Source: Gammaproteobacteria bacterium UBA3067 | Lineage (GTDB): Bacteria; Pseudomonadota; Gammaproteobacteria; Pseudomonadales; UBA3067 | Assembly (NCBI GenBank): GCA_002366835.1 | Contig: DFBZ01000018.1 | Coordinates: forward strand, 12,425 to 76,424 | Length of the DNA stretch: 64,000 nt | Direction of reading: 5' to 3' | Position numbers and translations under genes: made by a program | Part shown: piece by piece, positions 1 to 64,000 of the stretch | Numbering within the stretch: the first letter of the stretch is position 1 | How the letters are laid out: every line of letters begins with the position of its first letter | Notes under the pieces: generated by a model | Databases searched by the model: none | Told to the model about the DNA's origin: nothing | Seen by the model: only the letters and a program-made list of their open reading frames with translations

Positions 1-297
1 CACCCACAAGAAGCCCCGGCCTGACACAACTTATTAAGAAATTGCGCACCACTGGCGCTTAATCACAGCCTCCAGTATAATGCCATTCGTGTGCATTTTT
101 GCCAATTTCGCCAGTAACAGCCCTGTTACTATAACTTGGTCGCCTTCTAAGAGGCTTATCTCTCCCAAAAGAACGAGACTCAAAGGCTCTTATTTTTAGT
201 TTTTAGCTAGAAGAAGGGGGCGACCAAATATTGCCAGGAAGGCAGCCTACTATTGCTAAACTATAACTATTCACAGCCCACTCGTTGAGGTTCTAGA

Positions 298-1920
298 TTG
301 TCCTTTAAGAAATTTTCATTTCATAATACCGTCTGCACAGCCCTTGATAGCGCTGGCTACCGGCTCTGCACACCGCTTAATGAAACCATGATTCCTCATT
401 ATATGAATAATGAGGATCTTTACATAAGCGCGCCGATTGGATCAGGCAAAACCACCACCAGCCTGATCTGCGCCTTAAACCAAATCATGCTGACCCGCGA
501 TAGCGAGGCCTCTCAACTCAACACACCAAGCGTGATCATTCTCACGCCAACTCGAGAGCAGGCACACCATATTATTCGCACCATTAAAGAAATATGCCGA
601 TTCATTCCCGCTCCTCCCAGCGTTGTGCTGTGCCAAAACCCCTACCGTTTTATTGAAGATGCTCCCGCCTTGCATGTAGACATTTTAGTCACCACACCCG
701 AGAATATCGCAGACAGCATTAAAGAAAAAACGGTTTCTACTGATGGCATAAAGTCCATTATTTACGCAAGCGCGGACCAAGTGTTAGACGCGGGATATTG
801 GCATGAAATGGATCGCATTCAACGAGCACTGCCTAGCGAACACCAGTCAATCATACTCGCCTCCAGCAACCAGGAAGTTGACCTCGACGAAATTTCCCGT
901 TTATTTCAAAACAATCCTTTTCGATTTACCGCAAAAGTAGAAAATAAAGAAGAGCGATTTATCAGTGAACGGGTGTATATTGCAGACGACTTCAAACACA
1001 AAAAAGCGCTTTTAGACTTCCTAGTGCGTGATGGAGAAGTCGACACAGCCTTCGTTATTAGCAATACCACGAGCTGCGCCAGAAATCTCTCTGCTTATTT
1101 GCAGAAAAATGGCCTGCCTAATACCTTGTTGCTCGACGGCGACAAACTGGAAATAGATGCAGATATCTCGGCAAATGAGAGGAAGTACCTTCCACAAATT
1201 TTTATCGGTACGAATAACAACATTCGAACACTGGATAACTGCCGTGCCAGTCATATTATTAACTTTCATTTCCCACCCAGCCCAGAATGTTACTTTTCAA
1301 GACAAAACTATCTCAGTAAAAAAACAAGACACCCAGCGATTATTTCCCTGGTTGGAAAGTCCGAGAATAAAAAACTCAATCTGCTTGAACGCCTTGTGGA
1401 CAAAACTCTTCTCCGCGGAGTAATTCCTGGATTAGAACCAAAGACGACACCGAAGCAAAATAAAAAAGGCCGACACGGGCGTCCCCAGAAGGGAAACAAC
1501 CCATCACAAAAAACCGCGCAACAAAACGAATACAGTGGTTTTATGCGATCCAATACGCGTCGCACCCAAAGCGGAACGGAAAGCAACGGACAAAATAACG
1601 ATATAAAACCTGCTTCAACGCAAGCTCTTCCCCAGAAAAAACATAAACCAAAACAAGCAGTGGGAAATTCTTCCCAAAATATCCAGACAAGAACACCAAA
1701 TTATAATCACTATAAAGCCGATCAGGCTCAAAATTCTTACAACGATCATTACCGCGAAACAAATTACCAGGAAGAATGGCCAGACGAAAAAGAAAAAGCC
1801 CAACCTATCATCAAAGTGCAGCGCAAAATTAAAACAACAGACGAAAATTCAAGTAGCTTAAAACCGACAAGCAAAATATCCCGCATTGCTGGAAAACTCG
1901 GCTTATCGACAAAAAAATAA
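298..1920 (+). CDS. DEAD-box-like RNA helicase homologue with degenerate catalytic motifs and a long low-complexity basic tail
   Basis: 540-aa ORF with a TTG start. Walker A 'APIGSGKTT' and motif Ia 'ILTPTREQA' fit DEAD-box helicases. Motif II reads 'ASAD' (IIYASADQVLDAGY), motif III reads 'ASS', and no HRxGRxGR motif VI is visible. The last ~170 aa are K/Q/N/T/S-rich. Confidence 0.6.
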   Translation: MSFKKFSFHNTVCTALDSAGYRLCTPLNETMIPHYMNNEDLYISAPIGSGKTTTSLICALNQIMLTRDSEASQLNTPSVIILTPTREQAHHIIRTIKEICRFIPAPPSVVLCQNPYRFIEDAPALHVDILVTTPENIADSIKEKTVSTDGIKSIIYASADQVLDAGYWHEMDRIQRALPSEHQSIILASSNQEVDLDEISRLFQNNPFRFTAKVENKEERFISERVYIADDFKHKKALLDFLVRDGEVDTAFVISNTTSCARNLSAYLQKNGLPNTLLLDGDKLEIDADISANERKYLPQIFIGTNNNIRTLDNCRASHIINFHFPPSPECYFSRQNYLSKKTRHPAIISLVGKSENKKLNLLERLVDKTLLRGVIPGLEPKTTPKQNKKGRHGRPQKGNNPSQKTAQQNEYSGFMRSNTRRTQSGTESNGQNNDIKPASTQALPQKKHKPKQAVGNSSQNIQTRTPNYNHYKADQAQNSYNDHYRETNYQEEWPDEKEKAQPIIKVQRKIKTTDENSSSLKPTSKISRIAGKLGLSTKK

Positions 1921-1965
1921 TACCAAGGGGTAAGCCTGATACTCCCCAATAAAGTAGCCAGCAAG

Positions 1966-2715
1966 ATGCCCCAGATACTTAAACCCGGCATGTTTTTGTT
2001 TTTTTTAATCAGCTTAACACTGTCTGCTGAATCAACTGCCTCCCAAAGCAATCAAACCAGCGCTAAACAAGAATGCGTTATCCTCCTTCATGGTTTAGGC
2101 AGAACAAAACTGGCCATGCGCCCCGTACAAAAGGCCCTTGCTCAGGAGGGATATCAGGTTTGGAATGAAAGTTATCCCTCCACCCAAAAAACCATTGAGC
2201 AACTCGCAAATACCACCATCACCAAGGCCTTACAATACTGCCGGTCTTTAGGCAGCAAGCGTATTCATTTTGTGAGTCATTCACTGGGTGGCATCCTGCT
2301 GCGTTACTACCTTCAAAACCAGCACCCCAGAGAACTTGGTCATATCGTCATGTTAAGCCCACCCAATCAAGGCAGTGAAGTGGTGGATTATTTAAAAGAT
2401 AATAAGCTCTTTCAATATTTTTTAGGGCCTGCCGGACAGCAAATCGGTACAGACCAAAGCAGCATCCCCAGTAAACTCAAACCAATCCAGGCGGTTATCG
2501 GCATCATCACCGGAAGCAACTCTTTTGAACCCTGGTTTTCAAACAGAATACCCGGCCCCGATGACGGCAAAGTTTCAACAGAAAGTGCCAAACTTGCCGA
2601 AATGCGCGACTACCTGGTGGTTGAGAACGGGCACACGTTTATCATGAGTGACGCGTATGTGATTGAACAAATTCAACACTTTCTAAAGCATGGAAAGTTT
2701 CTCAGAACACCATAA
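1966..2715 (+). CDS. secreted alpha/beta-fold hydrolase (lipase/esterase-like)
   Basis: N-terminal signal-like hydrophobic segment; 'VILLHGLGRT' oxyanion-type region; nucleophile elbow 'SHSLGG' (GxSxG). Confidence 0.7.
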   Translation: MPQILKPGMFLFFLISLTLSAESTASQSNQTSAKQECVILLHGLGRTKLAMRPVQKALAQEGYQVWNESYPSTQKTIEQLANTTITKALQYCRSLGSKRIHFVSHSLGGILLRYYLQNQHPRELGHIVMLSPPNQGSEVVDYLKDNKLFQYFLGPAGQQIGTDQSSIPSKLKPIQAVIGIITGSNSFEPWFSNRIPGPDDGKVSTESAKLAEMRDYLVVENGHTFIMSDAYVIEQIQHFLKHGKFLRTP

Positions 2716-2760
2716 GCCCATATACTGAGGGTTTCTCCTTCAAGCCAGAGAACAAAATAC

Positions 2761-3999
2761 ATGAAAATCTATCTGGTGGGTGGCGCTGTACGTGACCACC
2801 TTCTCAAGCTGCCTGTCAAAGACCGTGACTGGGTTGTGGTGGGCGCAAGTCCGGAAGAAATGCTGGCGCAACACTTTGTGGCTGTGGGTCGGGATTTTCC
2901 CGTTTTTCTCCACCCCAAAACGAAAGAAGAATACGCCCTTGCCCGCACCGAGCGTAAGTCAGGCAAGGGTTATACGGGCTTTGAATGCTTTAGCTCTGCC
3001 GAGGTCAGCCTTGAGGAAGACCTTTTAAGGCGCGATTTAAGCATCAATGCCATTGCTCAGGATGAACAAGGCAATATTATCGACCCTTACCATGGCCAGC
3101 AGGATCTGCAAACGCGAACCTTACGCCATGTCTCACCTGCATTCCGAGAAGACCCCCTCCGCATTCTACGTGTATCCCGTTTTGCTGCGCGCTTTAGCCA
3201 TTTGGGCTTTCATATCGCCGATGAGACAATGGTGCTGATGAAGCAAATGACGACCGATGACGAACTACAGTATCTCTCTGCTGAACGGGTGTGGAGCGAA
3301 ACCCAACGCGCGCTGTGCACTAAAAACCCCGCCCGTTTTTTTGAAGTGTTGCGAAGCTGCGGCGCATTGGAAAAACTTTTCCCCGAGATAGACTGCCTTT
3401 TTGGCGTTCCACAACCGGAAGCCCATCATCCTGAAATAGATACCGGCCTTCATACTTTAATGAGCCTCACTCAAGCAGCTCAACTCAGCAACTGCCCCAT
3501 TATTCGCTTCGCCGTGCTCACCCACGACCTGGGAAAAGGAAATACACCACCACAAGATTGGCCTCAGCATATTGGCCATGAAGAGCGCAGTGTCGCTTTA
3601 ATTGAGACGCTCGCCCAGCGCTTGCGGGTACCAAAAAACTATAGCAAGCTTGCCAAGCAAGTTGCCCGTTATCATACCCACTGCCACCGTGCATTAAGCC
3701 TAAAACCTGCCACGCTGGTTAAAACACTGGAAAACCTCAATGCCTACCGGCAGCGCGAAAACCTGGATAAATTTCTCATTGCTTGCGAAGCCGATGCCCG
3801 GGGCCGAAGAGGTTTTGAAGAAAGGCCCTACCCCCAGGCCCAGTACTTTGTCGATGCGCTGACTGCGAGTAATCAAATAGATACGCAAGCGCTAATAAAT
3901 GCCGGCTACAGCGGCAAGAAACTCGGTGATGCCATTCACCAGCAACGTGTAGGTGCTGTAAAAAATATGCGAGACAATAATCATGACGCAACAGAATGA
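2761..3999 (+). CDS. cca: CCA-adding tRNA nucleotidyltransferase
   Basis: N-terminus 'MKIYLVGGAVRDHLLKLPVKDRDWVVVG' is the classical class II CCA enzyme head. An HD-type region 'LTHDLGK' is present. 412 aa. Confidence 0.9.
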   Translation: MKIYLVGGAVRDHLLKLPVKDRDWVVVGASPEEMLAQHFVAVGRDFPVFLHPKTKEEYALARTERKSGKGYTGFECFSSAEVSLEEDLLRRDLSINAIAQDEQGNIIDPYHGQQDLQTRTLRHVSPAFREDPLRILRVSRFAARFSHLGFHIADETMVLMKQMTTDDELQYLSAERVWSETQRALCTKNPARFFEVLRSCGALEKLFPEIDCLFGVPQPEAHHPEIDTGLHTLMSLTQAAQLSNCPIIRFAVLTHDLGKGNTPPQDWPQHIGHEERSVALIETLAQRLRVPKNYSKLAKQVARYHTHCHRALSLKPATLVKTLENLNAYRQRENLDKFLIACEADARGRRGFEERPYPQAQYFVDALTASNQIDTQALINAGYSGKKLGDAIHQQRVGAVKNMRDNNHDATE

Positions 4000-4741
4000 C
4001 CATCCGGTCGCACTAGTCACCGGCGGCGCAAAGCGTATCGGCGCTGAAATATGCGCCACCCTGCACCAGCGCGGTTTTAATATTATTCTGCACTATCTCC
4101 ATGCGGAAAAAGAAGCGCGCCAACTGTCGGAGTCACTCAACGCCCAGCGCCCCAAGTCCTGCGTGCTCCATAAGGCGACACTCAATGACCTGAAGGATAT
4201 TGAAGGTCTCGCTCATAACGCGACACAAGCTTGGGGAAAGCTCAATCTACTAGTGAATAACGCGTCCAGCTTTTACCCCACCCCCGTTCTACAGGCCCAA
4301 GAAGCCGACTGGGAAGAGTTGATGTCCAGCAACCTGAAAGGGGCTTTTTTTCTATCACAAAAACTCGTGCCTGCTTTGCAAAAACAACAGGGCTGCATTG
4401 TAAATATTATCGATATTTATGCCCAACACCCGCTGAAGAACCACCCCATTTACTGTATTGCTAAAGCAGGCCTAGTGGCAATGACCCAGTCCCTCGCGCT
4501 GGAACTAGGGCCAGATATTCGTGTAAATGGTGTTTCACCCGGCGCCATTCTTTGGCCGGAAACTGATACGCAGAACGGCAGTAAACAGAGCCAACTTCAG
4601 CAAGAAATTATTCAGCGCACCTGCCTGGAACGCCGAGGGCAACCAAGAGATATAGCCAAGACTGTTGCTTTTCTCGCCCAAGACGCACCCTTTATCAGCG
4701 GGCAAATTATCGCGGTAGATGGGGGCAGACTAACTCGCTGA
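3983..4741 (+). CDS. short-chain dehydrogenase, pteridine/dihydromonapterin reductase-like (FolM/PTR1-like)
   Basis: SDR cofactor motif 'ALVTGGAKRIGAEI', 'NNAS', and 'YCIAK' (YxxxK). Lies next to folK and folB. Confidence 0.65.
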   Translation: MTQQNDHPVALVTGGAKRIGAEICATLHQRGFNIILHYLHAEKEARQLSESLNAQRPKSCVLHKATLNDLKDIEGLAHNATQAWGKLNLLVNNASSFYPTPVLQAQEADWEELMSSNLKGAFFLSQKLVPALQKQQGCIVNIIDIYAQHPLKNHPIYCIAKAGLVAMTQSLALELGPDIRVNGVSPGAILWPETDTQNGSKQSQLQQEIIQRTCLERRGQPRDIAKTVAFLAQDAPFISGQIIAVDGGRLTR

Positions 4742-5248
4742 GGTGCCTAAGTTGCGCCCCCGCCATACAAACGGCACACGCCAAAGGCGCTGCGAGCTCT
4801 GATCGAAGTTCTGCCAAAGTGCCGCATAAGTTTTACCCTCTAGTAGATGGCAGTGATCTGGCGCCAACTCTGCTAAAGGCTTTAACACAAAAGCATTTTG
4901 AAGAATCTCTTCTCGAGGCAAGAGAATACCATCCACCACGCCTTTGCTTTGATCATAACTCAGAATATCCACATCCAGGGTTCGTGCACTAAAACGTGAT
5001 GCTTCCCTATTCCTGTCATTCTCTTCTTCCAACTGTCGCAAGGTTTTCGAAAGCGCGCCCACCGACAAGTAAGTTTTAATCGCCACAACGAGATTATAAA
5101 AGTGATCACCGTCAAAACCCACGGCTTCACTTTCATAAACAGAGGAGCACCTTATATCACCGAACCTTTCGGCCAAACCATCCAAAGCGGCGGTGATATA
5201 ACGCTCCCGGTGAATATTGCTTCCCAGGCTAAGAAAGACCTCTGCCAT
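4730..5248 (-). CDS. folK: 2-amino-4-hydroxy-6-hydroxymethyldihydropteridine pyrophosphokinase (HPPK)
   Basis: 'VFLSLGSNIHRERYI', 'SSVYESEAVG', 'RTLDVDIL' are typical HPPK motifs. The start overlaps the folB stop (TAATG). Confidence 0.85.
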   Translation of the reverse strand: MAEVFLSLGSNIHRERYITAALDGLAERFGDIRCSSVYESEAVGFDGDHFYNLVVAIKTYLSVGALSKTLRQLEEENDRNREASRFSARTLDVDILSYDQSKGVVDGILLPREEILQNAFVLKPLAELAPDHCHLLEGKTYAALWQNFDQSSQRLWRVPFVWRGRNLGTSAS

Positions 5249-5634
5249 TAAGAAGGCTCCCCTTGTTTACGACAATCCCCTTCACGACAACCCCGCTCAA
5301 TTTCCACCCCAACATCTCTTGAACCTTTAACGGCGCCAGGCTTACCCAAACGAAGCCTCACCCAGGGCACACTAAACTCATTCAGAACAATGTCAGCAAT
5401 ACGTTCCGCCAAGGTTTCCACTAACTGAAATTCACTTTTTTCGACATAAGCAATAATCCGTTTGGATACCGCTTTATAATCCAGCGCATCTTCGATGGCA
5501 TCGCTCTGCGCTGCGCGACGAATATCGCAAGCCAATTCCAGATCAATGCTCACCACCTGTTTGATCTCGCGTTCCCAGTCAAAAATACCGATAACGGTTT
5601 GCACTTGTAACTCTCGAATATAAACAATATCCAT
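5248..5634 (-). CDS. folB: dihydroneopterin aldolase
   Basis: 'MDIVYIRELQVQTVIGIFDWEREIKQ' and 'ALDYKAVSKRI' are typical FolB sequences. Located upstream of folK and divergent from plsY. Confidence 0.85.
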   Translation of the reverse strand: MDIVYIRELQVQTVIGIFDWEREIKQVVSIDLELACDIRRAAQSDAIEDALDYKAVSKRIIAYVEKSEFQLVETLAERIADIVLNEFSVPWVRLRLGKPGAVKGSRDVGVEIERGCREGDCRKQGEPS

Positions 5635-5746
5635 ACAACCCCTTCTTCCTTACAACGATTGACCCACAGCGCCCGAATTGTGTTCGCGACGATGAATAGG
5701 GTACTCTAGCCCGCTTAATTCACCCCTATTTTCTTGAGGAATCAAT

Positions 5747-6367
5747 GTGGAACTCCCTTTAACTCTTTCATCTATTGGGCTGTGCATTTTCGCTTATTTG
5801 GTGGGCTCTGTCTCTACCGCAATTCTGGTATGCCGGGTGTTTGCTTATCCAGACCCTCGTAGCGAAGGCTCGAATAACCCCGGCACCACCAATGTATTAC
5901 GCATAGCTGGCAAGGTGCCCGCACTGCTTACCTTGGCTGGCGATATTGCTAAAGGCGTTATTCCTGTACTGATAGGCAGGTGGTTATTAAAAGATGACTA
6001 CATCCTTGCCATGATGGGTTTCTGCGCTTTTCTTGGTCATCTATTCCCTATTTTTTTTAATTTTGAAGGTGGGAAAGGGGTTGCCACCGCACTGGGCGTT
6101 ATTACAACACTCGCTTGGCCGATTGGCCTGGCAGTTATGTTAATTTGGCTTATCGTAGCGGTACTAAGTCGAATATCGTCATTGTCAGCACTGATTAGCT
6201 GGGCACTGGCACCTTTGATTGTCCACTTATACATGGAGCAAATTTTCTATCCCATCCTGGCCATGAGTGTATTTTTGATTTTCAGGCACCACGAAAATAT
6301 TAAAAAACTCGTCACTGGCACAGAAAGTCGAATTGGAGCTAAAAGCAGCCAGGAAAGCACTCCCTAA
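5747..6367 (+). CDS. plsY: glycerol-3-phosphate acyltransferase PlsY
   Basis: GTG start. 'GSNNPGTTNVLR', 'GGKGVAT' and a multi-TM profile. The folB-plsY divergent arrangement is conserved in gammaproteobacteria. Confidence 0.9.
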   Translation: MELPLTLSSIGLCIFAYLVGSVSTAILVCRVFAYPDPRSEGSNNPGTTNVLRIAGKVPALLTLAGDIAKGVIPVLIGRWLLKDDYILAMMGFCAFLGHLFPIFFNFEGGKGVATALGVITTLAWPIGLAVMLIWLIVAVLSRISSLSALISWALAPLIVHLYMEQIFYPILAMSVFLIFRHHENIKKLVTGTESRIGAKSSQESTP

Positions 6368-6501
6368 ATCTGTTTACCCCACAATAAGATAATAATCAGA
6401 CAGTCTCAGGAGTGTTTCAACGCGCACATTTTGGCACTTTTTCACTTGTACTGTCGGCTCACTCTCGGATAACTTAAAGAAAATATTCGAGAAGAAACAA
6501 A

Positions 6502-9500
6502 ATGGATTTCATCTTCAAGAAAAAACTGGGTTCAAGCCTTAACGCCGATATATATACTGCCTACCTCCCTTCGGACGAAAAGACCCTCTATCGCTTTAAA
6601 GTTATTAAACCCCAGTTTTTTGATGCCACACTGCTCGAACACCTCCGCCAACAGCTTTCATACCTCGAACAGCTAGACATTAAAGGGCTTCAGCTCCCAG
6701 AGCTGATTGAAGACACCAACACTGTCATTCTTAAGCAACCCTTCCAAGAACTACCAACATTGGGCGAATACCTTGAAAGTGAGGGAACGCTTAGCCCTGA
6801 GCAAACTCTCCAGCTTGGCATCTCCCTGTGCGAACAGCTGGAAAACCGACATGCGAAAACTTGGGTGCATAAGGGTATCAAGCCTAACAACATCCTTTAC
6901 TCACAAGCCTCCGGCGCCCTTGCCCTTCTTGATGACATAGAAACGCGCACACCCAAACAACTGACTCACCAACCCAACGATCCCGATCACTGCAGAGGAT
7001 CCCTACCCTACCAGTCACCAGAACAATGCAGCCGTATACATATCGAAATAGACCACAGAAGCGACTTTTACTCCCTCGGCTGCGTGCTTTATCGCTGTAT
7101 CGCCGGGCGGCCACCCTTTATTTCAGATCAAGCACTGGAGATTGCCCACTCTCACCTGGCTGAAATACCCCTGGCCCTCGATAAACGTCAGCCCGAATGC
7201 CCTGCATCCCTCAGCAATATCATTACCACCCTACTGGAAAAACAAACCGAGAAACGTTACCAGAGCGCCACAGGGATAAAAAAAGACCTGCTTACCTGCC
7301 AAGACAGACTATCCCTGAATGACACATCCGCGTTTCCCTTAAAAAGGCACGATTTCAGCCAGGAAATTGCGCCACTTTCCATCTTGGTGGGACGCCAGCA
7401 TGAGAAGCAACAGTTGCTCGACCTCTATCAGCAGGTGTGCAATGGCCAGCTTGGTGTCGCCTATATTTCTGGCCTCACGGGCATAGGAAAGTCACGCTTG
7501 GTACAAGAACTGGAAGCCCCCATACTGATGCAACGTGGACTGTTTGCAAGGGGCAAATACAACCAGTTTTCACAGCACCAACCTTATGACACCCTTACCC
7601 AGGCCATTGGAACACTGGTTCGCCAAATGCTCACCGAAACCACCGAGCAACTCGAAACCTGGAGAAGCGAGATTCTGGATGTTCTTGGAATAAACGGCCA
7701 ATTACTCACAGCCGTGATCCCTGAGCTGCTATTGCTGCTTGGCCCTCAACCCGATGTTACGCCACTGCCTCCAACCGAGGCGCGCAATCGCTTTAATAAC
7801 CTATTTTGTCGCTTCCTCAGCTGCCTCGCGCAAAAAAAACATCCGCTCGTTTTATGTGTGGACGACCTGCAATGGTGTGATGATGCAACCCTCGACCTGC
7901 TGGAATTAATCGTTTCCAACCCAGAAGAGCACCCCTATATTCTGCTTATCCTGGCCTTTCGCAGTAATGAAGTGAATGCCCGTCACCGTATCCAGCTCAC
8001 GAAAAAGTTATTAACCAAAAACCAAACAGCCTTTCTGGACTTTGAGTTGCCAGAGCTAGACAAAGTGGCCGTCAACGAAATAACGGCCTATATGCTCAAT
8101 AGCGAACCCTCAGACACTACTGGCATCACCGACGCCATCTACACTACCTCCGGCGGTAACCCGCTTCTAGTGAGTGAAAGCTTGCGCTGGCTTCACCAGA
8201 GAGACGGAATTCATTACGGCGATGATGGCCTATGGCACTGGAAAGACATAGATTTGGCACAGCTGGAACTGCCCGACAGCGCCTTGGCCTTATTTACAGA
8301 AAAACTGTCCCTTCTGCCCCCCAAAGCCCAAAACCTATTAGCCCATGCGGCCCTGCTGGGGGCGCGATTTAAAGCCACGGATTTGGCGGAACTTCTTGAA
8401 ACAAGCCTCAGTGAATTATTGCAGCAGCTTGCCGACGCTTTCTCCCAACGCTTCCTATTAAAAGATAAGTCTGAGCTGTATTTCTTTCACGATCAACTTC
8501 AGATGGCTGCAGCAAAGTTACTCAGTCCCCATGAAGAAAAAAAAATTCACAAAAAAATCTCGCAGTTACTTATCCATCAACTCGGTGAAAACAAAGACTC
8601 GGAACACGTTCATGAACAAGGGAAATTACTTTACGCCATTGCTGGGCACTTAAAAAAGAGTAGGGAAAGAGTTCAGAGTGAAGACAAAAGAGTTGAAGAA
8701 GCATACTTCAACTCTTTAGCCGGCGAGGCCGCTCTGTATGCTCTGGCACATAGCGCAGCGAACTACTATTTTTCCGAAAGTGCAGGCCTTTGCAACATGG
8801 ACGACTGGCTCAAGCGTTACGACTTTATGCTCCGTCTATATAAAAACCGTGCCCGCGCAGCGCTTCTCATCGGAGAACAAGAAAATGCAAATGACATCAT
8901 TAATATCGCATTAAAACAGGCGCAAAATGATTTAGACCGGGCAGACTGCTTACTTGAGCAAACAATTGCCATCGCCTCACTCGGTCAAGTGGAAGAAAGC
9001 ATAATGCTTGGAAAAAAGTGCTGCCTTTTACTAGGACACCCGCTGCCTGATAATGAAGAAGCAATAGCAATGGAGACAGCCAATCACGTTAAAACATTAC
9101 AACGCATAGAATGCATAGCAGAATATCGCAAACTGCAGGCCGCCACAGACCGAAAAATATTAATCGAGCTTGATTTATACACTGAGCTTCTTGCCACGTT
9201 CTATCTTTCTGGGCAGGTGAGTTTATTTTTCCTCGCTAGTATGCGCGCCCTGAAACTTGCGCTGCGATATGGTAAAAGCGACTCCAGCAGTCACCCACTC
9301 GGCGTAGTGGGCACTTATTTTCATTTTCAGCAAGAGTATGCGCTGTCTCACTGCTACGAAACCCAGTTTCTTGAAGAAGCAAAAGAAGCCCCCTATAACT
9401 TTAGCTCTATTCGCGGGATGACCACGGGGCTCTGGTTAACCATGCACCATACACGCTCACTCAGCGAGCTTCAGAAGCTATGCCATACCACTATCCAGCA

Positions 9501-12500
9501 TGGATTGCGTGCCGGCGAACTCAGTTATACCGGTCTGTCCTACATGCCTCTTGTTTGGTATCAGCTAACTAAGGGCGCAGATATTGAAGAGTTGAAGCAT
9601 CAAATCAATGAGGGTTTGGAATATTGTGAAAGATACAACATTTCCCTGCCTTTGGAGATATGCCATGCAATCAAACTGGCGCTAGCCCCCTTGTGGGGAG
9701 AACCCCTGTCCGACCAGCACCACCAGATAGCGACTAAAAAGGTGCTTCAATGGCAAGAAGGACAACACTTTGCGGCCTTGGGCAATTTCTACACCTATCG
9801 CGCCATGCTGTCCTATTATGGCGGCCACTATGAAGAGGCGGAGGCCGACCTAATAAGTGCCCAGGCATTTTTAGAAGCGCTGCCTGGAACACTGATCGAA
9901 CGGCTATGGGTGGTATACCGCTACCTTAGCGGCCTGCAAACGGGAAACAATCCTGATGCCGAAGCACAATTAGAACAAGTCAGCTCATGGGCAAAATATG
10001 GGCCGATTATGAAACCCTATCTAGCCCTGATGAGGGCAGAGGCCACCGCGCTCCGCACCAATAATTTGAATGAATTACGCGAAGTGTATTGGAACGCAAT
10101 AGACCTCCACCATGAGTCTGGTGAGCATTTCCACGAAGCGTACATTTATCAACGCCTCGGCACGGTTCTCGATTCACACAAACACCATAGCAGTAAATTA
10201 TATCTAAACCAGGCTATTTCCCTTTACAAGCAATGTCACGCAGATCTTTTTGTAAACGTGTTAAACCAGCGTTTTCAGCTAACACCACCCATAGCCATAA
10301 ACCGAACAAGGCTTCAAAGCATACCCTCGGAGGAATCATCAGATAAAATTCTGGATAGTACCTTCCTCATTGAAGCCACGCAAAATATCATGAAGGAGCG
10401 TGATTACGACTCCCTCCTGCTTAAAATATTATCCTCCATTATGGCCCGCATCGGGGCCAAAAATGCTTACCTAATCACCCACGAAGATAACAAGCTCACC
10501 GTTCGCGTGCGTGGGCGAAAAAATGCAAGCCTTGAAACCACACGCGTAAACCAAGAAATAAATACAGCGGAAAACCTATGCGTTGAAATTGCCCGCTACA
10601 CCCTGCGCAGCAAGTCCCCAGTGGTACTTAAGAATGCTGCCCACGAGGGAGACTTCTGTCATAGCCGGGCGGTTCAACATTATCAACTTAAATCCGTGCT
10701 TACTCTGCCCCTGATTGCCCAGGAGCGCACCCTCGGCCTGATATATCTTGAAAATGCCCTTATCCCCGGCGTATTCAGTGATGAGCAGGTACTGCTACTT
10801 CAGGCTCTCACTGCCGAAGCCGCTATCGCCCTGGATAACAGCCAACTAATTAGCAGCCTCCAGGAAAGCCAAGACACCCTGATACAGCGAGAGCAAAACC
10901 TCGCCATCACCTTAAATAGCATTGGCGATGGTGTCATCGTCACCGACTCATCCGGAAATATTTCCCGCCTGAACCCCATTGCGGAAAAGCTCACCGGATG
11001 GCCCATTACCGAAGCAAAAGGCAAACCCGTTCGTGAAATTTTCAATATCGTCGATGCCACCACCCGTGAACCCATGTTAAACCCCGTGGACAAGGTACTG
11101 TCTACCGGTGAAATCGTTTACCTCAGCAACCATACAACCCTTATTGCCAAGGATGGACAGGAATACCAAATCGCCGACTCTGCCGCCCCCATACACAACG
11201 GAGACGACAACATCCTGGGAATGATACTGGTATTTAATGACGTAACCGAAGCTTATCGCTTACGCAAAGAAATTGCTGAAAGCCACAATAGGTTACAACA
11301 GGTTATGGGGGACATGCACAGCATGGTCGCCACACTCAGCCCTGAAGGCGCTATCACCTTTGTAAACAAAAAACCGCTCAGCCTGTGCGGACTGAACACT
11401 CAACACGTTCTGAATCAACGTCTGTGGAATAGCTTCTGGTTTAATTACGACAAACACATTCAGCAACAAGTCAAAGACGCCTGCCTTTCTGCTGCAAAAG
11501 GTTTACAGATTAATCAAGACATGAAAATGCAAACCCTTGATGGGCCGATTTGGATCGAATTTGGCTTGCACCCTATCAGGGATGAACAGGGAGCTATCAA
11601 CCTGCTAGTGTGGGAAGGCAGAGATATTTCCAGTCGTAAATTGGCGGAAGAAAAACTCAAGGAGGAACAAGCCTTACAAGCACTCACCTTAGATAATCTC
11701 GCCGACGCGGTGATCATTATTGACCAATCAGGCATCGTCCGACACTTTAACGCCGCGGGTAGAACAATGTTTGGTTACAGCGAGAAAGAAATTATTGGCA
11801 AAAATGTAAGCCTGCTGGTGGAAGAGAAGCATGCCCAGCAGCATGATCGCTATTTAGATAATTATTACAAAACATCACTCCCCGTAATTATCGGCACAGG
11901 AAGAGAAGTCAACGCAAAAAGAAAAAATGGTGAAGTGTTTCCCTTTCACCTGACCGTGGTAGAGCTACCGCAAACGTCCGATGGTCAACGGCGTTTTGTC
12001 GGCTCAGGCCAAGACCTGACAGATAGGAAGCTCCAGCAAGAAATGCTACAACGCAGCCAGAAAATGGATGCCCTGGGGAAACTAACCGGCGGCATTGCGC
12101 ATGACTACAACAACATGCTCGGTGTTATTCTTGGCTATTGTGAACTGTTAGAGCCAACCCTCTCTGAAAACCCCGAACAAAAGAATTTTCTGCAACAGGT
12201 ACAACACGCCGCAGAACGTGGCGCAATGCTCACCCAAAAGCTGCTCTCTTATTCTCGGCAAAAACCCTCTCAATCAGAACCTATCAATGTTAACCAGCTG
12301 CTCATATCCCAGCAAGGAATGCTTGAAAAAACCCTTACTGCTCGCATTCAGCTAAAGTTGGAACTGGATGAAAATATAAAAGCGATCAATGTTAATTTAG
12401 GTGAGTTGGAAGATGCCATTTTGAATATATGCATTAATGCCATGCATGCCATGCCCGATGGAGGACGTATTAGCATCAAAACACGCTCTCAAGAGCTGCT

Positions 12501-13188
12501 TAGCCAGGATGCCGGAGCACTCCGCCTTACAAGTGGCGACTATATCGTACTCAGCATTGCCGATACCGGAATTGGTATGGACAAAGAAATGCAAAATAAA
12601 ATCTTTGATCCTTTTTTCTCCACCAAGGGAGAAAGGGGAACGGGTCTGGGCCTGAGCCAGGTTTATGGTTTTATGGAGAGAAGCTTCGGTGCAATTAAAG
12701 TTTATTCTGAGCCAAACTATGGCTCCCGCTTTTCACTTTATTTTCCCGTAGCGCAATCAAGCAACACCAACAAAAAAGAAGAAAACTCGCTTAAATCCAA
12801 TGAAACCCTATCAGGCAACGCAGCTATTTTAATCGTAGACGATGAAATAGCATTGCTTGAACTCATCAATGAAGTATTAAGCAAACAAGGGTATCAGACC
12901 TATTGTGCAGAAAACGCAGAAGATGCAATGAAAATTGTCAAAAGCCAAAAAATAGATTTGGTTCTTAGCGACATCATCATGCCCAAAACCAATGGTTACC
13001 AACTTGCAAAAAACATTCAACAATATAACCCAAAAATCATTATTCAGTTAATGAGTGGGTTTGATGATGAACATAAAATAGACGACAGCAACCACCAGCT
13101 TCATTCAAAGCAATTAACAAAACCTATAAAAATACGAGCATTGCTAGGGAGAGTAAAAGAATTACTCCATAATCATAGCGATGCTTAA
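6502..13188 (+). CDS. giant multidomain sensor: degenerate Ser/Thr-kinase-like domain + AAA/STAND ATPase + helical repeats + GAF + 3x PAS + histidine kinase + receiver
   Basis: 2228 aa. The kinase-like N-terminus has 'HKGIKPNN' (6868-6891). Walker A 'GLTGIGKS' (7471-7494); Walker B-like 'LVLCVDDLQWCD'. GAF region at ~10.3-10.9 kb; PAS-like repeats at ~10.9-12.0 kb. H-box 'GGIAHDYNNML' (His codon 12100-12102); HATPase 'DTGIGM', 'GTGLGLS'. Receiver 'LVLSDIIMP' (Asp codon 12970-12972). Confidence 0.85.
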   Translation: MDFIFKKKLGSSLNADIYTAYLPSDEKTLYRFKVIKPQFFDATLLEHLRQQLSYLEQLDIKGLQLPELIEDTNTVILKQPFQELPTLGEYLESEGTLSPEQTLQLGISLCEQLENRHAKTWVHKGIKPNNILYSQASGALALLDDIETRTPKQLTHQPNDPDHCRGSLPYQSPEQCSRIHIEIDHRSDFYSLGCVLYRCIAGRPPFISDQALEIAHSHLAEIPLALDKRQPECPASLSNIITTLLEKQTEKRYQSATGIKKDLLTCQDRLSLNDTSAFPLKRHDFSQEIAPLSILVGRQHEKQQLLDLYQQVCNGQLGVAYISGLTGIGKSRLVQELEAPILMQRGLFARGKYNQFSQHQPYDTLTQAIGTLVRQMLTETTEQLETWRSEILDVLGINGQLLTAVIPELLLLLGPQPDVTPLPPTEARNRFNNLFCRFLSCLAQKKHPLVLCVDDLQWCDDATLDLLELIVSNPEEHPYILLILAFRSNEVNARHRIQLTKKLLTKNQTAFLDFELPELDKVAVNEITAYMLNSEPSDTTGITDAIYTTSGGNPLLVSESLRWLHQRDGIHYGDDGLWHWKDIDLAQLELPDSALALFTEKLSLLPPKAQNLLAHAALLGARFKATDLAELLETSLSELLQQLADAFSQRFLLKDKSELYFFHDQLQMAAAKLLSPHEEKKIHKKISQLLIHQLGENKDSEHVHEQGKLLYAIAGHLKKSRERVQSEDKRVEEAYFNSLAGEAALYALAHSAANYYFSESAGLCNMDDWLKRYDFMLRLYKNRARAALLIGEQENANDIINIALKQAQNDLDRADCLLEQTIAIASLGQVEESIMLGKKCCLLLGHPLPDNEEAIAMETANHVKTLQRIECIAEYRKLQAATDRKILIELDLYTELLATFYLSGQVSLFFLASMRALKLALRYGKSDSSSHPLGVVGTYFHFQQEYALSHCYETQFLEEAKEAPYNFSSIRGMTTGLWLTMHHTRSLSELQKLCHTTIQHGLRAGELSYTGLSYMPLVWYQLTKGADIEELKHQINEGLEYCERYNISLPLEICHAIKLALAPLWGEPLSDQHHQIATKKVLQWQEGQHFAALGNFYTYRAMLSYYGGHYEEAEADLISAQAFLEALPGTLIERLWVVYRYLSGLQTGNNPDAEAQLEQVSSWAKYGPIMKPYLALMRAEATALRTNNLNELREVYWNAIDLHHESGEHFHEAYIYQRLGTVLDSHKHHSSKLYLNQAISLYKQCHADLFVNVLNQRFQLTPPIAINRTRLQSIPSEESSDKILDSTFLIEATQNIMKERDYDSLLLKILSSIMARIGAKNAYLITHEDNKLTVRVRGRKNASLETTRVNQEINTAENLCVEIARYTLRSKSPVVLKNAAHEGDFCHSRAVQHYQLKSVLTLPLIAQERTLGLIYLENALIPGVFSDEQVLLLQALTAEAAIALDNSQLISSLQESQDTLIQREQNLAITLNSIGDGVIVTDSSGNISRLNPIAEKLTGWPITEAKGKPVREIFNIVDATTREPMLNPVDKVLSTGEIVYLSNHTTLIAKDGQEYQIADSAAPIHNGDDNILGMILVFNDVTEAYRLRKEIAESHNRLQQVMGDMHSMVATLSPEGAITFVNKKPLSLCGLNTQHVLNQRLWNSFWFNYDKHIQQQVKDACLSAAKGLQINQDMKMQTLDGPIWIEFGLHPIRDEQGAINLLVWEGRDISSRKLAEEKLKEEQALQALTLDNLADAVIIIDQSGIVRHFNAAGRTMFGYSEKEIIGKNVSLLVEEKHAQQHDRYLDNYYKTSLPVIIGTGREVNAKRKNGEVFPFHLTVVELPQTSDGQRRFVGSGQDLTDRKLQQEMLQRSQKMDALGKLTGGIAHDYNNMLGVILGYCELLEPTLSENPEQKNFLQQVQHAAERGAMLTQKLLSYSRQKPSQSEPINVNQLLISQQGMLEKTLTARIQLKLELDENIKAINVNLGELEDAILNICINAMHAMPDGGRISIKTRSQELLSQDAGALRLTSGDYIVLSIADTGIGMDKEMQNKIFDPFFSTKGERGTGLGLSQVYGFMERSFGAIKVYSEPNYGSRFSLYFPVAQSSNTNKKEENSLKSNETLSGNAAILIVDDEIALLELINEVLSKQGYQTYCAENAEDAMKIVKSQKIDLVLSDIIMPKTNGYQLAKNIQQYNPKIIIQLMSGFDDEHKIDDSNHQLHSKQLTKPIKIRALLGRVKELLHNHSDA

Positions 13189-13344
13189 GCCTATGCAATC
13201 CAAGAGAGTTGCACCCTATAGCGCTAAAAAATAACCGCTAAGCAATCCGCTTTAATTTTATATTCTTATTTCTACTGAGAACGGGAACCGCATAAGGGTC
13301 ATCCAGACTCACAAAGTGGCTAGTGCCTTTTGTTTCAATAACAC

Positions 13345-13578
13345 TTATTTGTCGCCTACTTGCTGGCCACTCGCCAACATAGACGCTCGATCAAGAATTG
13401 TGTCTTTTTCGGAAATCAGAATAACGCCACACTTCACATATTGATAAATAGAAAAATCATTCTCATTCATCCACCTTTCCAAGCTATGGATATTATCTGG
13501 CGGATTCAAGTCCCAGAATGGTTCGATAATTTTTGGGGTTATAGAATAACCCCGGCAATAGAGTTTTTTTACGCTCAT
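13345..13578 (-). CDS. hypothetical small protein (77 aa), uncertain
   Basis: The only evidence is an ORF in an otherwise non-coding ~800-bp gap. No recognised motif. An equally long ORF lies on the opposite strand. Confidence 0.2.
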   Translation of the reverse strand: MSVKKLYCRGYSITPKIIEPFWDLNPPDNIHSLERWMNENDFSIYQYVKCGVILISEKDTILDRASMLASGQQVGDK

Positions 13579-13979
13579 TCAAGGGTTTTATTCCTCTCTT
13601 TTTCACCATAGCATCTACTTCCAATACCGCCTCTTCGACCACTTCAAAGAGTTAATGAAGCTTCGCTATCTCTTTGAGTCATAAATGACCTGCGTATCCA
13701 GCTTTAGTTCATTTCTTGGATACTGCAGAACCTCTAAATCACTCATATCCGACAGCTCCTTCAAACCAGCAAGGAATCAACTCAGCCTACGCGAGATCAT
13801 CTTCCAAGACAGCGATCGATAACTTTATACTGCACTTTTCTTCCAGGCATTCTGGGCCACTTTACAACTTTTTAATCCCTGATGCTTAACTTGATTGTGA
13901 AAGCACCGTAAAATGCCCCACGAATCACACCCACTATAGGCATCGCCAGCGCACTTTAAAGCGATTCTAATCTTCTACC

Positions 13980-14696
13980 ATGGAGCTCACTATGAAAAAA
14001 TCACTGATCTGCGGCTTATTAATTGCCACATACCCTCTTACTTCCTTAGCCGCCCCACTCGGGTGGAAAGGAGAGGCTGAGTTAGGGATGGTCATCACCG
14101 ATGGTAATACCGAAACTCAAAACATCAGCGCTAAAATGGATCTGAATGACGAACAAGAAAGCTGGCGTCACAACATTCATGCGGAAGCCCTTAATGCCTC
14201 TGCAGATGACATCAGGTCAGCCGAAAAATATATCCTTTCAGGTAAGACCAGCTATAAATTCAACGAATTTGATTCAGCATTTCTGGTTGGCACCTACGAC
14301 GATGACCGCTTTAGTGGCTTCGATTATCAAGTCAGCCTCGCTGCTGGTTATGGCCGCCGCCTGATTAACAGTGATGACCAGACACTAGATGTGGAAATCG
14401 GCCCTGGTTATCGTATTAACGAACTGGATAGTGGCGACTCTGTCGATGAGGCCATGATTCGTGTTGGCGGCAAATATTTTCTCGCGCTCAGCAAAACCTC
14501 TAATTTCCAACAATCACTCGTTTCTGAAATCGGTGAAGACATCACCATCACCAAGTCTATTACCTCAGTAAAGGCACAGATTAACGGCAGCTTGGCGATG
14601 AAGGCCTCGTTGACCATAAAGAATACCTCAGAAGTACCAGAGGGAACGGAAGAAACGGATACTGAAACGGCCGTGACACTCGTTTACGCATTCTAA
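13980..14696 (+). CDS. DUF481-family outer-membrane beta-barrel protein (YdiY-like)
   Basis: Signal peptide 'LLIATYPLTSLAA'; 'GWKGEAELGMVITDGNTETQN' start typical of DUF481; alternating beta-strand pattern; C-terminal 'LVYAF'. Confidence 0.75.
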   Translation: MELTMKKSLICGLLIATYPLTSLAAPLGWKGEAELGMVITDGNTETQNISAKMDLNDEQESWRHNIHAEALNASADDIRSAEKYILSGKTSYKFNEFDSAFLVGTYDDDRFSGFDYQVSLAAGYGRRLINSDDQTLDVEIGPGYRINELDSGDSVDEAMIRVGGKYFLALSKTSNFQQSLVSEIGEDITITKSITSVKAQINGSLAMKASLTIKNTSEVPEGTEETDTETAVTLVYAF

Positions 14697-14711
14697 TTAT
14701 TTATTTCTGGA

Positions 14712-14755
14712 ACAGGCTGCCCCGAAAAAATATCTTTTGTTTCGGGGCGGCCTGT
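14712..14755. terminator. long GC-rich hairpin between convergent genes (bidirectional terminator candidate)
   Basis: 'acaggctgccccgaaa' (14712-14727) pairs with 'tttcggggcggcctgt' (14740-14755). The loop is A/T-rich. It lies between the DUF481 gene (+) and dtd (-). Confidence 0.6.
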
Positions 14756-14772
14756 CTTATTTAAACCCCTAC

Positions 14773-15210
14773 TCAAGCCTCCAAAATAAACGTCACCGGC
14801 CCATCATTCTGCAGAGAAACCTGCATATCACTGCCAAACTGCCCTGTCGCGACATTCTTTATACTTTTTTCCGCCTCTTTGACCCAGTACTCATATAATT
14901 CGCGCCCCAATTCCGGTGACGCGGCAGCGCTAAAGCTTGGACGTAAGCCCTTATTGGTATCGGCCACCAGCGTAAACTGGGACACCACCAACAGCTCTCC
15001 ACCAATATTTTTCAGGCTAAGATTCATTTTATCGTCCGCATCGGGGAATATACGGTAGTCCAACACTTTATTGAGCAGTTTATCCGCCACTGTTTGATTA
15101 TCATTTTTCGCCACGCCCAGCAACACCAGTAAACCCCGGCCTATTTCACCAACAATTTGCCCGCCCACTTCCACCGATGCGTGCTGAACACGCTGAACCA
15201 CTGCCTTCAT
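14773..15210 (-). CDS. dtd: D-aminoacyl-tRNA deacylase
   Basis: 'MKAVVQRVQHASVEV...GRGLLVLLGV', 'SQFTL', 'GRRPSF'-like 'GLRPSF', 'NDGPVT'. The start was moved to the Met at MKAVVQRV; the ORF track begins 4 codons earlier at 15222. Confidence 0.9.
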   Translation of the reverse strand: MKAVVQRVQHASVEVGGQIVGEIGRGLLVLLGVAKNDNQTVADKLLNKVLDYRIFPDADDKMNLSLKNIGGELLVVSQFTLVADTNKGLRPSFSAAASPELGRELYEYWVKEAEKSIKNVATGQFGSDMQVSLQNDGPVTFILEA

Positions 15211-15446
15211 GCTTAACGACACCTTATAAAAACTTAACCTAGAAACCAGAGCGGGACTCGCTTAAGAACGCCCTTATTAAGCTCAATAGTACACTTTGCG
15301 AGGCAAGCTCACCCAACAGGTAAGACTCTATTTTTAAAATAACGGACTATAGCAGTGTAAACTTCCAGTCTAAGCCGGCCAACTGCGGCTTCTAAGTTTA
15401 ACTGTTAGAATACGCTCCACCCTTAAACAATAACAGCCCCCAACCT

Positions 15447-16358
15447 ATGCCCAATACACCGTTGATTATCTGGCTCTTTACCGATGGAAAACCCGGCCAT
15501 GAAAAACAAAGCCAGGGGCTTATTCAAGGTTTACGAAGCTACACTATGCTGAGGGTCGAAACGATTGCGCTGCACGGCTCTCTATTTCAACGCCTGCGAC
15601 AAAGCCAGGCAACCTGCACCTCTCTCAGCAAAAACTCTACACCCCATCTTCTAATTGGAGCAGGGCATACAACACACCTGCCACTAATTAGAGCACGGCA
15701 AAAACATGGCGGCCACAGTGTTGTATTAATGAAACCCAGTCTGCCCAGCCGATGCTTTGATTTTGCCCTGATACCGAAACACGACCAGCCAAAAACACGC
15801 CCATTTATCATCCCCACCGAAGGTGCCCTGGCACCCGCTAAAATCAGCAGCAAGCAAGCCGACAAAGGGATTATTCTTATCGGCGGCCCCGATAAACGCA
15901 ATATTTGGGATAATGATAATGCATGGCGACAAATAAAGAGCATTTGCAGCGCCCAGAAGGAGTTTCATTGGCAACTGTCCACCTCACGCCGCACTCCAGA
16001 AGATTTTATTGATTCGGGAGAAAAAATCAGCAATCTCGAAATCATAGATTGGAGAGGCACACCTCCCAATTGGCTTGTAGATCAACTGGCAGAAGCAAGT
16101 TACTGCTGGGTAAGCCAAGACAGCGTATCCATGCTTTACGAAGCCCTCAGTGCCCAATGCGCAGTAGGAGTGATAGAACTGAGGCGAAAAAAAGGGGAAG
16201 ATAAAATTAGCCGCAACCTGGAAAGACTGGTGGCAGAAAAGTATCTAACCCCTTTTTCAGATTGGGATCAAAAAAAGCCCTTGCCACCAGGAAAACTAAA
16301 GCTGGCAGAACACCTGCGTTGCGCGAAAATAATTTTAGATCGCATTGACTGGGTATAG
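15447..16358 (+). CDS. ELM1/DUF1022-family protein (glycosyltransferase-fold, function unknown)
   Basis: 'IIWLFTDGKPGHEKQSQGL' resembles the conserved N-terminus of bacterial ELM1-family proteins. ~300 aa. Confidence 0.55.
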   Translation: MPNTPLIIWLFTDGKPGHEKQSQGLIQGLRSYTMLRVETIALHGSLFQRLRQSQATCTSLSKNSTPHLLIGAGHTTHLPLIRARQKHGGHSVVLMKPSLPSRCFDFALIPKHDQPKTRPFIIPTEGALAPAKISSKQADKGIILIGGPDKRNIWDNDNAWRQIKSICSAQKEFHWQLSTSRRTPEDFIDSGEKISNLEIIDWRGTPPNWLVDQLAEASYCWVSQDSVSMLYEALSAQCAVGVIELRRKKGEDKISRNLERLVAEKYLTPFSDWDQKKPLPPGKLKLAEHLRCAKIILDRIDWV

Positions 16359-16389
16359 AAAAATCCAGAAGAAGGCAGGACTAATTCAA

Positions 16390-16926
16390 TTAGAACTCCA
16401 GATAAGCAATACCCGACATAATAAAATCAAATTCCTCATCAAGAATCTGATTTGCCGCCCTGCCCATAAAAATCCGCAAAGACTTAGCCTTCTCCTCATC
16501 ATCCATTTGATTGTAACGTTGCGTCCATTCCTTATCCTCATGGATTCTCTTCAATACAATAGCGCGCAGGTTTTCCTGACTCGGAAACTCGGGGATTTCA
16601 CAAAACAACTCGTATTCTTTTACTGCGCCCCCACCAAGTTTTAGCGTCACTTTTTGCACTTCAATCTGAGAAATAATCTGCGTCACCGGCAGAGATGCTC
16701 CTTGCTTAATCACATGATCGCCTGAAGTTTTAGCCTCTAATACACAACGCCCCTGCTCCATATTGAGCTCATTTCGAGAACGATAGGTTTTTCCTTCTTG
16801 AATAAAAACTTCTGCCTTGGCCTCAAAATGAAGGTCTTTTTTAAAGTTCAAGCTTCCTGCTAAAGCGGGCAAAGAGAATAGAAAACACAGAGATAGAAAG
16901 AGGGATAAAGACGCATTTTTTTTCAT
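16390..16926 (-). CDS. secreted hypothetical protein
   Basis: Clear signal peptide 'MKKNASLSLFLSLCFLFSLPALAG'. No recognised domain. Confidence 0.5.
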   Translation of the reverse strand: MKKNASLSLFLSLCFLFSLPALAGSLNFKKDLHFEAKAEVFIQEGKTYRSRNELNMEQGRCVLEAKTSGDHVIKQGASLPVTQIISQIEVQKVTLKLGGGAVKEYELFCEIPEFPSQENLRAIVLKRIHEDKEWTQRYNQMDDEEKAKSLRIFMGRAANQILDEEFDFIMSGIAYLEF

Positions 16927-16952
16927 TATTTTAAGTCCTGCTGATATAAAGT

Positions 16953-17843
16953 TTACTGGGGACGCTTAAAAGACTTCAAACGTTCAAAATCAATGCCGTT
17001 TTCTGGAATAAATAGCATCGGGACATGAGGTACAAAAAGATTATAAAGTGATTGAATTCGCTCACAGGCAAATTCAAATAACTTTTCCTCCCAAGCCGCA
17101 AAGGTTTTGATCAAAGACCAGTGAGAAACAGTATTAAAACATTTCAATACAAGTGGTGCGCAGGAAAGAGCAATAGCATCCACCAAGCAATACCAGGTGG
17201 CCACGCCACTGGGAGGGTTACCTTGCGTCAAACCAAAAATAGGGTCGATGGCTGTCCACTGCCAAGTTCCCACCAATGTACCCACCCACTCAAGATAAGA
17301 GGTGATGTAGTAAGCGCCAAGATAAACCATGGTGGAACGGCCAAAATATAACACCACCAGGAAAATCAGAAACAACAAGCCACCATAAACATCTTTTTGT
17401 GGTGCATATAAAACACCCCATAATGCCCAAATGGAACCACTTATGATGGCAAAATACAGCACCCATGAGCGATATTGCGTGAATAATGGTGAACGCCCCA
17501 AAGCCACTGCTGTCAGGTAAACCAAACCATGTCCCGGCGGCACAAAGGCAGGCACATTGCTCAAACGATAGGTATAGCCTTCCATATACACAGAAGAAAA
17601 ATATTCCCCAGCTGTGGCAAACGCCACAGCCACAAGAATTTGAGCCTGAACAAGGCGCGTTTCAAATAGAAGAAAAAAAAGCAATACTGCCCAGGCACAA
17701 ACCCCCATAAAATTCTGCAATAATAAGCTGGAGTTTGTGTCCAAGAACAAACAAGCCCAGGCACTGGAAGCCGTTACAAAAGCAATTAATAAATCGTGGT
17801 AACTATTCCGGGTTGCCACTCCAATACTTTTAATATTATTCAT
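16953..17843 (-). CDS. polytopic inner-membrane protein, unknown function
   Basis: 296 aa with ~7-8 hydrophobic segments. No recognised motif. Confidence 0.5.
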   Translation of the reverse strand: MNNIKSIGVATRNSYHDLLIAFVTASSAWACLFLDTNSSLLLQNFMGVCAWAVLLFFLLFETRLVQAQILVAVAFATAGEYFSSVYMEGYTYRLSNVPAFVPPGHGLVYLTAVALGRSPLFTQYRSWVLYFAIISGSIWALWGVLYAPQKDVYGGLLFLIFLVVLYFGRSTMVYLGAYYITSYLEWVGTLVGTWQWTAIDPIFGLTQGNPPSGVATWYCLVDAIALSCAPLVLKCFNTVSHWSLIKTFAAWEEKLFEFACERIQSLYNLFVPHVPMLFIPENGIDFERLKSFKRPQ

Positions 17844-17865
17844 ACAACAACATTAACCTGCGACA

Positions 17866-18564
17866 TTAACTTGCAACACAGGCGTCAAATTCAGCCAGAC
17901 ATTTATCGGCATCATCAGCACCTCTTAGTAATAATTGTAAAAATAAAACATCTTTAGCCTGCAAAGGACCAACACCTGCGGGTGTGCCCGTCATCACCAC
18001 ATCGCCTGGCAACAAGGTAAAATGATAAGAGATTGTAGAGATCAAAGGCAATATAGAGCTTATCATTTCAAGGGCAAATCCCTTTTGACGCAATTCACCA
18101 TTTACCTTGGCACACAAGCCAAGCTGTTCAGGGTTGCCTACTTTGTCTGCCTCAACAAAAGCAGACAATGGGCAGGCGCCGTCAAAAGACTTGGCAATTT
18201 CCCAAGGGTGGCCCTTGGATTTCAACTGATTTTGCACGTCACGCAAGGTCAAGTCCAAACCAAGCCCATAACCTGCTATTTTAGCCTGAATACTTTCCAC
18301 CGGCTGCTTTGAAATTTCATCCCCAATCAAAACAGATATTTCTGTTTCAAAATGACAAGACCCACCCGAGGCAGGTAAAACAATGCCCTCTTCCATGGAC
18401 ACTACGCTGGTGGAGGGCTTGATAAACAACAAGGGGGAGGCTGGCACCGGGTTGTTTAATTCCTTCGCGTGTTCGGCATAATTTCGCCCCACACACACGA
18501 CCTTCCCCACAGGCAAGACAGCGGTTTCTCCCTTTATAAATTGATGCGAATAGCTCAAGACCAA
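17866..18564 (-). CDS. fumarylacetoacetate hydrolase (FAH) family protein (YcgM-like)
   Basis: 'GKVVCVGRNYAEHAKEL', 'FETEISVLIG', 'LLPGDVVMTGTPAGVG' are FAH-family signatures. TTG start. Confidence 0.8.
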   Translation of the reverse strand: MVLSYSHQFIKGETAVLPVGKVVCVGRNYAEHAKELNNPVPASPLLFIKPSTSVVSMEEGIVLPASGGSCHFETEISVLIGDEISKQPVESIQAKIAGYGLGLDLTLRDVQNQLKSKGHPWEIAKSFDGACPLSAFVEADKVGNPEQLGLCAKVNGELRQKGFALEMISSILPLISTISYHFTLLPGDVVMTGTPAGVGPLQAKDVLFLQLLLRGADDADKCLAEFDACVAS

Positions 18565-18577
18565 CTCTCCACGACGC

Positions 18578-19975
18578 TTATAAAACCTTACCGGGGTTCA
18601 TGATTCCCTTCGGATCAAAAGCCTGTTTAATGGCTTTCATATAAGCAATCTCTTCTTCACTACGGGTATAGGACAAATAAGGTTGTTTTAATAAGCCCAC
18701 GCCATGTTCAGCAGAGATGCTGCCCTCGTATTTTTGTACGATTTCAAACACCCATTGGCTGACTTTCTGACAATGGCTAAAGAACTCCTCCTTCGCCAAG
18801 GCCTCAGGTTTAAGTATATTAAGATGCACATTGCCATCGCCAATATGACCAAACCAGACGATCTCAAAATCAGGGTAATGCGCCTTCACAATGGCATCCA
18901 CCTCGGCAATAAAATCGGGCACATGAGAAATGGTGACAGAAATATCGTTCTTATAGGGCGTAAATTCAGAAATGGTTTCACTGATGTATTCACGCAGTTT
19001 CCAAAGATTTTCTGCCTGGCGCTCGCTCTGACTCATTACGCCGTCCACAACCCAGCCCTGCTCTACGCAGGATTCAAATAAGGACATTGCGGTATCCAGC
19101 ATTTGCTCATTATCGGCTTCGAACTCCAGCAAGGCGTAGTATGGCGTTTGCTCGGCAAAAGGCCGCGCTACTTTGCCACCCGCCACCACATGGGAGGCAG
19201 CTACATCGGAGAAAAATTCAAAGGCGGTTAAGTCCATATTAGACTGAAAGGTATTCAGTACCTGCATGATGGAGGCAAAATCCGGCGTACCCAGCACCAA
19301 CACAGTGAGGTTTTTGGGTGGCCTGGCCAACTGAATGGTGGCATCCACCACAATACCCAAGGTACCTTCCGCGCCGACAAATAAGTGGCGCAGATCATAA
19401 CCCGTGGCATTTTTCACCAGGCCCTTATTCAGGGATAGCACGTCCCCCTTGCCCGTCACCACGGTAAGACCAGCCACCCAATCACGCGTCATGCCATAGC
19501 GAATCACCTTGATACCACCGGCATTGGTGCTGATATTGCCGCCAATCTGGCTCGACCCGCTGGAAGCAAAATCCACCGGATAATAAAAACCTTTCTCTTC
19601 GGCAAAGTCTTGCAGTTGCTGTGTTACCACCCCGGCACCGCAGCGCACTGTGCGCTCGGTATCGCTGAACTCCTTGATTTCATTGAGCAAGTCTAGGGCA
19701 ATCACCACTTCTTTATTACGTGCAACTGCACCGCCACTGAGCCCAGTTCTCCCGCCAGAGGGCACCAGGGAGACCTGGTTTTCATTCGCCCAGAGGACAA
19801 GGGCTTGCACCTCCTCAAGGGACTTAGGTAAGACAATAGCAAGCGGATCAGGCTGCCATTGTTTAGTCCAGTCGCAACCATAATGTTGAAGGCTGTCGGC
19901 ATCAGTCAGCACCCGCCCCTCTTGAACCAAACCTTCCAACTCTTTAACAACTGCCGCGGTGTCCGAATTACTCAT
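18578..19975 (-). CDS. FAD-linked oxidase, D-2-hydroxyglutarate dehydrogenase-like (GlcD family)
   Basis: FAD-binding PCMH-type region 'VSLVPSGGRTGLSGGA'; C-terminal 'SAEHGVGLLK' and 'DPKGIMNPGK'. Divergent from serA, as for D2HGDH in Pseudomonas. Confidence 0.75.
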   Translation of the reverse strand: MSNSDTAAVVKELEGLVQEGRVLTDADSLQHYGCDWTKQWQPDPLAIVLPKSLEEVQALVLWANENQVSLVPSGGRTGLSGGAVARNKEVVIALDLLNEIKEFSDTERTVRCGAGVVTQQLQDFAEEKGFYYPVDFASSGSSQIGGNISTNAGGIKVIRYGMTRDWVAGLTVVTGKGDVLSLNKGLVKNATGYDLRHLFVGAEGTLGIVVDATIQLARPPKNLTVLVLGTPDFASIMQVLNTFQSNMDLTAFEFFSDVAASHVVAGGKVARPFAEQTPYYALLEFEADNEQMLDTAMSLFESCVEQGWVVDGVMSQSERQAENLWKLREYISETISEFTPYKNDISVTISHVPDFIAEVDAIVKAHYPDFEIVWFGHIGDGNVHLNILKPEALAKEEFFSHCQKVSQWVFEIVQKYEGSISAEHGVGLLKQPYLSYTRSEEEIAYMKAIKQAFDPKGIMNPGKVL

Positions 19976-20122
19976 ACAAATCTAACTCTTTACTCAAGTA
20001 TATTGGTTGCCGGGAACAGGCTCTTTCGCAACATTTATCAGCACGATCGGGCGCTTCAATTCCGACTCAATATGGTATTATACCCCGCTGCAGAATATTC
20101 CTACCAACCTGGGCTCATTTAC

Positions 20123-21352
20123 ATGGCAAAAACATCCCTTGATCGAAGTAAAATCCGCGTCTTGCTGCTGGAAGGCGTTCACAACTCAGCCGTTGATTCA
20201 CTCAAGGCGAACGGTTATTCGAATATCGAATACCTGAAAACCTCCCTGCCCGATGAGGAACTAAAGCAAAAACTCGCCACGGCCCACATAGTAGGTATTC
20301 GCTCTCGCACCCAGCTCACCGAAGAAGTCCTTGCTGAAGCCAACAAGCTCATCGCGATTGGGTGTTTTTGTATTGGTACCAATCAAGTTGACCTGGGCGC
20401 CGCGCTATTCAAAGGCGTCCCTGTTTTTAATGCGCCCTTCTCCAACACCCGCAGTGTTGCCGAGCTGGTGCTGGCCGAAGCCATCATGCTGATGCGCGGC
20501 ATTCCCGAAAAGAGTGCACTGGCCCATCGCGGCGTATGGCGCAAGTCTGCCAGCAATTCCTTTGAAGTGCGCGGCAAAACTCTCGGCATTGTAGGCTACG
20601 GCAATATCGGCTCTCAGCTTAGCGTTATGGCGGAATCCATTGGCATGAAAGTAAAATTCTGCGATATCGAGAACAAGCTGCCGCTGGGGAACGCCGAACA
20701 AGTGAGCAACCTCAATGAGCTACTCGCCATCAGTGATATCGTGACCCTGCATGTACCCGAAACGGCATCCACCAAAAACATGATCGCCGCTGAGCAGCTT
20801 TCAGCCATGAAAGACAAAAGCGTACTTATCAATGCCTCACGGGGAACAGTGGTAGATATTCAAGCCCTAAGCGAAGCTTTAAAATCCCAAAAACTACTCG
20901 GTGCGGCCATTGATGTATTCCCCACCGAACCACGCAGCAATGATGATGAGTTTGTGTCTGAACTTCGGGGCTACGACAACGTTATACTCAGCCCGCACGT
21001 AGGGGGCAGCACCTTGGAAGCACAAGAAAACATTGGCCAAGAAGTGGCTGACAAGCTGGTAAAATACAGCGACACAGGTGCCACCACCACCTCGGTAAAC
21101 TTTCCGGAGGTCACCCTCCCGGCTCACCCTAATAACCACCGCCTACTGCACATTCATAAAAATGTCCCCGGTGTTTTGTCCCAGATTAACGAGATATTCT
21201 CCGCAAACGACATCAACATCTTGGGCCAATACCTGATGACGAATGACAAAATAGGCTATGTGGTCATCGATGTCGATGCAGAATACAGCGAACTGGCGAT
21301 TAAAAAACTGAAGGAAATCGAAGGAACTATTAAAGCGAGAGTATTGTTTTAG
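20123..21352 (+). CDS. serA: D-3-phosphoglycerate dehydrogenase
   Basis: Starts at 'MAKTSLDRSKIRVLLLEGVH' (ATG 20123). NAD motif 'GIVGYGNIGSQL'; 'SPHVGGST'; C-terminal ACT domain. The ORF-track start at 19859 adds 88 codons that overlap the divergent gene. Confidence 0.9.
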   Translation: MAKTSLDRSKIRVLLLEGVHNSAVDSLKANGYSNIEYLKTSLPDEELKQKLATAHIVGIRSRTQLTEEVLAEANKLIAIGCFCIGTNQVDLGAALFKGVPVFNAPFSNTRSVAELVLAEAIMLMRGIPEKSALAHRGVWRKSASNSFEVRGKTLGIVGYGNIGSQLSVMAESIGMKVKFCDIENKLPLGNAEQVSNLNELLAISDIVTLHVPETASTKNMIAAEQLSAMKDKSVLINASRGTVVDIQALSEALKSQKLLGAAIDVFPTEPRSNDDEFVSELRGYDNVILSPHVGGSTLEAQENIGQEVADKLVKYSDTGATTTSVNFPEVTLPAHPNNHRLLHIHKNVPGVLSQINEIFSANDINILGQYLMTNDKIGYVVIDVDAEYSELAIKKLKEIEGTIKARVLF

Positions 21353-21363
21353 CAAATACCAAA

Positions 21364-21394
21364 CTAAGGGTGCATAGCCGCACCCTTAGTTTTC
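21364..21394 (+). terminator. rho-independent terminator after serA
   Basis: 'ctaagggtgc' - loop 'atagcc' - 'gcacccttag', followed by 'tttt'. Confidence 0.65.
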
Positions 21395-21446
21395 AGTGTC
21401 AATAACGATTCAGAAAGCGCTCAAATCTACGCCTAAGCTGAATCGC

Positions 21447-22106
21447 TTATTTAACCATCGCCAGCACCGCACCCACCATCTTGTTAATACCCGTAGACAC
21501 TTCGCTAATGCGTTCAGCCAGCATGTAGGCAGGTGTCGTCACTAACTTATTGGCCTCATCAATCACAATATCATCCGCCGCACAGTTTTGATGCCTTGCC
21601 CCCATTTCGTCAATGGCGCTGGCCGTCGCCTCATCATTACCGATGGTGCACACCACACCCTCTCCAAACAAGCTCTCCGACATCACCGGAGATATACACG
21701 CAAGCCCTACAGGGCAACCCGCGTTATGCAAAGCCTGAATAAATATCTGCACCTGCTCATTAACACTCATATCCGCCCCCTTCAGGGCAAAATCACAGAG
21801 GTTTTTCGCCACACCGAAGCCGCCCGGCACAATCACCGCATCGTAATCGCCAGGAACAGCATCCACAAGATCGAGCACTTTGCCACGAGCAATACGTGCT
21901 GACTCTACCAATACGTTACGCTGCTCATCCGTCTCTTGGCCTGTGAGGTGATTAATAACATGCATTTGATTAATGTTCGGAGCCAAGCACTGGTATTCTG
22001 CCCCCGCCTGATCTAAAGCGAGTAGAGTGAAGGTGCTTTCTTGGATTTCGCCGCCATCAAATACGCCACAACCTGAAAGAATTACTGCTACTTTAGTCAT
22101 TGTCAC
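21447..22106 (-). CDS. elbB: ElbB-type DJ-1/PfpI family glyoxalase
   Basis: 'KVAVILSGCGVFDGGEIQE', 'APN', 'DAVIVPGGFGVAKNL' match ElbB. Confidence 0.8.
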   Translation of the reverse strand: MTMTKVAVILSGCGVFDGGEIQESTFTLLALDQAGAEYQCLAPNINQMHVINHLTGQETDEQRNVLVESARIARGKVLDLVDAVPGDYDAVIVPGGFGVAKNLCDFALKGADMSVNEQVQIFIQALHNAGCPVGLACISPVMSESLFGEGVVCTIGNDEATASAIDEMGARHQNCAADDIVIDEANKLVTTPAYMLAERISEVSTGINKMVGAVLAMVK

Positions 22107-22331
22107 TCTCCTTAGATTTCAACTGCTTTAAACAATTCCGAGTTCAAAGTACGGACTGATCGGTAATATAAAGGCCAAACTCTACCGTGAAAGCCGACCA
22201 CCGGAAAGGCTTATCAGATTTTTTCTCAAAGAAGGAAGCCCCCAAGCAGGCTTCCAATAAGGCTTTCGTTTAAAACCTGTTGTATACTTGAACAAATTAC
22301 ACACAAGATAAGGCTCCGGAAACAGGGACTC

Positions 22332-23117
22332 ATGAGCAAAGACAATTTAACCATTCGCATTGCCATCAACAAACCAACTCCCCCGGAACCCATAGCACCG
22401 AAGAAAAAGCCCTTCCTCCCCCTTCTGGCCGTAACCCTATTGATCCCCGCTCTCGCCTTAGGCCTATACCAAACAATAAAGCCAGAGAGCACACCCACCG
22501 CACCAATAACATCCCCTCTCGCTCTCAATGAGCCAACAATTTATAGGAACGATTCGAAAACTGGCTTACCCACCACTCCCGTTTCGACAACCAATGTAAA
22601 GCACGCAAAGAAACTTGACACCCCCTTCTCCTCCTTACCCCTCCAGCCTCCGCCGGGCAAAATACTTACATCTAGACCCCAAGAGGTTTCCAGCGGCCAC
22701 CACGACACCGCAGCCGATGCAAAAACAACAGAAGAAAAAGGAGAAAACAAGCAGGCAGCGGCAAAACAGTTAATTCATGCCTTACCGCCTTTTTTACAAC
22801 GCGCCCAACTCAGTATGGGAATAAACAAAAGAGAACCCCAGGACTCCCTCTCCTCCCAAGTGACCCTTAGCGAACTGCCAGAAAACCGTCTTTATATGTT
22901 CACAGAATTACGAGGCAAAAGCGGGAAAACTATCCACCACCGCTGGTCATATGAAGACAAAGTAATAGCAAATATACCCATAAAGGTAGGAGGGGATTAC
23001 TGGCGCTGTTATTCCAGCAAATACGTCAATGAAAACTTTCTAGGGAAATGGATCGTTGAAATCACCGATGATCAGGGCAAGGTTCTTTATACACAAGCAT
23101 TCAACCTAAAGAGCTAA
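22332..23117 (+). CDS. membrane-anchored protein with C-terminal DUF2914-like domain
   Basis: N-terminal TM 'LLAVTLLIPALALGLY', a P/T-rich linker, and a C-terminus 'RLYMFTELRGKSGKTIHHRWSYEDKV...YWRCYSSKYV...GKWIVEITDDQGKVL' resembling DUF2914. Confidence 0.55.
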   Translation: MSKDNLTIRIAINKPTPPEPIAPKKKPFLPLLAVTLLIPALALGLYQTIKPESTPTAPITSPLALNEPTIYRNDSKTGLPTTPVSTTNVKHAKKLDTPFSSLPLQPPPGKILTSRPQEVSSGHHDTAADAKTTEEKGENKQAAAKQLIHALPPFLQRAQLSMGINKREPQDSLSSQVTLSELPENRLYMFTELRGKSGKTIHHRWSYEDKVIANIPIKVGGDYWRCYSSKYVNENFLGKWIVEITDDQGKVLYTQAFNLKS

Positions 23118-23327
23118 TGCTGAAAACCGTGACATATCAATCTAGAGCTAAAAAAAAACCAACAAGCCCACCAACTGAAGCTTCGCTCATTTAAAAAGCT
23201 TATATCGTTTCAAAGGCTTCAATTGATGCGACCCCACTTGCTCAGCCAATTTAACCTCGGCTTCACACAGCAGTGTGTGAGACTCTGCCTGCAATGTCGC
23301 ACTTCAAGCTTGAACTACGAACAATAA

Positions 23328-23368
23328 AGGCGCTGTATATTAGCAGACTAGATTGCTATACAGCGCCT
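23328..23368 (-). terminator. hairpin downstream of the GMC oxidoreductase gene
   Basis: 'aggcgctgtata' (23328-23339) pairs with 'tatacagcgcct' (23357-23368). On the minus strand the stem is followed by 'tttatt'. Confidence 0.45.
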
Positions 23369-23405
23369 CGTCCTTCCTCACTAGAGTGAAGAAGAGCCAG
23401 AACTT

Positions 23406-24929
23406 TTAACGCTTTCCAGCTTCTCCACGACTGATAATACCTTCCGCAACATGAGAAGCCCATGCAGCAATAGGCATTGACGGTGGGCCGCCGGGTGACG
23501 CAGGCAAAGCTGCGCCATCAGTAACATACAGCCCTGGGTTATCAAAAACCTCCCCTTCTGCATTAATTACACCAGATTCAATACTGGAGCCAAGGTGTGC
23601 GCCCCCGCAGGTATGAACGGTGAAGTTGATGGGCAAGCGATAAATTTTCTTAGCGCTTTTTTGCTCAGCAATATCCATACAACGATTAATATCATCAAAT
23701 ATCTTACTATTAGATGCATCATAATCAATGCTGAGACGGCCTTGCTTATAACTCGCCACACCATCGCAAGCATCCTGCCCCATACCGGCAAGGATAACCC
23801 CCTCGGAAAGTTTTGTTTTAATGGATGCTGGCAATGGAACATGCTGCAAACCAGGAATACCACAAGCTATAGTGTAAGTATCCTCTTCACCCTTAATTCC
23901 GATAGGGCCATGTATAGGCAAACCCTTCGAATAATCCTTTCCTTCATCCTGCAAAGCCCAATAACCACCGTGGTCACCGTTGGTGCCAATATTTTTCCCC
24001 AACTGAGGCATACCGCTTAAGCCTTTAGCAACGTCTCTGCTATGGAAAAGCAGCTTGTTGGTATTTAACGCACCAGCAGCAAGAATCACTTTTCGACTAT
24101 AAAACTCACGCTCTATGGAATTAGCAAGATCCATCACCTTTACGCAGTAAAGCGTGCCCTCGCCATTTTCAATGCGGTTGATGCTAGTCACCTGACAAAG
24201 ATCCTTAACTACCAAGCCATCTTTAATTGCCTCGGCCAAGTAGATAAAGTCCAAGCTGCTTTTCGCGCCAGAGGGTGAACCCAAAAAGCTATCATCATCA
24301 TAGCTGGACTCCCAACGCTGAACACCCGCCTCCGTATTAACAATTTTTGGTTGGCCCGGTGTTTCAGGGAACTGAATCCCATTTGCTGGCTCATCATGAT
24401 TATTTTTATCAGTGAATAATTCACTGTCAGCAAATAGTTCAGCGGTAGTATTGGGCACCTTGTCTTCGGGTGTCTTTTTCCGAGAAGCAAATTTCTCCAT
24501 CACCTCAACATAGTGACGTTCCATGGTTTCATCACTCAAACCTTCAGCATAACCATCCCAAAAATTGGGCACCGTCGCTCGCTGATGCAAACCACTGTAG
24601 GCGTGGGAGCCACCACCAACACCAGAAGTACAGGCCGTAATCAGCCCCTTGTGATGAAAAGCTTCAAAAAGCCCATACTTATTAACAGTCATGCCCTTCT
24701 TGGGCATATAACCGGCGTGAAATGTGCGTAAAACGTGGGAATAGAGTTTCCACCCGTGAGGATAGCTCGCGCGATCACTAATACCCATGGACTTAACGGG
24801 TAAAGAGTTCCGCCAAGGCCCGCGCTCTAACAACGTCACGCTGTAACCAGCTTTCACTAACTTTTGAGCAGGAATGGAGCCGCCAAAGCCACTACCAATC
24901 ACAACAAAATCATCAATATCTTTTTTCAT
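23406..24929 (-). CDS. GMC-family FAD oxidoreductase (cholesterol-oxidase-like), paralogue 1
   Basis: 'VVIGSGFGGSIPAQKLVKAGYSVTLLERG' (GxGxxG) and C-terminal 'HTCGGAHLG...VFDNPGLYVTDGAALP'. Confidence 0.8.
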   Translation of the reverse strand: MKKDIDDFVVIGSGFGGSIPAQKLVKAGYSVTLLERGPWRNSLPVKSMGISDRASYPHGWKLYSHVLRTFHAGYMPKKGMTVNKYGLFEAFHHKGLITACTSGVGGGSHAYSGLHQRATVPNFWDGYAEGLSDETMERHYVEVMEKFASRKKTPEDKVPNTTAELFADSELFTDKNNHDEPANGIQFPETPGQPKIVNTEAGVQRWESSYDDDSFLGSPSGAKSSLDFIYLAEAIKDGLVVKDLCQVTSINRIENGEGTLYCVKVMDLANSIEREFYSRKVILAAGALNTNKLLFHSRDVAKGLSGMPQLGKNIGTNGDHGGYWALQDEGKDYSKGLPIHGPIGIKGEEDTYTIACGIPGLQHVPLPASIKTKLSEGVILAGMGQDACDGVASYKQGRLSIDYDASNSKIFDDINRCMDIAEQKSAKKIYRLPINFTVHTCGGAHLGSSIESGVINAEGEVFDNPGLYVTDGAALPASPGGPPSMPIAAWASHVAEGIISRGEAGKR

Positions 24930-25034
24930 TTTATAGCCCTACGATAGAACATTTTCATTATTATTTTGTGAAACGACTGCAGCGAATTATCAACTAAAGT
25001 GCCGCTCACGCGGCACAAAAAAACACCGAGAATA

Positions 25035-25445
25035 TCAATTACCCATCTGTCGATTTAAATAACGCTGAGGATGAAGGTGATAAGCAACTGCAGCCAAAAT
25101 AAACATCATTGGAATATCAGCCATCAGATGAGTCATTTCATTGTCCACTGCAAACGCATCATAGAGCATGACTGCGCCATGTAAAATACTCGATATAATG
25201 GTGTAATCAATAATAATTGCATTCTTTAGCGGATCAAATGAACCTTTAATCAAACAAATCCCTAGGCCTAAATAGAGCGCAATAATCATATGCTCATAGG
25301 GCGTATTTACACCGGGATTTACCCAGCGAAATCCTGCCGGCCAGACATCATACGCAAAAGGCATGGATACAATCAGGCCGATACCCAGTATTAGCATAAA
25401 TCGCGATGGAATTTTCATTGATACATTATCTGTAGAATCATTCAT
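25035..25445 (-). CDS. small 4-TM membrane protein, unknown function
   Basis: 136 aa with four hydrophobic segments. Located between the two GMC paralogues on the same strand. Confidence 0.5.
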   Translation of the reverse strand: MNDSTDNVSMKIPSRFMLILGIGLIVSMPFAYDVWPAGFRWVNPGVNTPYEHMIIALYLGLGICLIKGSFDPLKNAIIIDYTIISSILHGAVMLYDAFAVDNEMTHLMADIPMMFILAAVAYHLHPQRYLNRQMGN

Positions 25446-25512
25446 AAGTTAAACTCTGCTTTAGTAAGACCGCTGCACAAGCGCAGATTTACGCCTATGC
25501 CAAGATCTCTAT

Positions 25513-27081
25513 TTAATTAGTCTGTTTTTTTCTGCCAGCACGCTGGCTACGCGAGGTAGACCTAGATCGCGTCGTTTTTTTTACGGCTGAACCTGAACCA
25601 CTTTTTAGCAACTGATCCCCAATAAATGAAGACCACGCAGCAACCGTCATTGACGGTGGACTACCTGCCGGCCCTGGCAACGAACTCGAGTCACAAACAT
25701 AAAGGCCAGGGTTATCAAATACCTCGCCGTTATATGCAACCACTCCATCCTTTATTGTTTGAGCCATTCTCGCACCCCCACATTGATGTACCGTTAAAGG
25801 CGTAGAAAACATCGACACCTTATTACCAGTAATTCCTTTTATTCTTTCAAAGGCTTTATCGAAATCTGAGAAAATACTGCTATTGCTAGCATTATAGTCG
25901 ATCTCCAGTCGCCCCTTGGTAAAGTATGCTAAACCATCGGCCACATCTTCTCCCATACCTGTAAATGAAGCATATTCAGACAGCTTTCGCTTCAATATAG
26001 CAGGCACTTTTAATTGATCTATACCCGCCATAGGCCCGTACAGAAGACAAAGATTCATTGGGTCTTCAGAAAACTCAACGCCGCTAACCCAGCCACTGGT
26101 ATCATTCCCAGTTTGTTTGTTTAGTTTCCATGCGCCGAAACAATCACCATTACTGCCAACACCACGCCCCAAGTTAGGCATACCTTGAAGGCCGCCCGAT
26201 TCACGGCTCTGGAAAAGAATGCGTAGGGAGTTAAGTGTTCCTGCAGAAAGAATGACCTTTTTTGCTTTCAGAACTCGTACTTTTTTAGTTCGAAGATCTT
26301 TTACACTGACTTCATAGCGGCTTTCTTTACCCTCGGAAATTCGTCGAATATCCAAAGCCTCATGCAGATCCAATACTTTTAGGCCCTTATTAATTGCTTC
26401 TGCAAGATAAACAAAGTCCAAGGTACTTTTGGCGCCATCTTCCGAACCAAGAAAGTGCATCCCACCCCAGTCCACTTCTTTTCGCTCAACACCGTCGCTC
26501 TGGGTAACATGCTGGGGCTGCCCTGGCACTTTTGGTAATAACATTCCCGCAGCAGGGTTAGTAGCTTCACTCTTTTTTAACTCAGGCGTGTCAGCAAAGA
26601 CATCTTCAGTCGTATTAGGCACTTGGTCTTTTTCTGTCGGTATGCGCGACCCAAATCTCGATAATACGGACTCATAATAAGCGTCCATATCACGAGAATT
26701 AATTTCTTCACAATGTCCATCCCAATAATCGTCACGCAAGGGTTTAGCATGTAAGCCCCCATAAACATGGCTACCACCACCTACACCGGATGAGCACACC
26801 ATGTTCAAACCTTTTTGAAAGGACATCTCAAACAGGCCATTTTTATTAACTGTTAGTCCTTTTTTAGGCAAGAAAGGCAGATGTACAGTTCTCAGGGCGT
26901 GGCTATAAAGCTTACTTCCTTGGGGGAAAGGAGCGCGATCGGCAATCCCCATAGAGCGCGTTGGCAAACTGTCTCGCCATGGCCCTCGCTCCAGTAGTGA
27001 GACATTTGCACCACTTAAGGCCAGTTTATGGGCAACAATACTGCCCCCGAAACCACTACCAATTACCAAAAAGTCATCCAT
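25513..27081 (-). CDS. GMC-family FAD oxidoreductase, paralogue 2 (basic C-terminal tail)
   Basis: 'LVIGSGFGGSIVAHKLALSGANVSLLERG' and 'HQCGGARMA...VFDNPGLYVCDSSSLP'. Collinear with paralogue 1 along its full length. Extra 'KKTTRSRSTSRSQRAGRKKQTN' tail. Confidence 0.8.
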   Translation of the reverse strand: MDDFLVIGSGFGGSIVAHKLALSGANVSLLERGPWRDSLPTRSMGIADRAPFPQGSKLYSHALRTVHLPFLPKKGLTVNKNGLFEMSFQKGLNMVCSSGVGGGSHVYGGLHAKPLRDDYWDGHCEEINSRDMDAYYESVLSRFGSRIPTEKDQVPNTTEDVFADTPELKKSEATNPAAGMLLPKVPGQPQHVTQSDGVERKEVDWGGMHFLGSEDGAKSTLDFVYLAEAINKGLKVLDLHEALDIRRISEGKESRYEVSVKDLRTKKVRVLKAKKVILSAGTLNSLRILFQSRESGGLQGMPNLGRGVGSNGDCFGAWKLNKQTGNDTSGWVSGVEFSEDPMNLCLLYGPMAGIDQLKVPAILKRKLSEYASFTGMGEDVADGLAYFTKGRLEIDYNASNSSIFSDFDKAFERIKGITGNKVSMFSTPLTVHQCGGARMAQTIKDGVVAYNGEVFDNPGLYVCDSSSLPGPAGSPPSMTVAAWSSFIGDQLLKSGSGSAVKKTTRSRSTSRSQRAGRKKQTN

Positions 27082-27862
27082 TATCTTCTCTCATTCAGTT
27101 CAAATTAATCGCTACCCCCTGTATAGAAGTGCCACTAACACATATCCGCCTATGCTCCGAGGGCAAAGCAGAAGCTTACATAAATGCCTAGCATAGGCTT
27201 CAATATGTAGTTAGCGCCTATTCAGTTGTTCGCCTGACTAAAACTTATTCTTGAATAGAGCACTAAAAGTTAAGTAAGTGATGATTTCATTTATTATCAG
27301 CAGTTTGCTGACTGCCCACAAGTACGCAAAATGCCAATATAGAGCCGTATTTGCCAAAGTCACATAAAAGTGAAGCAAACTTCTATTTAGCATCGGGTTA
27401 CTGATTGCGCTAGGCACCCCTTGATATGTTTTCTATAACGAGCACCTCTTGAAGCCCTGTTAATGAGCGCACCGTAACGCTGCATTTCAATGGAAACTAA
27501 AGAGAGCGCACGCATATGCTGGAGGACACCCCTGTTTGAATCGAGCTATTTTGCGCGCATAGCGAAGAGCTTAAGTGCGTATCTGCTCGATAGAGGATAT
27601 TTTTTACTAACAGAAACCCTAAAACTAAAAGGCTTTTATTAATAGAAAAAACTGAATATAACAGAAAGGACTATTATTTAGCCGAATAGGGTTTTGATAT
27701 TGAATACAACGCCCCAAAATTTGGGCGAAAGAACTAGAATAAGAATTTATGACAAGTAGGCAGGCTGAAACTTATATATTTAAAGAAAAAAGAAGCGCAA
27801 GAAGGTAGCTCGCATCCTTACGCTCTACCTCCCTATACCACTAAAAATATCGACCTACATTT

Positions 27863-28315
27863 TCATATCCAGCGCCGTACCTCAGTTTTGTAGCGCAAAT
27901 ATTCCTCACCAAAGATAGGCTCTAGTATGCGCTCCTCTGGCATTATTTGATATTTCGTGAGTAGTAAAACGAATGCTGGCAGAAGTAAGAAGCCTGAAAA
28001 AGCCCCCAGATAAAAACACCAACCCGTCAGAATAAAAACCATTCCTAGATACATAGGGTTGCGCGTAAAACGATATAAACGATCTGTCACCAACTTGTTT
28101 GCATTTTCTGGCTTTAAGGGATTAATGGTGGTTTTCGATTTTACAAAACCTATAAATGACCAGCCATCAAACAGGAGGCCAATGGCCATCAACAATATCC
28201 CCACAATTTCGAAAAAGCTGCTCTCCCATGCAAAGAAGGGTGCATTATTTTTTAGCAGCCACATTGATAGGAGAAATGCAGCCATATAAATAGGCGGTGG
28301 TATTTTTAATTCCAT
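27863..28315 (-). CDS. isoprenylcysteine carboxyl methyltransferase (ICMT)-family membrane methyltransferase
   Basis: 'YRFTRNPMYLG' and C-terminal 'EERILEPIFGEEYLRYKTEVRRWI' are typical of the ICMT/PEMT family. The start was chosen at 'MELKIPPPIY'; the ORF track starts at 28420. Confidence 0.65.
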   Translation of the reverse strand: MELKIPPPIYMAAFLLSMWLLKNNAPFFAWESSFFEIVGILLMAIGLLFDGWSFIGFVKSKTTINPLKPENANKLVTDRLYRFTRNPMYLGMVFILTGWCFYLGAFSGFLLLPAFVLLLTKYQIMPEERILEPIFGEEYLRYKTEVRRWI

Positions 28316-28671
28316 GGAAGTCGCTTTTTGCTGTATCTCGGATGTTGGCATATTGAAAATTGTTATGAGCTTATAATGAATAGGAATTAATAGGGTAGTC
28401 CAAATTTTTGCGCGATACAATGCTTTTATCTTTTATGTATCTACGCCAAGCGCATCCAGACCAAGAAGGCTTGGCCCAACTCAGGTTGCCGTTGAAACAA
28501 AGAACCAAGCCCTTCCAATGAAAAGCCCCATGAAAATAGGGTCAAACCAACAAGCAATAACCTGAGAAAATATTTGAGGCAATCAACTTAGCCAGAGCAG
28601 CTCTGAATACTCCATAAACTTACACTTCACACTCAGAGCGCCCTAAGCTAATCAATATTTAATGTAGCGCG

Positions 28672-29121
28672 CTAGTAACTTAATGTCTGCACATCATCCT
28701 CCATTAACCTTGATAACGTCGTACTTGAACCACCAATCTTAATACCCTTTAACATGTCAGCCTTATCCACACCGTTGCCTTTCAAGCACATTGGGCAGAC
28801 ATATATCTCACCCCCAGCGCTCATAAATTTATTCATAAGGTCATGAACGGTTTCGCCACGCAACTTTGCCATACCGGCAATAGGAAAACTGCTATCGACA
28901 TAACGTGTGGCACCAAGACTAATGTTAACGAGAACAGGCACCTTATGTATATTTCTCACCATCGTTCCAACGGTAAATGCACGCCTAACCTTAAACAGGT
29001 CGTCACTCGATAAGTCAATAAATAGGCCTTTGCTATCAGCCATCACAGAACCCGAAACAACCATCAGGCATAACACAAAAACAGCAGAAGTTTTTTTGAT
29101 CATATTATTCATAAAAATCAA
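28672..29121 (-). CDS. exported DsrE/DsrF-like fold protein with CPMC motif
   Basis: Signal peptide 'VFVLCLMVVSGSVMA'. The pattern 'GLFIDLSSDD', 'VLVNISLGATRY', 'GGEIYVCPMCLKGNG' and 'IKIGGSST' resembles DsrE-like proteins. Confidence 0.45.
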   Translation of the reverse strand: MIFMNNMIKKTSAVFVLCLMVVSGSVMADSKGLFIDLSSDDLFKVRRAFTVGTMVRNIHKVPVLVNISLGATRYVDSSFPIAGMAKLRGETVHDLMNKFMSAGGEIYVCPMCLKGNGVDKADMLKGIKIGGSSTTLSRLMEDDVQTLSY

Positions 29122-29132
29122 CCCTTATTTAA

Positions 29133-29585
29133 TTATTGCTTAAACTGTGCATGACACGAAACACAGTAAGTCATGGTATTTCCCAAGGCAGCTAACGAGT
29201 TTTTCATATCCCCTTTAGACAGAACCTCACCTAGCTCATCGGCACTTTTGTGAAAACCAATGCCCGTCTTTTTGAAGACTTCATTCTCAAAGCGATTACA
29301 CATTGATTCCATTCCACCCGTTAAGCCCAATTTCTAATGGGCAATTTGCGATGCTCCTTCAAAGTTTTCTTTTCCCAGCTGCACAACGATCTCTTGAACT
29401 GCTGCCAGATGAGCACGCATATTTTTCAGCTGGTGCAGCTTCATCGCGGGCGGCAAGTTTAAGGAAGTTCTATTGTCTGCGCTGTGTTCACCATGATACA
29501 TCGCGTGATGCTTCTTCTCATCTTTTGCTGTGACCACCCCAGCCATCAATAAAAGCAAACCCTCGCCCACGTTTCTTAGCTTCAT
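29133..29585 (-). pseudogene. class II (cytochrome c'-like) c-type cytochrome interrupted by an in-frame TAG
   Basis: Two ORFs (29334-29597 and 29133-29330) are in the same frame and separated by a TAG at 29334-29336 (...QIAH * KLGLTGG...). The joined product is ~150 aa, with a signal peptide and a C-terminal heme motif 'CVSCH' five residues from the end, as in four-helix-bundle class II cytochromes c. Confidence 0.55.
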
Positions 29586-29598
29586 TGTTAGATTCACT

Positions 29599-29630
29599 CC
29601 AAGTCAGTAGAGTTCAAACAGCCTGCTAAG
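29599..29630. repeat. solo terminal fragment of the ~150-bp MITE-like element
   Basis: 'ccaagtcagtagagttcaaacagcctgctaag' versus 'ccaagtcagtagaatttcaacagcctgttaag' at 56546-56577, and versus the reverse complement of the 59214 end. Confidence 0.6.
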
Positions 29631-29806
29631 ACCTCTCTGATTAATCATCGCAAGGCCCCTTTTTCATATAGAGAATAACCCTACATGACTTTTACTTTAT
29701 ACTTGGGGATGAACCTTTGTAATTGATAAAACGCAATTTGAAAAAGTAAGCAGTGAGGCAAATTGTCGCAGTCAAAGCTATCTTTTCTGGGGAGATTTAA
29801 TGCTCT

Positions 29807-30508
29807 TTATTGAACTAATGAGCGAAGTGATCTTTCATCGGCCAAAGCCTGATTTGTACCCAATACACGAAGAATTCCCTCACTTCGCAAACGCGCAATA
29901 ATTCTACTTGCTGTTTCGGTAGTAATGGCCAGCATGGCTCCCATATCTTCACGGGACGGCAAATAAAACTCGTCTTTCTTGCTCAGGGATGCCAAATATA
30001 GTAGCAAATGAACAACACGAGCCTGCGCCGACCCGCTTGAAAGTTCTTCAATCCAAAAGTCGGCATCCATAGCCACCTTGGACCAACGAGCCATTAGTTG
30101 CCGATACAGGCGTGGGCTGCGTTGACTTATACTTTCAATCTCAACGATAGGGATCCTACAAACCAGGGCAGTATCCAAAACCTCGGCATAGTGTGCATAG
30201 GGTTGATTATCAAGCGCCTCGATACCCACTAAATCACCCTGACTCAATAACCTTACAATTCGTTGTCGGCCATCGTCCGTGAACTTCACCAGCTTAATTA
30301 GGCCGCTACGTAAGGTATAAACATAGTCCGCTTGATCGCCAGCTTTAAATAGGTATTCGTTCGTTTTAAATTCCAGCTCGGTAATAGGATGATGGATAAG
30401 GTCGAAATCAGCTTTATTTAAGTCTGCAAACAACACCAGCTCTCGAATGCCGCATGACTCACACCTCCGCGCCTGCTGCCACGCCTCGTCAATCACTTCT
30501 ATTTTCAT
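29807..30508 (-). CDS. Crp/Fnr-family transcriptional regulator
   Basis: cNMP-binding-like beta-roll ('YVYTLRSGLIKLVKFTDDGRQRIVRLLSQGDLVG') and a C-terminal HTH ('SREDMGAMLAITTETASRIIARLRSEG'). There is an N-terminal 'CESC' pair. Confidence 0.8.
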   Translation of the reverse strand: MKIEVIDEAWQQARRCESCGIRELVLFADLNKADFDLIHHPITELEFKTNEYLFKAGDQADYVYTLRSGLIKLVKFTDDGRQRIVRLLSQGDLVGIEALDNQPYAHYAEVLDTALVCRIPIVEIESISQRSPRLYRQLMARWSKVAMDADFWIEELSSGSAQARVVHLLLYLASLSKKDEFYLPSREDMGAMLAITTETASRIIARLRSEGILRVLGTNQALADERSLRSLVQ

Positions 30509-30732
30509 AAATACTCCATCGAAGGCATTATTTCTTTTATTGCTCCCATTCCTCGTTACGCCTCGTGCTTAACACTACAGGAAAAAAAAATCGACCTAGC
30601 CGTATCGAGCTTTGCTTTGCGGCAGGTGCGGCACACTGAATACTTTTCAGCCAGCTTTATTCAGCAGAAGGAGCACCCCTTGAGGGAAATGATATGGGCT
30701 AAAGTCTTGTATCGAACACAAGATTTTACGAT

Positions 30733-31227
30733 TTACGGTTTAGGAGCGGAAGCAGATGTCCGCTCAAATACGGCCTGAATAAGCATTGCGTCACTACTTG
30801 CCCGATGGCGCTGCAGGGCCAACTCTTCCACCACTCGCGCGCGGGTGGGTTCCCAAACGTTAAGTTGTTGATCACTTAGAATTCTTCTTAAGGATTCGAC
30901 CTTAAAACCCTGCAACAGCTCTGCCTCATCGTAGAGCTTGCCAATCCAGCTGGCGTCGTAACTCCAGGCATCGCTATACACCGTTTGGCCAAGCAGGATG
31001 CGATTGAGGCACTCTGCCACCTCCCTGATGGGCTGCCCCTTTTCCATAAGCAATTCGCGACTAATGCCATGCAGTGATTCTGCTTTAGCATCCCAGTGAA
31101 CCCAGCCTTGTTCTGGCTTAATCAAATAACAGTGCGTAGTGCGATCACTTAATACAACACCAATTTCAATCGGGTAACTACCTAGCCCAAAACCCGAAGC
31201 CTCTACATCAATAATTACGGGAGCCAT
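30733..31227 (-). CDS. DEDDh-type 3'-5' exonuclease domain protein
   Basis: 'VIIDVEASGFG' (Exo I), 'SDAWSYDASW' (Exo II), 'HRASSDA' (Exo III, H-x4-D). Confidence 0.7.
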   Translation of the reverse strand: MAPVIIDVEASGFGLGSYPIEIGVVLSDRTTHCYLIKPEQGWVHWDAKAESLHGISRELLMEKGQPIREVAECLNRILLGQTVYSDAWSYDASWIGKLYDEAELLQGFKVESLRRILSDQQLNVWEPTRARVVEELALQRHRASSDAMLIQAVFERTSASAPKP

Positions 31228-31324
31228 CTTATAACCTGAAAAATTCTCTTAAAACTAGCCCCCTGCTTGGGGCGTAAGAAGAAGCCTAGACGATTGTAAG
31301 GCACCCCGCTCACCTTAAGCGAAT

Positions 31325-33895
31325 TTATCTGCGTGGTGACTTCTTCGTGGTTTTGGAGGTGCTAGTAGCTTTGGAAGCACTGCCGGTTCTAGACGTATTT
31401 GTCGCTTTAGCGCTACCACTTCTCGATGCCTTGGCGCGCGGTTTACGCGCTGGTTGTTTTCTTTCTTTACTGGCAACCTCGCCTTTTTTTGCGGAACTGG
31501 CAGCAGTCTTTCTGCGTGGTTTTTTAGTGCTCTTTTTCTTGCTCTTATCGCTTGTCTTTGCGGTATTTGCTTTGCTAGAACGCGTAGACTTGCCGCCCTC
31601 CCCCTTAGGTTTAGAGCGCCGAGAAGGTCGCCTTCGTTCCTTGCTGGAACTGCTTCCCTCTAACTCAAAATCGATTTTACGGTCATCGAGATTTACCGCC
31701 GCAACACGCACTACCACAGGGTCCGCCAAACGAAACCGCCGCCCGCTGTGCTCACCCTCAAGACTGTGATTGGTGGCATTAAAGTGATAGTAGTCGTTCT
31801 CCAGATTGGAGATATGTACCAAGCCCTCTACATACACATCAGTCAGCTGGACGAAAAAACCAAAGCCCGTCACGGCGCTGATAATCCCTTCGTAGGTTTC
31901 ACCCACTCGATCCAGCATAAACTCACACTTCAGCCAATCGTCCACATCGCGGGTGGCGGCATCGGCTCGACGCTCTGAGTCGGACAAAAGCATACCGAGT
32001 TCGACCATCTCCTTGTCACCGTAGGGAAGATGCTGAGCTTTGGCCAGGCGCTCGGCCCCTTTCACCCTTTCTACATTCGTGGACTCAACACGGGAGCGAA
32101 TAAGGTAACGCAGCGCGCGGTGTAGTAATAAATCAGGGTAACGTCGAATGGGGGAAGTAAAGTGGGCATAGCTACTATAAGCCAAACCAAAATGTCCCTT
32201 GTTTTCTGGGCTATACACCGCCTGCTTCATGGATCGCAGCATTACGGTTTGCACCAACTCCTGCTCGGTGCTTCCCTTTAGCTCACTCAACAAACGTTGA
32301 TAATCTTCAGGGGCAGGTTTTGTTTTTCCTCCGAGAGAGCGCCCCATGCTGTTTAGGAATTCACGCAAGGCCGTCACCTTTTCTTCACCGGGTACTTCAT
32401 GTACGCGAAACAAACCCGGCAGGTTATGCTTCTCAAGGAAACGCGCTGCAGCAACGTTTGCACATAACATACATTCTTCGATGATCTTATGCGCATCGTT
32501 ACGGTGCACAGGCACGATTTTTTCAATCTTGCGGCTTTCACCAAAAACAATACGCGTTTCGGTGGTATCAAAATCAATGGCGCCACGCTGATCACGACTT
32601 TCACGCAACACGTGATACAAATTATGCAGCTCTTCAATGCCTGGGCGTATAGTCGGATACTGCGCATCAAAGCCACCTTTTTCTGCTTCACCACCCTCCA
32701 ACATTGCACCCACCTGGGTGTACGTGAGGCGCGCTTTAGAGTTCATCACCCCTTCATAAAATTTATAACGACTAAGACGACCGGCGGCACTGATGCGCAT
32801 TTCGCACACCATACATAAACGATCCACCTGGGGGTTTAGGGAGCATAAGCCATTGGATAAAACTTCCGGCAACATGGGAATAACCCGCTCAGGAAAATAC
32901 ACCGAGGTGCCCCGATGCACCGCCTCTTGGTCTAGCGCCGAGCCAGGAACAACATAGTGGGAAACATCGGCAATGGCCACCAACAGCCGCCAGCCACCGC
33001 TGCGGGTTTTTTCACAATACACCGCATCGTCAAAATCTCGCGCATCCTCGCCATCAATGGTAACCAGATTGAGATCACGCAAATCGACGCGCTTCTCTTT
33101 TGCAGCTTCCGGCACATCTTTACTATAGGATTTCATGTCCTTTACTACAGAACGAGGCCATTCATTGGGAATACCATGGGCACGAATCGCCACCTCAATT
33201 TCCATACCCGGAGCCATGTGTTCGCCCATTACCTCCTGAATCATCCCTCTGGGGGGTGAGCGAAAGGTGGGTTGATCTTCAATCTTCACCACAACAAATT
33301 GCCCGGGCTTGGCACCGCGTAAATCTTCCTTGTTGACCAAAATGGACTGAGTAAGGCGCTTATTATCCGGCAAAACAAAACAGGCACCCGCCTCACGCTG
33401 CAAACGCCCCACCACCTCTTGCGTGTTACGCTCAAGCACTTCAACGATCATCCCGTCTCGTCGCCCCCGACGATCAACACCCTTGACACGAGACAGCACC
33501 CGGTCGCCATCAAAAACACCGCGCATTTGCCCAGGGGATAGAAATAAATCAGCGCTGCCGTCATCCGGCACCATAAAACCAAAACCATCCCGATGCCCCA
33601 AAACCCTTCCCGGCACCAAATCCACCTTATCCACCGGTGCATAAGCGCCACGGCGCAGACAAATCACCTGGCCGTCACGCTCCATAGCCCGCAAGCGACG
33701 CCGAAGTGCTTCGAGCTGATCATCCGTCGTTAGCTTAAGTCCCTCGGCAATTTCCCGCTGCTGCTGAGGTGCGCCCGCTTTTTCCAGATGGGCAAGAATA
33801 AACTCCCTGCTCGGAATCGGGTTCTCATACTTTTTAGCCTCACGCTTGGCATGAGGGTCTTTCACACCAGAGTGGGAGGTTTTTGATTTTTTCAT
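31325..33895 (-). CDS. rnr: ribonuclease R
   Basis: RNB domain ('TIDGEDARDFDDAV', 'HFGLAYSSYAHFTSPIRRYPDLLLHR'), an S1 domain and a K/S/T-rich basic tail. The start was set to 'MKKSKTSH' (ATG 33895); the ORF track starts at 33970. Confidence 0.9.
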   Translation of the reverse strand: MKKSKTSHSGVKDPHAKREAKKYENPIPSREFILAHLEKAGAPQQQREIAEGLKLTTDDQLEALRRRLRAMERDGQVICLRRGAYAPVDKVDLVPGRVLGHRDGFGFMVPDDGSADLFLSPGQMRGVFDGDRVLSRVKGVDRRGRRDGMIVEVLERNTQEVVGRLQREAGACFVLPDNKRLTQSILVNKEDLRGAKPGQFVVVKIEDQPTFRSPPRGMIQEVMGEHMAPGMEIEVAIRAHGIPNEWPRSVVKDMKSYSKDVPEAAKEKRVDLRDLNLVTIDGEDARDFDDAVYCEKTRSGGWRLLVAIADVSHYVVPGSALDQEAVHRGTSVYFPERVIPMLPEVLSNGLCSLNPQVDRLCMVCEMRISAAGRLSRYKFYEGVMNSKARLTYTQVGAMLEGGEAEKGGFDAQYPTIRPGIEELHNLYHVLRESRDQRGAIDFDTTETRIVFGESRKIEKIVPVHRNDAHKIIEECMLCANVAAARFLEKHNLPGLFRVHEVPGEEKVTALREFLNSMGRSLGGKTKPAPEDYQRLLSELKGSTEQELVQTVMLRSMKQAVYSPENKGHFGLAYSSYAHFTSPIRRYPDLLLHRALRYLIRSRVESTNVERVKGAERLAKAQHLPYGDKEMVELGMLLSDSERRADAATRDVDDWLKCEFMLDRVGETYEGIISAVTGFGFFVQLTDVYVEGLVHISNLENDYYHFNATNHSLEGEHSGRRFRLADPVVVRVAAVNLDDRKIDFELEGSSSSKERRRPSRRSKPKGEGGKSTRSSKANTAKTSDKSKKKSTKKPRRKTAASSAKKGEVASKERKQPARKPRAKASRSGSAKATNTSRTGSASKATSTSKTTKKSPRR

Positions 33896-34091
33896 TTTTT
33901 CAAGCCTGAATAAGTGGGCATGGGGGAAATCAGTGAGCTGGCAGCAAATGACGCGCATGGGAAAGAGCATTCCATTCTACCCGCATTTCAATATCTTATA
34001 GGACACTATTAGCAATTAATGAAGGGAATTTGACAATTCAGCCCAAGATGCGTACATTTCGCCCGTTCCGACTTCGGGATAAGCACATCAC

Positions 34092-34178
34092 GCCCAGGTG
34101 GTGAAATTGGTAGACACGCTAGCTTCAGGTGCTAGTGATCGCAAGGTCGTGGAGGTTCAAGTCCTCTCCTGGGCACCA
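34092..34178 (+). tRNA. tRNA-Leu (anticodon CAG), CCA encoded
   Basis: Acceptor stem GCCCAGG/CCTGGGC, anticodon loop 'cTTCAGGt', long variable arm 'gtgatcgcaaggtc', T-arm 'GGAGGTTCAAGTCCTCT', 3' ACCA. Confidence 0.9.
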
Positions 34179-34839
34179 CTATTAAGTCATTGTTTCTATT
34201 TGATATATAGCCTAGCAGAAGCACTGAAAACTTTCCCTCTATTTTTGTATTTTTGGCTCTGTGACCAAATTGTGCCCATATCGTGACCAAACCCCTCGGT
34301 TTGCTATGGGCAAATCACATGATGTTCATACCTTAAAACTGTTCTCCAGAAGCTCCTCTCAGGCACCATCCAAATCGCTAATGCTAACCACAATGGTGGT
34401 CGATGAGCCGTTAAAGGCTGTGACTGGCAGGTGGCTGCAATCGGCTGATCGCTGACCGATAGATTTAAGCTATTAGCAGCGACTCCTATGACATCGCTGT
34501 AGGTGATTTCAATCGACTATTGAAAAGAATAGCTTGCACGACATATCGATGTCAGACTCAAAAGAAACTGCGGCCGTTACGTTACCGCCCTGACCATGGC
34601 TACCAGCTAAAAGATAAGGCTAAAGTTAAGCGGCATATTGATTAATATCATCCATGCATCAAGTTATAACCACAGCTAAACATTCTAATGAAAATGCAAA
34701 TATTAAACTCAACCAGGAGGTATGGTTTTGACGACATTTTTTCTAAAGCGTCGCTAGCGGGCACCCATAGTTATTTCCATCACCACCAGGTTTTCGAGGC
34801 GTCCTTAAATTTATTTTTTAATATATTAATTCAATACTT

Positions 34840-34871
34840 GACCCGTTTTTATCGTGACCCGTTTTTATCGT
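34840..34871. repeat. 16-bp tandem duplication 'gacccgtttttatcgt' x2 (member of the TTGACCC/GTGACC repeat family)
   Basis: Direct reading: 34840-34855 equals 34856-34871. It is preceded by 'atacttgaccc'. Related 'tatcgtgacc' occurs at 34279-34288 and 'tgtgacc' at 34260-34266. Confidence 0.8.
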
Positions 34872-35144
34872 GGAAGGCAACCTGACGACGGGAGAGGGTC
34901 TTCGCCCAGGTTTCCCCTCTTTTTACAACAACCCCGACAATAAGAAAAGGAGGGATAGGAAGATAAACACTCGCCATCACATTGGCAGACAGTGAAAGAT
35001 TACGCCCTTCACTGGGAACGGTGCTGGTACTATTTTCGACATCGATGGTTTTGGGTTTTCCAACGATGTAGGTGGCTTAAGTTTTTTCGTTTAATATATA
35101 AGCTCACAACTTGCCCCCTTTTTCTTATTTCTTCTAAAGCGTCA

Positions 35145-35190
35145 ATATGATACTTGACCCCTTATCCTATATGATACTTGACCCCTTATC
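35145..35190. repeat. 24-bp tandem repeat 'atatgatacttgaccccttatc(ct)' x2
   Basis: Direct reading: 35145-35166 is repeated at 35169-35190. It is preceded by 'ttctaaagcgtcaat'. Confidence 0.8.
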
Positions 35191-35331
35191 TTCTTTTAAA
35201 AAGAATTGCCGAGGACAGACAGAGCGCCGAGATAAACCGGCAAAAGATTGGAGGTGCAATCCTTCTACTTAGTAAGGAGTAATTACCCGTTATGACCTTG
35301 AGTCATGAGCCGCTGCCCATAAGGTTAGGGG

Positions 35332-35658
35332 TTAAGCGTTGACAGAGGAATGTGCAGGCTCTGTATTGAGTTCCGAAATCATAAAGAGAGAGCGTTGACC
35401 TTGTTGTCTGAAAGGGAAAACAAAATAGCCATCCAGCATTATAGTGAACTTACTGGCTGGCTCTCCGGAGTCGTAGACCTGGTTGCATGTACGAACGTCT
35501 TTTGTGCGGAACTCGGGAGATCTTGTTATTGGCCGTTGCTGTTCCGGTAACGACAGTTTTGGGGTGAAGCCCAAAACTGGATAATAGGAAGTTGGACAAG
35601 ATAATAGTAGTGAAAACGTGACCCCCATAATTAGAGAACCCTGACTCTGCTTTATCAT
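35332..35658 (-). CDS. hypothetical ORF (108 aa), doubtful
   Basis: ORF only. No motif. Lies inside the decayed island. Confidence 0.2.
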   Translation of the reverse strand: MIKQSQGSLIMGVTFSLLLSCPTSYYPVLGFTPKLSLPEQQRPITRSPEFRTKDVRTCNQVYDSGEPASKFTIMLDGYFVFPFRQQGQRSLFMISELNTEPAHSSVNA

Positions 35659-35813
35659 GTGCCTATCCTCATAATCTGTATGAACTCTCTAGATTTATAG
35701 CGTTATTCCCGTGCTTGACCTCAAATTCCCCTTAAGGCTAAATACGCAAAGTTTCCACGCAGTATTATCTGCTGGGGTGTAACTTTTTGATTATGTGAGT
35801 GGTATTTCTAAAG

Positions 35814-36608
35814 ATGGACACATCAAACTTACAGCAGGTTTTTTTGCGCGTCCGCTCAAATAAGGTTTTTGAGCTATTTGTTATTTTTGTCATTGTTTTT
35901 TCGGCGCTTGTAGTGGGTGCCAAAACATATAACCTGCCAGATTCATTTTTTATTTTAACCAAATGGATGGATCTGGGAATCACGGCGATTTTTCTTACAG
36001 AAATAACAATTCGTTTCTTTGGAGAGAAGCACAAAAGCCAGTTTTTTAAAAATGGCTGGAATGTATTTGATACCCTGATTGTAATAGTGAGCCTTATTCC
36101 AATAGATGACTCGGAAATAGCTTTGGTTGGGCGGCTTGTGCGTGTTTTCCGCGTTTTAAGAATGGTTTCTATTATCCCTGAATTGCGCCTGCTATTGAAT
36201 TCATTGCTGAAGGCACTACCACAACTTGGTTATGTTTTACTTTTAATGTTTATTATTTTTTATATTTACGCCGCCTTCGGTGCGTTGTTTTTTGCCAAGA
36301 TTAATGCTGAGCTTTGGGGTGATATAGGTATATCCATGCTGACATTGTTTCGAGTTATGACTTTTGAGGACTGGACCGATGTAATGTATGAAACCATGTC
36401 GGTCTATCCACTGAGTTGGATATTTTATTTAAGCTTTATTTTCCTTACGGCATTTGCCTTTCTGAATATGGTTATTGGTATCGTCGTTAATGTATTGGAC
36501 GAAGAGAGGGCTGAAATGGAGCAGCAGGAAAACCCGCAGCCCAGCTTGCAAGAGATCCAGGAGCAGCTTAACAGGCTGGAAGATCGTCTGGCAGGCCTGG
36601 CGCGCTGA
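35814..36608 (+). CDS. bacterial single-domain voltage-gated cation channel (BacNav/NaChBac family) with acidic filter 'TFEDWTD'
   Basis: Six TM segments. S4 'LVGRLVRVFRVLRMV' has Arg at every third position. Pore 'LTLFRVMTFEDWTDVMY'. C-terminal coiled-coil 'LQEIQEQLNRLEDRLAGLAR'. ATG at 35814; the ORF track begins at GTG 35799. Confidence 0.8.
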   Translation: MDTSNLQQVFLRVRSNKVFELFVIFVIVFSALVVGAKTYNLPDSFFILTKWMDLGITAIFLTEITIRFFGEKHKSQFFKNGWNVFDTLIVIVSLIPIDDSEIALVGRLVRVFRVLRMVSIIPELRLLLNSLLKALPQLGYVLLLMFIIFYIYAAFGALFFAKINAELWGDIGISMLTLFRVMTFEDWTDVMYETMSVYPLSWIFYLSFIFLTAFAFLNMVIGIVVNVLDEERAEMEQQENPQPSLQEIQEQLNRLEDRLAGLAR

Positions 36609-36808
36609 CGTCAAGGTAGCCTCTCTCTGCACCTTGATTCCACAACTAAATCTTAACTTGCTAGAAAGTTAGATAACTAAAGATAAATCATTAGTTGCAG
36701 TTATTATGGGCTTTCGGTCTGACTGGGATACGATGAATGGTTGGCTCATTGCTTTCAACCGTTGTGGACTCAATTCTCATTGCAATGTCTAAGAAGAAAG
36801 AGGAAAAA

Positions 36809-36833
36809 GGGTCAAGTATCATTTTGACGCTTT
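36809..36833. repeat. inverted copy of the 'aaagcgtcaa-atgatacttgaccc' repeat
   Basis: The reverse complement of 'gggtcaagtatcattttgacgcttt' is 'aaagcgtcaaaatgatacttgaccc', which matches 35137-35160 'aaagcgtcaatatgatacttgaccc' with one mismatch. Confidence 0.75.
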
Positions 36834-37039
36834 TTCCTCGGTCAATCCTCTACCATCAAATACTCAGCCTTCTTAAGCAACTTCCGATCATTATCCATTA
36901 ACACTTTCAGTTTACCAATAGTCGTCGGAATGCTGCCTGTTAAATGCTTCAGCAATACTCACAAGCGACTGACCACCTACCACCTGACTAAGATACATCG
37001 CAACTGATATGCTCACCTCATCAATACTATAGGTGTTCA

Positions 37040-37285
37040 ATGAGCAAGCGTACAAGGGCCACTTTTAAGCCCCTATTTAGGCTAAAATCAGTCCAGCTGG
37101 TTGTTAATCAAAATTACAGTGTTCGAGATGCCGACGATGCGATGGGTGCTGGCAAATCAACGATGGGCAAATGGGTTCGCCAGCTTCGTGCGGAGCGAGA
37201 TGGTAAATCACACTAGGCCGCCCCGATGACGCCAGACCAGCGAAAATTCGAGAGCTGGAGAAAAAGATCAGGCGTATTTACGGAG
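37040..37285 (+). mobile_element. IS3-family transposase orfA fragment (truncated, with in-frame stop/frameshift)
   Basis: 'MSKRTRATFKPLFRLKSVQLVVNQNYSVRDADDAMGAGKSTMGKWVRQLRAERDGKSH*' then, shifted, 'APMTPDQRKIRELEKKIRRI'. This is the typical IS3 OrfA HTH plus leucine-zipper start. No orfB follows. Confidence 0.6.
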
Positions 37286-37326
37286 TTTCCGAATGTAACT
37301 GTCGCTGAGGATACGGTGAGTTTGTT

Positions 37327-37460
37327 GCCGTGGAACTATTAAAGCAGACGGCGAAAAATTACTACTGGAGGGCATGCACTATATACGTCCTTTTGGTGGA
37401 CTAAAGATTCTATACCAATGAAAATTCATTGAACAATATCTGGGGCACTTTTCACGCGAT
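37327..37460 (+). pseudogene. excisionase-like (Xis/AlpA-type) gene remnant, frameshifted
   Basis: Across two frames: 'AVELLKQTAKNYYW' / 'EGMHYIRPFGGLKILYQ*' / 'KFIEQYLG'. This resembles the C-terminal half of small excisionase-like DNA-binding proteins. Confidence 0.3.
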
Positions 37461-37503
37461 ACCAATAGTCTGAGCATCCCTATGGCAAGCGGAGATATTT
37501 GTC

Positions 37504-37860
37504 ATGGGTAAGGTACGCGCCAGAGCTGGTAGCAAGCGCCTCTACATCGATTACCGGCACCAGGGCATTCGATGTAGAGAGCAGGCATTACTTGATGACT
37601 CCCCTGCTAACAGGAAAAACTCCATAAGCTACTGGCTCGAATGGAAGCTGATATGTTGTTGGGTAGCTTTGATTACGCCCGGTATTTCCCTAACTCCAAA
37701 CGAGCTAAGCAATTCGGCAGTATCAATCAACGTAAAATAGAAGGCTTTGTCGGTACGCCAAGCTTTTCTGATTTCACCGAAACCTGGCTTGTTGAGATGA
37801 GTGCCCAGTGGCGCAATTCCTACACAAAGAGCCCCAAAGCTCACACCCCCCCTAAAGAGA
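37504..37860 (+). pseudogene. tyrosine integrase N-terminal fragment (arm-binding DUF3596-type), frameshifted and truncated
   Basis: 'MGKVRARAGSKRLYIDYRHQGIRCREQALLDDSPANRKN' continues in another frame as 'MEADMLLGSFDYARYFPNSKRAKQF...FSDFTETWLVEMSAQWRNSYTKS'. No catalytic domain follows. Confidence 0.6.
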
Positions 37861-37979
37861 ACCCTCGTCCAGCACAGCTAATCCAGCGGTGCAAATAGTT
37901 CACACTTTCGTCTATTTGTAGGAGTACAATCACAGCAATTAAGATGACCTATGGACACCGATGACATTAAGGTTAGAGC

Positions 37980-39389
37980 ATGAAAAAGACACACATCACT
38001 CAACTTCCACATAGAGGGAGACAGCAACGGCCTCTTATACAGTTAACTGGCATCCTGCTTTTACTACCCGCCTTTGTTTTTAGCGCTCCAGAATTCATTA
38101 ATGTTTCAGTGACTTTAAACGACCTTCCTGAGCAAGGTCGTGCCTTAGATGACACTGGCACCAGCTCTAACTCTAATCTTTCTCCATCAGAGGCAACAGC
38201 CGCTGTTTTCTCTGCACTGTGCCCCGCTATCGCCAGCCTAGAGCGCACCAGCGCCCAGGATAATTTATTCCAACTATGTACTGCCTTGGATGAAGCAAGC
38301 ACTGCCGATCAAAACCGTATTTATGACCAAATCTCCAGCAAAGCCAGCTCCGCCAATGCCAATATAAGCAACCTTGAGCAATCTGACACACAAACCAATG
38401 CCAACCTTTCCAGCAACGGTATCAATTCAACACCCAATGAAACACGCGCATCAGCCTACCGCTATCAAAGCCAAATTCCGCTTTATAGTTTTCTTGGCTC
38501 ATCCGGCAAGAGTGACTGGGATTATTTTTACAAACGCACCAATACATTTACTAGCTTTGACAGCAGCTTTTCAGAGCGCGACGAAACCGTCGATGACATC
38601 GGCTTTGAAAGTATGCATTTGAAGTTTCTGTTTGGCGCAGACTATCGGATTAATAACACCTTCTTGGTGGGCGCAGCCATTACCTTGGGACGCTCGGAAA
38701 CCGAACTAGCCGACAATCGCGGTAACGCCGATTCTACTGCTATAAACTGGACACTCTTTGGCCTTCACCAAGTCAATGCGCGCTGGTCTGTTAATGGTAC
38801 CTTTATGCTGCAGAGCACTGATTATAACAATACCCGTGAGATATCCATCAACCTTCCTACGCTCGTCAAAAACTATAGCCTGAGCACTGAGTCCTCTACG
38901 GAAAAAACTGGCTTATTCATTGGAAGCGATTACCAGTGGTCGCTCCCCTATGCATTTGAATTAAGCCTTCTTAACCAGTTCAATGCCGTGCGCACAGAAA
39001 CCGAGAACCATAGCGAATCAGGCAACACCGGATTTGAACTATCCACCTATGCCCAAGAAATTAACAGTACAACGATAAATAACGGGGTCGAGATACGTAA
39101 ACCCTTCGCCCAATCCTGGGGGGTACTTATTCCTCAACTCAACATCCACTGGGTACATCAGCTTGCAGACCAATCCAGAGATGTCAAAGCGACCTTTATT
39201 CATGATCCTCAGGCCAACCTGATCGCCTATAGCACCGACGAGGGCGACTCCGATTACTTCACCGCCCAGCTTGGTGCTGTTTTCATCATGCCTAATGGTA
39301 TCAATGGTTTTGCGCAACTCAGCTCAGTACTGGGCTACGAATATTACAGCAACACCACTCTTTCCATCGGGCTTCGCGGAGAACTCTGA
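37980..39389 (+). CDS. autotransporter-type outer-membrane beta-barrel protein with short helical passenger
   Basis: Signal peptide ('LTGILLLLPAFVFSAPE'). The passenger has a paired-Cys helical motif 'AVFSALCPAIASL...NLFQLCTALDEASTADQNRIYDQIS', as in small autotransporters. The C-terminal ~270 aa show an alternating beta-strand pattern. Confidence 0.6.
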   Translation: MKKTHITQLPHRGRQQRPLIQLTGILLLLPAFVFSAPEFINVSVTLNDLPEQGRALDDTGTSSNSNLSPSEATAAVFSALCPAIASLERTSAQDNLFQLCTALDEASTADQNRIYDQISSKASSANANISNLEQSDTQTNANLSSNGINSTPNETRASAYRYQSQIPLYSFLGSSGKSDWDYFYKRTNTFTSFDSSFSERDETVDDIGFESMHLKFLFGADYRINNTFLVGAAITLGRSETELADNRGNADSTAINWTLFGLHQVNARWSVNGTFMLQSTDYNNTREISINLPTLVKNYSLSTESSTEKTGLFIGSDYQWSLPYAFELSLLNQFNAVRTETENHSESGNTGFELSTYAQEINSTTINNGVEIRKPFAQSWGVLIPQLNIHWVHQLADQSRDVKATFIHDPQANLIAYSTDEGDSDYFTAQLGAVFIMPNGINGFAQLSSVLGYEYYSNTTLSIGLRGEL

Positions 39390-39390
39390 C

Positions 39391-40920
39391 ATGTGCAAAC
39401 GAAACTACCAAAACCGCAGCATACAGCTTTTCATATACGTACTCGCTACACTCAGCCTATTTGCCTGCAACGAGCCAAGCCCCAGCAACTCAAATAAACA
39501 ATATCTCGCTGTAGAAGTTAAGGCGCAGAAAACCACTTCCGTAGAAGAAAGCTTCCCTGTTGAAATAGACCGAATTAGTGTCGAAGTCGTTAATGACCAA
39601 GATGAGGTAATCGCCTCAAGTAGTACTGCAGATAACAGCGCCTCTTTTAACTTATCCGTTCCCCGTGACACTCCCTTATCTGTCATTGCATACGCCTACA
39701 GTGGCAATGAGCTACTTTATAAGGGAGTCGACAAGCTCGACCCCCTCACCTTAAACAGCCAAACTACCGTCGAAATAACCTTACAATCACAGGTGACGGT
39801 ATTAGCACCCCCTGACCCGCAAACTGTGACCGATAGCGGGGCCATAGAGCTCAGCCCGCTTATTGATGTTCGGGGGTTAAACGACTCCAGCCTCGCTTAC
39901 GCCATTAATGGCGTAGAAGGCGGCAATGAGACCCTCGGCCTTATTTCAACCTACGGCACTTACACGCCTCCCCCTCATCTACTAGAAACACTGCAAGTAC
40001 AACTCAGCGCCACCCCCATCGCAGCCCCCTCCTTTGCAGAGATTATTGAGGTGGTCATTGAACCCACGCCCATTGATCTGAATTGGTTTACTGATGAGGG
40101 CCTCAGAAGCTGTGTGGACCAACACGAAGCTGAACTCGTTGCAGCACTTACAACCCTCGACTGCTCCCATCGAACGACGGGTCTCAATATCCTATCCATG
40201 CAAGGTTTGGAAAACCTTACTGCATTAAAAGAACTCAATATCAGCAACCAATATATAGAAAGTATTCCGCCCCTAGGTAGTTTGACACTTTTGAACAAAC
40301 TCACCCTAAGCCTCAACCTTCTTGGCGATATAAAAGGCTTGGAATCACTTCCCTCATTGCAAAGTTTAGATTTAAGCTGGAACCCAGGCTTTTATTCGCT
40401 CGATGGTGACAATCCCCTCGACCCACTAATTCCACTAGCCGCCCTTACCTCACTTAAGGAACTGGATCTTTCTTGTGTATTTAATATGACTGAAAACTCT
40501 GTTAGTGCACTACGCAAAAAACTGCCCAATACAGAGATACTCTTCAAATGTTCATATTTATACCCGGAAACCATTTCGATACAGGCGAATGAGTACTTCG
40601 ACTTTAAAGGTTTTATTTCGACAACAGTGCTCAGCGATATTACAAATAAATTAGAACTTTTATCGAGCGACAAAAAAATAGCAGCACAGATTGATTCAAA
40701 TGACAGTGATGTAATTTATTCAGTAGATGAGATCGTGGGGGGTAATGAGAAAATAGGAACAATCTCGAAAACGGGTAAAGATGCAGGCATCTTTTTCTCA
40801 CCCAGAGTTAATAGCAATCAAATCGTAACACTCAGTGCCAGCCTAGAAGAGGCCCCAACATTTAAGGTTGAACTTAATATCGAGATTAAGCCCATTATTA
40901 ACCCACTATCTACATATTGA
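39391..40920 (+). CDS. leucine-rich-repeat (LRR) lipoprotein with flanking Ig-like/beta regions
   Basis: Lipobox 'LATLSLFAC'. LRR block 'LENLTALKELNISNQYIESIPPLGSLTLLNKLTLSLNLLGDIKGLESLPSLQSLDLSWN...LTSLKELDLS'. A repeated motif 'INGVEGGNETLGLISTYGTYTPP' / 'VDEIVGGNEKIGTISKTGKDAGIFFSP' is present. The ATG lies 1 nt after the upstream OMP stop; the ORF-track start at 39271 overlaps that gene. Confidence 0.7.
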   Translation: MCKRNYQNRSIQLFIYVLATLSLFACNEPSPSNSNKQYLAVEVKAQKTTSVEESFPVEIDRISVEVVNDQDEVIASSSTADNSASFNLSVPRDTPLSVIAYAYSGNELLYKGVDKLDPLTLNSQTTVEITLQSQVTVLAPPDPQTVTDSGAIELSPLIDVRGLNDSSLAYAINGVEGGNETLGLISTYGTYTPPPHLLETLQVQLSATPIAAPSFAEIIEVVIEPTPIDLNWFTDEGLRSCVDQHEAELVAALTTLDCSHRTTGLNILSMQGLENLTALKELNISNQYIESIPPLGSLTLLNKLTLSLNLLGDIKGLESLPSLQSLDLSWNPGFYSLDGDNPLDPLIPLAALTSLKELDLSCVFNMTENSVSALRKKLPNTEILFKCSYLYPETISIQANEYFDFKGFISTTVLSDITNKLELLSSDKKIAAQIDSNDSDVIYSVDEIVGGNEKIGTISKTGKDAGIFFSPRVNSNQIVTLSASLEEAPTFKVELNIEIKPIINPLSTY

Positions 40921-40952
40921 CAGCGAGGGTGGCGCTTTTTCAGGGGTTAAGG

Positions 40953-41053
40953 GCTGCATTGGCTACGACTGGCACTCCTTTTACTGCGCCTTTGTGGAGG
41001 AAAAAAAGAAATAGCTACGCCCAGCCCTTTTACGTTTTAACGACGCATTTAGT
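40953..41053. repeat. ~100-bp near-identical copy of the spacer between immunity paralogues 2 and 3 (43219-43320)
   Basis: 'gcattggctacgactggcactcc-ttttactgcgcctttgtggaggaaaaaaagaaatagctacgcccagcccttttacgttttaacgacgcatttagtcc' versus the same string at 43219-43320, with a few mismatches. Confidence 0.85.
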
Positions 41054-42083
41054 CCTCTATAGTCATTTTTTCTAGAACGACTGCTTCTTTCTCATTGCTT
41101 AACTGGGCGGCAAATTTTTGAATACCATTAATTTTTCGTGTATGAAACTCAAGTTTCAAAGGGGTTAATCGGTCCGGAGATAATTTTTTAAAGGCCGCAA
41201 ATGTTTCTGCTTCGTCGAAATTGAAGACAGGGTACTCGGTATCACCGCCTGGGTTATTCCAAATATAAAAAACCCGTCGAGGAACGGGACGCAGGGCACT
41301 GGCAGTCTCTTCATCCAGCGGGTAGCGAAAACAATCTTCTTCGCCATTGAAATAGTGAATACTTTCCACGAAAGGAGGAGGATTATCAGCAATAATCACA
41401 GGCTGCCAAGGATAATGCACGCGGTAGCTGTCCCATAGTTCGAAGGGGATGCCGTTTTGTTTTAGGGTATTGATATTTTCGATGCCAATTGCATCCTTCA
41501 AGCTTTTGTTAATAAACATTTCCCGAGTAATCTCCGGGTTATCAATGATCCGCGCCCAGGGAATATCTTCCGTTTTTTCAGCTTTACCAAAAAAGACTTC
41601 GGTCGTTTTATTCACGCCAAGCAGCCAGACAGCAACACTGCCCCCCGGTGTCACTCCCGCCATAATCCGCTTATAAGTAGTATGCCCCTTTTCTTTGGGG
41701 CTGTAATAACCTTCATTGAACAGGCGTACGATGGTGTCGTAGGGTAGGTCAAACTCACCTTTATAGAAGACATTTTCGGTATAAGAGAAAAACTCAATCT
41801 CCATACGACTGGGTAAAGACTTTAGATCGGGCCCCACAACGTGGGAAGAAACCATGCTTCCCCAGCCGTAATCAATGCGCTTTGAGTTGGGAATATAAAG
41901 GGAATAGCCATCGGGAGCGATAAAAAAGCCACTGATGATTCTCATGGGAAAGTTTTTGGGGGCACTTTCCGTTGCCAGCCAGTCAAATTTAATCACAGGA
42001 GCACCTCCACAGGCGGATAACAAGGAACCAAAGACAAAAGTACCTGCTAAGGCTAAGCGTTTTTTTACTAATTTAAAGCTCAT
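41049..42083 (-). CDS. lipoprotein, putative Tle1-cognate immunity paralogue 1
   Basis: Lipobox 'GSLLSACGG'. ~80-85% identical by eye to the two upstream paralogues. Downstream of a DUF2235 lipase in a vgrG island. Confidence 0.55.
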   Translation of the reverse strand: MSFKLVKKRLALAGTFVFGSLLSACGGAPVIKFDWLATESAPKNFPMRIISGFFIAPDGYSLYIPNSKRIDYGWGSMVSSHVVGPDLKSLPSRMEIEFFSYTENVFYKGEFDLPYDTIVRLFNEGYYSPKEKGHTTYKRIMAGVTPGGSVAVWLLGVNKTTEVFFGKAEKTEDIPWARIIDNPEITREMFINKSLKDAIGIENINTLKQNGIPFELWDSYRVHYPWQPVIIADNPPPFVESIHYFNGEEDCFRYPLDEETASALRPVPRRVFYIWNNPGGDTEYPVFNFDEAETFAAFKKLSPDRLTPLKLEFHTRKINGIQKFAAQLSNEKEAVVLEKMTIED

Positions 42084-42178
42084 AATAACTGTTGTTGGTA
42101 TCCCTATTGCCCGCTGTGAAAATGCGCGTGAAACTGCAGCTAAGTACCAACAATCAACACGCCCTATTTTCTTATATT

Positions 42179-43219
42179 TTAACGTCTCGCCTTGCCCATA
42201 TACATTTTCTCTAAAACCACCACTTCTTCTTCATTACTTAACTGAACGGCATATTTTCGGACACCATCAATTTTTCGCGTGTAAAACTCCAGTTTTAAGG
42301 GGGTTAAACCATCGGGGCACAGCCTTTTAAAGGCTGCAAACATTTCTGCTTCGTCAAAGTTGAACTTGGGGTAACTGACTTTACCATCGGGATTGTCCCA
42401 AATATAATAAAGCCTTCTAGGGATGGGGCGTAGTGTACTGGGAGCGGGTTCATCCAGCGGATAACGTAAGTTGTCTTCCTCACCATTGAAATAGAATATC
42501 CCATGAATAAAGGGCGGGGGATTATCAGCAATAATCACAGGCTGCCAAGGGTAATGCACGCGGTAGCTGTCCCATAGTTCGAAGGGGATGCCGTTTTGTT
42601 TTAGGGCATTGATATTTTCAATACTAACCGCATCATTTAAAACTTCGTGAACAAACTCCTCTCGTGTAATCTCTGAGCCGTCATAAATTCGCGTCCAGGG
42701 AATATCCTGCGTTCTATCAGCTTTACCAAAAAAGACTTCGGTCTTCTTATTAGTCCCAAGCAACCAAACAGCGACACTACCCCCTGGTGCCACCCCGACC
42801 ATAATCCGTCCATAAGTAGTACGCCCCTCCTCTTTAGAGCTGTAATAGCCGTCATTAAACAGGCGTACGATGGTGTCGTAGGGTAAGTCAAACTCACCCT
42901 TATAGAAGACATTTTCAGTATAAGAAAAAAACTCGATCTCCATACGACTGGGTAAAGATTTTAGATCGGACCCCACGACGTGGGAGGAAATCATGCTTCC
43001 CCAACCGGAATGAATGGTTTTTTCGTTCGGGATATAAAGGGAATAACCATCGGGAGAGATAAAACTGCCACGGACAATTTCCATGGGGTAGTTTTTTGGC
43101 GCACTTTCCGTTGCCAGCCAGTCAAATTTAGTCACAGGGGTGACTCCACAGGCGGACAGCAAAGGGGCGAAGACCAACGTGCCTGCCAAGGATAAACATC
43201 TTTTTAAGGTTTTAAGCAT
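42179..43219 (-). CDS. lipoprotein, putative Tle1-cognate immunity paralogue 2
   Basis: Lipobox 'APLLSACGV'. Collinear with paralogues 1 and 3. The start was chosen at 'MLKTLKR'; the ORF track starts at 43240. Confidence 0.55.
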   Translation of the reverse strand: MLKTLKRCLSLAGTLVFAPLLSACGVTPVTKFDWLATESAPKNYPMEIVRGSFISPDGYSLYIPNEKTIHSGWGSMISSHVVGSDLKSLPSRMEIEFFSYTENVFYKGEFDLPYDTIVRLFNDGYYSSKEEGRTTYGRIMVGVAPGGSVAVWLLGTNKKTEVFFGKADRTQDIPWTRIYDGSEITREEFVHEVLNDAVSIENINALKQNGIPFELWDSYRVHYPWQPVIIADNPPPFIHGIFYFNGEEDNLRYPLDEPAPSTLRPIPRRLYYIWDNPDGKVSYPKFNFDEAEMFAAFKRLCPDGLTPLKLEFYTRKIDGVRKYAVQLSNEEEVVVLEKMYMGKARR

Positions 43220-43313
43220 TGCATTGGCCACGACTGGCACTCCCTTTACTGCGCCTTTATGGAGGAAAAAAAGAAATAGCTACGCCCAGCCCTTTTACGT
43301 TTTAACGACGCAT

Positions 43314-44357
43314 TTAGTCCTCTATAGTCATTTTTTCTAGAACAACTGCTTCTTTCTCATTGCTTAACTGGGCGGAAAATTTTTGAATACCATTAATTTT
43401 GCGTGTATGAAACTCAAGTTTCAAAGGGGTTAATCGGTCCGGAGATAGTTTTTTAAAGGCCGCAAATATTTCTGCTTCGTCGAAATTGAAGACAGGGTAC
43501 TCAGTATCACCGTCTGGGTTATTCCAAATATAATAAACCTCTCGAGGAATGGGGCGCAGAGCGCTTGCAGTTGCTTCATCCAGCGGATAGCGAAAAGAAT
43601 CTTCTTCACCGTTGAAATAATAGATACTTTCCACGAAGGGGGGAGGGTTATCAGCAACAACCACCGGCTGCCAAGGGTAGTGCACGCGGTAACTGTCCCA
43701 TAGTTTAAAGGGAATACCATTTTGTTTTAAGCCATTGATATTTTCAATGCCAATGGCGTCCTCTAAAACTCTGTGAATAAACGTCTCACGTGTGATTTCT
43801 GAGCCATCATAGATTCGCGTCCAGGGAATATCCTGCGTTTTTTCAGCTTTGCCGAAAAAGACTTCTGTCGTTTTGTTCACGCCAGACAGCCAGACGGCGA
43901 CCCCTCCCCCCGGCGTCACCCCAGCCATGATGCTCATATAGGTGGTATGCCCCTCTTCTTTGGAGCTGTAATAGCCGTCATTAAACAGGCGTACAATAGT
44001 ATCGTAGGGTAAGTCAAACTCACCCTTATAGAAGACATTTTCAGTATAAGAAAAAAACTCAATCTCCATACGACTGGGTAAAGATTTTAGATCGGGCCCC
44101 ACCACGTGGGAAGAAACCATGTCCCCCCAACCGTAATGAATAGTTTTTTCGTTCGGGATATAAAGAGAATAGCCATCAGGGGCGATAAAGTAGCCGCTCA
44201 CAATTTCCATGGGATAGTTTTTTGGTGCACTTTCGGTAGCGAACCAGTCAAATTTAGTCACAGGGGTGCCTCCGCAGGCGGATAATAAGGGGCCAAGAAC
44301 AAAGGTCGATACCAAAGCCAAGCCTTGTTTTAGGTTTTTAAATGGGTGATTAACCAC
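43314..44357 (-). CDS. lipoprotein, putative Tle1-cognate immunity paralogue 3
   Basis: Lipobox 'GPLLSACGG'. The GTG start overlaps the Tle1 stop by 8 nt (GTGGTTAA). Confidence 0.55.
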   Translation of the reverse strand: MVNHPFKNLKQGLALVSTFVLGPLLSACGGTPVTKFDWFATESAPKNYPMEIVSGYFIAPDGYSLYIPNEKTIHYGWGDMVSSHVVGPDLKSLPSRMEIEFFSYTENVFYKGEFDLPYDTIVRLFNDGYYSSKEEGHTTYMSIMAGVTPGGGVAVWLSGVNKTTEVFFGKAEKTQDIPWTRIYDGSEITRETFIHRVLEDAIGIENINGLKQNGIPFKLWDSYRVHYPWQPVVVADNPPPFVESIYYFNGEEDSFRYPLDEATASALRPIPREVYYIWNNPDGDTEYPVFNFDEAEIFAAFKKLSPDRLTPLKLEFHTRKINGIQKFSAQLSNEKEAVVLEKMTIED

Positions 44358-45747
44358 GGATAGTTATCCTTTCTCGCTGCCCTTTGCGAATCCTAGGCTT
44401 ATGTGCCGCCAACACCATGTAGCTACGCTGGTAGTGAGCGGAAAAATGTAGCTGCTGATTACGTAAGTCCTTCAGCCAGCTGTAACGGTCGTAACACTTG
44501 GAGCCATGCCAGTCTCCAGCGGCAGATTTATCCTTTTGCGCATACGCGCTTAGATTTTCATACACACCAGAAAGTTGTGTAGGAGGGGCTTCTTTCATTT
44601 GAAATTTGTCTTCTAAAATCATTCCTGTTTCACAAAAAAAATCTGCCATAATATTTAACGGAATTTTAGCATAGCCATTATCTAACCCAGTACGTCGCGA
44701 TTTAAGCCGATGTGGTTCTCGCTGCGGCATTTCACCGTGCAGTGAAATCATTACCTCTAGAGCAGGCGGGCTTTCAATATAGATTTGCTCTTCCGTAAAC
44801 CAGCCTTGGCTCAGTAAATGTTTGCGATCTTTTTCCAAGCTACTTAGGTTCTGGGATTCATTCAGAACTAAGTTTTCTTCAATGTTATTGCGATAGCCAC
44901 CCCCGATATCGGAATGAACCCCCGGCAGAAAAATTTCCCTCCCGCCTTTGCCAATAGCGCTTTTAATAGTGGTGAGGGCAAAGTTACTGCGATGCTCATC
45001 TGCAGCGGCTAGGTGTACCACGGTTTTTACTTCTGGCCGACTCACGGCTTTCAGCTTCAGGCTATTTACATCGTTGTGGCTCAGGCCTTCAGATGAGACG
45101 GTATCATACAAACCCACAAACTCCACCCGTACGTTTTTCTTATCAATCTCAAAACCTTTGGCGCGGATTTTGTCGGCCAAGGGGACAGGTGAAGAAAACA
45201 GGCCACTTTTATCGCTTAAGGTTTTGTGAATAAAATAACGGGCACCGGCTGCCCCACGGCTAAAACCAAAAATATCCAGCACCAGCTCTTCAATAATGGG
45301 GTTTTTCTTTAGCGTGCTCTTAAGTAAATGAACAACCCTATCGACTCCCTTTTCAACCTTTTCCTTCACCCCCGTATCACCTGTGCCAAAAGCAGAGCCT
45401 CTGAAGCTGTCACCTTCTAAATCTTCGGTGCCAGGGCCTTCAATATAGGTGGTTAACAAATACTGATCCTTTCCAAGGGACGTCTTATCAATATAGCTTT
45501 CCATTTTAGCCACATTGGTTTTATCCCCCTCGTAGCTGTTGCCGGCTTTACCAGGTTTCGGCTTGTGCTCCTGATACTTATCGGTGTTCCGCTCCCGCGC
45601 TTCGACATTGGTTCGATTGTTCAAAGTGCCATCGAAAAACACACAAAAGCGGATTTTCACTCTTCGCCGTTTGTCTTTTTTGGGTTTTTCTTCTTGAGGT
45701 GCAGATTCTTCGCTTGCAGAAAAAGCGCCTTCGCCTATATCTGTCAT
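44350..45747 (-). CDS. tle1: DUF2235 alpha/beta hydrolase, T6SS phospholipase effector of the Tle1 type
   Basis: 'RFCVFFDGTLNN', nucleophile elbow 'DIFGFSRGAAGARYF' (GxSxG) and 'LPGVHSDIGGGY' are the DUF2235/Tle1 hallmarks. Located in a vgrG/PAAR operon and followed by lipoprotein genes. Confidence 0.8.
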   Translation of the reverse strand: MTDIGEGAFSASEESAPQEEKPKKDKRRRVKIRFCVFFDGTLNNRTNVEARERNTDKYQEHKPKPGKAGNSYEGDKTNVAKMESYIDKTSLGKDQYLLTTYIEGPGTEDLEGDSFRGSAFGTGDTGVKEKVEKGVDRVVHLLKSTLKKNPIIEELVLDIFGFSRGAAGARYFIHKTLSDKSGLFSSPVPLADKIRAKGFEIDKKNVRVEFVGLYDTVSSEGLSHNDVNSLKLKAVSRPEVKTVVHLAAADEHRSNFALTTIKSAIGKGGREIFLPGVHSDIGGGYRNNIEENLVLNESQNLSSLEKDRKHLLSQGWFTEEQIYIESPPALEVMISLHGEMPQREPHRLKSRRTGLDNGYAKIPLNIMADFFCETGMILEDKFQMKEAPPTQLSGVYENLSAYAQKDKSAAGDWHGSKCYDRYSWLKDLRNQQLHFSAHYQRSYMVLAAHKPRIRKGQRERITIRG

Positions 45748-46865
45748 GGAATTTTAGCCTCCCGTGCTGGACTAGCTTTTGGGTTAACAGTGGGATGTTG
45801 GGGTATTTTTTCCAGCAGTAGCGCAGCACGCCAAGCGTTATCCGATGAGGCATAAACAAGGTGAGCTGCTGGGCCCTTAATTTTTCCTAGGTCTTCCGCC
45901 GCAAGAGCAATAAGCGCCGCGCCGGTGGCGGCACCTAGATCACCGTAGCTGTCTGCTGGGTGATGGTGTTGCACGCCTTGGCAAAAGCAGGATTCGTTGC
46001 GTGTCATGGCGACGCCATATTCTTTGGCCCAGTAGTGCTCACCATTCATGCTGGAATAAATGCTGTGTATGCCGCCACCTTCATAAGCCTGTAATGCTTG
46101 CAAAAAGGCCTGGTGCAGGCCTTCGCCACGGTAAACATGTTCGCTATTGAGGTGGCCAGGTTCCTGCGCTACACCTGCTGGGTTTAAGGCGATGATATGG
46201 CCATCCTGAACATGGGCTTTTTCTGGGTGCCGCGTGAGTAGAAAAAAGCAGGCCCCTTCTCCGGGTGCAAAGCCATTTTGTACGCCAGGGGCCAAAGCTC
46301 GTTCGGCCTCATCGAGGTAAGCAAGGGTGGAATAATCCCAGTAGCTATCGCTGGCACCCACCAGTACATAATCTTGCTGGAGGTCGTAAAGGAAACGTTG
46401 GGCTAAATCCAGGCTTTGCAATACCGCCGCCCGGCCTGTATGAACAGTGCGCACCTGCCGGCGATCAATGGGAAGTTTTGCCTGGTTAATCAGGTTATCC
46501 AGCATGACTTCAGGGCTAATATTGGGGGTATGGGGCAAGCTTTCTGCGAATGAAAGCACCAAGGGCACCGGCTCTGATACCGGGTGACGCTGAAATACCT
46601 GCGATGCAGCCAGGATGGCCATTTTAATTATACGATCGTAGCGCTCGCAACATTCGCTACCTTGGTCTATTTCGAGTTCAAAGCCGGTAAAGATTTCCTC
46701 GGGGATGCCTGTCATGGTGATGAAGCCATCTTGGAGGTTCTCATAGTCAGACACACGATAGGCACTAATACCCGCCCTGAGGGAAGCGGCCGTCATTTCA
46801 GTGCTGCTTCCCAAGGGGCTGAGCATGCCGGTGGCTGCGAGGTAGAGTTTTTGGGTATGGCTCAT
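45744..46865 (-). CDS. beta-ketoacyl-synthase/thiolase-fold protein lacking the catalytic Cys-His-His (pseudoenzyme; candidate T6SS adaptor)
   Basis: KAS-like blocks: 'LYLAATGMLSPLG', 'YVLVGASDS', 'NGFAPGEGACFFLLTR', 'GDLGAATGAALIALA'. The expected 'TAC(A/S)' reads 'HTGRAAV', 'HGTGT' reads 'SMNGEH', and 'GH' reads 'GD'. The stop overlaps the tle1 start (ATGA). Confidence 0.6.
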   Translation of the reverse strand: MSHTQKLYLAATGMLSPLGSSTEMTAASLRAGISAYRVSDYENLQDGFITMTGIPEEIFTGFELEIDQGSECCERYDRIIKMAILAASQVFQRHPVSEPVPLVLSFAESLPHTPNISPEVMLDNLINQAKLPIDRRQVRTVHTGRAAVLQSLDLAQRFLYDLQQDYVLVGASDSYWDYSTLAYLDEAERALAPGVQNGFAPGEGACFFLLTRHPEKAHVQDGHIIALNPAGVAQEPGHLNSEHVYRGEGLHQAFLQALQAYEGGGIHSIYSSMNGEHYWAKEYGVAMTRNESCFCQGVQHHHPADSYGDLGAATGAALIALAAEDLGKIKGPAAHLVYASSDNAWRAALLLEKIPQHPTVNPKASPAREAKIP

Positions 46866-46968
46866 TCAGTCGATCCTAAGGAGCAGGGGCTTTGGTGTTG
46901 CTTGTTAAAATACGCGTTTACAGTGCCTGGATACTCACGAGTGGCCTCACCACGTATGAATTTAAACC

Positions 46969-47349
46969 TTAACCCATAATGTTTTTATCATTATGAAGAA
47001 GCGGGTCGCCTAGGCGGCAAGCATTTTTCCCTTCAAATTTTATATCAAATGAATACATCATAAATTCGCAGGTCCCTTTGGTTTTGCCGCTGACCACACC
47101 GCCGATTGAACCCGCCTCGTCCCCTGTAGAGGTGGAATACTTCGCACCCTTTACCATTGGCATTTCGCCATCAACGGTTACTGTGCTGGGGCCGCCGCTG
47201 GTGTCAGAAGATTTGCCCGTATTCGGATAAGGGATAGGCACCGGGCCACCAGGAGTGGGTGTTTTGCAGACATCGGGAAAGACAGTGCTTACACCACCAC
47301 TGCCTTTGTGAACGATGCCTCTGCCATTAGCAAATGTAGTTTGTGCCAC
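46969..47349 (-). CDS. PAAR-like DUF4150 protein (stand-alone, no toxin extension)
   Basis: 'VHKGSGGVSTVFPDVCKTPTPGGPVPIPYPNTGKSSD...VTVDG...STGDEAG..GGVVSG...F..YSFDIKFEGKNACRLGDPLLHN' matches DUF4150. 126 aa, GTG start. Confidence 0.75.
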   Translation of the reverse strand: MAQTTFANGRGIVHKGSGGVSTVFPDVCKTPTPGGPVPIPYPNTGKSSDTSGGPSTVTVDGEMPMVKGAKYSTSTGDEAGSIGGVVSGKTKGTCEFMMYSFDIKFEGKNACRLGDPLLHNDKNIMG

Positions 47350-47582
47350 TTTAGTTTTTCTCCTGCGTGATTATTCAGTGTTGTTTAATTTGAACGCTCA
47401 CATTTCGAGATTTATATTTTTCGAAACGTCACTTATAAACTAGGGGGAACGCTGTCCGCCACTTGAGTTGGATGAAGTTAAATCCAACCGTTTTGATATA
47501 CGCTTTATTATTTTAAGTTTGGCTCCACGAAATCAGATATGATTTTAACCCTTAACGTAGGACCCATAATCAAGGGCTAAAT

Positions 47583-47609
47583 GTTGGGTTTCGCTACGCT
47601 CTACCCAAC
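47583..47609. repeat. REP-like palindromic element
   Basis: 'gttgggt-ttcgctacgctct-acccaac' is a 7-bp perfect stem. The sequence resembles a REP-type element widespread in marine gammaproteobacteria. There is a single copy in this window. Confidence 0.4.
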
Positions 47610-47648
47610 CTACAGGGTATTTTCGAGCATACTAAACCCCTACACTTG

Positions 47649-47684
47649 AGGTAAGAAATAAGCTAACCAACTTATTTCTTACCT
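47649..47684. terminator. 14-bp perfect hairpin just downstream of the HEAT-like gene
   Basis: 'aggtaagaaataag' - loop 'ctaaccaa' - 'cttatttcttacct'. The T-tract follows on the plus strand only, so terminator function for the minus-strand operon is uncertain. Confidence 0.35.
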
Positions 47685-47696
47685 TATTTTTCGCAA

Positions 47697-48899
47697 TTAA
47701 ATGCGTAGTCTTCTGGGTGCTTCATCAGTAAATGTCACGCCGTAATTTAACTGCAGCTCCAACCGTGCTGCTTCCCTTTGGGTTTGTTTGCCTTGTTTTA
47801 GAATTTTATTCAGGCTTTCTTCGTTAATGATTTCTCCGGCCAAGTAACGCTTTTCTGCCACAAAATTCTGACAACTTCTCTCATACCATTGGCGTATTTT
47901 TATATCATCGGGCCAAGGTAGTTTCCGATCTTTATCGTCTAACTCAACGGCATCCAAGATAACAGATTCTTTTGTCATCTTATTTTTTTCCAAATCAAGG
48001 CCAGTGATCATGAAGAATGAATGTCCGGCTAATCGAGCATGGCTTTCGTTTGACATCTGCTTTATCAACCAGGGTAAGGCGGTGGAATCACCCAATACTC
48101 CTATAGCACTGATTAACTTTCTTAAATTACCAGGGGTTTCACCTAGCTCTTGCGCCCAGGCTTTTGCTTCAGTTTTTGGCAAAGCCCGAAACGCAAAGTT
48201 TATAGCGTTATCTGCAAGGGCTACGTTGTCAAAAATAATGGGCTTTAAAAGACTGGCCTGAGTTTTATCCCCCAGTAACAGTGAAGCGAAAATGCTTGAA
48301 CACGCAATTTGTGCATTGTCATCTTTCACATGACACTGAATCTTTGGCAGCAAATCTTTACGTTGCATCATCCCTGCTGCGCGAATCAGACAAGAAAAAT
48401 ATTCTGGTGTGTTTTTTAACTGCTGATTGTTAAGCGCTGTATCTACTACTTCACCGCAATGAACACCGTGCAAAGCACAGGCGCAAACCCCCAAGCACAA
48501 ATAAGCCGGATTGTTCGCCTGCATTAATTTGCTTATCCCGCTTTTCACCCTTCCCAGGGGCAACCATGATAGTGCGGAAAGTAGAGCCTGGTAGGTTTGC
48601 TGGTTAAGGCAGCCTGTTTCAATTGCTTTTTTTATCCACTCATCTTTGTCACTGCTAAACGCCAGCACCACCGCTGTAAAAACCTCACCAGAATCTTCGA
48701 ACTGCAATGCCGCCTCGCAGGCTTTCCAGCCTGCCTCCCCATGTAGAAGCAAACCTTCCAGCTGCGCGTCAATGCGCCCTTCTAATTCAATGAGTCTCGC
48801 AAGTTCACAATCAGGGCTATTGATGGCCTGATCATGTAGCAACCAAAAAAAAGCGGCGTTTTCGGCCATTTTCATCGGTATTTCGTCAAAAGAATTCAT
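47697..48899 (-). CDS. helical-repeat (HEAT-like) protein, possibly TIGR02270 family, T6SS-island associated
   Basis: All-alpha repetitive sequence. The C-terminal 'IGVLGDSTALPWLIKQMSNESHARLAGHSFFMITGLDL' resembles TIGR02270-type proteins (from memory). The ATG at 48899 overlaps the DUF2169 stop (ATGA); the ORF track starts at 48989. Confidence 0.45.
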   Translation of the reverse strand: MNSFDEIPMKMAENAAFFWLLHDQAINSPDCELARLIELEGRIDAQLEGLLLHGEAGWKACEAALQFEDSGEVFTAVVLAFSSDKDEWIKKAIETGCLNQQTYQALLSALSWLPLGRVKSGISKLMQANNPAYLCLGVCACALHGVHCGEVVDTALNNQQLKNTPEYFSCLIRAAGMMQRKDLLPKIQCHVKDDNAQIACSSIFASLLLGDKTQASLLKPIIFDNVALADNAINFAFRALPKTEAKAWAQELGETPGNLRKLISAIGVLGDSTALPWLIKQMSNESHARLAGHSFFMITGLDLEKNKMTKESVILDAVELDDKDRKLPWPDDIKIRQWYERSCQNFVAEKRYLAGEIINEESLNKILKQGKQTQREAARLELQLNYGVTFTDEAPRRLRI

Positions 48900-49933
48900 G
48901 CGACACCCTGATGTTTTTGGCTCAAATAATTGATATCGACTTGCTCGATATTTAACGTTTCTTTGTCGCAGGGTGTGCAGGCTCGCCATACAACAGAGAA
49001 CCGGTTCTGGTCGGGTTCAATAAGTACGGTTTCCATAAACAAAGGGGGTTTCTCTTTTCGATTTTTTATATGGACAAGCACTTCAAGAGGGTTTACTGGC
49101 AGGCAAAAATTCAGCTCGCCAAAGGGGCTTGCATTTTTAATCTGAACGGATTCGCTTCCCTCCAAATATTTCTCGGTAATTAAGTCCTGATGCGCCATAT
49201 TAAAAAAACGCTTATCGAAATCATCTGGAAGATAAGGGGCGGTATTTTTTTTCCAAACTTCGTCGTAGGTTCCCGCGTACTGAAACCTTGGTTGCCAAGC
49301 CGGGGAGATAAAACCAAAACAGGCAGGTGCTGGTTGGTCATGGCTGGTGGAAATTAGCTGCCTGGGGTCTTCCAAATTTGGCAGCTGGATTCCATTTATT
49401 TCCTTGCCTTCTCGTTTTCCGATAAAACCCTTACCAATCGGGTTACGGGGATCACTCAGAGTAGTGGTTTCATTTTTATCTTTTTCTTGGGTTATATGCA
49501 TGCCGCCATAAGCCTTCTCATAAACCAGGGGCATTTTTTCAAAGGGAGCTGAGGGACTTATGTTTCCGTTTTTCCACTCGCGATCACCAAATACAGCAAG
49601 CTCTAATTTTTGTCTGGCGACTTGTAACGAAACGTTCAGATGGCTGATTAGAGGGGTATTTTCCGCTTGAGCGTTACCGATAAGAATAATATCTGTTGCA
49701 GCTTTACCCAGGTGCATATCAGATGCATATTTTATACTCGACTGAGCGGGTTCGCCCCAATAAACGTCCCCCTGAAACGGTGGAATTTGTGTTTCCAGTA
49801 ATTTCACTTTTGGTAGAATTTCAAAACTGGCTTTCAAAATAATATAGAGGGTATCGATACCCTTTTCGTTTGGAAGCACGGTAATCGCTGGTGAAATGGC
49901 GGTATTATTTTTTAACTGCAACATGGGGGACAA
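48896..49933 (-). CDS. DUF2169-family T6SS accessory/adaptor protein
   Basis: The N-terminus 'LKNNTAISPAITVLPNEKGIDTLYIILKASFEI', together with size and position after vgrG, fits DUF2169. TTG start at 49933 or ATG at 49924. Confidence 0.65.
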   Translation of the reverse strand: MSPMLQLKNNTAISPAITVLPNEKGIDTLYIILKASFEILPKVKLLETQIPPFQGDVYWGEPAQSSIKYASDMHLGKAATDIILIGNAQAENTPLISHLNVSLQVARQKLELAVFGDREWKNGNISPSAPFEKMPLVYEKAYGGMHITQEKDKNETTTLSDPRNPIGKGFIGKREGKEINGIQLPNLEDPRQLISTSHDQPAPACFGFISPAWQPRFQYAGTYDEVWKKNTAPYLPDDFDKRFFNMAHQDLITEKYLEGSESVQIKNASPFGELNFCLPVNPLEVLVHIKNRKEKPPLFMETVLIEPDQNRFSVVWRACTPCDKETLNIEQVDINYLSQKHQGVA

Positions 49934-49979
49934 CTACTTCTATGTGAGAAAAACTTAACTGCTTAACACTAACTTGCAA

Positions 49980-50534
49980 TCAGTTTATTTGAACTGACCC
50001 GCCTAAAATTCGATGAGTACCACTTGATCGACTGGAAATATAGCTGCCCCTTAAAAGTATTTTTCCATCTTTGCTTAGGGTGATACTTGCTTTGCCACAT
50101 TTGAGTGTCATTTGTTCTTTTGCTTCGATACAGTGTTCTTTTCCATCGACGATAATATCTAGACTTTTTTCTTCTGCCTCTGTCGAGGGCGAAGGTAAGT
50201 TTTGATCTAACCATTCCTCGCTGGACTTCTGAGTATTGCTTCCATTTTCCAGGACATCCATCATTTCACAATGAATGATGCCGATAATCACCGGTTGACT
50301 GAGGTCTCCACCATTAAAAAGTAATGCGGCTTCTCTGCCAATATTTTTCGCTTCAATGGGAATTGTCGCTAACGCTAACACATGCCTCCCAGAGCGATTA
50401 TGGGGATAGTCAACATACACGCCACTTTGATCAACTTTTTTAATGTAGCCAATAACAACTTCTCCAGGAGAAATTGCCGAGGAGTGTTCAGTCGTGACTT
50501 TTCTTCCTGAAATAGTGTCGTGATCTTTTATCAA
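49980..50534 (-). CDS. small VgrG-associated protein with a gp5/VgrG-like C-terminal beta-helix rung
   Basis: 184 aa. The TTG start overlaps the vgrG stop (TTGA). The C-terminus 'MTLKCGKASITLSKDGKILLRGSYISSRSSGTHRILGGSVQIN' parallels the VgrG end 'VFKTGNAQIVMKKNGDITLKGKNISVQGSGDVVLKGAKVTTN'. Confidence 0.5.
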   Translation of the reverse strand: MIKDHDTISGRKVTTEHSSAISPGEVVIGYIKKVDQSGVYVDYPHNRSGRHVLALATIPIEAKNIGREAALLFNGGDLSQPVIIGIIHCEMMDVLENGSNTQKSSEEWLDQNLPSPSTEAEEKSLDIIVDGKEHCIEAKEQMTLKCGKASITLSKDGKILLRGSYISSRSSGTHRILGGSVQIN

Positions 50535-52555
50535 TTTGTTGTCACCTTTGCGCCTTTGAGAACTACATCGCCGGAGCCTTGTACTGAGATATTTTTACCT
50601 TTTAATGTTATATCGCCATTCTTTTTCATAACAATTTGCGCGTTACCGGTTTTAAATACAATTTCATCCTCAGCCACCATCACGATTTTTTTAGCTTGTA
50701 CGGAATAATTTTCGGTTACTGTCAGGATCGATTCGCCGCCTACGTTTTCCGAGAGATCTTTTCCTATGTTTATGCTTTCGTTGCTGCCAATGCTGATAGA
50801 TAGATCTGTTTCCACAGAAATATCCTGATTTTTTCCTATGCTGACAGTTTGATTATTGCCTATGGTAATGGTTTGGTTATTCCCAATGCTGCTACTTTGG
50901 TCATTCCCTACTGTATTGGTTTCATTGTTGCCAATATCTTTTGTTCTGTCATTCCCGATGGTATTAAATTGATCATGTTCAACAGCAGTCGATTGATCAT
51001 TTTCTACGTGACTGTTGTAGTCTTTCTCAGCATGAACATAGACTTCTTCGCTATCTTTTTTATCTTCAAAACGAATTTCATTAAAGTTTTGAGGTGTGCC
51101 GCCTTTAGAGCTTCGGCTTTTAATGCCACTTTGGGTTTTATTTGCGGGTAATTCATAAGGGGGCATGTTGTCATCGTTATAGACTCGACCGGTAATAAGT
51201 GGTCTATCTGGGTCCCCTTCCAGAAAATCCACAATCACTTCTTGCCCTATACGGGGAAGGTGAACCCCTCCCCAATTATTCCCTGCCCAGATATGGGCGA
51301 CACGAATCCAGCAGGAGCTATTTTCATTTGCTTCACCATAACGGTCCCAATGAAACTGCACTTTTACACGGCCATATTCGTCAGTATGAATTTCTTCTCC
51401 TTGAGGGCCAACCACAATGGCGGTTTGAATACCCCGCACGATCGGTTTTTCGGTGTCGCGAGGCGTACGAAATGCTTGCTCAGCATCGATAACCCCTATA
51501 GATATAGTAAAATTGGTTTCGTTGTCATTTTGGACCTTCGATTCATATTCTTGAGGACCTAGGTGGTACGAGGCGGTCGAGATCAGGTATTGCCTATTTT
51601 GGTCTTCTCGAAGAAAGTGGTTTGTCAGTGTAAACAAGCTGCCTACAAAAAGGCCTCCTGCATTGCCCTCCCCTTGCGCTGTTTCATGTTGTGCCTGTAG
51701 CTCTTCGATGCGGTTACGTGCGTAGTTTTCGCCATCAGAACTTTCAACATATGCACCAGGGTAATCATAAATTTCGTAATTTGCTTTTTCATGTTCACGC
51801 GGTTGCGTTGCACTAACCAGAAGGTTAGCCTTCGGTTTTTTGAAATCAAATCCATTCAGCACGTAGGCTCCAGGCTGTATGTGCTGGCTTAGTGTCCACG
51901 AATACAGATGGTCTCGCTCACGGCGTTTATTTTCTTCCAGTGGGTAGTAGGGTACTTCTTCGTAACCGGGCACAGCTTCATGGGCATTAACTGAATCGGC
52001 CAGCACCAGGGTGTGCTTCCTGTCTTCGTGTTTAAAATAGTAATAGATTCCCTCTTGCTCTAAGAGGCGGCTGATAAAATTAAAGTCCGTTTCACGGTAT
52101 TGAACACAATACTCCCACTCACGGTGAGAGCCCGTTAGGGATTCTTCAAAATCGCTAAAACCATGTTCTCGGAAAACGTCTTTTACAATGTCCGGCACGG
52201 TTTTATTTTGAAATATACGGCTGTCTGCGTTGCGCGTTAAGAACCAAAACCAAGGGCGAAGTGTTGCCCGATATAGCGATAAATCACCATGGCTTCCTGC
52301 CTGGGTGAAACCACTAACAATGCCATTAAAATAACGAACTTCCTTATCTAGTCGTTGATATTGCACGGTCATACTTTGGCCAAGCATTTCCTGAAAGTTA
52401 ATTTCAGGGTTGGCGCTCAACAGGTCTAGATCAAACTTAAAGAGCTCACCCAGCTTTTCATTGGCGGTCATACGGTGAAACAGCAAAACATCGTCGTCTA
52501 AGATGGTTTTTACTGAGATGCTTCTATTAGCTTGTGTTGCCTTCAAACTTGACAT
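50531..52555 (-). CDS. vgrG: type VI secretion spike protein VgrG (no C-terminal effector domain)
   Basis: 674 aa. gp27-like N-terminus ('VKTILDDDVLLFHRMTANEKLGELFKFDLDLLS', 'YCVQYRETDFNFISRLLEQEGIYYYF'), gp5 OB region ('VVGPQGEEIHTDEYGRVKVQFHWDR') and C-terminal beta-helix repeats. Confidence 0.9.
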   Translation of the reverse strand: MSSLKATQANRSISVKTILDDDVLLFHRMTANEKLGELFKFDLDLLSANPEINFQEMLGQSMTVQYQRLDKEVRYFNGIVSGFTQAGSHGDLSLYRATLRPWFWFLTRNADSRIFQNKTVPDIVKDVFREHGFSDFEESLTGSHREWEYCVQYRETDFNFISRLLEQEGIYYYFKHEDRKHTLVLADSVNAHEAVPGYEEVPYYPLEENKRRERDHLYSWTLSQHIQPGAYVLNGFDFKKPKANLLVSATQPREHEKANYEIYDYPGAYVESSDGENYARNRIEELQAQHETAQGEGNAGGLFVGSLFTLTNHFLREDQNRQYLISTASYHLGPQEYESKVQNDNETNFTISIGVIDAEQAFRTPRDTEKPIVRGIQTAIVVGPQGEEIHTDEYGRVKVQFHWDRYGEANENSSCWIRVAHIWAGNNWGGVHLPRIGQEVIVDFLEGDPDRPLITGRVYNDDNMPPYELPANKTQSGIKSRSSKGGTPQNFNEIRFEDKKDSEEVYVHAEKDYNSHVENDQSTAVEHDQFNTIGNDRTKDIGNNETNTVGNDQSSSIGNNQTITIGNNQTVSIGKNQDISVETDLSISIGSNESINIGKDLSENVGGESILTVTENYSVQAKKIVMVAEDEIVFKTGNAQIVMKKNGDITLKGKNISVQGSGDVVLKGAKVTTN

Positions 52556-52860
52556 TAATTCCTCTCAACTCCCCGTTCGGCAATGCTGCTCTAACGCCTT
52601 GGGGTGAAATCCGAGCAGGCTGAAATTTTTCTAGCTCAAACTACAAGTGAACGGAAGATAGGCTAAAGCATGGTCAGCTGAAATGCCATTGTAAATTTTC
52701 CACGAAGTGATTCAGGCTCTGTGGGAGTATTGCTTTAAATAGCAGGAAGAACTGCGAAAGGAGCGCCACTCGGAACCGGTAACGCTTTAAGTACAAGGTA
52801 CTCAGGACATAACTCTAGCTAATAGGGGCTTCCTTGCCCCAAAAAAACCGAGCAACTAGT

Positions 52861-53187
52861 TCAGGCTTGTACTTGAACCGCTCCATTTACAACCTTAACG
52901 GGGTAGGTTTCGAGCTGAACGGATTCATCCTCTAAACATTTGCCGCTGCTCAACACAAAGTGCTGTTTGTATACGGGGGAAGCCACAACAATCTCACCTT
53001 TGAGGTCCCCTACCAAACCCCGTGAAAGCACGTTGGCTTTACTGAAGGGGTCGTGGTTATCCACTGCATACAACTCTTCACCCTCGCCAAGGCGGAAGAT
53101 GGCGACCTGCTTTTCATTCACCAGCGCACACACACCACTATCAGGTAAAACTTGATCTAATTGACAAACTTCTAACCACTTACTCAT
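52861..53187 (-). CDS. nirD: nitrite reductase [NAD(P)H] small subunit
   Basis: 'MSKWLEVCQLDQVLPDSGVCALVNEKQVAIFRL...VDNHDPFSKANVLSRGLVGD' is Rieske-like NirD. The start was set at ATG 53187; the ORF track starts at 53283. Confidence 0.85.
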   Translation of the reverse strand: MSKWLEVCQLDQVLPDSGVCALVNEKQVAIFRLGEGEELYAVDNHDPFSKANVLSRGLVGDLKGEIVVASPVYKQHFVLSSGKCLEDESVQLETYPVKVVNGAVQVQA

Positions 53188-53197
53188 TACTTTCACC

Positions 53198-55735
53198 TTA
53201 AGCTGTTTCGACTTCTTGAAGGGGAGCCTTTTCTTCTTCGCGAGCAGGTCGAATCTGCTCACGCTCTCGGACAAAGACCACATTGGAGTCGGCCTTCTCG
53301 CTGTTTACAAAATGAGTAAAACGCTGCACTGCTTTTTCATCCTCGATAGTGCGCTTCCATTCACATTCATAGTTATCGATCACGATCTGCATTTCGGCTT
53401 CGAGCTTCTCGCCAAGGCCCAGGCTGTCATTGATGACGACATCCTGAAGATAGGCCAAACCGCCTTCCAGATTTTCCATCCATACCGAGGTGCGTTGCAA
53501 ACGATCGGCGGTGCGAATATAGAACATGAAAAAACGATCGATGTATTTAATCAGTGTTTCTTTATCAAGATCCGACGCGAAAAGATCACCATGGCGTGGT
53601 TTCATACCGCCGTTGCCACAAACGTACATATTCCAGCCATTTTCGGTGGCAATAATACCCACGTCTTTACTCTGGGCTTCGGCACATTCGCGTGTACAAC
53701 CGGATACGGCGAGTTTTACTTTATGGGGGGAACGCAGACCGCGATAGCGTTTTTCCACTTCAATAGCCAGACCGACACTATCGTCCATTCCGTATCGGCA
53801 CCAGGTACTTCCTACGCAAGATTTTACTGTGCGCATGGCTTTGCCATAGGCATGGCCAGTTTCAAAACCCGCATCAACCAGTTCTTTCCAAATGTGTGGT
53901 AACTGTTCCATACGGGCGCCAAACATATCGATACGTTGGCCACCGGTAATTTTGGTGTAAAGGTCGTATTTCTTGGCCACTTCGCCAATAACGATCAGCC
54001 CTTCGGGTGTGATTTCACCGCCTGGAATACGAGGAACCACTGAGTAAGTGCCATCTTTCTGCAAATTGCCCAAGAAGTTGTCGTTGCTATCTTGTAGCGG
54101 AGTATTCTCTTTCTCAAGAACATACTTGTTCCAGCAGGACGCAAGAATGGAACCCACCGTTGGACGACAAATATCACAACCATGGCCTTTACCGTGTTTA
54201 GCGATCAGCTCTCCAAAGCTGCGAATTTCTCCAACACGGACAATATCGTAAAGCTCTTGCCGCGTATGATTAAAATGCTCACAGATGCTTTTATCTACTT
54301 CAACACCACGCTTTTCCAACTCGGAATCAAATACCTGCTTCACTAGGGCAGCACAGCCTCCGCAGCCTGTTGCAGCGGTGGTGCAAGATTTCAATTCAGC
54401 AAGTTCGGTGACTCCACCTTCAATAGCGCAGCATAAATCACCTTTGGTCACGTTATTACAGGAACAAATTTGTGCGGTTTCAGGCAGGGCATCGACCCCA
54501 AGACCAGCCGGTGCGCCATCGCTATGAGGAAGAATTAACGCATCGGGGCTTTCTGGAATAGCCATTTCATTGAGCATTAGCTGCAATAAGGTGCCATATT
54601 CTTCAGCATCGCCCACCAGCACTGCACCCAGTAATTTTTTATTATCGCCGCTAACGACGATCTTTTTGTAAACCTGCTTGATTTCATCGTTATAGCTGAA
54701 AGAACGGCTACCTTCGGTGCGAGCATGGGCATCGCCTACGCTGGCTACATCCACTCCCATCAACTTAAGCTTGGTGCTCATATCCGCACCGGCAAACTGA
54801 GCCTCTTTACCCACCAGATGATCGGCTGCAACTTTCGACATTTGCCAACCTGGTGCGATCAAACCAAAAATTCGCTGCTCCCACAGGGCGCATTCGCCGA
54901 TGGCATAAACATCTTCATCGGATGTCTGGCAGTAGTTATTGATGGTAATACCACCGCGTGGGCCAATCTCTAGGCCGGAGCTTCTCGCCAATTCATCTTG
55001 AGGACGAATACCTGCTGAGAAAACGATCAAATCCGTATTCAGCTCTTCCCCATCCGCAAAGCACATTTTGTGGGTGGCATCATCACCGTCGATAATTTCC
55101 TTGGTGTTTTTTTCGGTATGAACACAAACACCTAGTTCTTCGATTTTAGTGCGCAATACGGCACCACCACCGTCATCCACCTGAACAGCCATAAGTCGCG
55201 GCGCGAACTCTACCACGTGGGTCTGCAAACCGAGGTCTTTCAAGGCTTTAGCCGCTTCCAAACCCAGCAACCCCCCACCCACCACCGCGCCTACTTTGGC
55301 ATTTTTTGCGGCAGCAGCAATTTTATCCAGATCATCCAGGGTGCGATAAACAAAACAGTTATCTCGCTCGTGACCAGGTACAGGAGGAACAAAGGGGAAA
55401 GAACCCGTTGCCAGAATAAGCTTGTCGTAGTTTATCTCGACGCCATTGGCTGATTTAACCGTTTTAGTGGCCAGATCTATTTCAGTGGCTTTATCTTCAA
55501 GATAAACCTGAATATCATTTTCTTCGTAAAACCCTGGCTTCACTAAAGAAAGGTCATCAGCACTGTTGCCAGAGAAGTAAGAAGTGAGATGCACCCTATC
55601 GTAAGCCAACTTTGACTCTTCACAGAAAGTGGCGATCTCAAACTGTTTGTTCTCATCATTGCTCACCAGCTCTTCTATAAAGCGGTGTCCAACCATACCG
55701 TTTCCGATCACAACTACTTTTTGCTTACTGCTCAC
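53198..55735 (-). CDS. nirB: nitrite reductase [NAD(P)H] large subunit
   Basis: 845 aa, GTG start. FAD/NAD motifs 'VVVIGNGMVGHRF' and 'VVGGGLLGLEAA'. BFD-like 2Fe-2S Cys motifs. Sirohaem/4Fe-4S motif 'SGCTRECAEA...CGNGG'. Confidence 0.9.
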   Translation of the reverse strand: MSSKQKVVVIGNGMVGHRFIEELVSNDENKQFEIATFCEESKLAYDRVHLTSYFSGNSADDLSLVKPGFYEENDIQVYLEDKATEIDLATKTVKSANGVEINYDKLILATGSFPFVPPVPGHERDNCFVYRTLDDLDKIAAAAKNAKVGAVVGGGLLGLEAAKALKDLGLQTHVVEFAPRLMAVQVDDGGGAVLRTKIEELGVCVHTEKNTKEIIDGDDATHKMCFADGEELNTDLIVFSAGIRPQDELARSSGLEIGPRGGITINNYCQTSDEDVYAIGECALWEQRIFGLIAPGWQMSKVAADHLVGKEAQFAGADMSTKLKLMGVDVASVGDAHARTEGSRSFSYNDEIKQVYKKIVVSGDNKKLLGAVLVGDAEEYGTLLQLMLNEMAIPESPDALILPHSDGAPAGLGVDALPETAQICSCNNVTKGDLCCAIEGGVTELAELKSCTTAATGCGGCAALVKQVFDSELEKRGVEVDKSICEHFNHTRQELYDIVRVGEIRSFGELIAKHGKGHGCDICRPTVGSILASCWNKYVLEKENTPLQDSNDNFLGNLQKDGTYSVVPRIPGGEITPEGLIVIGEVAKKYDLYTKITGGQRIDMFGARMEQLPHIWKELVDAGFETGHAYGKAMRTVKSCVGSTWCRYGMDDSVGLAIEVEKRYRGLRSPHKVKLAVSGCTRECAEAQSKDVGIIATENGWNMYVCGNGGMKPRHGDLFASDLDKETLIKYIDRFFMFYIRTADRLQRTSVWMENLEGGLAYLQDVVINDSLGLGEKLEAEMQIVIDNYECEWKRTIEDEKAVQRFTHFVNSEKADSNVVFVREREQIRPAREEEKAPLQEVETA

Positions 55736-56095
55736 GCATCTCTCCGAACAAAGTTAAGTAAATTCATTTTGAGCGAACCTCCCTAGGAGTCGAAAAAAGT
55801 AGGGGCAACTAGGGGGTTCAGGCTCGAATGCACAAATTTAGCAAGTACCGTACCTACTTGAACATGAGCACCCTATATGACTGAAATAATGGGTATTTGC
55901 ATAGACCTTCCAGCCTAAACCATCACAACATATTGGGCCCTTCGGCGCAAAGTAGTGCGTAAAAATTGCACCAAGAACCGAGCGCACCATATTGGTGCTG
56001 CCTCAATCCCACAAAGGGCCAGCAACGACCTCAGAGCCGTCTATAATTTAACATAACTCCCCATTAGCAACAGCGGCCTTTCTCCGAGGTAAGCC

Positions 56096-56425
56096 ATGAG
56101 CAAACCAAAATCCATCGCCAATTTCCTAACCATACTGACTGATTTACACAATGAACTGGACAATGCCTACTGGGAAGCCAGCTGCCTAGAGCACAAAGAC
56201 ATTCTCTACAACATTATCGACATCATTCGAATTGAAGCTGCTGAACTAAATAAGCTAAGCGTGCAAGACCACCACTACCCCTATGAACCCATCACACAAG
56301 AAGTGAAAGATTTAAAAGAACGCTTGAAATTTCTCCATAAAAACATGGGGAAATATGTTTCCCGATCCAAAACGGCGCAAAACCTGGAACAACTATTACC
56401 CAAAATTTCTGAGAACGGCTTATAA
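56096..56425 (+). CDS. hypothetical helical protein (109 aa)
   Basis: ORF with a plausible RBS ('gaggtaagccATG'). No recognised motif. Confidence 0.4.
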   Translation: MSKPKSIANFLTILTDLHNELDNAYWEASCLEHKDILYNIIDIIRIEAAELNKLSVQDHHYPYEPITQEVKDLKERLKFLHKNMGKYVSRSKTAQNLEQLLPKISENGL

Positions 56426-56428
56426 AGC

Positions 56429-56577
56429 CTTAACAGGCTGTTGAAATTCGCTGAATTGAGTCAGATACAAGGCAAAATCAAGCGAAAATGCGGAGTTTAC
56501 ACGTGCAAATGAGCACTTTGAGCTTGGTTTTAACGCGGTAGATGACCAAGTCAGTAGAATTTCAACAGCCTGTTAAG
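56429..56577. repeat. MITE-like element, copy 1 (149 bp, perfect 21-bp terminal inverted repeats)
   Basis: 'cttaacaggctgttgaaattc' (56429-56449) is the exact reverse complement of 'gaatttcaacagcctgttaag' (56557-56577). The interior is ~90% identical to the inverted copy at 59214-59363. Confidence 0.85.
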
Positions 56578-56601
56578 CAACTCACCCTGCCAGACGCAAA
56601 T

Positions 56602-57138
56602 ATGAAACTATACATTAAACTCATTCTTTTTCTCGTGGTACTGGCCGTTGCAGCCCCCTTTATAATGAAACGGCCCGATGGCAGGCCACTACTAACAATC
56701 AATGACATCAAATCTGGCGATAGCGCCATTATGAAAAGTTTCAAAACACTGACCGACTTTTTTCATTCATCAAGCGATGCGCTTAGCCTTGGTGATAAGC
56801 TGCCTGAAAACGGAGAACGCCTACTTACAAGAGTTCATAAGTGGCAAGATAAAGAAGGCATTTGGCATTTCTCAGACCAGCAGCCAGAAGGTGCGACAAG
56901 TGAAACAGTAGAAATAGACCCTAATCAAAATATTCTCGAAATGAATGATGCAGACGTTCTCAAAAAATTAATAGGAGAAAAAGAAGAACAAACCGCCAAC
57001 GCAAGCCAAGCTCTTGAGCCTCCTACGAACATTATTCCCGGCCTGCCCACCATCGACCAGGCAAAAAAAGCTATGGATAATGCCAAAGCCGTGCAGGGTT
57101 TATTAGACAACCACTACAAACAAATCGAAAAATACTAA
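56602..57138 (+). CDS. DUF4124-domain membrane-anchored protein
   Basis: N-terminal TM 'LILFLVVLAVAAPFI'. 'VHKWQDKEGIWHFSDQQPEG' matches the DUF4124 core. The start was moved to 'MKLYIKL' because the ORF-track start at 56542 lies inside the MITE. Confidence 0.6.
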   Translation: MKLYIKLILFLVVLAVAAPFIMKRPDGRPLLTINDIKSGDSAIMKSFKTLTDFFHSSSDALSLGDKLPENGERLLTRVHKWQDKEGIWHFSDQQPEGATSETVEIDPNQNILEMNDADVLKKLIGEKEEQTANASQALEPPTNIIPGLPTIDQAKKAMDNAKAVQGLLDNHYKQIEKY

Positions 57139-57518
57139 TCAGGCTTTACATCCAAATATCGCCACTGCCCATCTTCTTTTTCAAAAGTGCTGCGCTCACT
57201 ATGCTTGTGCGCTTTCCCATTAATTTTATAAATCGCCTCGAATAACACTTCACCCGTATTTTCTTCAGCGCCTCCCATAAGGGTCTCTATCACTTTTAGG
57301 CGATGCCACTTTATCTTGCCATCCTCAAGCTGTTTCTTAGTAGGCCGCGTTTTCGAGTGCCAGGTCTTAATAATATAGTCTTCATCTTTTACGGCATACG
57401 CAGTATAGCGAGAACGCATTAATTGCTCAGCCGTTTCGGGTATCGCATCACCCGACAAATAGGGTTTACAGCATTTCTCAAAGTCAGCACCACTGCCGCA
57501 ATAACAACTCTGGTTCAT
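57135..57518 (-). CDS. ychJ: YchJ-family SEC-C motif metal-binding protein
   Basis: 'CYCGSGADFEKCCKPYLSG' (SEC-C), 'LMRSRYTAYA', and an NTF2-like remainder. 127 aa. Confidence 0.8.
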   Translation of the reverse strand: MNQSCYCGSGADFEKCCKPYLSGDAIPETAEQLMRSRYTAYAVKDEDYIIKTWHSKTRPTKKQLEDGKIKWHRLKVIETLMGGAEENTGEVLFEAIYKINGKAHKHSERSTFEKEDGQWRYLDVKPD

Positions 57519-57676
57519 TTATTTTTTCCTTTGTCTTTTTGAAATCATGCTCGCGTTAGCAAAACAAAAACCGCCAACATCTTAATCTCGAGCTCAGACT
57601 AGATTAACACTCGGTTCATATTTGACCATTCATAATAAGCTCACTTAAGGCAACTAAGCGCAAGAAGAAGCCCACC

Positions 57677-58495
57677 ATGAAGCGAAACATCGTTTATTTT
57701 TCATCAACTTTACTTGTGGTTTTTCTCCAAGCATGTACGGATACCATACCATCCGATGAAGTGAGAACAGAGAGCATCGTCGCCGATTACCACATCGAAA
57801 CATTTAACCACAAAACCGCTCATATAGATGCGCGACTGCATCGCGAAAGCCATGATTACGAATTTGTGATCCTTGAGAATCATGACCGCCTTATTGCTAC
57901 AACAGAAGCCAGCAGCGTATCACTGAGCCTTGAAAATGAAGCGTATAAACCAAAATACGTCGGTGAAATGGACATCAAAGAAAACGCCCCCATCACTTTC
58001 AGTTTTTACCGAAATTATTACCCAGAGCGCGAGCAGCGCTGGTATCCCTCAGACTTAACAGAACCCGAAGTGGACGAGTCGCTCGTAGAAGCCCCCCGCT
58101 CTTGGGTAGAAATGCCACCGGCTTTCGAAATAGTCACCCCCCTTGAAAATACCGAATATTACCAAGCGGATGATTTAGTGTCCTTAAGCTGGCAGCCCGT
58201 TGTAAGTGGCTCGCTAATGCGTATTCGCGCCCACCCCATTATTTGCGAATCCGATTATATTCTGCCTGACACAAGCCTTGTTATTGGAGAAGACTCAGGC
58301 GTCGTCAACATAACAGTAGCCGACTTACTTGACCCCCTTATCACCGCAGATTCCATTCCCTGTGATATAGAATTAATACTCTACCGCGAACAGCATGGGT
58401 TTCTCGACGAAAACTTTAGCGGTGGCAGCATTATTAGCGCCTATGCGCAACGTATCCGCCTTCGCTATCTTCCCGTAATCGTTAGCCAGCAATAA
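57677..58495 (+). CDS. lipoprotein, unknown function
   Basis: Lipobox 'LVVFLQAC'. No recognised domain. Confidence 0.5.
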   Translation: MKRNIVYFSSTLLVVFLQACTDTIPSDEVRTESIVADYHIETFNHKTAHIDARLHRESHDYEFVILENHDRLIATTEASSVSLSLENEAYKPKYVGEMDIKENAPITFSFYRNYYPEREQRWYPSDLTEPEVDESLVEAPRSWVEMPPAFEIVTPLENTEYYQADDLVSLSWQPVVSGSLMRIRAHPIICESDYILPDTSLVIGEDSGVVNITVADLLDPLITADSIPCDIELILYREQHGFLDENFSGGSIISAYAQRIRLRYLPVIVSQQ

Positions 58496-58505
58496 GCGAA
58501 ACAAC

Positions 58506-59129
58506 ATGTATCTAAATCTATCCAAAGCCATACAAAGAGCGGCCACTTTCACCCCAATACTCGTGCTATTTTTTTTCGCCTCGACCAGTCATGCCATCGA
58601 CTTTTATGCCGAAATGTTGCGCACAAGCAATGAAGAGAAAATAAGCCAGCCTGTTGATTTGGGCAGTGATGGCGGAGGAGTTCTCACTATTGGCATATCG
58701 TTCATTCCCCAAATTAGCCTAGAGGCAAGTCACACGACAGAAAATAGTTATGCGGTGCGCGGAGAAGACGAGAGCGGAAGCTGGGAAACAAACACCTCCT
58801 TAGAGGGCATAATGTATGGCCTGCGAGCCAAGTATAAGATTAATGAGCATCTGAACATTTATGGAAAACTCGGAAGACAAGACTTAGACCTTACGATGAC
58901 AATAAAAGAAAACCTCGTCAACTTTGGCTCCCACCATCCAGCACCAATCTCAGACAGCGCCAATCGTTACTACTACGGCCTGGGAGTATTGTTGTTTCTT
59001 ACACCCTTGGTATATCTAAAAGCTGACTACATCGCATTTATGGAATCATCAGCGTTCTTCTCTAATTCCAGCGCAGCATTCAGCTCAAAAGGAAAATATG
59101 CGGGAGCAGGGATAGGCATTGAGTGGTAA
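58506..59129 (+). CDS. small outer-membrane beta-barrel protein (OmpA-N/OmpW-like porin family)
   Basis: Signal peptide 'LVLFFFASTSHA', an alternating-strand pattern, and C-terminal 'GAGIGIEW'. Confidence 0.55.
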   Translation: MYLNLSKAIQRAATFTPILVLFFFASTSHAIDFYAEMLRTSNEEKISQPVDLGSDGGGVLTIGISFIPQISLEASHTTENSYAVRGEDESGSWETNTSLEGIMYGLRAKYKINEHLNIYGKLGRQDLDLTMTIKENLVNFGSHHPAPISDSANRYYYGLGVLLFLTPLVYLKADYIAFMESSAFFSNSSAAFSSKGKYAGAGIGIEW

Positions 59130-59176
59130 GCCAGCACAGATTGAATAGCGCTCGCCTTTTAGCGCTCAAATAAAAA

Positions 59177-59208
59177 AGGCCCGCTGAAATGAGCGGGCCT
59201 CTTTTTTA
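59177..59208. terminator. rho-independent terminator (bidirectional: A-tract / stem / T-tract)
   Basis: 'aaaaaaggcccgct-gaaatg-agcgggcctctttttt'. Confidence 0.8.
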
Positions 59209-59213
59209 ACTTA

Positions 59214-59363
59214 CTTTAGCAGGCTGTTGAAACTCTACTGACTTGGCCACCTACGGCGTTAAAATTGCCCTCAAAGTGCTCATTTACACATGTAAACTCC
59301 GCTTTTTCGCTTGATTTTGCCTTGTATCTGACTCAATTCAGCGAATTTCAACGGCCTGCTAGG
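59214..59363. repeat. MITE-like element, copy 2 (inverted relative to copy 1)
   Basis: Its reverse complement aligns end-to-end with 56429-56577. The ends are 'ctttagcaggctgttgaaactc' and 'gaatttcaacggcctgctagg'. Confidence 0.85.
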
Positions 59364-59370
59364 TCTTTCG

Positions 59371-60639
59371 CTAAGCAATCTGAGCCGTCTCCAGCAGACC
59401 GGCCTCCTCTAGCTCTTGGCGCTGCTTTCTTGCATGAGCAATCAACTGCGGATGACCACTCCTCTCATTGGCCTCCATCGCAAGCAGCTTTTCAGCAGGA
59501 GAAGCATGTTTCTCATCCCACTCAATCAGAAGCGGTATCATGGCGTCTTCCCACTTTTTCTTATTACGGGAAAGGCTCATCATTTTCATGTAGCCACCTG
59601 GCAACTGCGGGCCTTCAAGATGAGGCACCAAATCCCAAAACTCGCGCTCTGGCACATCGTGATGATCGGCATGCCGACCAATTCCATCCGTCAACCAATT
59701 CGTCACTTTATAAGTGCATCCCCAGGAATGCTTAATTTCTATGGGCTGATCGGGATCACGCACCAAACCGTAGTGTTGAATATAAACCCCTGCTTTATAA
59801 CCCAGGTGAGCTTGAATCACGCCGATGACAAATAAGGCAAGGCCGATGAAACCAGTGATAGCAGCAACACTGACCAAAATAGCCAATTCAACAGCGAACC
59901 CACGCAACAATCGGTTGTGGTGTGACCACACGGGCAGGCCCATATTCTCAAGACGGGTGCGTTCAATTTCCCAAACAATTTCGTAGTCCTGCTTAAAGGT
60001 ACGCGTGGTAAACGCCATAATGCCTTCACCACGAAGCGCAGTACTTGAATCACGCGGGGTCGCGGCAGTCAGGTGATGCCCATAAGGATGCTCTACCGCA
60101 TAATAACTGAACATGGTAAAGGTACCCATCAAGCGGGAAAGAAATACCGACAACGGCTCGTGCACACGGTGACAAAGCTCATGACCAATAGCCACCGTAC
60201 CCAGGCTAGAGGTAATACTAAAGAGAAGCATCGCTACGATATATTGAATCCAACCATCATTCGCATGAGCAGCCAACATATCAAAACCGGTAACAGCCTG
60301 AACACCTGCAGCGATGCTTAACAAGTCACCGCCATTATGCGCATGGGCCATCACCCAAAGAAAACCCACAAACGTTAGCACGGTACCCAACGAATAAAAC
60401 TGCATCATGCGTACAAAAACCTGAGGTTTTTTCCACTCGTAGGTTTCATGCTCTTCACCCAAAATAGGTTCAAGCACTTGTAGTGCGACAAGAAATAGAA
60501 CAAAGCCCCAGCCCACAACGCTCGAATTAGTAAAAACCAATACGGTTGCCGCAGTGGAAATCAACATTGGGACAATATAGGGAAAATACATCGGCCAGCT
60601 AGCTTGGGGCCGAGAAATATCGGGTGTTACTGCGCTCAT
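59371..60639 (-). CDS. AlkB-like integral-membrane di-iron hydroxylase (alkane 1-monooxygenase / fatty-acid desaturase superfamily)
   Basis: Histidine boxes 'HELCHR', 'EHPYGHH' and 'GRHADHH', with ~6 TM segments. 422 aa. Confidence 0.7.
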   Translation of the reverse strand: MSAVTPDISRPQASWPMYFPYIVPMLISTAATVLVFTNSSVVGWGFVLFLVALQVLEPILGEEHETYEWKKPQVFVRMMQFYSLGTVLTFVGFLWVMAHAHNGGDLLSIAAGVQAVTGFDMLAAHANDGWIQYIVAMLLFSITSSLGTVAIGHELCHRVHEPLSVFLSRLMGTFTMFSYYAVEHPYGHHLTAATPRDSSTALRGEGIMAFTTRTFKQDYEIVWEIERTRLENMGLPVWSHHNRLLRGFAVELAILVSVAAITGFIGLALFVIGVIQAHLGYKAGVYIQHYGLVRDPDQPIEIKHSWGCTYKVTNWLTDGIGRHADHHDVPEREFWDLVPHLEGPQLPGGYMKMMSLSRNKKKWEDAMIPLLIEWDEKHASPAEKLLAMEANERSGHPQLIAHARKQRQELEEAGLLETAQIA

Positions 60640-61027
60640 TTCACTCTCTCCATGTGCAATTAACGTTTAGCATTAAAATGCTGTACTTATTATTATTGAG
60701 GCTCTGTATACATGGATACCAATACAAGAATTCAGCATTGCAAACACCTGTAATGAAAGCCTTACCTTAGTTGGTAGTCGATAACTTTACTGCAGTAAAA
60801 GCCTACTTGACAAGCGAATCAACAGATTTCTTATGAACAAATGAAAGCCCATTTTCAAACATCACAAAACACCTCTTAACTCCATGATAAATATACATTA
60901 CTAAATGTGTCGAAATGCGACATGCTATAATAAGAAAATCTCAAATAACACTTCATCTATTTAGAATATTACCCATTTACACTTATTCTAAACTTCTTCG
61001 TCATTTCCAAATAGGAAACCCTGGCTA

Positions 61028-62389
61028 ATGAATCACATCAGCACCAGCATCTCGCCTGATGAAATTATGGGTGTACTTTCACAGGCAGAAATAAACACTT
61101 TAGCATCCGTAGGATCAAAAGATTTACATGAAATATTACGACGCTGCTCTTTGGCCGTGCTTAATTGCGGCAGCGTCATCGATGACAGTAAAGTGGTGTT
61201 CGATCAATTCAAACACTTCGACATCGGCATCCATAGGCGTAGCCGTGGCATCCGTCTCGATCTTATCAACGCACCAGGCAGTGCTTTTGTGGACGGCCAA
61301 ATTATTCGCGGCATTAAGGAGCATTTATTTGCCGTTATTCGCGATGTTGTCTACGTGCATAATGAATTACAAACTTCAACGATTGACCTTAATGAGTCGA
61401 CCCAGATCACCAATGCTGTTTTTTATATTTTGCGCAATGCCAATATTTTACATCCGGGTGTCGACCCCAACTTAGTCGTGTGCTGGGGTGGGCACGCCAT
61501 TAATCGAATAGAGTACGACTACACCAAAGAAGTTGGTCATGAATTAGGTTTGCGCAAATTGAACATTTGCACCGGCTGTGGCCCTGGTGCCATGAAAGGC
61601 CCCATGAAAGGAGCCACCATTGGTCATGCCAAGCAGCGCCACCGCAAAGGCCGCTACATGGGTTTTACAGAACCGGGGATTATTGCCGCCGAATCCCCCA
61701 ACCCTATCGTTAACGAGCTCGTTATATTCCCAGATATTGAAAAACGCCTTGAGGGCTTCGTCCGTACGGGACACGCATTTATTGTCTTCCCAGGTGGCGC
61801 AGGCACTGCTGAGGAAATTTTATATTTGCTTGGCATACTTCTACATCCAGAAAACGACGGAGTGCCCTTCCCGTTAATTTTCACCGGCCCAAAAGAAAGT
61901 GCCGATTATTTTGAACAAATGGATGAATTTATAGGTAATACTCTCGGACGGGAGGCCCAAAAGAAATACAAAATTATTATTGATGACCCAGAAAACGTTT
62001 CCAGAAAAGTAATAAAGGGTATCGCAAAGGTGCGAAACCATAGAAGAAAACAAAGTGATGCTTTTTATTACAACTGGAAGTTAAAAATCGACGATAGCTT
62101 TCAATTGCCGTTTATTCCAAACCATAAAAACATGGCCTCTCTTGCCATCCACAGCGACCAGCCCACCCACGCCCTTGCATCGAATCTACGCAAAGTATTT
62201 TCTGGCATCGTGGCGGGAAACATCAAGGACAGTGGAATTCGTGCCATCGAGAAGCACGGCCCGTTTAATATCAATGGCGACAAGTCCATCATGCTTGCAT
62301 TGGACCACTTACTGGAAAATTTTGTTGCGCAAGGAAGAATGAAACTTGCCAAGGATGATTACTCGCCTTGCTATCAGGTTATAAAGTAA
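61028..62389 (+). CDS. ppnN: nucleotide 5'-monophosphate nucleosidase PpnN (YgdH, LOG family)
   Basis: 453 aa. 'VVCWGGHAI', 'ICTGCGPGAMKGPMKGA' and 'FPGGAGTAEEILYLLG' are LOG/PpnN signatures. Confidence 0.85.
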   Translation: MNHISTSISPDEIMGVLSQAEINTLASVGSKDLHEILRRCSLAVLNCGSVIDDSKVVFDQFKHFDIGIHRRSRGIRLDLINAPGSAFVDGQIIRGIKEHLFAVIRDVVYVHNELQTSTIDLNESTQITNAVFYILRNANILHPGVDPNLVVCWGGHAINRIEYDYTKEVGHELGLRKLNICTGCGPGAMKGPMKGATIGHAKQRHRKGRYMGFTEPGIIAAESPNPIVNELVIFPDIEKRLEGFVRTGHAFIVFPGGAGTAEEILYLLGILLHPENDGVPFPLIFTGPKESADYFEQMDEFIGNTLGREAQKKYKIIIDDPENVSRKVIKGIAKVRNHRRKQSDAFYYNWKLKIDDSFQLPFIPNHKNMASLAIHSDQPTHALASNLRKVFSGIVAGNIKDSGIRAIEKHGPFNINGDKSIMLALDHLLENFVAQGRMKLAKDDYSPCYQVIK

Positions 62390-62445
62390 AACTCCTGCGG
62401 AGAGCATTTTGCGACTTATAAAATACGCGAACCCATCAAGGGGTA

Positions 62446-63159
62446 TCACAAGAACCATGGCAAGAAAAGTGCCGTTATCACTCCCATCAAACTCATGGCC
62501 AGAGCAGAAAAAGCCCCACACTCGCGACTAATTTCTAGAGCTTTTGCCGTACCGATGGCGTGAGCAGACACGCCAATAGCAATACCGGCCACGGCATCAT
62601 TTTTAGCCGGGAATATCTTCAGAAGCAGCGGCACAAAAATCGGCGCAAATAACGCGGTGATCAATACAAATAATGCAGCCAATGCTGCATTCCCACCAAT
62701 CTCTTCACTTAAAGAAACAGCTATAGGCGTCGTCACGGATTTTGTCGCCAACGATTTTACAAGCTGCTCGTCCAAACCGACAAACCGAGCCAAAGCCACC
62801 ACCACAAACACAGCGAAAGCAGCACTAGAAACCACTGTTATAATCACTGGGAAAAACATGGTGCGTAGCTTTCTCAGGCTTTCATAAAGTGGTATCGCTA
62901 AGGCAACCGTTACCGTACCCAGCAACCAATGCAGCACCTCAACACTATCAAAGTAGCTTCGATAACTAAGGCCTACAAAATCAAGAAAAAATATTAATAA
63001 ACCCACCGAGACAAGCAGGGGATGAAAAAGCGGGAAACGGCCCGTTTTTTCAAATAAAAAACGCGCAGACTGAAAGCAAGCAAAGGTCATTAGTATGCCA
63101 AATAAGGGGTGGCCCACCAATACTTGGTTTGCAATCTGAAGTTTTCCGAGATCAATCAT
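62446..63159 (-). CDS. lrgB: LrgB/CidB-family membrane protein
   Basis: 237 aa, polytopic. 'SLATKSVTTPIAVSLSEEIGG' is a typical LrgB motif. The start overlaps the stop of the upstream LrgA-like gene (the 4-nt string ATGA at 63156-63159 on the coding strand). Confidence 0.8.
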   Translation of the reverse strand: MIDLGKLQIANQVLVGHPLFGILMTFACFQSARFLFEKTGRFPLFHPLLVSVGLLIFFLDFVGLSYRSYFDSVEVLHWLLGTVTVALAIPLYESLRKLRTMFFPVIITVVSSAAFAVFVVVALARFVGLDEQLVKSLATKSVTTPIAVSLSEEIGGNAALAALFVLITALFAPIFVPLLLKIFPAKNDAVAGIAIGVSAHAIGTAKALEISRECGAFSALAMSLMGVITALFLPWFL

Positions 63160-63497
63160 CTTTGGCGTGCACTTAGAAGAGTCATCATAAAAAATGAAAA
63201 CAAATAGGTTATAAAAAAACTAAGCAATAATACGCCGCCAATTTCCAACCATGAAGATGACAAAAAATTAAACCAGCTATAAATGCCAGCTGTTATCGGA
63301 ATTAACAGCATAGGAAGGTAAGCAAACAACTTATTGGATGCATTCAATACAAAAGAGTCCACACCACCTCTCAATATCAAAAACACCAGCAGTAAAAACA
63401 AACCACACACAGGCCCTGGTAATGGTAGCGAGAAATAGCTTGCCAACCACTCCCCTGCCAATTGAAAGACAACTAAAACAATCAAACCCATTAGCAT
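63156..63497 (-). CDS. lrgA: LrgA/CidA-family holin-like protein
   Basis: 113 aa with 4 TM segments, 'VFQLAGEWLASYFSLPLPGPVCGLFLL'. Translationally coupled to lrgB. Confidence 0.7.
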   Translation of the reverse strand: MLMGLIVLVVFQLAGEWLASYFSLPLPGPVCGLFLLLVFLILRGGVDSFVLNASNKLFAYLPMLLIPITAGIYSWFNFLSSSWLEIGGVLLLSFFITYLFSFFMMTLLSARQR

Positions 63498-63619
63498 TTA
63501 ATTCGGGACTCCTAACAACGTTATCTTTTTACTAGCAGAAAATTTTTCACGCAGGAGGGACTGCGCAAAACACCTAAGAAAAGAGCACCCAAAATAAACT
63601 TATTCAGACGACAAAGGCA

Positions 63620-64000
63620 TCAATCAGTCAGAAAAGAACCAATAGTGTCCAACAGACTACCCTCTCCTGTTCGCTTACCACCTTGTGCGGGCAAGCCCGA
63701 CAACATCCGCGCAGCAAGGCGACTAAAGGGCATCGATTGCAACCATACATTCCCAGGCCCCGCTATGGTAGCAAAAAAGAAACCTTCACCGCCAAAAAAA
63801 GCGCTCTTAATTCCGCCAACGAATTCAATCTCAAAGTTTACCTGGCTCTCCATAGCCACCAAGCAACCGGTATCCACCTTAATACGTTGTCCGGGTTCAA
63901 GTTGAATATTATGCAAGGTGCCGCCAGCATGAATAAATGCCAAGCCGTCACCTTGCAATCGTTGCATAATAAAACCTTCACCACCGAACAACGCCACCCC
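63620..64000 (-). CDS. TIGR00266/AIM24-family protein, 5' end outside the window (partial)
   Basis: 'GGEGFIMQRLQGDGLAFIHAGGTL...VDTGCLVAME...FFGGEGFFFATIAGPGNVWLQSMP' is typical of TIGR00266 (DUF124). The reading frame is open to the window edge. Confidence 0.7.
   Translation of the reverse strand, partial: GVALFGGEGFIMQRLQGDGLAFIHAGGTLHNIQLEPGQRIKVDTGCLVAMESQVNFEIEFVGGIKSAFFGGEGFFFATIAGPGNVWLQSMPFSRLAARMLSGLPAQGGKRTGEGSLLDTIGSFLTD

Follow-up and report, generated by a model that had tools for sequence, protein, structure and literature searches.

CavMr from Meiothermus ruber, a single-domain member of the 'ancestor-like BacNav' (AnclNav) group, is the only native prokaryotic Cav described. 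Its selectivity filter reads TLEGWVD, and Ca2+ selectivity depends chiefly on the glycine at position 4: in the AnclNav background this property is conferred by Gly at position 4 and not by Asp, and the G4D mutation lowered the PCa/PNa of CavMr from 218 to 7.7, a ∼28-fold reduction (PMC7041947). The AnclNav channel NavPp from Plesiocystis pacifica has the filter TLEDWTD and is Na+-permeable with a low-affinity block by Ca2+; some Ca2+ passes together with Na+, but the wild-type channel keeps its Na+ preference (PMC7041947). The T6S (filter TLEDWSD) and T6A (filter TLEDWAD) variants of NavPp, which carry 'Ca-selective' filters, still did not conduct Ca2+. Discrimination between monovalent cations was lost in CavMr G4D, V6T and G4S and in NavPp T6V, with PCa/PNa values of 1.7–12 (PMC7041947). 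In NaChBac, PCa/PNa rose from 0.15 in the wild type to 17 with the filter LESWAD, 35 with LEDWAS and 73 with LEDWAD (PMC2229573).

The selectivity of channels with a FEDWTD-type filter has been an explicit question since 2002, when Yue et al. named such homologues candidate native Ca2+ channels (PMC2229573). According to a rule of thumb in the 'beacon' review, too, a one-domain channel is Ca2+-selective if it has Gly or Asp at HFS+1 (PMC10120453). The TFEDWTD channels of Teredinibacter turnerae and Halomonas elongata showed no detectable current on expression in Sf9 cells (Shimomura et al., 2020; PMC7041947), and the question survived that attempt. Being silent in Sf9, these two proteins offer no functional reference, and among natural channels with a nearly identical filter and charge pattern only NavPp is functional (PMC7041947). 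Phenylalanine at position 2, when placed in NavAb (L176F), created no divalent block (PMC10349818). The literature searched contained no electrophysiological study later than 2020 of a channel with the FEDWTD filter.

We analysed a 64-kb stretch of DNA (hereafter the window) from an uncultured Pseudomonadales-like gammaproteobacterium, which contains an intact gene for a channel of this type. Homologues of its RNase R assign the host no more precisely than to an uncultured lineage of Pseudomonadales/Gammaproteobacteria. Coordinates of the gene, its main sequence elements and the surrounding features are given in Table 1.

Table 1. Features of the channel gene and its surroundings, in window coordinates.
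Feature	Position	Strand	Basis
rnr (RNase R), adjoins tRNA-Leu	31325–33970	-	
tRNA-Leu(CAG), integration hot spot	34092–34178	+	ARAGORN, Rfam
33-nt inverted repeat, left copy, end sequence of IS200-like Y1 transposase element	35136–35168	+	Repeat search
Group II intron fragment, D1–D4	35257–35480	+	Rfam RF02005, 126.7 bits
Intact single-domain voltage-gated cation channel gene, 264 aa	35814–36608	+	ORF from ATG
S4 gating charges R107, R110, R113, R116 (RLVRVFRVLR)	36132–36161	+	Sequence
Selectivity filter TFEDWTD, residues T183–D189	36360–36380	+	Sequence and alignment
C-terminal heptad-repeat helix, predicted coiled-coil tetramerisation bundle	36546–36605	+	Residues 245–264
33-nt inverted repeat, right copy, just after channel gene	36801–36833	-	Repeat search
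Y1 (IS200-like) transposase remnant, residues 223–286 only, frameshift	36842–37022	-	tblastn with intact L001 gene
IS3-family OrfA fragment, 58 aa	37040–37216	+	Pfam HTH_Tnp_1, weak, 3e-4
Degraded recombination module: 28-aa piece of small pre-int ORF, then tyrosine integrase	37353–37838	+	tblastn

An alternative in-frame GTG start lies at 35799, and a scan for promoters and terminators around the gene yielded none that was convincing and nothing above chance expectation. The protein matched Pfam Ion_trans (PF00520) over residues 16–233 with E = 1.4e-45, and six transmembrane helices (S1–S6) are contained in the one polypeptide. Helices of the AF2 model, in which the pLDDT of the pore domain was ∼90, correspond to S1–S6, P1 and P2. 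Sequence matches in the PDB were NavRh (4DXW, 2.9e-60), NaChBac, NavMs and NavAb, and the best fold matches of the model were NavRh, NavMs, NavAb and NaChBac. An alignment of 49 sequences contained ∼90 invariant columns, which included every residue of the filter, all four arginines of the S4 segment (GRLVRVFRVLR), found at every third position, and the charge-transfer centre residues F60, E63, R67 and D86. The C-terminus, SLQEIQEQLNRLEDRLAGLAR, shows a 3-4-3-4-3 spacing of hydrophobic residues, and residues 245–263 form a separate helix in the AlphaFold model, suggesting that four such helices could associate into a bundle. The Pfam match, the AF2 helices and the heptad pattern thus bear out the initial annotation, which had described a BacNav-family channel with six transmembrane segments, four S4 arginines and a C-terminal coiled coil.

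The filter aligned column-for-column with those of NaChBac (TLESWAS) and NavAb (TLESWSM), as well as with TLEDWTD and TLEGWVD, so that position 3 is Glu185, position 4 is Asp186 and position 7 is Asp189. The acidic residues therefore do occupy filter positions, as had been proposed from the first inspection of the sequence, and comparison with characterised BacNav and CavMr-type channels identified an AnclNav member with Asp and not Gly at position 4. We built a neighbour-joining tree, distance-based only, on the sequence set of Shimomura et al. (2020). In this tree the AnclNav group, including CavMr and NavPp, was separated from the canonical BacNavs with 84% support, and the channel clustered with the T. 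turnerae and H. elongata proteins with 100% support and with the T. turnerae protein alone with 99.5%, outside the Bacillus and NavAb-like groups. Its filter also fits the AnclNav pattern T-L/F-E-D/G-W-x-D, which is TLESW-like with extra acidic residues. Sequence comparison thus places the channel in the BacNav superfamily, within the AnclNav group and its TFEDWTD subclade.

The filter had initially been taken as a special native variant. A survey of its distribution spoke against this, since TFEDWTD was found exactly in all 120 of the best database homologues and at 86 of the 89 homologous loci examined. It was present in representatives of 50% clusters down to 34% identity, and relatives of the channel are encoded in at least 577 species-level genomes. 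Homologues number ∼7,800 in all, and culturable carriers of an orthologue include Teredinibacter, Neptunomonas, Marinobacterium and Alteromonas. TFEDWTD is thus invariant in, and the standard signature of, an already described and very large marine gammaproteobacterial clade, so that the gene studied here is an ordinary member. Over its 795 nucleotides the gene differs from its counterparts in sibling strains at 12 positions, 11 of them third codon positions, and the protein at only two amino acids, a pattern that indicates purifying selection. At least four strain contexts retain the gene at this locus, amid reshuffled surroundings. We also sought a conserved operon partner among the neighbours of orthologues in other genera. 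Over the 80 loci compared, no neighbour family occurred at more than 11, and these neighbourhoods yielded no functional clue. Synteny around the orthologues was clade-local, as in the arrangement tolC-nudF-cpdA-parE of Alteromonas-like genomes.

An rnr-tRNA-Leu(CAG) hot spot harbours an integrative island, decayed and mosaic, in which the channel gene is embedded. The tRNA gene is located 1.6 kb upstream of the channel gene and likewise adjoins rnr in loci L088, L090, L092 and L093. The group II intron fragment lacks a maturase as well as D5/D6, and is absent from the sibling strain L002, in which homology skips window positions 34800–35133 and 35166–35662. The left 33-nt repeat has a tandem second copy at 35169–35190. 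Four occurrences of the motif were counted in the window, compared with an expectation of 0.16. At locus L001 an intact Y1_Tnp gene is flanked by this repeat, and the product of that gene, the intact form of the transposase remnant seen here, matches Pfam Y1_Tnp. An intact IS3 element (HTH_Tnp_1 and rve) is present in L002 at the place equivalent to that of the OrfA fragment. The recombination module was found by tblastn with the intact integrase of L092 and its 71-aa neighbour. It retains residues 1–110 of a tyrosine integrase, frameshifted, at 37504–37838 (Pfam Arm-DNA-bind_2, 7.4e-8), and an intact homologous integrase is found at the same tRNA in L092. In L090, a congener whose RNase R is 82% identical, MMPL and SBF genes lie beside the tRNA and there is no channel at that site. 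The GC content of the channel gene is 40.5%, compared to 45.9% for the window, and its GC3 of 43.8% is within the 38–52% of its neighbours.

No second copy of the tRNA 3' end, which would mark the far border (attR), was detected in the 64-kb window with up to three mismatches; in sibling strains a second 16-nt copy lies ∼300 bp from the tRNA. A search for right-hand synteny with L090 revealed no homologue of its flanking genes on the island side of the tRNA up to position 64000, and the right-hand border of the island was not found in the window. One L090 flanking gene gave a single weak HK-RR match at 12169–12738, on the other side of the tRNA. The initial annotation had called the gene island-borne and the only surviving cargo of a mobile element. 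The tRNA-linked region with its mobile-element remnants agrees with the former, but the latter is unsupported, because sibling strains keep the gene amid other genes and because the window contains no right border. We considered whether the family is generally island-borne and rejected this, as a tRNA was found within 3 kb at only 1 of the 80 orthologue loci. An integrase of the L092 type was present within 10 kb at none of the 80, and a Y1 transposase and an IS3 element at one each. The island placement is specific to the lineage studied here, an uncultured and Pseudomonadales-like one, and does not characterise the family as a whole. A transposon carrying the channel between the 33-nt repeats was also rejected, since the repeats are ends of separate Y1-transposase elements and their arrangement varies between strains, and we obtained no evidence for a composite transposon around the channel gene.

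Taken together, these results lead us to a reading that we hold with roughly even confidence, namely that the product of the gene is a functional cation channel subunit, maintained by selection, of the BacNav superfamily, on its AnclNav branch, most likely with NavPp-like Na+ conduction. Four subunits would form a homotetramer, held together by the C-terminal four-helix coiled coil and activated by depolarisation, in which the four S4 arginines would cross the charge-transfer centre formed by F60, E63, R67 and D86 and so open the S6 gate. Ions would then traverse a short filter in which 12 carboxylates line the path, contributed in fours by Glu at position 3 and by Asp at positions 4 and 7. 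Na+ would be conducted, and divalent cations would bind in the filter, where Ca2+ would chiefly block or modulate with low affinity and would not be the selectively permeant ion. By analogy, the selectivity is most likely that of NavPp. It is extrapolated, because the TFEDWTD proteins that were tried, those of T. turnerae and H. elongata, gave no current.

The same 12 carboxylates could instead bind several Ca2+ ions with high affinity, like those of CavAb and CaChBac, and the protein would then be a native Ca2+-selective voltage-gated channel carrying Ca2+ influx in seawater. We regard this as unlikely. The NaChBac filter mutants argue for it, and the initial annotation had rightly pointed to such Asp substitutions as shifting selectivity towards Ca2+ (PMC2229573). 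So do the review rule for HFS+1 (PMC10120453) and the strict invariance of the three acidic residues across a huge clade, which implies that they matter. The proposal of a candidate native Ca2+ channel was, however, not new, FEDWTD homologues having been flagged as such by Yue et al. (PMC2229573), and it holds only in part: the charge pattern is that which favours Ca2+ in NaChBac, but in the AnclNav background none of TLEDWTD, TLEDWSD and TLEDWAD conducted Ca2+, which blocked all three, while Gly at position 4 is required and Asp there cut the selectivity of CavMr (PMC7041947). The channel has neither that glycine nor the disulfide-bearing turret of CavMr. The corresponding view of the whole clade, that TFEDWTD channels are the natural counterpart of CavAb and CaChBac and achieve Ca2+ selectivity through high charge density without the Gly4 mechanism of CavMr, we judge unlikely.

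Loss of monovalent discrimination in the AnclNav filter mutants of intermediate charge, together with the passage of some Ca2+ through NavPp (PMC7041947), would fit a poorly selective channel that admits Na+, K+ and divalent cations alike and serves depolarisation or osmotic or ionic signalling. This appears quite unlikely to us, given that non-selectivity has been demonstrated for no natural channel whose filter is E-D-W-T-D and that wild-type NavPp, the closest filter, prefers Na+ (PMC7041947). Every mobile-element gene around the channel gene is a fragment, no promoter stands out and two close homologues were silent in a heterologous system (PMC7041947), all of which could suggest a decaying or silent passenger in a dead island, with an open reading frame intact by chance and no function in the host. 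The full-length reading frame with all clade-invariant residues, the concentration of substitutions at third codon positions and the retention of the gene amid reshuffled surroundings make such a passenger very improbable. A working AnclNav channel with Na+ conduction of the NavPp kind is thus the reading that we favour.

With so large a clade and an invariant filter, knowing the selectivity would reveal whether the purpose of voltage-gated signalling in many marine bacteria is to admit Na+ or Ca2+, and would provide a test of which of the two, the charge of the filter or the context of the backbone, determines selectivity for Ca2+. If the clade were Ca2+-selective, voltage-gated Ca2+ entry would be widespread in marine bacteria and would involve thousands of proteins. 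The window adds one orthologue, 60% identical to one already tried, and the sole new handle that it provides is the purifying selection on the gene while the island around it reshuffles.

Among known systems, the AnclNav proteins of T. turnerae T7901 (YP_003073405) and H. elongata (YP_003896792) are 60.5% and 51% identical to the channel over their full length, respectively, and have the identical filter. The three proteins also have in common a short turret, four S4 arginines and a C-terminal coiled coil. They differ in host, and the gene described here, unlike the other two, lies in a tRNA-Leu island. NavRh from the alphaproteobacterium HIMB114 is the closest solved structure both by sequence (∼44% identity) and by fold (TM 0.65–0.78), but in its filter, TLSSWET, the acidic residue is displaced to position 6 and position 3 lacks Glu. 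CavMr (34% identity) shares Glu3 and Asp7 with the channel, which has Asp4 and Thr6 in place of Gly4 and Val6. The long, Cys-containing turret that follows P2 in both CavMr and NavPp is missing from the channel in the alignment. The engineered Ca2+ channels CaChBac (NaChBac LDDWAD) and CavAb (NavAb TLDDWSD) have Asp at positions 4 and 7, as does the channel (D186 and D189). They also have Asp at position 3, where the channel keeps Glu185, so that its filter has the exact charge pattern of the intermediate LEDWAD and not that of LDDWAD; moreover, their canonical BacNav backbones are only 29–35% identical to the channel. The analogy with NavPp may fail because overall identity is only ∼34% and because the channel lacks the Cys-containing S5–S6 insertion of ∼25 residues. 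Across P1, filter and P2, however, 13 of 16 residues are identical (LFRVMTFEDWTDVMY in the channel and LFRVVTLEDWTDVMY in NavPp), and the two filters differ solely in Phe versus Leu at position 2.

The channel gene is a real open reading frame, and its product matches Pfam Ion_trans with an E-value of 1.4e-45. Among solved structures, the top bacterial match was NavRh (4DXW; E = 2.9e-60), followed by NaChBac, NavMs, NavAb and single repeats of eukaryotic Cav and Nav channels. An AlphaFold2 model generated with 49 homologues as input (mean pLDDT 77; pore domain ∼90) predicted helices S1–S4, an S4–S5 linker with S5, P1, P2 and S6, and was matched by Foldseek to NavRh, NavMs, NavAb, NaChBac and CavAb. 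The Ion_trans match and the modelled helices point to the six-transmembrane layout described in the initial annotation, and the four Arg residues it reported in S4 are present in the translated DNA. The coiled coil it placed at the C-terminus is plausible, as the hydrophobic residues of SLQEIQEQLNRLEDRLAGLAR show a heptad-like 3-4-3-4-3 spacing and residues 245–263 are predicted to form a helix that stands apart. Alignment with characterised channels using MAFFT matched TFEDWTD to TLESWAS of NaChBac and TLESWSM of NavAb at each column, and therefore the acidic residues sit at the filter positions originally proposed.

Features of the channel locus and its surroundings (window coordinates)
Feature	Position (nt)	Strand	Details
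Variable segment	about 23100-30750		∼7.6 kb; GMC oxidoreductase, PEMT-like methyltransferase, DsrE-like protein, Crp/Fnr regulator
rnr (RNase R)	31325-33970	-	
RNase R C-terminal tail	31325-31800	-	∼130 residues, Lys/Ser/Thr/Ala-rich
tRNA-Leu(CAG)	34092-34178		
Non-coding debris	tRNA-Leu to channel gene		∼1.6 kb; group II intron fragment and 33-nt repeat copies
33-nt inverted repeat AAAGCGTCAATATGATACTTGACCCCTTATCCT	35136-35168 and 36801-36833 (inverted copy)		Brackets intron fragment and channel gene
Group II intron D1-D4 fragment	35257-35480	+	Rfam RF02005, full-length match, 126.7 bits
Channel gene	35814-36608	+	ATG start, 264 aa; in-frame GTG at 35799
S4 segment GRLVRVFRVLR	36132-36161	+	R107, R110, R113, R116; DNA read directly
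Filter TFEDWTD	36360-36380	+	T183 to D189; DNA read directly
Y1 (IS200-like) transposase remnant	36842-37022	-	Last 64 codons, frameshifted
IS3 OrfA fragment	37040-37216		58 aa
Decayed recombination module	37353-37838		Small-ORF piece and integrase residues 1-110 with Arm-DNA-bind_2
Autotransporter beta-domain protein	37980-39389	+	Beyond integrase remnant
Leucine-rich-repeat (LRR) protein, longest ORF	39271-40920	+	Beyond integrase remnant
Three tandem DUF2931 paralogues	41049-44357	-	Beyond integrase remnant
Tle1-like T6SS phospholipase effector	44350-45747	-	Beyond integrase remnant

We compared the window protein with the sequences used by Shimomura et al. (2020), who defined the ancestor-like BacNav (AnclNav) group. 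Identity was 60.5% to the Teredinibacter turnerae channel and 51% to that of Halomonas elongata, 36–38% to short-turret TLEDWTD proteins (Mariprofundus, Nitrosococcus), 34–35% to NavPp and CavMr, and 29–35% to canonical BacNavs. In a neighbour-joining tree (200 bootstraps), the window protein grouped with T. turnerae (99.5%) and then H. elongata (100%), and this trio fell within the AnclNav group (84%), separate from the Bacillus and NavAb-like groups. Family membership is near certain, and the protein is a typical, intact member of the TFEDWTD subclade of this known, abundant clade.

The filter had been presented as a special native variant, which its distribution does not bear out. A search of 5.8 billion proteins returned 7,778 homologues at E ≤ 1e-10, and TFEDWTD was exact in all of the 120 best (65–99% identical) and in 86 of the 89 loci examined; a scan with one genome per species gave at least 577 relatives. 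Hosts included Oleispira, Neptuniibacter, Marinobacterium, Amphritea and Alteromonas, with further loci in Gilvimarinus, Vibrio, Methylophaga, Halieaceae and Endozoicomonadaceae. Across 50%-identity clusters, representatives with as little as 34–37% identity still carried it, with TLEDWTD, TLEGWTD, TFEGWAD and TLSSWEQ in sister lineages. All filter residues, the four S4 Arg, F60, E63, R67 and D86 were invariant in the 49-sequence alignment. These counts and this conservation make TFEDWTD the signature of a very large marine gammaproteobacterial clade and no singular variant.

The gene is also found in the sibling metagenomic strains L001–L006 and L088, where its surroundings are all reshuffled. 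Measured against these strains, it differs at 12 of 795 nt; all but one of these sites are third codon positions (11 of 12), and just two residues change (I102V and Q246H). By this measure the gene is alive.

The order rnr, tRNA-Leu, channel is kept in these siblings, with different inserts. An OYE reductase and a TetR regulator separate the tRNA from the channel in L088; the channel is followed by an intact IS3 and acyl-CoA dehydrogenases in L002, and by a Y1 element, an integrase fragment and a type I restriction-modification system in L001. A more distant relative, L092 (RNase R 74% identical), carries a homologous, intact integrase with Arm-DNA-bind_2 850 bp from the tRNA, and another, L090 (82%), has MMPL and SBF genes at the site and no channel there. 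The rnr–tRNA-Leu(CAG) junction is thus a hot spot for integration. Variation at this site, with the tRNA, the integrase remnant and the reshuffled inserts, therefore supports the description of the gene as island-borne in this lineage, with four qualifications. No attR repeat or right-hand border was found within the 64-kb window, and GC3 of the gene is unremarkable. Among 80 orthologue loci from other genera, a tRNA lay within 3 kb in only one and an L092-type integrase in none, and several were housed in housekeeping neighbourhoods; mobility is not a family trait. Other plausible cargo sits past the integrase remnant, so the channel is not established as the only surviving cargo.

In L001 (10997–12076), L003 and L004 the same 33-nt repeats flank an intact Y1 transposase gene immediately downstream of the channel, whose 285-aa transposase product combines a Y1_Tnp domain with a DnaA_C-like HTH. 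The repeat therefore represents the ends of an IS200-like element, for which terminal inverted repeats are unusual. The intron fragment is devoid of a maturase ORF and of D5/D6, and L002 lacks the stretch holding it, except for the 33-nt repeat. In sibling strains (L088 7379–7426), the final 16 nt of the tRNA recur ∼300 bp downstream, resembling an att site. The DNA comes from an uncultured gammaproteobacterium, and its nearest named RNase R matches were ‘Pseudomonadales bacterium’ MAGs (82–85% identity); the RNase R tail varies in length among relatives (proteins of 806–1068 aa). On the opposite side of rnr, the segment between a DUF2914 gene and the exonuclease-like gene adjoining rnr is missing in L090, and is a second variable segment. 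The DUF2931 copies are 73–92% identical in DNA, and with the Tle1-like gene they resemble an effector locus whose immunity genes have multiplied. The LRR ORF overlaps the autotransporter by ∼120 nt, and its true start is probably further downstream than 39271.

In NaChBac, PCa/PNa was 0.15 for wild-type LESWAS, 17 for LESWAD, 35 for LEDWAS, 73 for LEDWAD and 133 for LDDWAD (Yue et al., 2002; PMC2229573), in agreement with the earlier statement that Asp at two filter positions shifts selectivity to Ca2+. The hypothesis of a native Ca2+ channel is itself the same as a sentence in that paper, and the field has treated selectivity of the TFEDWTD clade as an open question since 2002. Shimomura et al. 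(2020; PMC7041947) expressed four AnclNav members. CavMr (TLEGWVD) was Ca2+-selective (PCa/PNa = 218), NavPp (TLEDWTD) was permeated by Na+ and blocked by extracellular Ca2+, and the H. elongata and T. turnerae proteins, both exactly TFEDWTD in the paper's sequence file, gave no detectable current. TLEDWSD and TLEDWAD give Ca2+ selectivity in NavAb and NaChBac; NavPp T6S (TLEDWSD) and T6A (TLEDWAD) were both still Ca2+-blocked. Ca2+ selectivity was gained in NavPp D4G, and PCa/PNa fell to 7.7 in CavMr G4D (PMC7041947). Some BacNavs and AnclNavs have Phe at filter position 2, and NavAb L176F did not acquire divalent block (Irie et al., 2023; PMC10349818). A 2023 review (PMC10120453) proposes that a one-domain channel with Gly or Asp at HFS+1 is Ca2+-selective, and published expectations for TFEDWTD therefore conflict. 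A literature search of limited coverage found no later electrophysiology of FEDWTD channels.

The gene product would be a subunit of a homotetrameric cation channel opened by depolarisation, its pore lined by 12 carboxylates in three rings, to which each subunit contributes Glu185, Asp186 and Asp189. We can only infer its selectivity, since the two nearest homologues to have been expressed were silent, and our ranking is guided by NavPp, the closest natural AnclNav channel known to function. On this analogy, the channel may conduct Na+ and bind, or be blocked by, Ca2+ in the filter, with a probability approaching even. Evidence from the same group currently leans against Ca2+ selectivity, which we consider unlikely; that marine bacteria widely possess a native Ca2+ channel resembling CavAb is similarly doubtful. 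A poorly selective channel is also improbable, and a non-functional product, from a gene so conserved among siblings, highly so.

The preferred reading, a Na+-conducting channel that binds or is blocked by Ca2+, draws on NavPp, and two positions differ across P1-filter-P2 between the window protein (LFRVMTFEDWTDVMY) and NavPp (LFRVVTLEDWTDVMY). The window protein has the AnclNav Arg at a position occupied by Gln in canonical channels. However, NavPp and CavMr share a ∼25-residue Cys-containing insertion after P2 that is absent here, and this missing turret, together with the low overall identity, weakens the analogy with NavPp.

Follow-up and report, generated by a model that had tools for sequence, protein, structure and literature searches.

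[quoted passage not shown] Loci that combine DUF6484, DUF2169, armadillo/HEAT, thiolase-like and DUF4150 genes were named "synteny type A" by Sachar et al. 2025 (PMC11883445), and the accessory set was termed "Class II Tvp" (TvpC-like, TvpA and TvpD) by Monlezun et al. 2026 (PMC13373197). [quoted passage not shown] In the S. marcescens Class III system (VgrG1, TvpAB, TvpB, TvpC and Paar1), a VgrG-mimicking TvpC nucleates the pre-complex (PMC13373197). Tle1 lipases are known from EAEC (Tle1-VgrG1, 6SJL), P. aeruginosa (Tle1-Tla1(DUF4123)-VgrG4a) and V. cholerae (Tle1Vc-VgrG1E1-Tli1), and the immunity protein of Tle1Vc belongs to DUF2931, a family with experimentally validated immunity to Tle1 (PMC10395195).

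Within the 64,000-nt stretch of UBA3067 DNA analysed here (the window), ten co-directional minus-strand genes at 41049-52555 make up a vgrG-to-immunity island flanked by nirBD and an LRR/autotransporter gene pair, in the order vgrG, DUF6484, DUF2169, TIGR02270 HEAT-like, gap, PAAR-like, KAS-like, tle1 and three DUF2931 genes (Table 1). By ORF coordinates and profile matches, the ten genes were confirmed on the strand and at the positions given by the first-pass annotation; all ten ORFs are intact, VgrG, DUF2169, DUF4150 and DUF2235 were each assigned by profile, and the overlaps reported earlier (TTGA, both ATGA and one of 8 nt) were recovered at the same junctions. The start codons of the DUF6484, DUF2169 and second lipoprotein genes were taken from the ORFs and are uncertain.

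Table 1. Features of the vgrG-to-immunity island, listed from vgrG to the last immunity gene.
Feature	Position	Strand	Size and profile evidence
vgrG	50531-52555	-	674 aa; TIGR03361 E=8e-203; PF05954, PF04717 and PF22178 also match
DUF6484 protein, TvpC-like	49980-50534	-	184-aa ORF; PF20093 E=3e-15
DUF2169 protein, single-domain TvpA-type PIPY chaperone	48896-49933	-	PF09937 E=6e-88
HEAT/armadillo-like alpha-solenoid	47697-48899	-	400 aa; TIGR02270, 232.5 bits (cutoff 206.8)
Intergenic gap	47350-47696	.	347 bp; hairpin and REP-like palindrome
PAAR-like (DUF4150/PIPY) protein	46969-47349	-	126 aa; PF13665 Tox-PAAR-like (formerly DUF4150) E=3e-40
KAS-like protein, divergent TvpD/PRK06147-like	45744-46865	-	373 aa; NF004798/PRK06147 E=1.5e-50
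Tle1/DUF2235 phospholipase, cargo effector	44350-45747	-	465 aa; PF09994 E=9e-22
DUF2931 lipoprotein copy a, Tli1-type immunity	43314-44357	-	PF11153 E=5e-28
DUF2931 lipoprotein, immunity copy b	42179-43240	-	PF11153 E=1e-29
DUF2931 lipoprotein, immunity copy c	41049-42083	-	PF11153 E=2e-26

With the vgrG1b cluster (Tse7/Tsi7) the island has in common a VgrG, a DUF6484 OB-fold protein, a single-domain DUF2169 protein, a PRK06147 homologue, a DUF4150/PIPY protein, a HEAT protein and immunity, and the likeness to PA0095-PA0101 noted in the first-pass annotation is supported by these component families (PMC11872809). Nevertheless, the PIPY of vgrG1b is the N-terminus of a nuclease, whereas that of the island stands alone; the island toxin is a separate Tle1 lipase predicted to act in the periplasm; the KAS-like gene comes after that for PIPY and is translationally coupled to tle1; its KAS-like product scores 172 bits on the PRK06147 model (equivalog cutoff 342), compared with 416 bits for a canonical member; and immunity is provided by DUF2931 lipoproteins in three copies. 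The stand-alone DUF4150-type PAAR and the DUF2169 chaperone are shared with Class III, but the island lacks the pentapeptide-repeat TvpB/TvpAB and the DUF3540-type TvpC, has DUF6484, KAS-like and HEAT proteins, and encodes an identifiable cargo lipase as effector. As in the known Tle1 systems, the lipase is a DUF2235 protein with a GxSxG Ser-Asp-His triad, is vgrG-linked and is accompanied by periplasmic lipoprotein immunity, with DUF2931 matching V. cholerae. Unlike them, the island carries Tvp/PIPY-type loading genes, and none of the known Tle1 loading routes is represented, since profile matches revealed no DUF4123 gene in the island and VgrG has no C-terminal extension, whereas related Tle1s in L017 and L026 adjoin PAAR and DUF4123.

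The helper proteins of such islands were described between 2018 and 2026, and what differs here is a separate Tle1 toxin instead of a tip fusion. The first-pass annotation regarded the module as undescribed, which does not hold for the accessory set (synteny type A, Class II Tvp), while for the sub-variant with a naked PIPY gene ahead of a KAS-like gene, and a cargo Tle1 coupled to the latter, no description was found in the literature searched.

None of the 38 ORFs of ≥140 aa in the window that were scanned or annotated, which include all but five of those of ≥150 aa, encodes a tss, hcp or clpV product; the earlier claim that the window lacks tssA-M, hcp and clpV holds among these 38. An Hcp query gave no match, and about 10 kb past the right end of the window are also without a T6SS core gene. 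This supports the "orphan" label in the sense of an auxiliary vgrG-to-immunity island, and we consider the locus to be probably a functional auxiliary T6SS locus of the vgrG1b/synteny-type-A/Class II Tvp kind.

The VgrG C-terminus is a gp5-like beta-prism without an effector- or adaptor-binding extension. Its gene overlaps the next by TTGA (50531-50534), with AAGGTG 8 nt upstream. The 184-aa product, initially taken for a beta-helix protein, is now assigned to DUF6484, a family that, according to the literature, combines an OB fold with a short beta-prism. The C-terminal 56 aa of this protein and of VgrG share 34% identity (E=8e-7), and the OB region of the former aligns with VgrG 436-461, which suggests at the sequence level that the protein mimics the tip of VgrG. 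The PAAR-like protein is a stand-alone spike tip with no toxin domain, and its 16 orthologues (126-127 aa, 66-95% identity) have an invariant VPIPYPN motif; that the tip is toxin-less and the lipase separate, as read earlier, was borne out by this short PIPY protein and a tle1 gene of its own.

PF09937 covers residues 26-317 of the 345-aa DUF2169 ORF, which lacks a pentapeptide-repeat extension; its probable ATG start lies at 49924, and the orthologue in L002, a relative that carries these genes at the corresponding chromosomal site, has 342 aa. The DUF2169/HEAT overlap (ATGA, 48896-48899) needs an internal ATG, the one at which the recorded 400-aa product (P0241) begins. The AF2 model of the HEAT-like protein is all-helical (pLDDT 92.3), with weak ARM/HEAT matches in Foldseek, and a natural HEAT::KAS fusion (P0346) was found. 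The gap that follows, previously put at 350 bp, contains a hairpin (47647-47686) whose 16-bp stem is perfect, as well as a REP-like palindrome (47583-47613), and may be a boundary between two transcription units. Blastn against the L002 gap left window stretches 47441-47579 and 47649-47689 without a counterpart. A scan for promoters and terminators returned 26 promoter-like sites (shuffles, 19.3 +/- 3.9) and 24 terminator-like sites (shuffles, 16.3 +/- 4.2), none convincing in either case.

The AF2 model of the KAS-like protein (pLDDT 88.5) matched FabF/FabB in Foldseek (TM about 0.7, E about 1e-16), indicating a shared thiolase/KAS fold, but sequence identity is only 12-17% and the position of the FabF catalytic Cys is occupied by Arg145, a residue conserved without exception in 40 homologues. 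Given the lost Cys, the low identity and the absence of ACP or fatty-acid synthesis genes adjacent to the gene, the protein is predicted to be structural rather than an enzyme, in agreement with the "KAS-fold pseudoenzyme" of the first-pass annotation. In Tle1, the triad is intact, with G161-F-S163-R-G165, D215 and H278 invariant in 28 homologues. Its gene overlaps that of the first lipoprotein by 8 nt (44350-44357). The three lipoprotein paralogues noticed earlier all proved to be DUF2931 proteins with an LLSAC lipobox, and copies b and c are 78% and 85% identical to copy a, with dN/dS of 0.145 and 0.142, respectively.

A survey of gene neighbourhoods found the set of naked PIPY, HEAT, KAS, Tle1 and DUF2931 in many environmental bacteria, at 17 or more further loci whose hosts span diverse Gammaproteobacteria (Agarilytica, Kangiella, Cellvibrio and Thiotrichaceae among them) and one Desulfobulbaceae MAG; likewise, three of three additional KAS-like homologues examined sit in Tle1 loci, directly upstream of tle1 in two. 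These occurrences indicate a conserved module. Of 83 loci with Tle1 relatives, 17 have the KAS gene immediately upstream of tle1, and in the window the two genes overlap by ATGA (45744-45747). Moreover, three loci (L005, L006 and L024) hold a KAS-Tle1-Tli trio without PIPY, DUF2169 or VgrG within 10 kb. The KAS proteins linked to Tle1 constitute a divergent subfamily (162-184 bits on the PRK06147 model), compared with 416 bits for the KAS adjoining the PIPY::GHH2 toxin in L002, and L093 encodes a HEAT::KAS fusion with only 33% identity in its KAS half, after which come Sel1-like and NlpC/P60 genes in place of Tle1. Together these observations argue for an association of the KAS-like protein with the effector and not with the spike.

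It appears likely that an alternative VgrG-PIPY spike made from this locus carries Tle1 as non-covalent cargo, and our best reading is a third Tle1 loading route that uses a PIPY/Tvp pre-complex and in which the KAS-like protein is the putative adaptor. We infer all protein-protein contacts, and the pre-complex is carried over from Monlezun et al. 2026. The DUF6484 protein would trimerise as a surrogate tip on which the PIPY cone docks, DUF2169 (TvpA) would shield the hydrophobic face of PIPY, and the KAS-fold (TvpD-like) and TIGR02270 HEAT-like proteins would complete the chaperone shell, with the KAS-fold protein also holding Tle1. VgrG would then displace DUF6484, and a T6SS whose genes lie elsewhere in the genome would fire the loaded spike; Tle1 would hydrolyse phospholipids in the prey periplasm, and the three DUF2931 lipoproteins would protect sister cells.

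The adaptor reading is weakened by the published role of TvpD as PAAR co-chaperone, and a KAS gene beside a toxin gene could merely be inherited gene order. Tle1 might instead load directly on VgrG as in EAEC, with DUF6484, DUF2169, HEAT and KAS only assembling the spike and KAS serving as PIPY co-chaperone. The best PDB match and closest solved relative of the island lipase is the EAEC Tle1, which binds VgrG directly (VgrG-Tle1 complex 6SJL, E=5e-26), the AF model places TvpD on the PAAR domain (PMC13373197), and in L029 and L092 Tle1-Tli lies between DUF2169 and PIPY, apart from the KAS gene. However, the island VgrG is without the DUF2345/TTR extension used by EAEC VgrG1 (DUF2345 only 16 bits, cutoff 30.7), and both the trios without a nearby spike gene and the separateness of the Tle1-linked KAS subfamily from the KAS beside PIPY-fused toxins render direct loading rather unlikely. 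A Tle1-binding role of the HEAT-like solenoid in place of the KAS-like protein seems quite improbable: alpha-solenoids, as in its AF2 model, are typical protein-binding scaffolds, HEAT and Tle1 are the two fastest-evolving genes, at similar rates (dN/dS 0.27 and 0.25 against L002), and the usual order elsewhere is an overlapping HEAT-KAS junction with Tle1 directly after KAS, but HEAT is missing from L007, L013 and the three trio loci, all of which keep KAS, and in the window the gap and two genes separate HEAT from Tle1.

That the island is an inactive remnant, in a genome without a T6SS or with decaying genes, would fit the lack of core genes among the window ORFs scanned and in the flank past its right end, and yet is very improbable. 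The ORFs are intact, and the eight genes shared with L002 have dN/dS of 0.06-0.27 and so are under purifying selection, which, with the same genes at the same site, points to a functional locus; the immunity gene was amplified into three diverging copies still under constraint. In addition, L002 has a second vgrG cluster next door (vgrG-DUF6484-DUF2169-KAS-PIPY::Tox-GHH2; 25-60% identity to the window proteins), a direct analogue of the vgrG1b-type system adjoining its orthologous island, and the homologous modules in L090 and L093 directly follow hcp.

The profile searches proposed in the first-pass annotation assigned all four of its named families, VgrG, DUF2169, DUF4150 and DUF2235, and the ten co-directional ORFs that it had placed between nirD and an LRR-protein gene were all found at their predicted positions, together with the 4-nt and 8-nt gene overlaps and the gap of about 350 bp, which measures 347 bp. 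The cluster is headed by vgrG (TIGR03361, E=8e-203), whose product ends in the beta-prism and carries no DUF2345/TTR extension (DUF2345, 16.4 bits against a cutoff of 30.7). Directly after it lies a DUF6484 gene (PF20093, 56.9 bits against a cutoff of 27.6, E=3e-15); the C-terminal 56 residues of its product share 34% identity with the final 56 of the neighbouring VgrG, and its OB region aligns with the VgrG OB fold, a resemblance that fits the published view of a short mimic of the VgrG tip (PMC13373197). The DUF2169 protein is single-domain (PF09937, 295 bits, E=6e-88, residues 26-317 of 345) with no pentapeptide-repeat extension. The PAAR-like DUF4150 protein, hereafter PIPY (PF13665, Tox-PAAR-like/DUF4150, 137 bits, E=3e-40), is indeed toxin-less, as had been supposed: its 126 aa comprise the cone domain only, and the same is true of orthologues from 15 other loci. 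Its VPIPYPN motif is invariant in 16 orthologues, and PIPY is conserved at 66-95% identity, against ~40% for VgrG and 32-47% for the lipase Tle1. The HEAT protein scores 232.5 bits on TIGR02270 (cutoff 206.8) and has no Pfam match of its own, its homologues carrying HEAT_2; its AF2 model is an all-helical alpha-solenoid (pLDDT 92.3) with merely generic similarity to ARM/HEAT proteins.

Positions of the island and of other features in the window and in related loci
Sequence	Feature	Position	Strand	Basis
Window	Island, ten co-directional ORFs	between nirD (52861-53283) and the LRR-protein gene ending at 40920	minus	profile searches
Window	Tle1 residues 1-30	45658-45747		
Window	HEAT-PIPY spacer	47350-47696		
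Window	Spacer stretches with no counterpart in the L002 spacer	47441-47579 and 47649-47689		blastn
Window	REP-like palindrome in spacer	47583-47613		
Window	Hairpin in spacer, perfect 16-bp stem	47647-47686		
Window	Autotransporter beta-domain gene, then LRR-protein gene	37980-40920	plus	
Window	Point where similarity to L002 stops	~37834		
Window	Ion_trans channel ORF	35799-36608		
Window	Group II intron match, D1-D4 region	35257-35480	plus	Rfam RF02005, 126.7 bits, E=1e-35
Window	tRNA-Leu(CAG)	34092-34178		
Window	Giant sensor kinase ORF, 2228 aa	6502-13188	plus	precomputed annotation
L002	Second, canonical vgrG1b-type cluster	16298-21401		
L093	TIGR02270::KAS fusion gene (P0346)	8001-10391		
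L015	Apparently disrupted tle1	6276-11137		

The cluster had been taken for an orphan vgrG auxiliary island resembling vgrG1b, and rightly so, as its accessory families match those of the P. aeruginosa vgrG1b cluster, which comprises VgrG, OB-fold, DUF2169, thiolase-like, PAAR-toxin, immunity and HEAT-repeat proteins (PMC11872809). The accompanying claim that the module is undescribed stands for only one of its parts. The accessory set is already known, both from synteny type A of Sachar et al., 2025, in which DUF2169 occurs with DUF6484, thiolase-like and armadillo-like genes and DUF4150 (PMC11883445), and from the Class II Tvp of Monlezun et al., 2026, with a TvpC-like DUF6484, TvpA, and TvpD corresponding to PRK06147 (PMC13373197). 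With these the window cluster shares a leading vgrG, DUF6484, a single-domain DUF2169, the PIPY motif P(I/V)P(Y/F) and an armadillo/HEAT protein. Sachar et al., 2025 showed DUF2169 to be a chaperone of the PIPY domain (PMC11883445), Monlezun et al., 2026 proposed that VgrG eventually takes the place of its mimic in a pre-complex (PMC13373197), and Liu et al., 2020 put PRK06147 forward as an adaptor and noted TIGR02270 fusions (PMC7714669). The toxin in each of these published clusters is fused to PIPY, as in Tse7, PefE and VP1415, whereas the window PIPY bears none. As to the cargo the claim holds, since the literature searched yielded no account of a type A or Class II cluster that carries a Tle1 cargo. 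What is new here is that, in a cluster of the vgrG1b-type/Class II Tvp kind, the PIPY tip bears no toxin and the cargo, a Tle1, is coupled to a pseudo-ketosynthase that is TvpD-like but divergent; the components and overall logic are otherwise ordinary among T6SS auxiliary islands.

The KAS-like protein matches NF004798 (PRK06147) over its full length (E=1.5e-50), with 172 bits against a curated cutoff of 342. On the same model, the canonical KAS encoded beside PIPY::Tox-GHH2 in the close relative L002 reaches 416 bits; the catalytic Cys is missing in both. Judged by these profile scores, the window protein is a PRK06147 homologue of a divergent subfamily. Because its sequence had no match in the PDB at E<=1, the fold was taken from an AF2 model (pLDDT 88.5), which superposes on FabF/FabB with a TM of ~0.7 in Foldseek. 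In an hhalign alignment of the N-terminal half, FabF Cys164 falls opposite Arg145, and G144-R145-A146 is invariant across 40 KAS-like homologues. A FabF/FabB fold in which an invariant Arg replaces the catalytic Cys bears out the earlier designation as a pseudoenzyme and distinguishes the protein from an active beta-ketoacyl-ACP synthase, which has this nucleophile. The active-site claim is limited to the Cys-to-Arg replacement, the pairwise alignment of the C-terminal half being meaningless for the catalytic His positions. On the PRK06147 equivalog model, whose cutoff is 342, the Tle1-linked KAS-like proteins scored 162-184 bits, and the canonical KAS of L002 is only ~26% identical; by these measures the Tle1-linked proteins are a distinct subfamily. 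Correlating KAS identity with Tle1 identity across loci gave no useful signal.

Tle1, the DUF2235 lipase of the island (PF09994, 78 bits against a cutoff of 27, E=9e-22), retains S163 (in GFSRG), D215 and H278, all of them invariant, and its best solved relative is EAEC Tle1 (6SJL, E=5e-26). Its gene is followed by those of the DUF2931 lipoproteins in one vgrG-linked, operon-like array. All three DUF2931 copies (PF11153, 93-104 bits) have an LLSAC lipobox and belong to the family of the experimentally validated V. cholerae Tle1Vc immunity protein (PMC10395195; PMC13133936). Copy number differs between loci: the window and Agarilytica each have three DUF2931 genes, locus L019 has four and L002 a single one, and in locus L091 two such genes accompany three tle1-like genes in tandem. 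Among themselves the window copies share 75-85% identity, and their dN/dS is 0.14-0.21. Most KAS-linked Tle1s open with M-x-x-[I/L/F]-G-E and continue into an acidic/Lys-rich linker that precedes the catalytic domain, a start that is mostly missing from Tle1s linked to DUF4123 or from Bacteroidota. This motif tracks KAS linkage and could be a loading tag, but phylogeny confounds the association. A 312-aa ORF after the KAS gene of locus L015 was considered as a new effector bearing this tag and was rejected, as it looks like a tle1 5′ end: an insertion has apparently split tle1 there, a transposase-like fragment and other ORFs come next, and the rest of the gene, from residue 64, lies 3.7 kb downstream.

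The distribution of the module was examined in the neighbourhood survey that the first-pass annotation had suggested, in which a Tle1 alignment was run against GTDB representative genomes and the window proteins were mapped onto each locus; 80 loci came from the matches listed and, with loci fetched earlier and the duplicates L001 and L003 left out, the set comprised 83. The closest Tle1 among these matches was 47% identical, the window's own genome not being among them. The module recurs in other genomes: among the matches listed, a KAS-like gene lies directly upstream of tle1 in 17/83 loci, and vgrG, DUF6484, DUF2169, PIPY, HEAT, KAS, Tle1 and DUF2931 are all present together in nine of the 83. 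Three further KAS-like homologues chosen from long contigs all (3/3) lie in loci with the same gene set, that of L091 having no recognisable vgrG. Carriers include Agarilytica rhodophyticola (complete genome CP020038.1), Kangiella, Cellvibrio, Thiotrichaceae and a Desulfobulbaceae MAG, and the variant is widespread in environmental Gammaproteobacteria. In the metagenomic relative L002 (~88% nucleotide identity), all eight gene families recur, their order unchanged, at the nirBD/LRR-autotransporter site that the island occupies in the window. Between the window and L002, every island gene had a dN/dS of 0.06-0.27 (nirB, 0.014), which indicates that the island is under purifying selection. Beyond its LRR/autotransporter pair, L002 has a second, canonical vgrG1b-type cluster (vgrG, DUF6484, DUF2169, PRK06147, PIPY::Tox-GHH2); this is missing from the window.

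Gene order further informs on which proteins belong together. The usual order is DUF2169, PIPY, HEAT, KAS, Tle1; in the window and L002, HEAT and PIPY are reversed, with a variable intergenic spacer between them. In Aliikangiella (L005) and in loci L006 and L024, KAS, Tle1 and DUF2931 form a trio that has no PIPY, DUF2169 or VgrG gene inside 10 kb. In locus L093, a natural TIGR02270::KAS fusion of 796 aa, its KAS half 33% identical, follows a naked PIPY, and downstream of it lie a Sel1-like and an NlpC/P60 gene in place of tle1, which hints at an exchangeable cargo slot, perhaps holding a different effector there. These spike-less trios, the distinctness of the KAS subfamily and the other cargo behind the L093 fusion indicate that the KAS-like protein is probably linked to the effector and not to the spike. 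The fusion, together with the overlapping HEAT-KAS junction in the usual order with Tle1 directly after, would further suggest that HEAT and the KAS-like protein act as one unit. The Tle1s of Geomonas (L017) and of an Alteromonadaceae MAG (L026), 34-38% identical to that of the window, are encoded behind vgrG, canonical PAAR and DUF4123; the Tle1/DUF2931 cassette is thus a module that occurs with different loading machineries.

Tle1 is known to be loaded either directly onto a C-terminal extension of VgrG, as in EAEC, or by a DUF4123 adaptor, as with Tla1 of P. aeruginosa, and in large surveys DUF2235 toxins go with DUF4123. In contrast, no island protein matched DUF4123, for which the positive controls in L017 and L026 gave 94 bits, and the window VgrG lacks the extension on which the other route depends. 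A third loading route for the widespread Tle1 lipases is probable. We favour a model, every contact of which is inferred, in which PIPY, DUF2169 and KAS-like/HEAT would assemble into a pre-complex nucleated by the DUF6484 protein, with the KAS-like protein also tethering Tle1, and the pre-complex would be handed over to VgrG and then fired by a T6SS encoded elsewhere. This preference is based on the linkage of KAS to the effector, the modular Tle1 cassette and the HEAT-KAS pairing. The main rival, that Tle1 binds VgrG directly while the Tvp proteins merely build the spike, is weakened by the same unextended VgrG, and we consider it unlikely.

A broader reading of the pre-complex and KAS-tether model, which we put forward tentatively, is that the KAS-fold pseudoenzymes linked to Tle1, most often fused to a HEAT protein or paired with one, form a dedicated adaptor family that turns a toxin-less PIPY spike into a carrier for exchangeable cargo, a third route for Tle1 in which the N-terminal tag could be the signal. 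If this were true, TvpD-type proteins would generally specify the effector and not merely be PAAR co-chaperones, and the route would be distinct from those through DUF4123 and the VgrG extension.

Effector loading by the T6SS is understood through a few adaptor families, namely DUF4123, DUF1795 and DUF2169. We know of no experimentally defined role to date for the thiolase-like TvpD and the TIGR02270 HEAT protein of vgrG1b-type clusters, and the present variant offers a direct handle on both. The window locus and ~18 relatives constitute a natural 'split' cluster, in which the toxin is off the PIPY tip and still joined to the KAS-like gene, and so provide a clean test of whether KAS-like/HEAT recognise the effector or the tip alone. 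Experiments on this question may be possible in Agarilytica rhodophyticola, a named species whose genome is complete, strain genetics permitting.

The statement that no T6SS core genes lie in the window was upheld for the 38 scanned or annotated ORFs of 140 aa or more, which include no tss, hcp or clpV; of the ORFs that reach 150 aa, this set covers all but five. An Hcp query found no match in the window, and no core genes were found in the flanks, covering ~10 kb past the right end and ~1.5 kb past the left end. The homologous modules of loci L090 and L093 have hcp as their immediate upstream neighbour. These two relatives, together with the second vgrG cluster of L002, lend indirect support to an active T6SS.

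The HEAT-PIPY spacer contains a hairpin and a REP-like palindrome, GTAGGTTGGGT...ACCCAAC, which occurs once in the window; with two stretches having no counterpart in L002, the spacer varies between close relatives. Scans of promoter-like and terminator-like sites gave 26 against 19.3 ± 3.9 in shuffles and 24 against 16.3 ± 4.2, respectively, and no transcription-unit claim is based on them. Next to the island, the autotransporter beta-domain protein (469 aa) and the LRR protein, which has a lipobox-like N-terminus, show no T6SS hallmarks, and the pair is kept beside the island in L002 as well. The remaining window (GC ~45%, with gammaproteobacterial-looking gene content) holds housekeeping or unrelated genes, including cca, folK, plsY, serA, rnr, nirBD, the giant sensor kinase and others. 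Near the strong group II intron match, after which the next ORF is that of the Ion_trans channel, no ORF of 150 aa or more encodes a reverse transcriptase. The giant ORF combines Ser/Thr kinase, AAA_16, GAF, PAS and other sensor domains, and an identical gene is present in locus L086.

Follow-up and report, generated by a model that had tools for sequence, protein, structure and literature searches.

Why should a gene resembling a β-ketoacyl-acyl carrier protein synthase (KAS) stand between a spike-tip gene and a phospholipase effector gene in a type VI secretion system (T6SS) operon? The question is raised by a 64,000-nucleotide stretch of DNA from Gammaproteobacteria bacterium UBA3067 (GCA_002366835.1 DFBZ01000018.1:12425-76424), referred to here as the window. 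An original prediction, made from the sequence alone, held that the product of this gene is a catalytically dead condensing enzyme repurposed as a loader of the effector. In the window, the genes run in the order DUF2169, TIGR02270, stand-alone PAAR-like, KAS-like, and Tle1 cargo effector, with the following features:

50531-52555, minus strand: VgrG spike protein, 674 amino acids (TIGR03361, 675 bits; Pfam Phage_GPD and Gp5_trimer_C).
49980-50534, minus strand: DUF6484 protein, TvpC-like (Pfam PF20093, E = 3.4e-15).
48896-49933, minus strand: DUF2169 protein, TvpA-type PAAR chaperone (Pfam PF09937, E = 5.7e-88).
47697-48989, minus strand: TIGR02270-family protein, longest open reading frame (ORF) 430 amino acids (NCBIfam TIGR02270, 232 bits against a cutoff of 206.8).
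46969-47349, minus strand: stand-alone PAAR-like (DUF4150/PIPY) spike-tip protein, 126 amino acids (Pfam PF13665, E = 2.6e-40).
45744-46865, minus strand: pseudo-ketosynthase (KAS-like, PRK06147/TvpD-related), 373 amino acids, ATG start (ORF, profile matches, and AlphaFold2 model).
45758-45763 (read 45763-45758), minus strand: GGGAGG Shine-Dalgarno sequence for tle1, within the 3' end of the KAS-like gene (direct sequence reading).
44350-45747, minus strand: Tle1-family phospholipase effector (DUF2235), 465 amino acids, with a GFSRG serine motif; a cargo effector without a PAAR domain (Pfam PF09994, E = 9.4e-22).
45727-45747, minus strand: codons of the Tle1 N-terminal peptide MTDIGEG, an instance of M-[TS]-x-[IVL]-[GC]-E (comparison of effector N termini).
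41049-44357, minus strand: three tandem DUF2931 lipoprotein genes (43314-44357, 42179-43240, and 41049-42083), candidate Tli1-type immunity genes.

The PAAR-chaperone function of DUF2169 (TvpA) proteins is as published (PMC11883445, PMC13373197). The TIGR02270 product is probably a HEAT/ARM-like repeat protein, and its true start probably lies about 30 codons further in, since a 93%-identical locus (L001) is called at 400 amino acids. A protein identical to the Tle1 of the window (P0270) is present in public assemblies. Among the DUF2931 genes, the first copy matches Pfam PF11153 (E = 4.9e-28), and the other two are paralogues by translation, with an LLSACG lipobox. DUF2931 is the immunity family of Vibrio cholerae Tle1 (PMC10395195), and Tle1 works in the periplasm, where lipoprotein immunity proteins neutralize it (PMC13133936, PMC10395195).

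The KAS-like gene is a real gene and no chance ORF, as judged from the ∼1004 clusters (50% identity) that match its family profile at an E value of ≤1e-30 and from a confident AlphaFold2 model. Its translation contains every peptide that had been quoted for it, namely, HTGRAAV (residues 142 to 148), YVLVGASDS (166 to 174), NGFAPGEGACFFLLTR (197 to 212), SMNGEH (272 to 277), and GDLGAATGAALIALA (308 to 322). The overlap described earlier between its TGA stop codon (45746-45744) and the tle1 ATG (45747-45745), which form an ATGA at 45744-45747, can be read directly in TCCATGACAG. On the other side, the PAAR-like ORF ends at 46969 and the KAS-like gene starts at 46865, reproducing from ORF coordinates the 103-nucleotide distance that had been reported. 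A promoter and terminator scan of positions 40500-53200 performed no better than on shuffled sequence and was uninformative about operon boundaries; it placed no terminator in the interval from the PAAR-like to the KAS-like gene.

The protein has the fold of a ketosynthase. Structure prediction and Foldseek had been proposed as a check on the thiolase fold, and both bear it out: the AlphaFold2 model (pLDDT, 89.3; pTM, 0.91) retrieved 1002 matches from the Protein Data Bank (PDB) at an E value of ≤0.001, with FabF (KAS II) as the top match (E = 1e-17; TM score, 0.70 to 0.75). At the sequence level, a single-sequence search of PDB sequences returned no match, whereas a profile search succeeded and aligned ...tGRAag... 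to ...TACAAG... of the PDB KAS chains, so that R145 falls on the nucleophilic Cys, and ...smnGe... to ...SAHGT..., so that N274 falls on the first catalytic His. An hhalign comparison (local and global) with Escherichia coli FabF paired C163 with R145, H303 with N274, K335 with A304, and H340 with D309; the local alignment spans residues 1 to 261 only, and the second His and the Lys were placed by the global run. The Arg that had been put by eye at the Cys position is therefore found there in both kinds of alignment, and the reported loss of both catalytic His residues is seen as N274 and D309, so that the triad is gone. The Pfam ketoacyl synthase domain PF00109 scores 20.1 bits, under its gathering score of 20.8, and PF02801 gave no match at an E value of ≤0.01. 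Among 35 family members spanning 26 to 48% identity, none has Cys at the nucleophile column; G144, E282, R289, P303, G308, and D309 are invariant, and conservation reaches at least 90% at R145, N274, G275, E276, H302, and R346. The KAS-like protein is a ketosynthase fold without any catalytic Cys, His, or Lys. The chain-length factor of type II polyketide synthases, a ketosynthase paralogue that lacks the Cys nucleophile, is a precedent. The strong conservation of R145, N274, E276, H302, and D309 is unexplained by a pure scaffold role and could reflect ligand binding or other chemistry.

The family to which this protein belongs had already been named. Over residues 4 to 353 it matches positions 3 to 343 of the 349-position NCBIfam model NF004798 (PRK06147) with an E value of 1.5e-50; its score of 172 bits, against an equivalog cutoff of 342, makes it a homologue and not an "equivalog," and two paralogues in the TvpD position also fall under the cutoff, at 203 and 174 bits. 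The motifs GR, DGFxPGEGA, NGExxWAKE, HPADxxGDxGAA, and SSDxxxRAA are common to the KAS-like protein and the TvpD-position paralogues, as seen in an alignment (A2) that takes in the DUF2169-adjacent paralogues of loci L026 and L035 and of Mesorhizobium. A literature search joining type VI secretion, Tle1, and ketoacyl found nothing, and the family literature was reached through the NCBIfam name. PRK06147 was proposed as a fourth class of T6SS adaptor by Liu et al. in 2020, with members preceding nuclease toxins (PMC7714669). In 2025 the family was listed as "thiolase-like" in DUF2169 synteny type A by Sachar et al., who reported for a Proteus mirabilis cluster of this type that a transposon insertion in any of its genes abolishes effector-dependent killing (PMC11883445). 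In 2026, PA0098 was named TvpD and predicted to be a PAAR co-chaperone; in the published AlphaFold model it sits on the PAAR domain of Tse7, off the toxin domain (PMC13373197). A second pseudo-ketosynthase, TsmK, is known from the Acinetobacter T6SS (PMC10564176). The idea that the protein would represent a new adaptor type therefore does not hold, given its PRK06147 match, the earlier proposal of that family as an adaptor class (PMC7714669), and the naming of PA0098 as TvpD (PMC13373197). What is new is the arrangement, in which a clade of KAS-like proteins is paired with a separate Tle1 cargo effector.

This arrangement recurs among relatives, which we gathered from 79 GTDB loci. The closest relative in this genome collection is 54% identical, and near-identical metagenome contigs exist. 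For the 68 KAS-like genes with at least 900 nucleotides of downstream sequence, Tle1 follows directly in 56, usually with DUF2931 behind it, while the remaining 12 are followed mostly by toxins of other kinds, recognizable or candidate (Rhs, Ntox15, a weak AHH match, DUF2515, and families of no known type). Most relatives share the order DUF2169, PAAR-like, TIGR02270, KAS-like, Tle1, with TIGR02270 and not the PAAR-like gene directly upstream of the KAS-like gene and a gap to tle1 of usually 10 to 40 nucleotides. The slot directly 5' of the effector, which had been likened to that of known T6SS adaptors, is thus conserved; the ATGA overlap and the adjacency to the PAAR-like gene are not. Where at least 4 kb of upstream sequence was available, 20 of 61 KAS-like genes had no spike gene within 8 kb and form orphan helper-effector-immunity cassettes, one of which (L004) has a PAAR-like gene just downstream. 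Another locus (L036) carries two such cassettes in tandem, and two (L026 and L035) each hold a TvpD-position paralogue (DUF2169, KAS-like, PAAR-like) in addition to the Tle1-linked one. In L086, a DUF4123 adaptor occupies exactly the KAS-like slot, before a related Tle1 (42% identity) and DUF2931 immunity. In three loci (L013, L087, and L090), Tle1 lies elsewhere in the cluster and the KAS-like gene is still found behind TIGR02270; in L087 it clearly closes the operon, and in L013 and L090 the contig stops at or within it. A natural fusion of TIGR02270 and KAS-like domains also occurs (P0199). The T6SS context is kept across gammaproteobacterial lineages and also on alphaproteobacterial and Ralstonia replicons.

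The divergence of the genes was compared by pairwise-distance correlations over 21 complete loci. The KAS-like protein diverges more in step with the effector than with the spike genes: KAS-like, Tle1, and DUF2931 correlate mutually at r = 0.63 to 0.69, and VgrG, DUF2169, and TIGR02270 at r = 0.80 to 0.90. Against the latter three proteins, the KAS-like protein gives values of 0.50 to 0.52 and Tle1 gives 0.25 to 0.32; such an intermediate position is as expected of a bridging protein. The lowest of all KAS-like correlations is that with the PAAR-like protein (r = 0.32). Distance correlations between neighboring genes partly reflect shared inheritance. In a neighbor-joining tree, a single large clade takes in the Tle1-linked KAS-like genes; genes that go with Rhs, Ntox15, or other toxins fall outside this clade.

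Taken with the replacement by DUF4123 in a related locus, the context statistics and the divergence tracking lead us to favor, by a modest degree, a role for the KAS-like protein of the Tle1-linked clade as an effector-dedicated adaptor or chaperone for loading Tle1 onto the spike. The loader of the original prediction fits the same three lines of evidence, though not as a new type of adaptor. The distance correlations and the DUF4123 replacement point indirectly to a protein that may bind Tle1 and the spike and on which Tle1 delivery may depend. A plausible sequence of events would begin in the cytoplasm, where the inactive KAS-like protein would bind new Tle1, translated just downstream on the same mRNA. 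With the TIGR02270 repeat protein and DUF2169 as partners, the KAS-like protein would next attach Tle1 to the stand-alone PAAR-like tip of the VgrG spike, and the loaded spike would be fired.

Several known systems can be set beside this proposal. DUF4123 adaptors (Tap/Tec; Tla1) share with the KAS-like gene the slot directly 5' of the cargo effector, and in both cases paralogues within a genome each have their own effector; for Pseudomonas aeruginosa Tle1, the DUF4123 protein Tla1 has been shown by experiment to be the adaptor (PMC13133936). The folds, however, are unrelated, and DUF4123 binds C-terminal extensions of VgrG (PMC13133936), whereas the spike associated with the KAS-like gene has a PAAR-like tip and DUF2169/DUF6484 helpers. 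Binding is experimentally shown for DUF4123 and proposed for the KAS-like protein. TsmK (AsaB), compared here by description, likewise has a ketosynthase-like fold that lost catalytic residues and was co-opted by the T6SS, but it keeps one catalytic His, serves to stabilize the TssL-TssM membrane complex, is found mainly in Acinetobacter, and is encoded (A1S_1301) in a core T6SS cluster without tssJ rather than in a spike/effector operon (PMC10564176). FabF and FabB (KAS II and I) share the condensing-enzyme fold at 12 to 18% identity, with the Cys, both His, and the Lys replaced in the KAS-like protein. A further parallel is PRK06147/TvpD itself (PA0098, Vibrio parahaemolyticus VP1399, and the P. 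mirabilis pef cluster), to which the protein is homologous over its full length and whose gene likewise keeps company with those for VgrG, DUF6484, DUF2169, and a PAAR-like protein (Class II Tvp, or synteny type A); for both, the adaptor or co-chaperone role is a proposal. The tvpD gene lies between DUF2169 and a PAAR-toxin fusion, whereas the gene described here follows a stand-alone PAAR-like gene (in most relatives, TIGR02270) and directly precedes a separate cargo effector. Unlike TvpD, this clade also forms orphan cassettes without DUF2169.

The same resemblance raises the possibility that the KAS-like protein is a TvpD-type co-chaperone of the PAAR-like tip only, which would act with DUF2169, and perhaps with TIGR02270, to protect the PAAR-like protein while the spike is assembled and would make no specific contact with Tle1, adjacency to the effector being a matter of operon layout. 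Membership of one family with shared signature motifs speaks for it, as does the position of the gene directly after the PAAR-like gene in the window. The placement of the KAS-like gene with TIGR02270 in L013, L087, and L090, away from Tle1, and the P0199 fusion tie the protein to spike-assembly genes, in favor of the tip-only reading and against an effector-dedicated role; the correlations of about 0.5 with VgrG, DUF2169, and TIGR02270 agree with such a tie. The published placement of PA0098 on the Tse7 PAAR domain and not on the toxin domain (PMC13373197) likewise speaks for the tip-only role and against the effector-dedicated reading. A dedicated tip co-chaperone, however, sits poorly with the 20 orphan copies of 61, which accompany an effector and have no spike gene within 8 kb upstream, and with the low correlation with the PAAR-like protein (0.32, against 0.63 to 0.69 with Tle1 and DUF2931). 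Also against it, KAS-like clades track the effector family, L026 and L035 keep a separate TvpD-position paralogue besides the Tle1-linked one, and an effector adaptor, DUF4123, takes the KAS-like place before a related Tle1. On balance we regard a role confined to the tip as fairly unlikely.

Readings that give the pocket a function of its own appear weaker still. The replaced positions R145, N274, E276, H302, and D309 are invariant or at least 90% conserved, which is unusual for a decaying pocket, and the predicted thiolase fold is complete and of high confidence; an enzyme or small-molecule binder with a remodeled site could carry out a modification of the effector or the spike, or could bind a lipid or acyl ligand, one version being a cytoplasmic inhibitor of the lipase. 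Because no member has a nucleophilic Cys, and the Lys and the two His are replaced as well, condensing or decarboxylase chemistry is not expected, and annotation of the T6SS operon itself turned up no ACP, fatty-acid, or polyketide genes. Nor is there an obvious need for a cytoplasmic inhibitor, since Tle1 is periplasmic and neutralized there by lipoproteins. Close paralogues precede Rhs, Ntox15, AHH-like, and other toxins as well as lipases, and published members precede nucleases; the earlier alternative that the protein binds the acyl or lipid substrate of the lipase and so keeps the enzyme inactive is accordingly unlikely, and lipid holding as a general function of the family was rejected. 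Overall, a remodeled site with its own activity seems to us distinctly improbable. A genuine β-ketoacyl-ACP synthase of fatty-acid or polyketide metabolism, lying beside the T6SS by chance, would account for the annotation of relatives as 3-oxoacyl-ACP synthase and for the weak Pfam ketoacyl-synt match. All four catalytic positions are replaced, however; PF00109 stays under its gathering score and PF02801 is unmatched; at an E value of ≤0.001 the family profile finds only 4875 proteins among 1.84 billion representatives, which sets the family apart from true KAS enzymes; and the T6SS context is conserved across lineages. On these grounds this explanation was rejected and is effectively refuted.

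Returning to the adaptor or chaperone reading, the effectors themselves offer a further observation. Unrelated effectors 3' of KAS-like genes often begin with M-T-x-[IVL]-G-E or, in a wider form, M-[TS]-x-[IVL]-[GC]-E. As a strict marker of KAS-like linkage this tag was rejected: three effectors with a KAS-like gene upstream (P0286, P0292, and P0302) have other N termini, and, conversely, second copies of Tle1 in L017 and L035 are tagged without a KAS-like gene directly upstream. Tentatively, and with more doubt than confidence, the KAS-like clade might be a modular cargo adaptor system on PAAR-like (PIPY) spikes, in which unrelated toxins (Tle1, Rhs, Ntox15, and several others) would be marked by the N-terminal tag, with a linker rich in acidic residues or lysine behind it. 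Recognition of the tag would fall to the conserved former active site of the KAS-like protein or to its conserved TIGR02270 or PAAR-like partners, and the variable KAS-like surface would fit the toxin body. If this were true, the tag would join MIX, FIX, and prePAAR as a new motif that marks effectors, and it could be used for effector discovery.

Few conserved T6SS accessory proteins are as poorly understood as the PRK06147/TvpD pseudo-ketosynthases, whose role rests on AlphaFold models, gene neighborhoods, and transposon insertions in a single species. In the clade described here, the helper stands apart from the PAAR domain and is paired instead with the free-standing and well-studied Tle1, which provides a clean experimental handle on the family. 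If the KAS-like protein is an adaptor, it would constitute a further route of Tle1 loading, beside direct binding to VgrG and DUF4123 adaptors, and the shared N-terminal peptide, if functional, could serve to find new toxins.

The KAS-like gene is a 373-aa ORF with an ATG start, located on the minus strand at window positions 45744-46865. Translational overlap with the gene for a Tle1 lipase was confirmed: the KAS-like gene ends in TGA (45746-45744), which shares bases with the ATG of tle1 (45747-45745) in the sequence ATGA, and the tle1 ribosome-binding site, GGGAGG, lies ten bases 5' of that start, within the 3' end of the KAS-like gene. The 103-nt gap from the PAAR-like ORF (which ends at 46969) to the KAS-like gene and all peptides quoted in the original prediction were likewise recovered. 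Genes of the locus were assigned by Pfam and NCBIfam scans and are listed in minus-strand order.

Genes of the KAS-like locus in the window
50531-52555, minus strand: VgrG
49980-50534, minus strand: DUF6484 protein
48896-49933, minus strand: DUF2169 protein
47697-48989, minus strand: TIGR02270-family protein
46969-47349, minus strand: stand-alone PAAR-like (DUF4150) protein
45744-46865, minus strand: KAS-like protein, between the PAAR-like and Tle1 genes
44350-45747, minus strand: Tle1 lipase (DUF2235)
41049-44357, minus strand: three DUF2931 lipoproteins in tandem

The DUF2931 family provides immunity to Tle1 in V. cholerae (PMC10395195). Three DUF2931 paralogues follow tle1 in the window, versus only one in the two closest relatives, L001 (93% identity) and L084 (identical Tle1), so the immunity array of the window strain has evidently expanded recently; in both relatives, LRR and autotransporter genes follow the single DUF2931. 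Directly upstream of vgrG, in the window as in L001, lie the nitrite reductase genes nirB and nirD (52861-55735, minus strand), which marks these T6SS genes as an auxiliary vgrG island outside any core T6SS cluster. TIGR02270 precedes the PAAR-like gene in the window, L001, and L008, the opposite of the usual order. Together with the 347-nt gap between these two genes (47350-47696), which contains a hairpin with a 16-bp stem just 3' of the TIGR02270 stop (47647-47686), this suggests that the PAAR-like, KAS-like, Tle1, and immunity genes form a unit acquired or expressed separately.

The AlphaFold2 model of the KAS-like protein, built on 56 homologues, is confident (pLDDT, 89.3; pTM, 0.91), and its best PDB matches are FabF/KAS II, the mitochondrial ketosynthase, and type II PKS ketosynthase/chain-length-factor pairs (E=1e-17; TM, 0.70 to 0.75; identity, 12 to 18%). 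When the family profile was compared to PDB sequences, ...tGRAag... aligned with ...TACAAG... and ...smnGe... with ...SAHGT.... In hhalign comparisons, both local and global, with E. coli FabF, Cys163 corresponds to R145, His303 to N274, Lys335 to A304, and His340 to D309. These matches and alignments bear out the proposal of a condensing-enzyme fold from which all catalytic residues are gone. Cys is missing from the nucleophile column in all 35 family members compared (26 to 48% identical to the window protein). The residues replacing the catalytic positions are themselves strongly conserved: G144, E282, R289, P303, G308, D309, and G311 are invariant, and R145, N274, G275, E276, H302, and R346 are conserved in at least 90% of members. 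The family profile matches few proteins (4,875 of 1.84 billion representative proteins at E<=0.001 and 1,004 at E<=1e-30), which sets the family apart from real ketosynthases; with every catalytic residue also replaced, a true KAS can effectively be ruled out.

Against NCBIfam NF004798 (PRK06147), the KAS-like protein gives a full-length match (E=1.5e-50) that scores 172 bits, below the narrow equivalog cutoff of 342. Liu et al. (2020, PMC7714669) picked PRK06147 from gene neighborhoods as a probable fourth class of T6SS adaptor, whose usual neighbors were DUF2169 and, downstream, PAAR-fused Tox-GHH2 and AHH toxins. Sachar et al. (2025, PMC11883445) place it in DUF2169 synteny type A under the label "thiolase-like" and report that transposon hits in each gene of a P. 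mirabilis type A cluster end effector-dependent killing. The Tvp study (PMC13373197) named PA0098 TvpD and predicted, from AlphaFold models alone, that TvpD and DUF2169 jointly shield the Tse7 PAAR domain. TsmK, which stabilizes the Acinetobacter T6SS membrane complex (PMC10564176), is a separate pseudo-ketosynthase. The original prediction of a new adaptor or chaperone class is thus probably right in kind but not in novelty, since a T6SS adaptor with a condensing-enzyme fold was already a published hypothesis for this family.

When each species was represented by a single genome, 79 related loci were found, nearly all from gammaproteobacterial MAGs and marine genera (such as Colwellia, Psychromonas, Cellvibrio, Marinimicrobium, and Aliikangiella), and the window's eight proteins were mapped onto them by tblastn. 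Most of these gene contexts are therefore from MAGs, and ORF starts are those of the longest ORF. The commonest order is VgrG, DUF6484, DUF2169, PAAR-like, TIGR02270, KAS-like, Tle1, and then one to four DUF2931 genes. Tle1 directly follows the KAS-like gene in 56 of the 68 copies with enough downstream sequence. Mostly recognizable or candidate toxins come next in the other 12, including two Rhs proteins, Ntox15, a weak AHH match, DUF2515, and several of unknown family. The three Rhs and Ntox15 effectors share an N-terminal domain of ∼370 aa (L055, 11143-15579; L074, 11137-12651; L082, 11099-15898), 58% identical between L055 and L074, which matches nothing in Pfam, lacks a PAAR domain, and is a possible loading domain. 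Upstream sequence reaches at least 4 kb for 61 copies, and 20 of these have no spike gene within 8 kb; they are free-standing helper-effector-immunity cassettes, and L036 has a tandem pair of such cassettes. In L086 (7085-9401), which has no KAS-like gene, DUF4123 occupies its slot directly upstream of a Tle1 that is 42% identical to that of the window and is itself followed by DUF2931. For P. aeruginosa Tle1, the adaptor validated by experiment is a DUF4123 protein, Tla1 (PMC13133936). In L086, the KAS-like slot has passed to an unrelated adaptor.

Three loci and one fusion tie the KAS-like protein to the spike-assembly genes as well. In L013, L087, and L090, where Tle1 has an earlier place in the cluster (after DUF2169, after DUF6484, and before TIGR02270, respectively), the KAS-like gene still stands behind TIGR02270; it is clearly the last operon gene in L087, and the contig stops at or within it in L013 and L090. 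P0199, a putative fusion of 796 aa, joins a TIGR02270-family domain (329 bits) to a KAS-like domain (residues 450 to 790), suggesting that the two proteins work together. An annotated Mesorhizobium plasmid has the classical order of DUF2169, KAS-like, PAAR-like-toxin, and SMI1/KNR4. L026 (2612-3703 and 10001-11062) and L035 (6628-7734 and 9410-10498) each carry two KAS-like paralogues in one operon, one between the DUF2169 and PAAR-like genes (the TvpD position) and the other directly upstream of Tle1. All retain the family motifs, and the pairs are consistent with duplication followed by division of labor.

Effectors encoded after KAS-like genes often start, whichever family they belong to, with an M-[TS]-x-[IVL]-[GC]-E peptide, next to which comes a charged linker. 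Effectors with this start were found in the window, L025, L055, L059, L061, L074, L077, L080, and L082.

Forms of the candidate N-terminal tag
MTDIGEG: window Tle1, 45727-45747, minus strand
MTEIGES: both Rhs proteins (L055 and L082)
MTEIGEG: Ntox15
MTQIGEA, MTQVGEG, and MTDVCEG: effectors of unknown families
MTELGEK: 312-aa protein of unknown family
MELGET: an example of shorter forms

Under a loose pattern, 37 of the 49 complete Tle1 genes have the tag, as do 9 of the 11 remaining effectors, versus 8 of ∼940 other ORFs of the same loci (∼75 to 80% versus <1%). Strict matches were found in 81 of 120 database Tle1 homologues, the rest being mostly near variants (e.g., Gly to Asn). Conservation acts at the protein level, as the Gly and Glu codons vary. 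The tag is absent from the DUF4123-linked Tle1 and from three Tle1 genes that do not directly follow a KAS-like gene; nor is it universal, as P0286, P0292, and P0302 have an upstream KAS-like gene and different N termini. No description of the motif was found in the literature searched.

Pairwise protein distances, correlated over the 21 loci with all seven genes, fall into two groups: VgrG/DUF2169/TIGR02270 (r=0.80 to 0.90) and KAS-like/Tle1/DUF2931 (r=0.63 to 0.69). The first group correlates with the KAS-like protein at 0.50 to 0.52 and with Tle1 at only 0.25 to 0.32; the weakest KAS-like correlation is with the PAAR-like protein (0.32). Intermediate values are the pattern expected of a bridging protein, a signal that is supportive rather than decisive because linked genes have a common history. 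In a neighbor-joining tree, Tle1-linked KAS-like genes form one large clade, outside which fall those beside Rhs, Ntox15, and other toxins and a paralogue in the TvpD position.

On balance, we lean toward an inactive adaptor or chaperone that would capture Tle1 and act with TIGR02270 and DUF2169 to dock it onto the PAAR-like tip of VgrG; such a dual role, with both spike and effector bound, fits the data best. The main rival, to which we give roughly half that weight, is a purely TvpD-type PAAR co-chaperone; it would share the role modeled for PA0098. A remodeled ligand-binding or enzymatic role draws on the very high conservation of the former active-site pocket and seems improbable. Its lipid-specific form, originally offered as the alternative, is unlikely given that partners include nucleases and Rhs proteins. 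What is new here is the cargo-effector arrangement, the Tle1-dedicated clade, and the candidate N-terminal tag. Through the cargo-effector arrangement, the proposed function of this accessory family could be tested cleanly.
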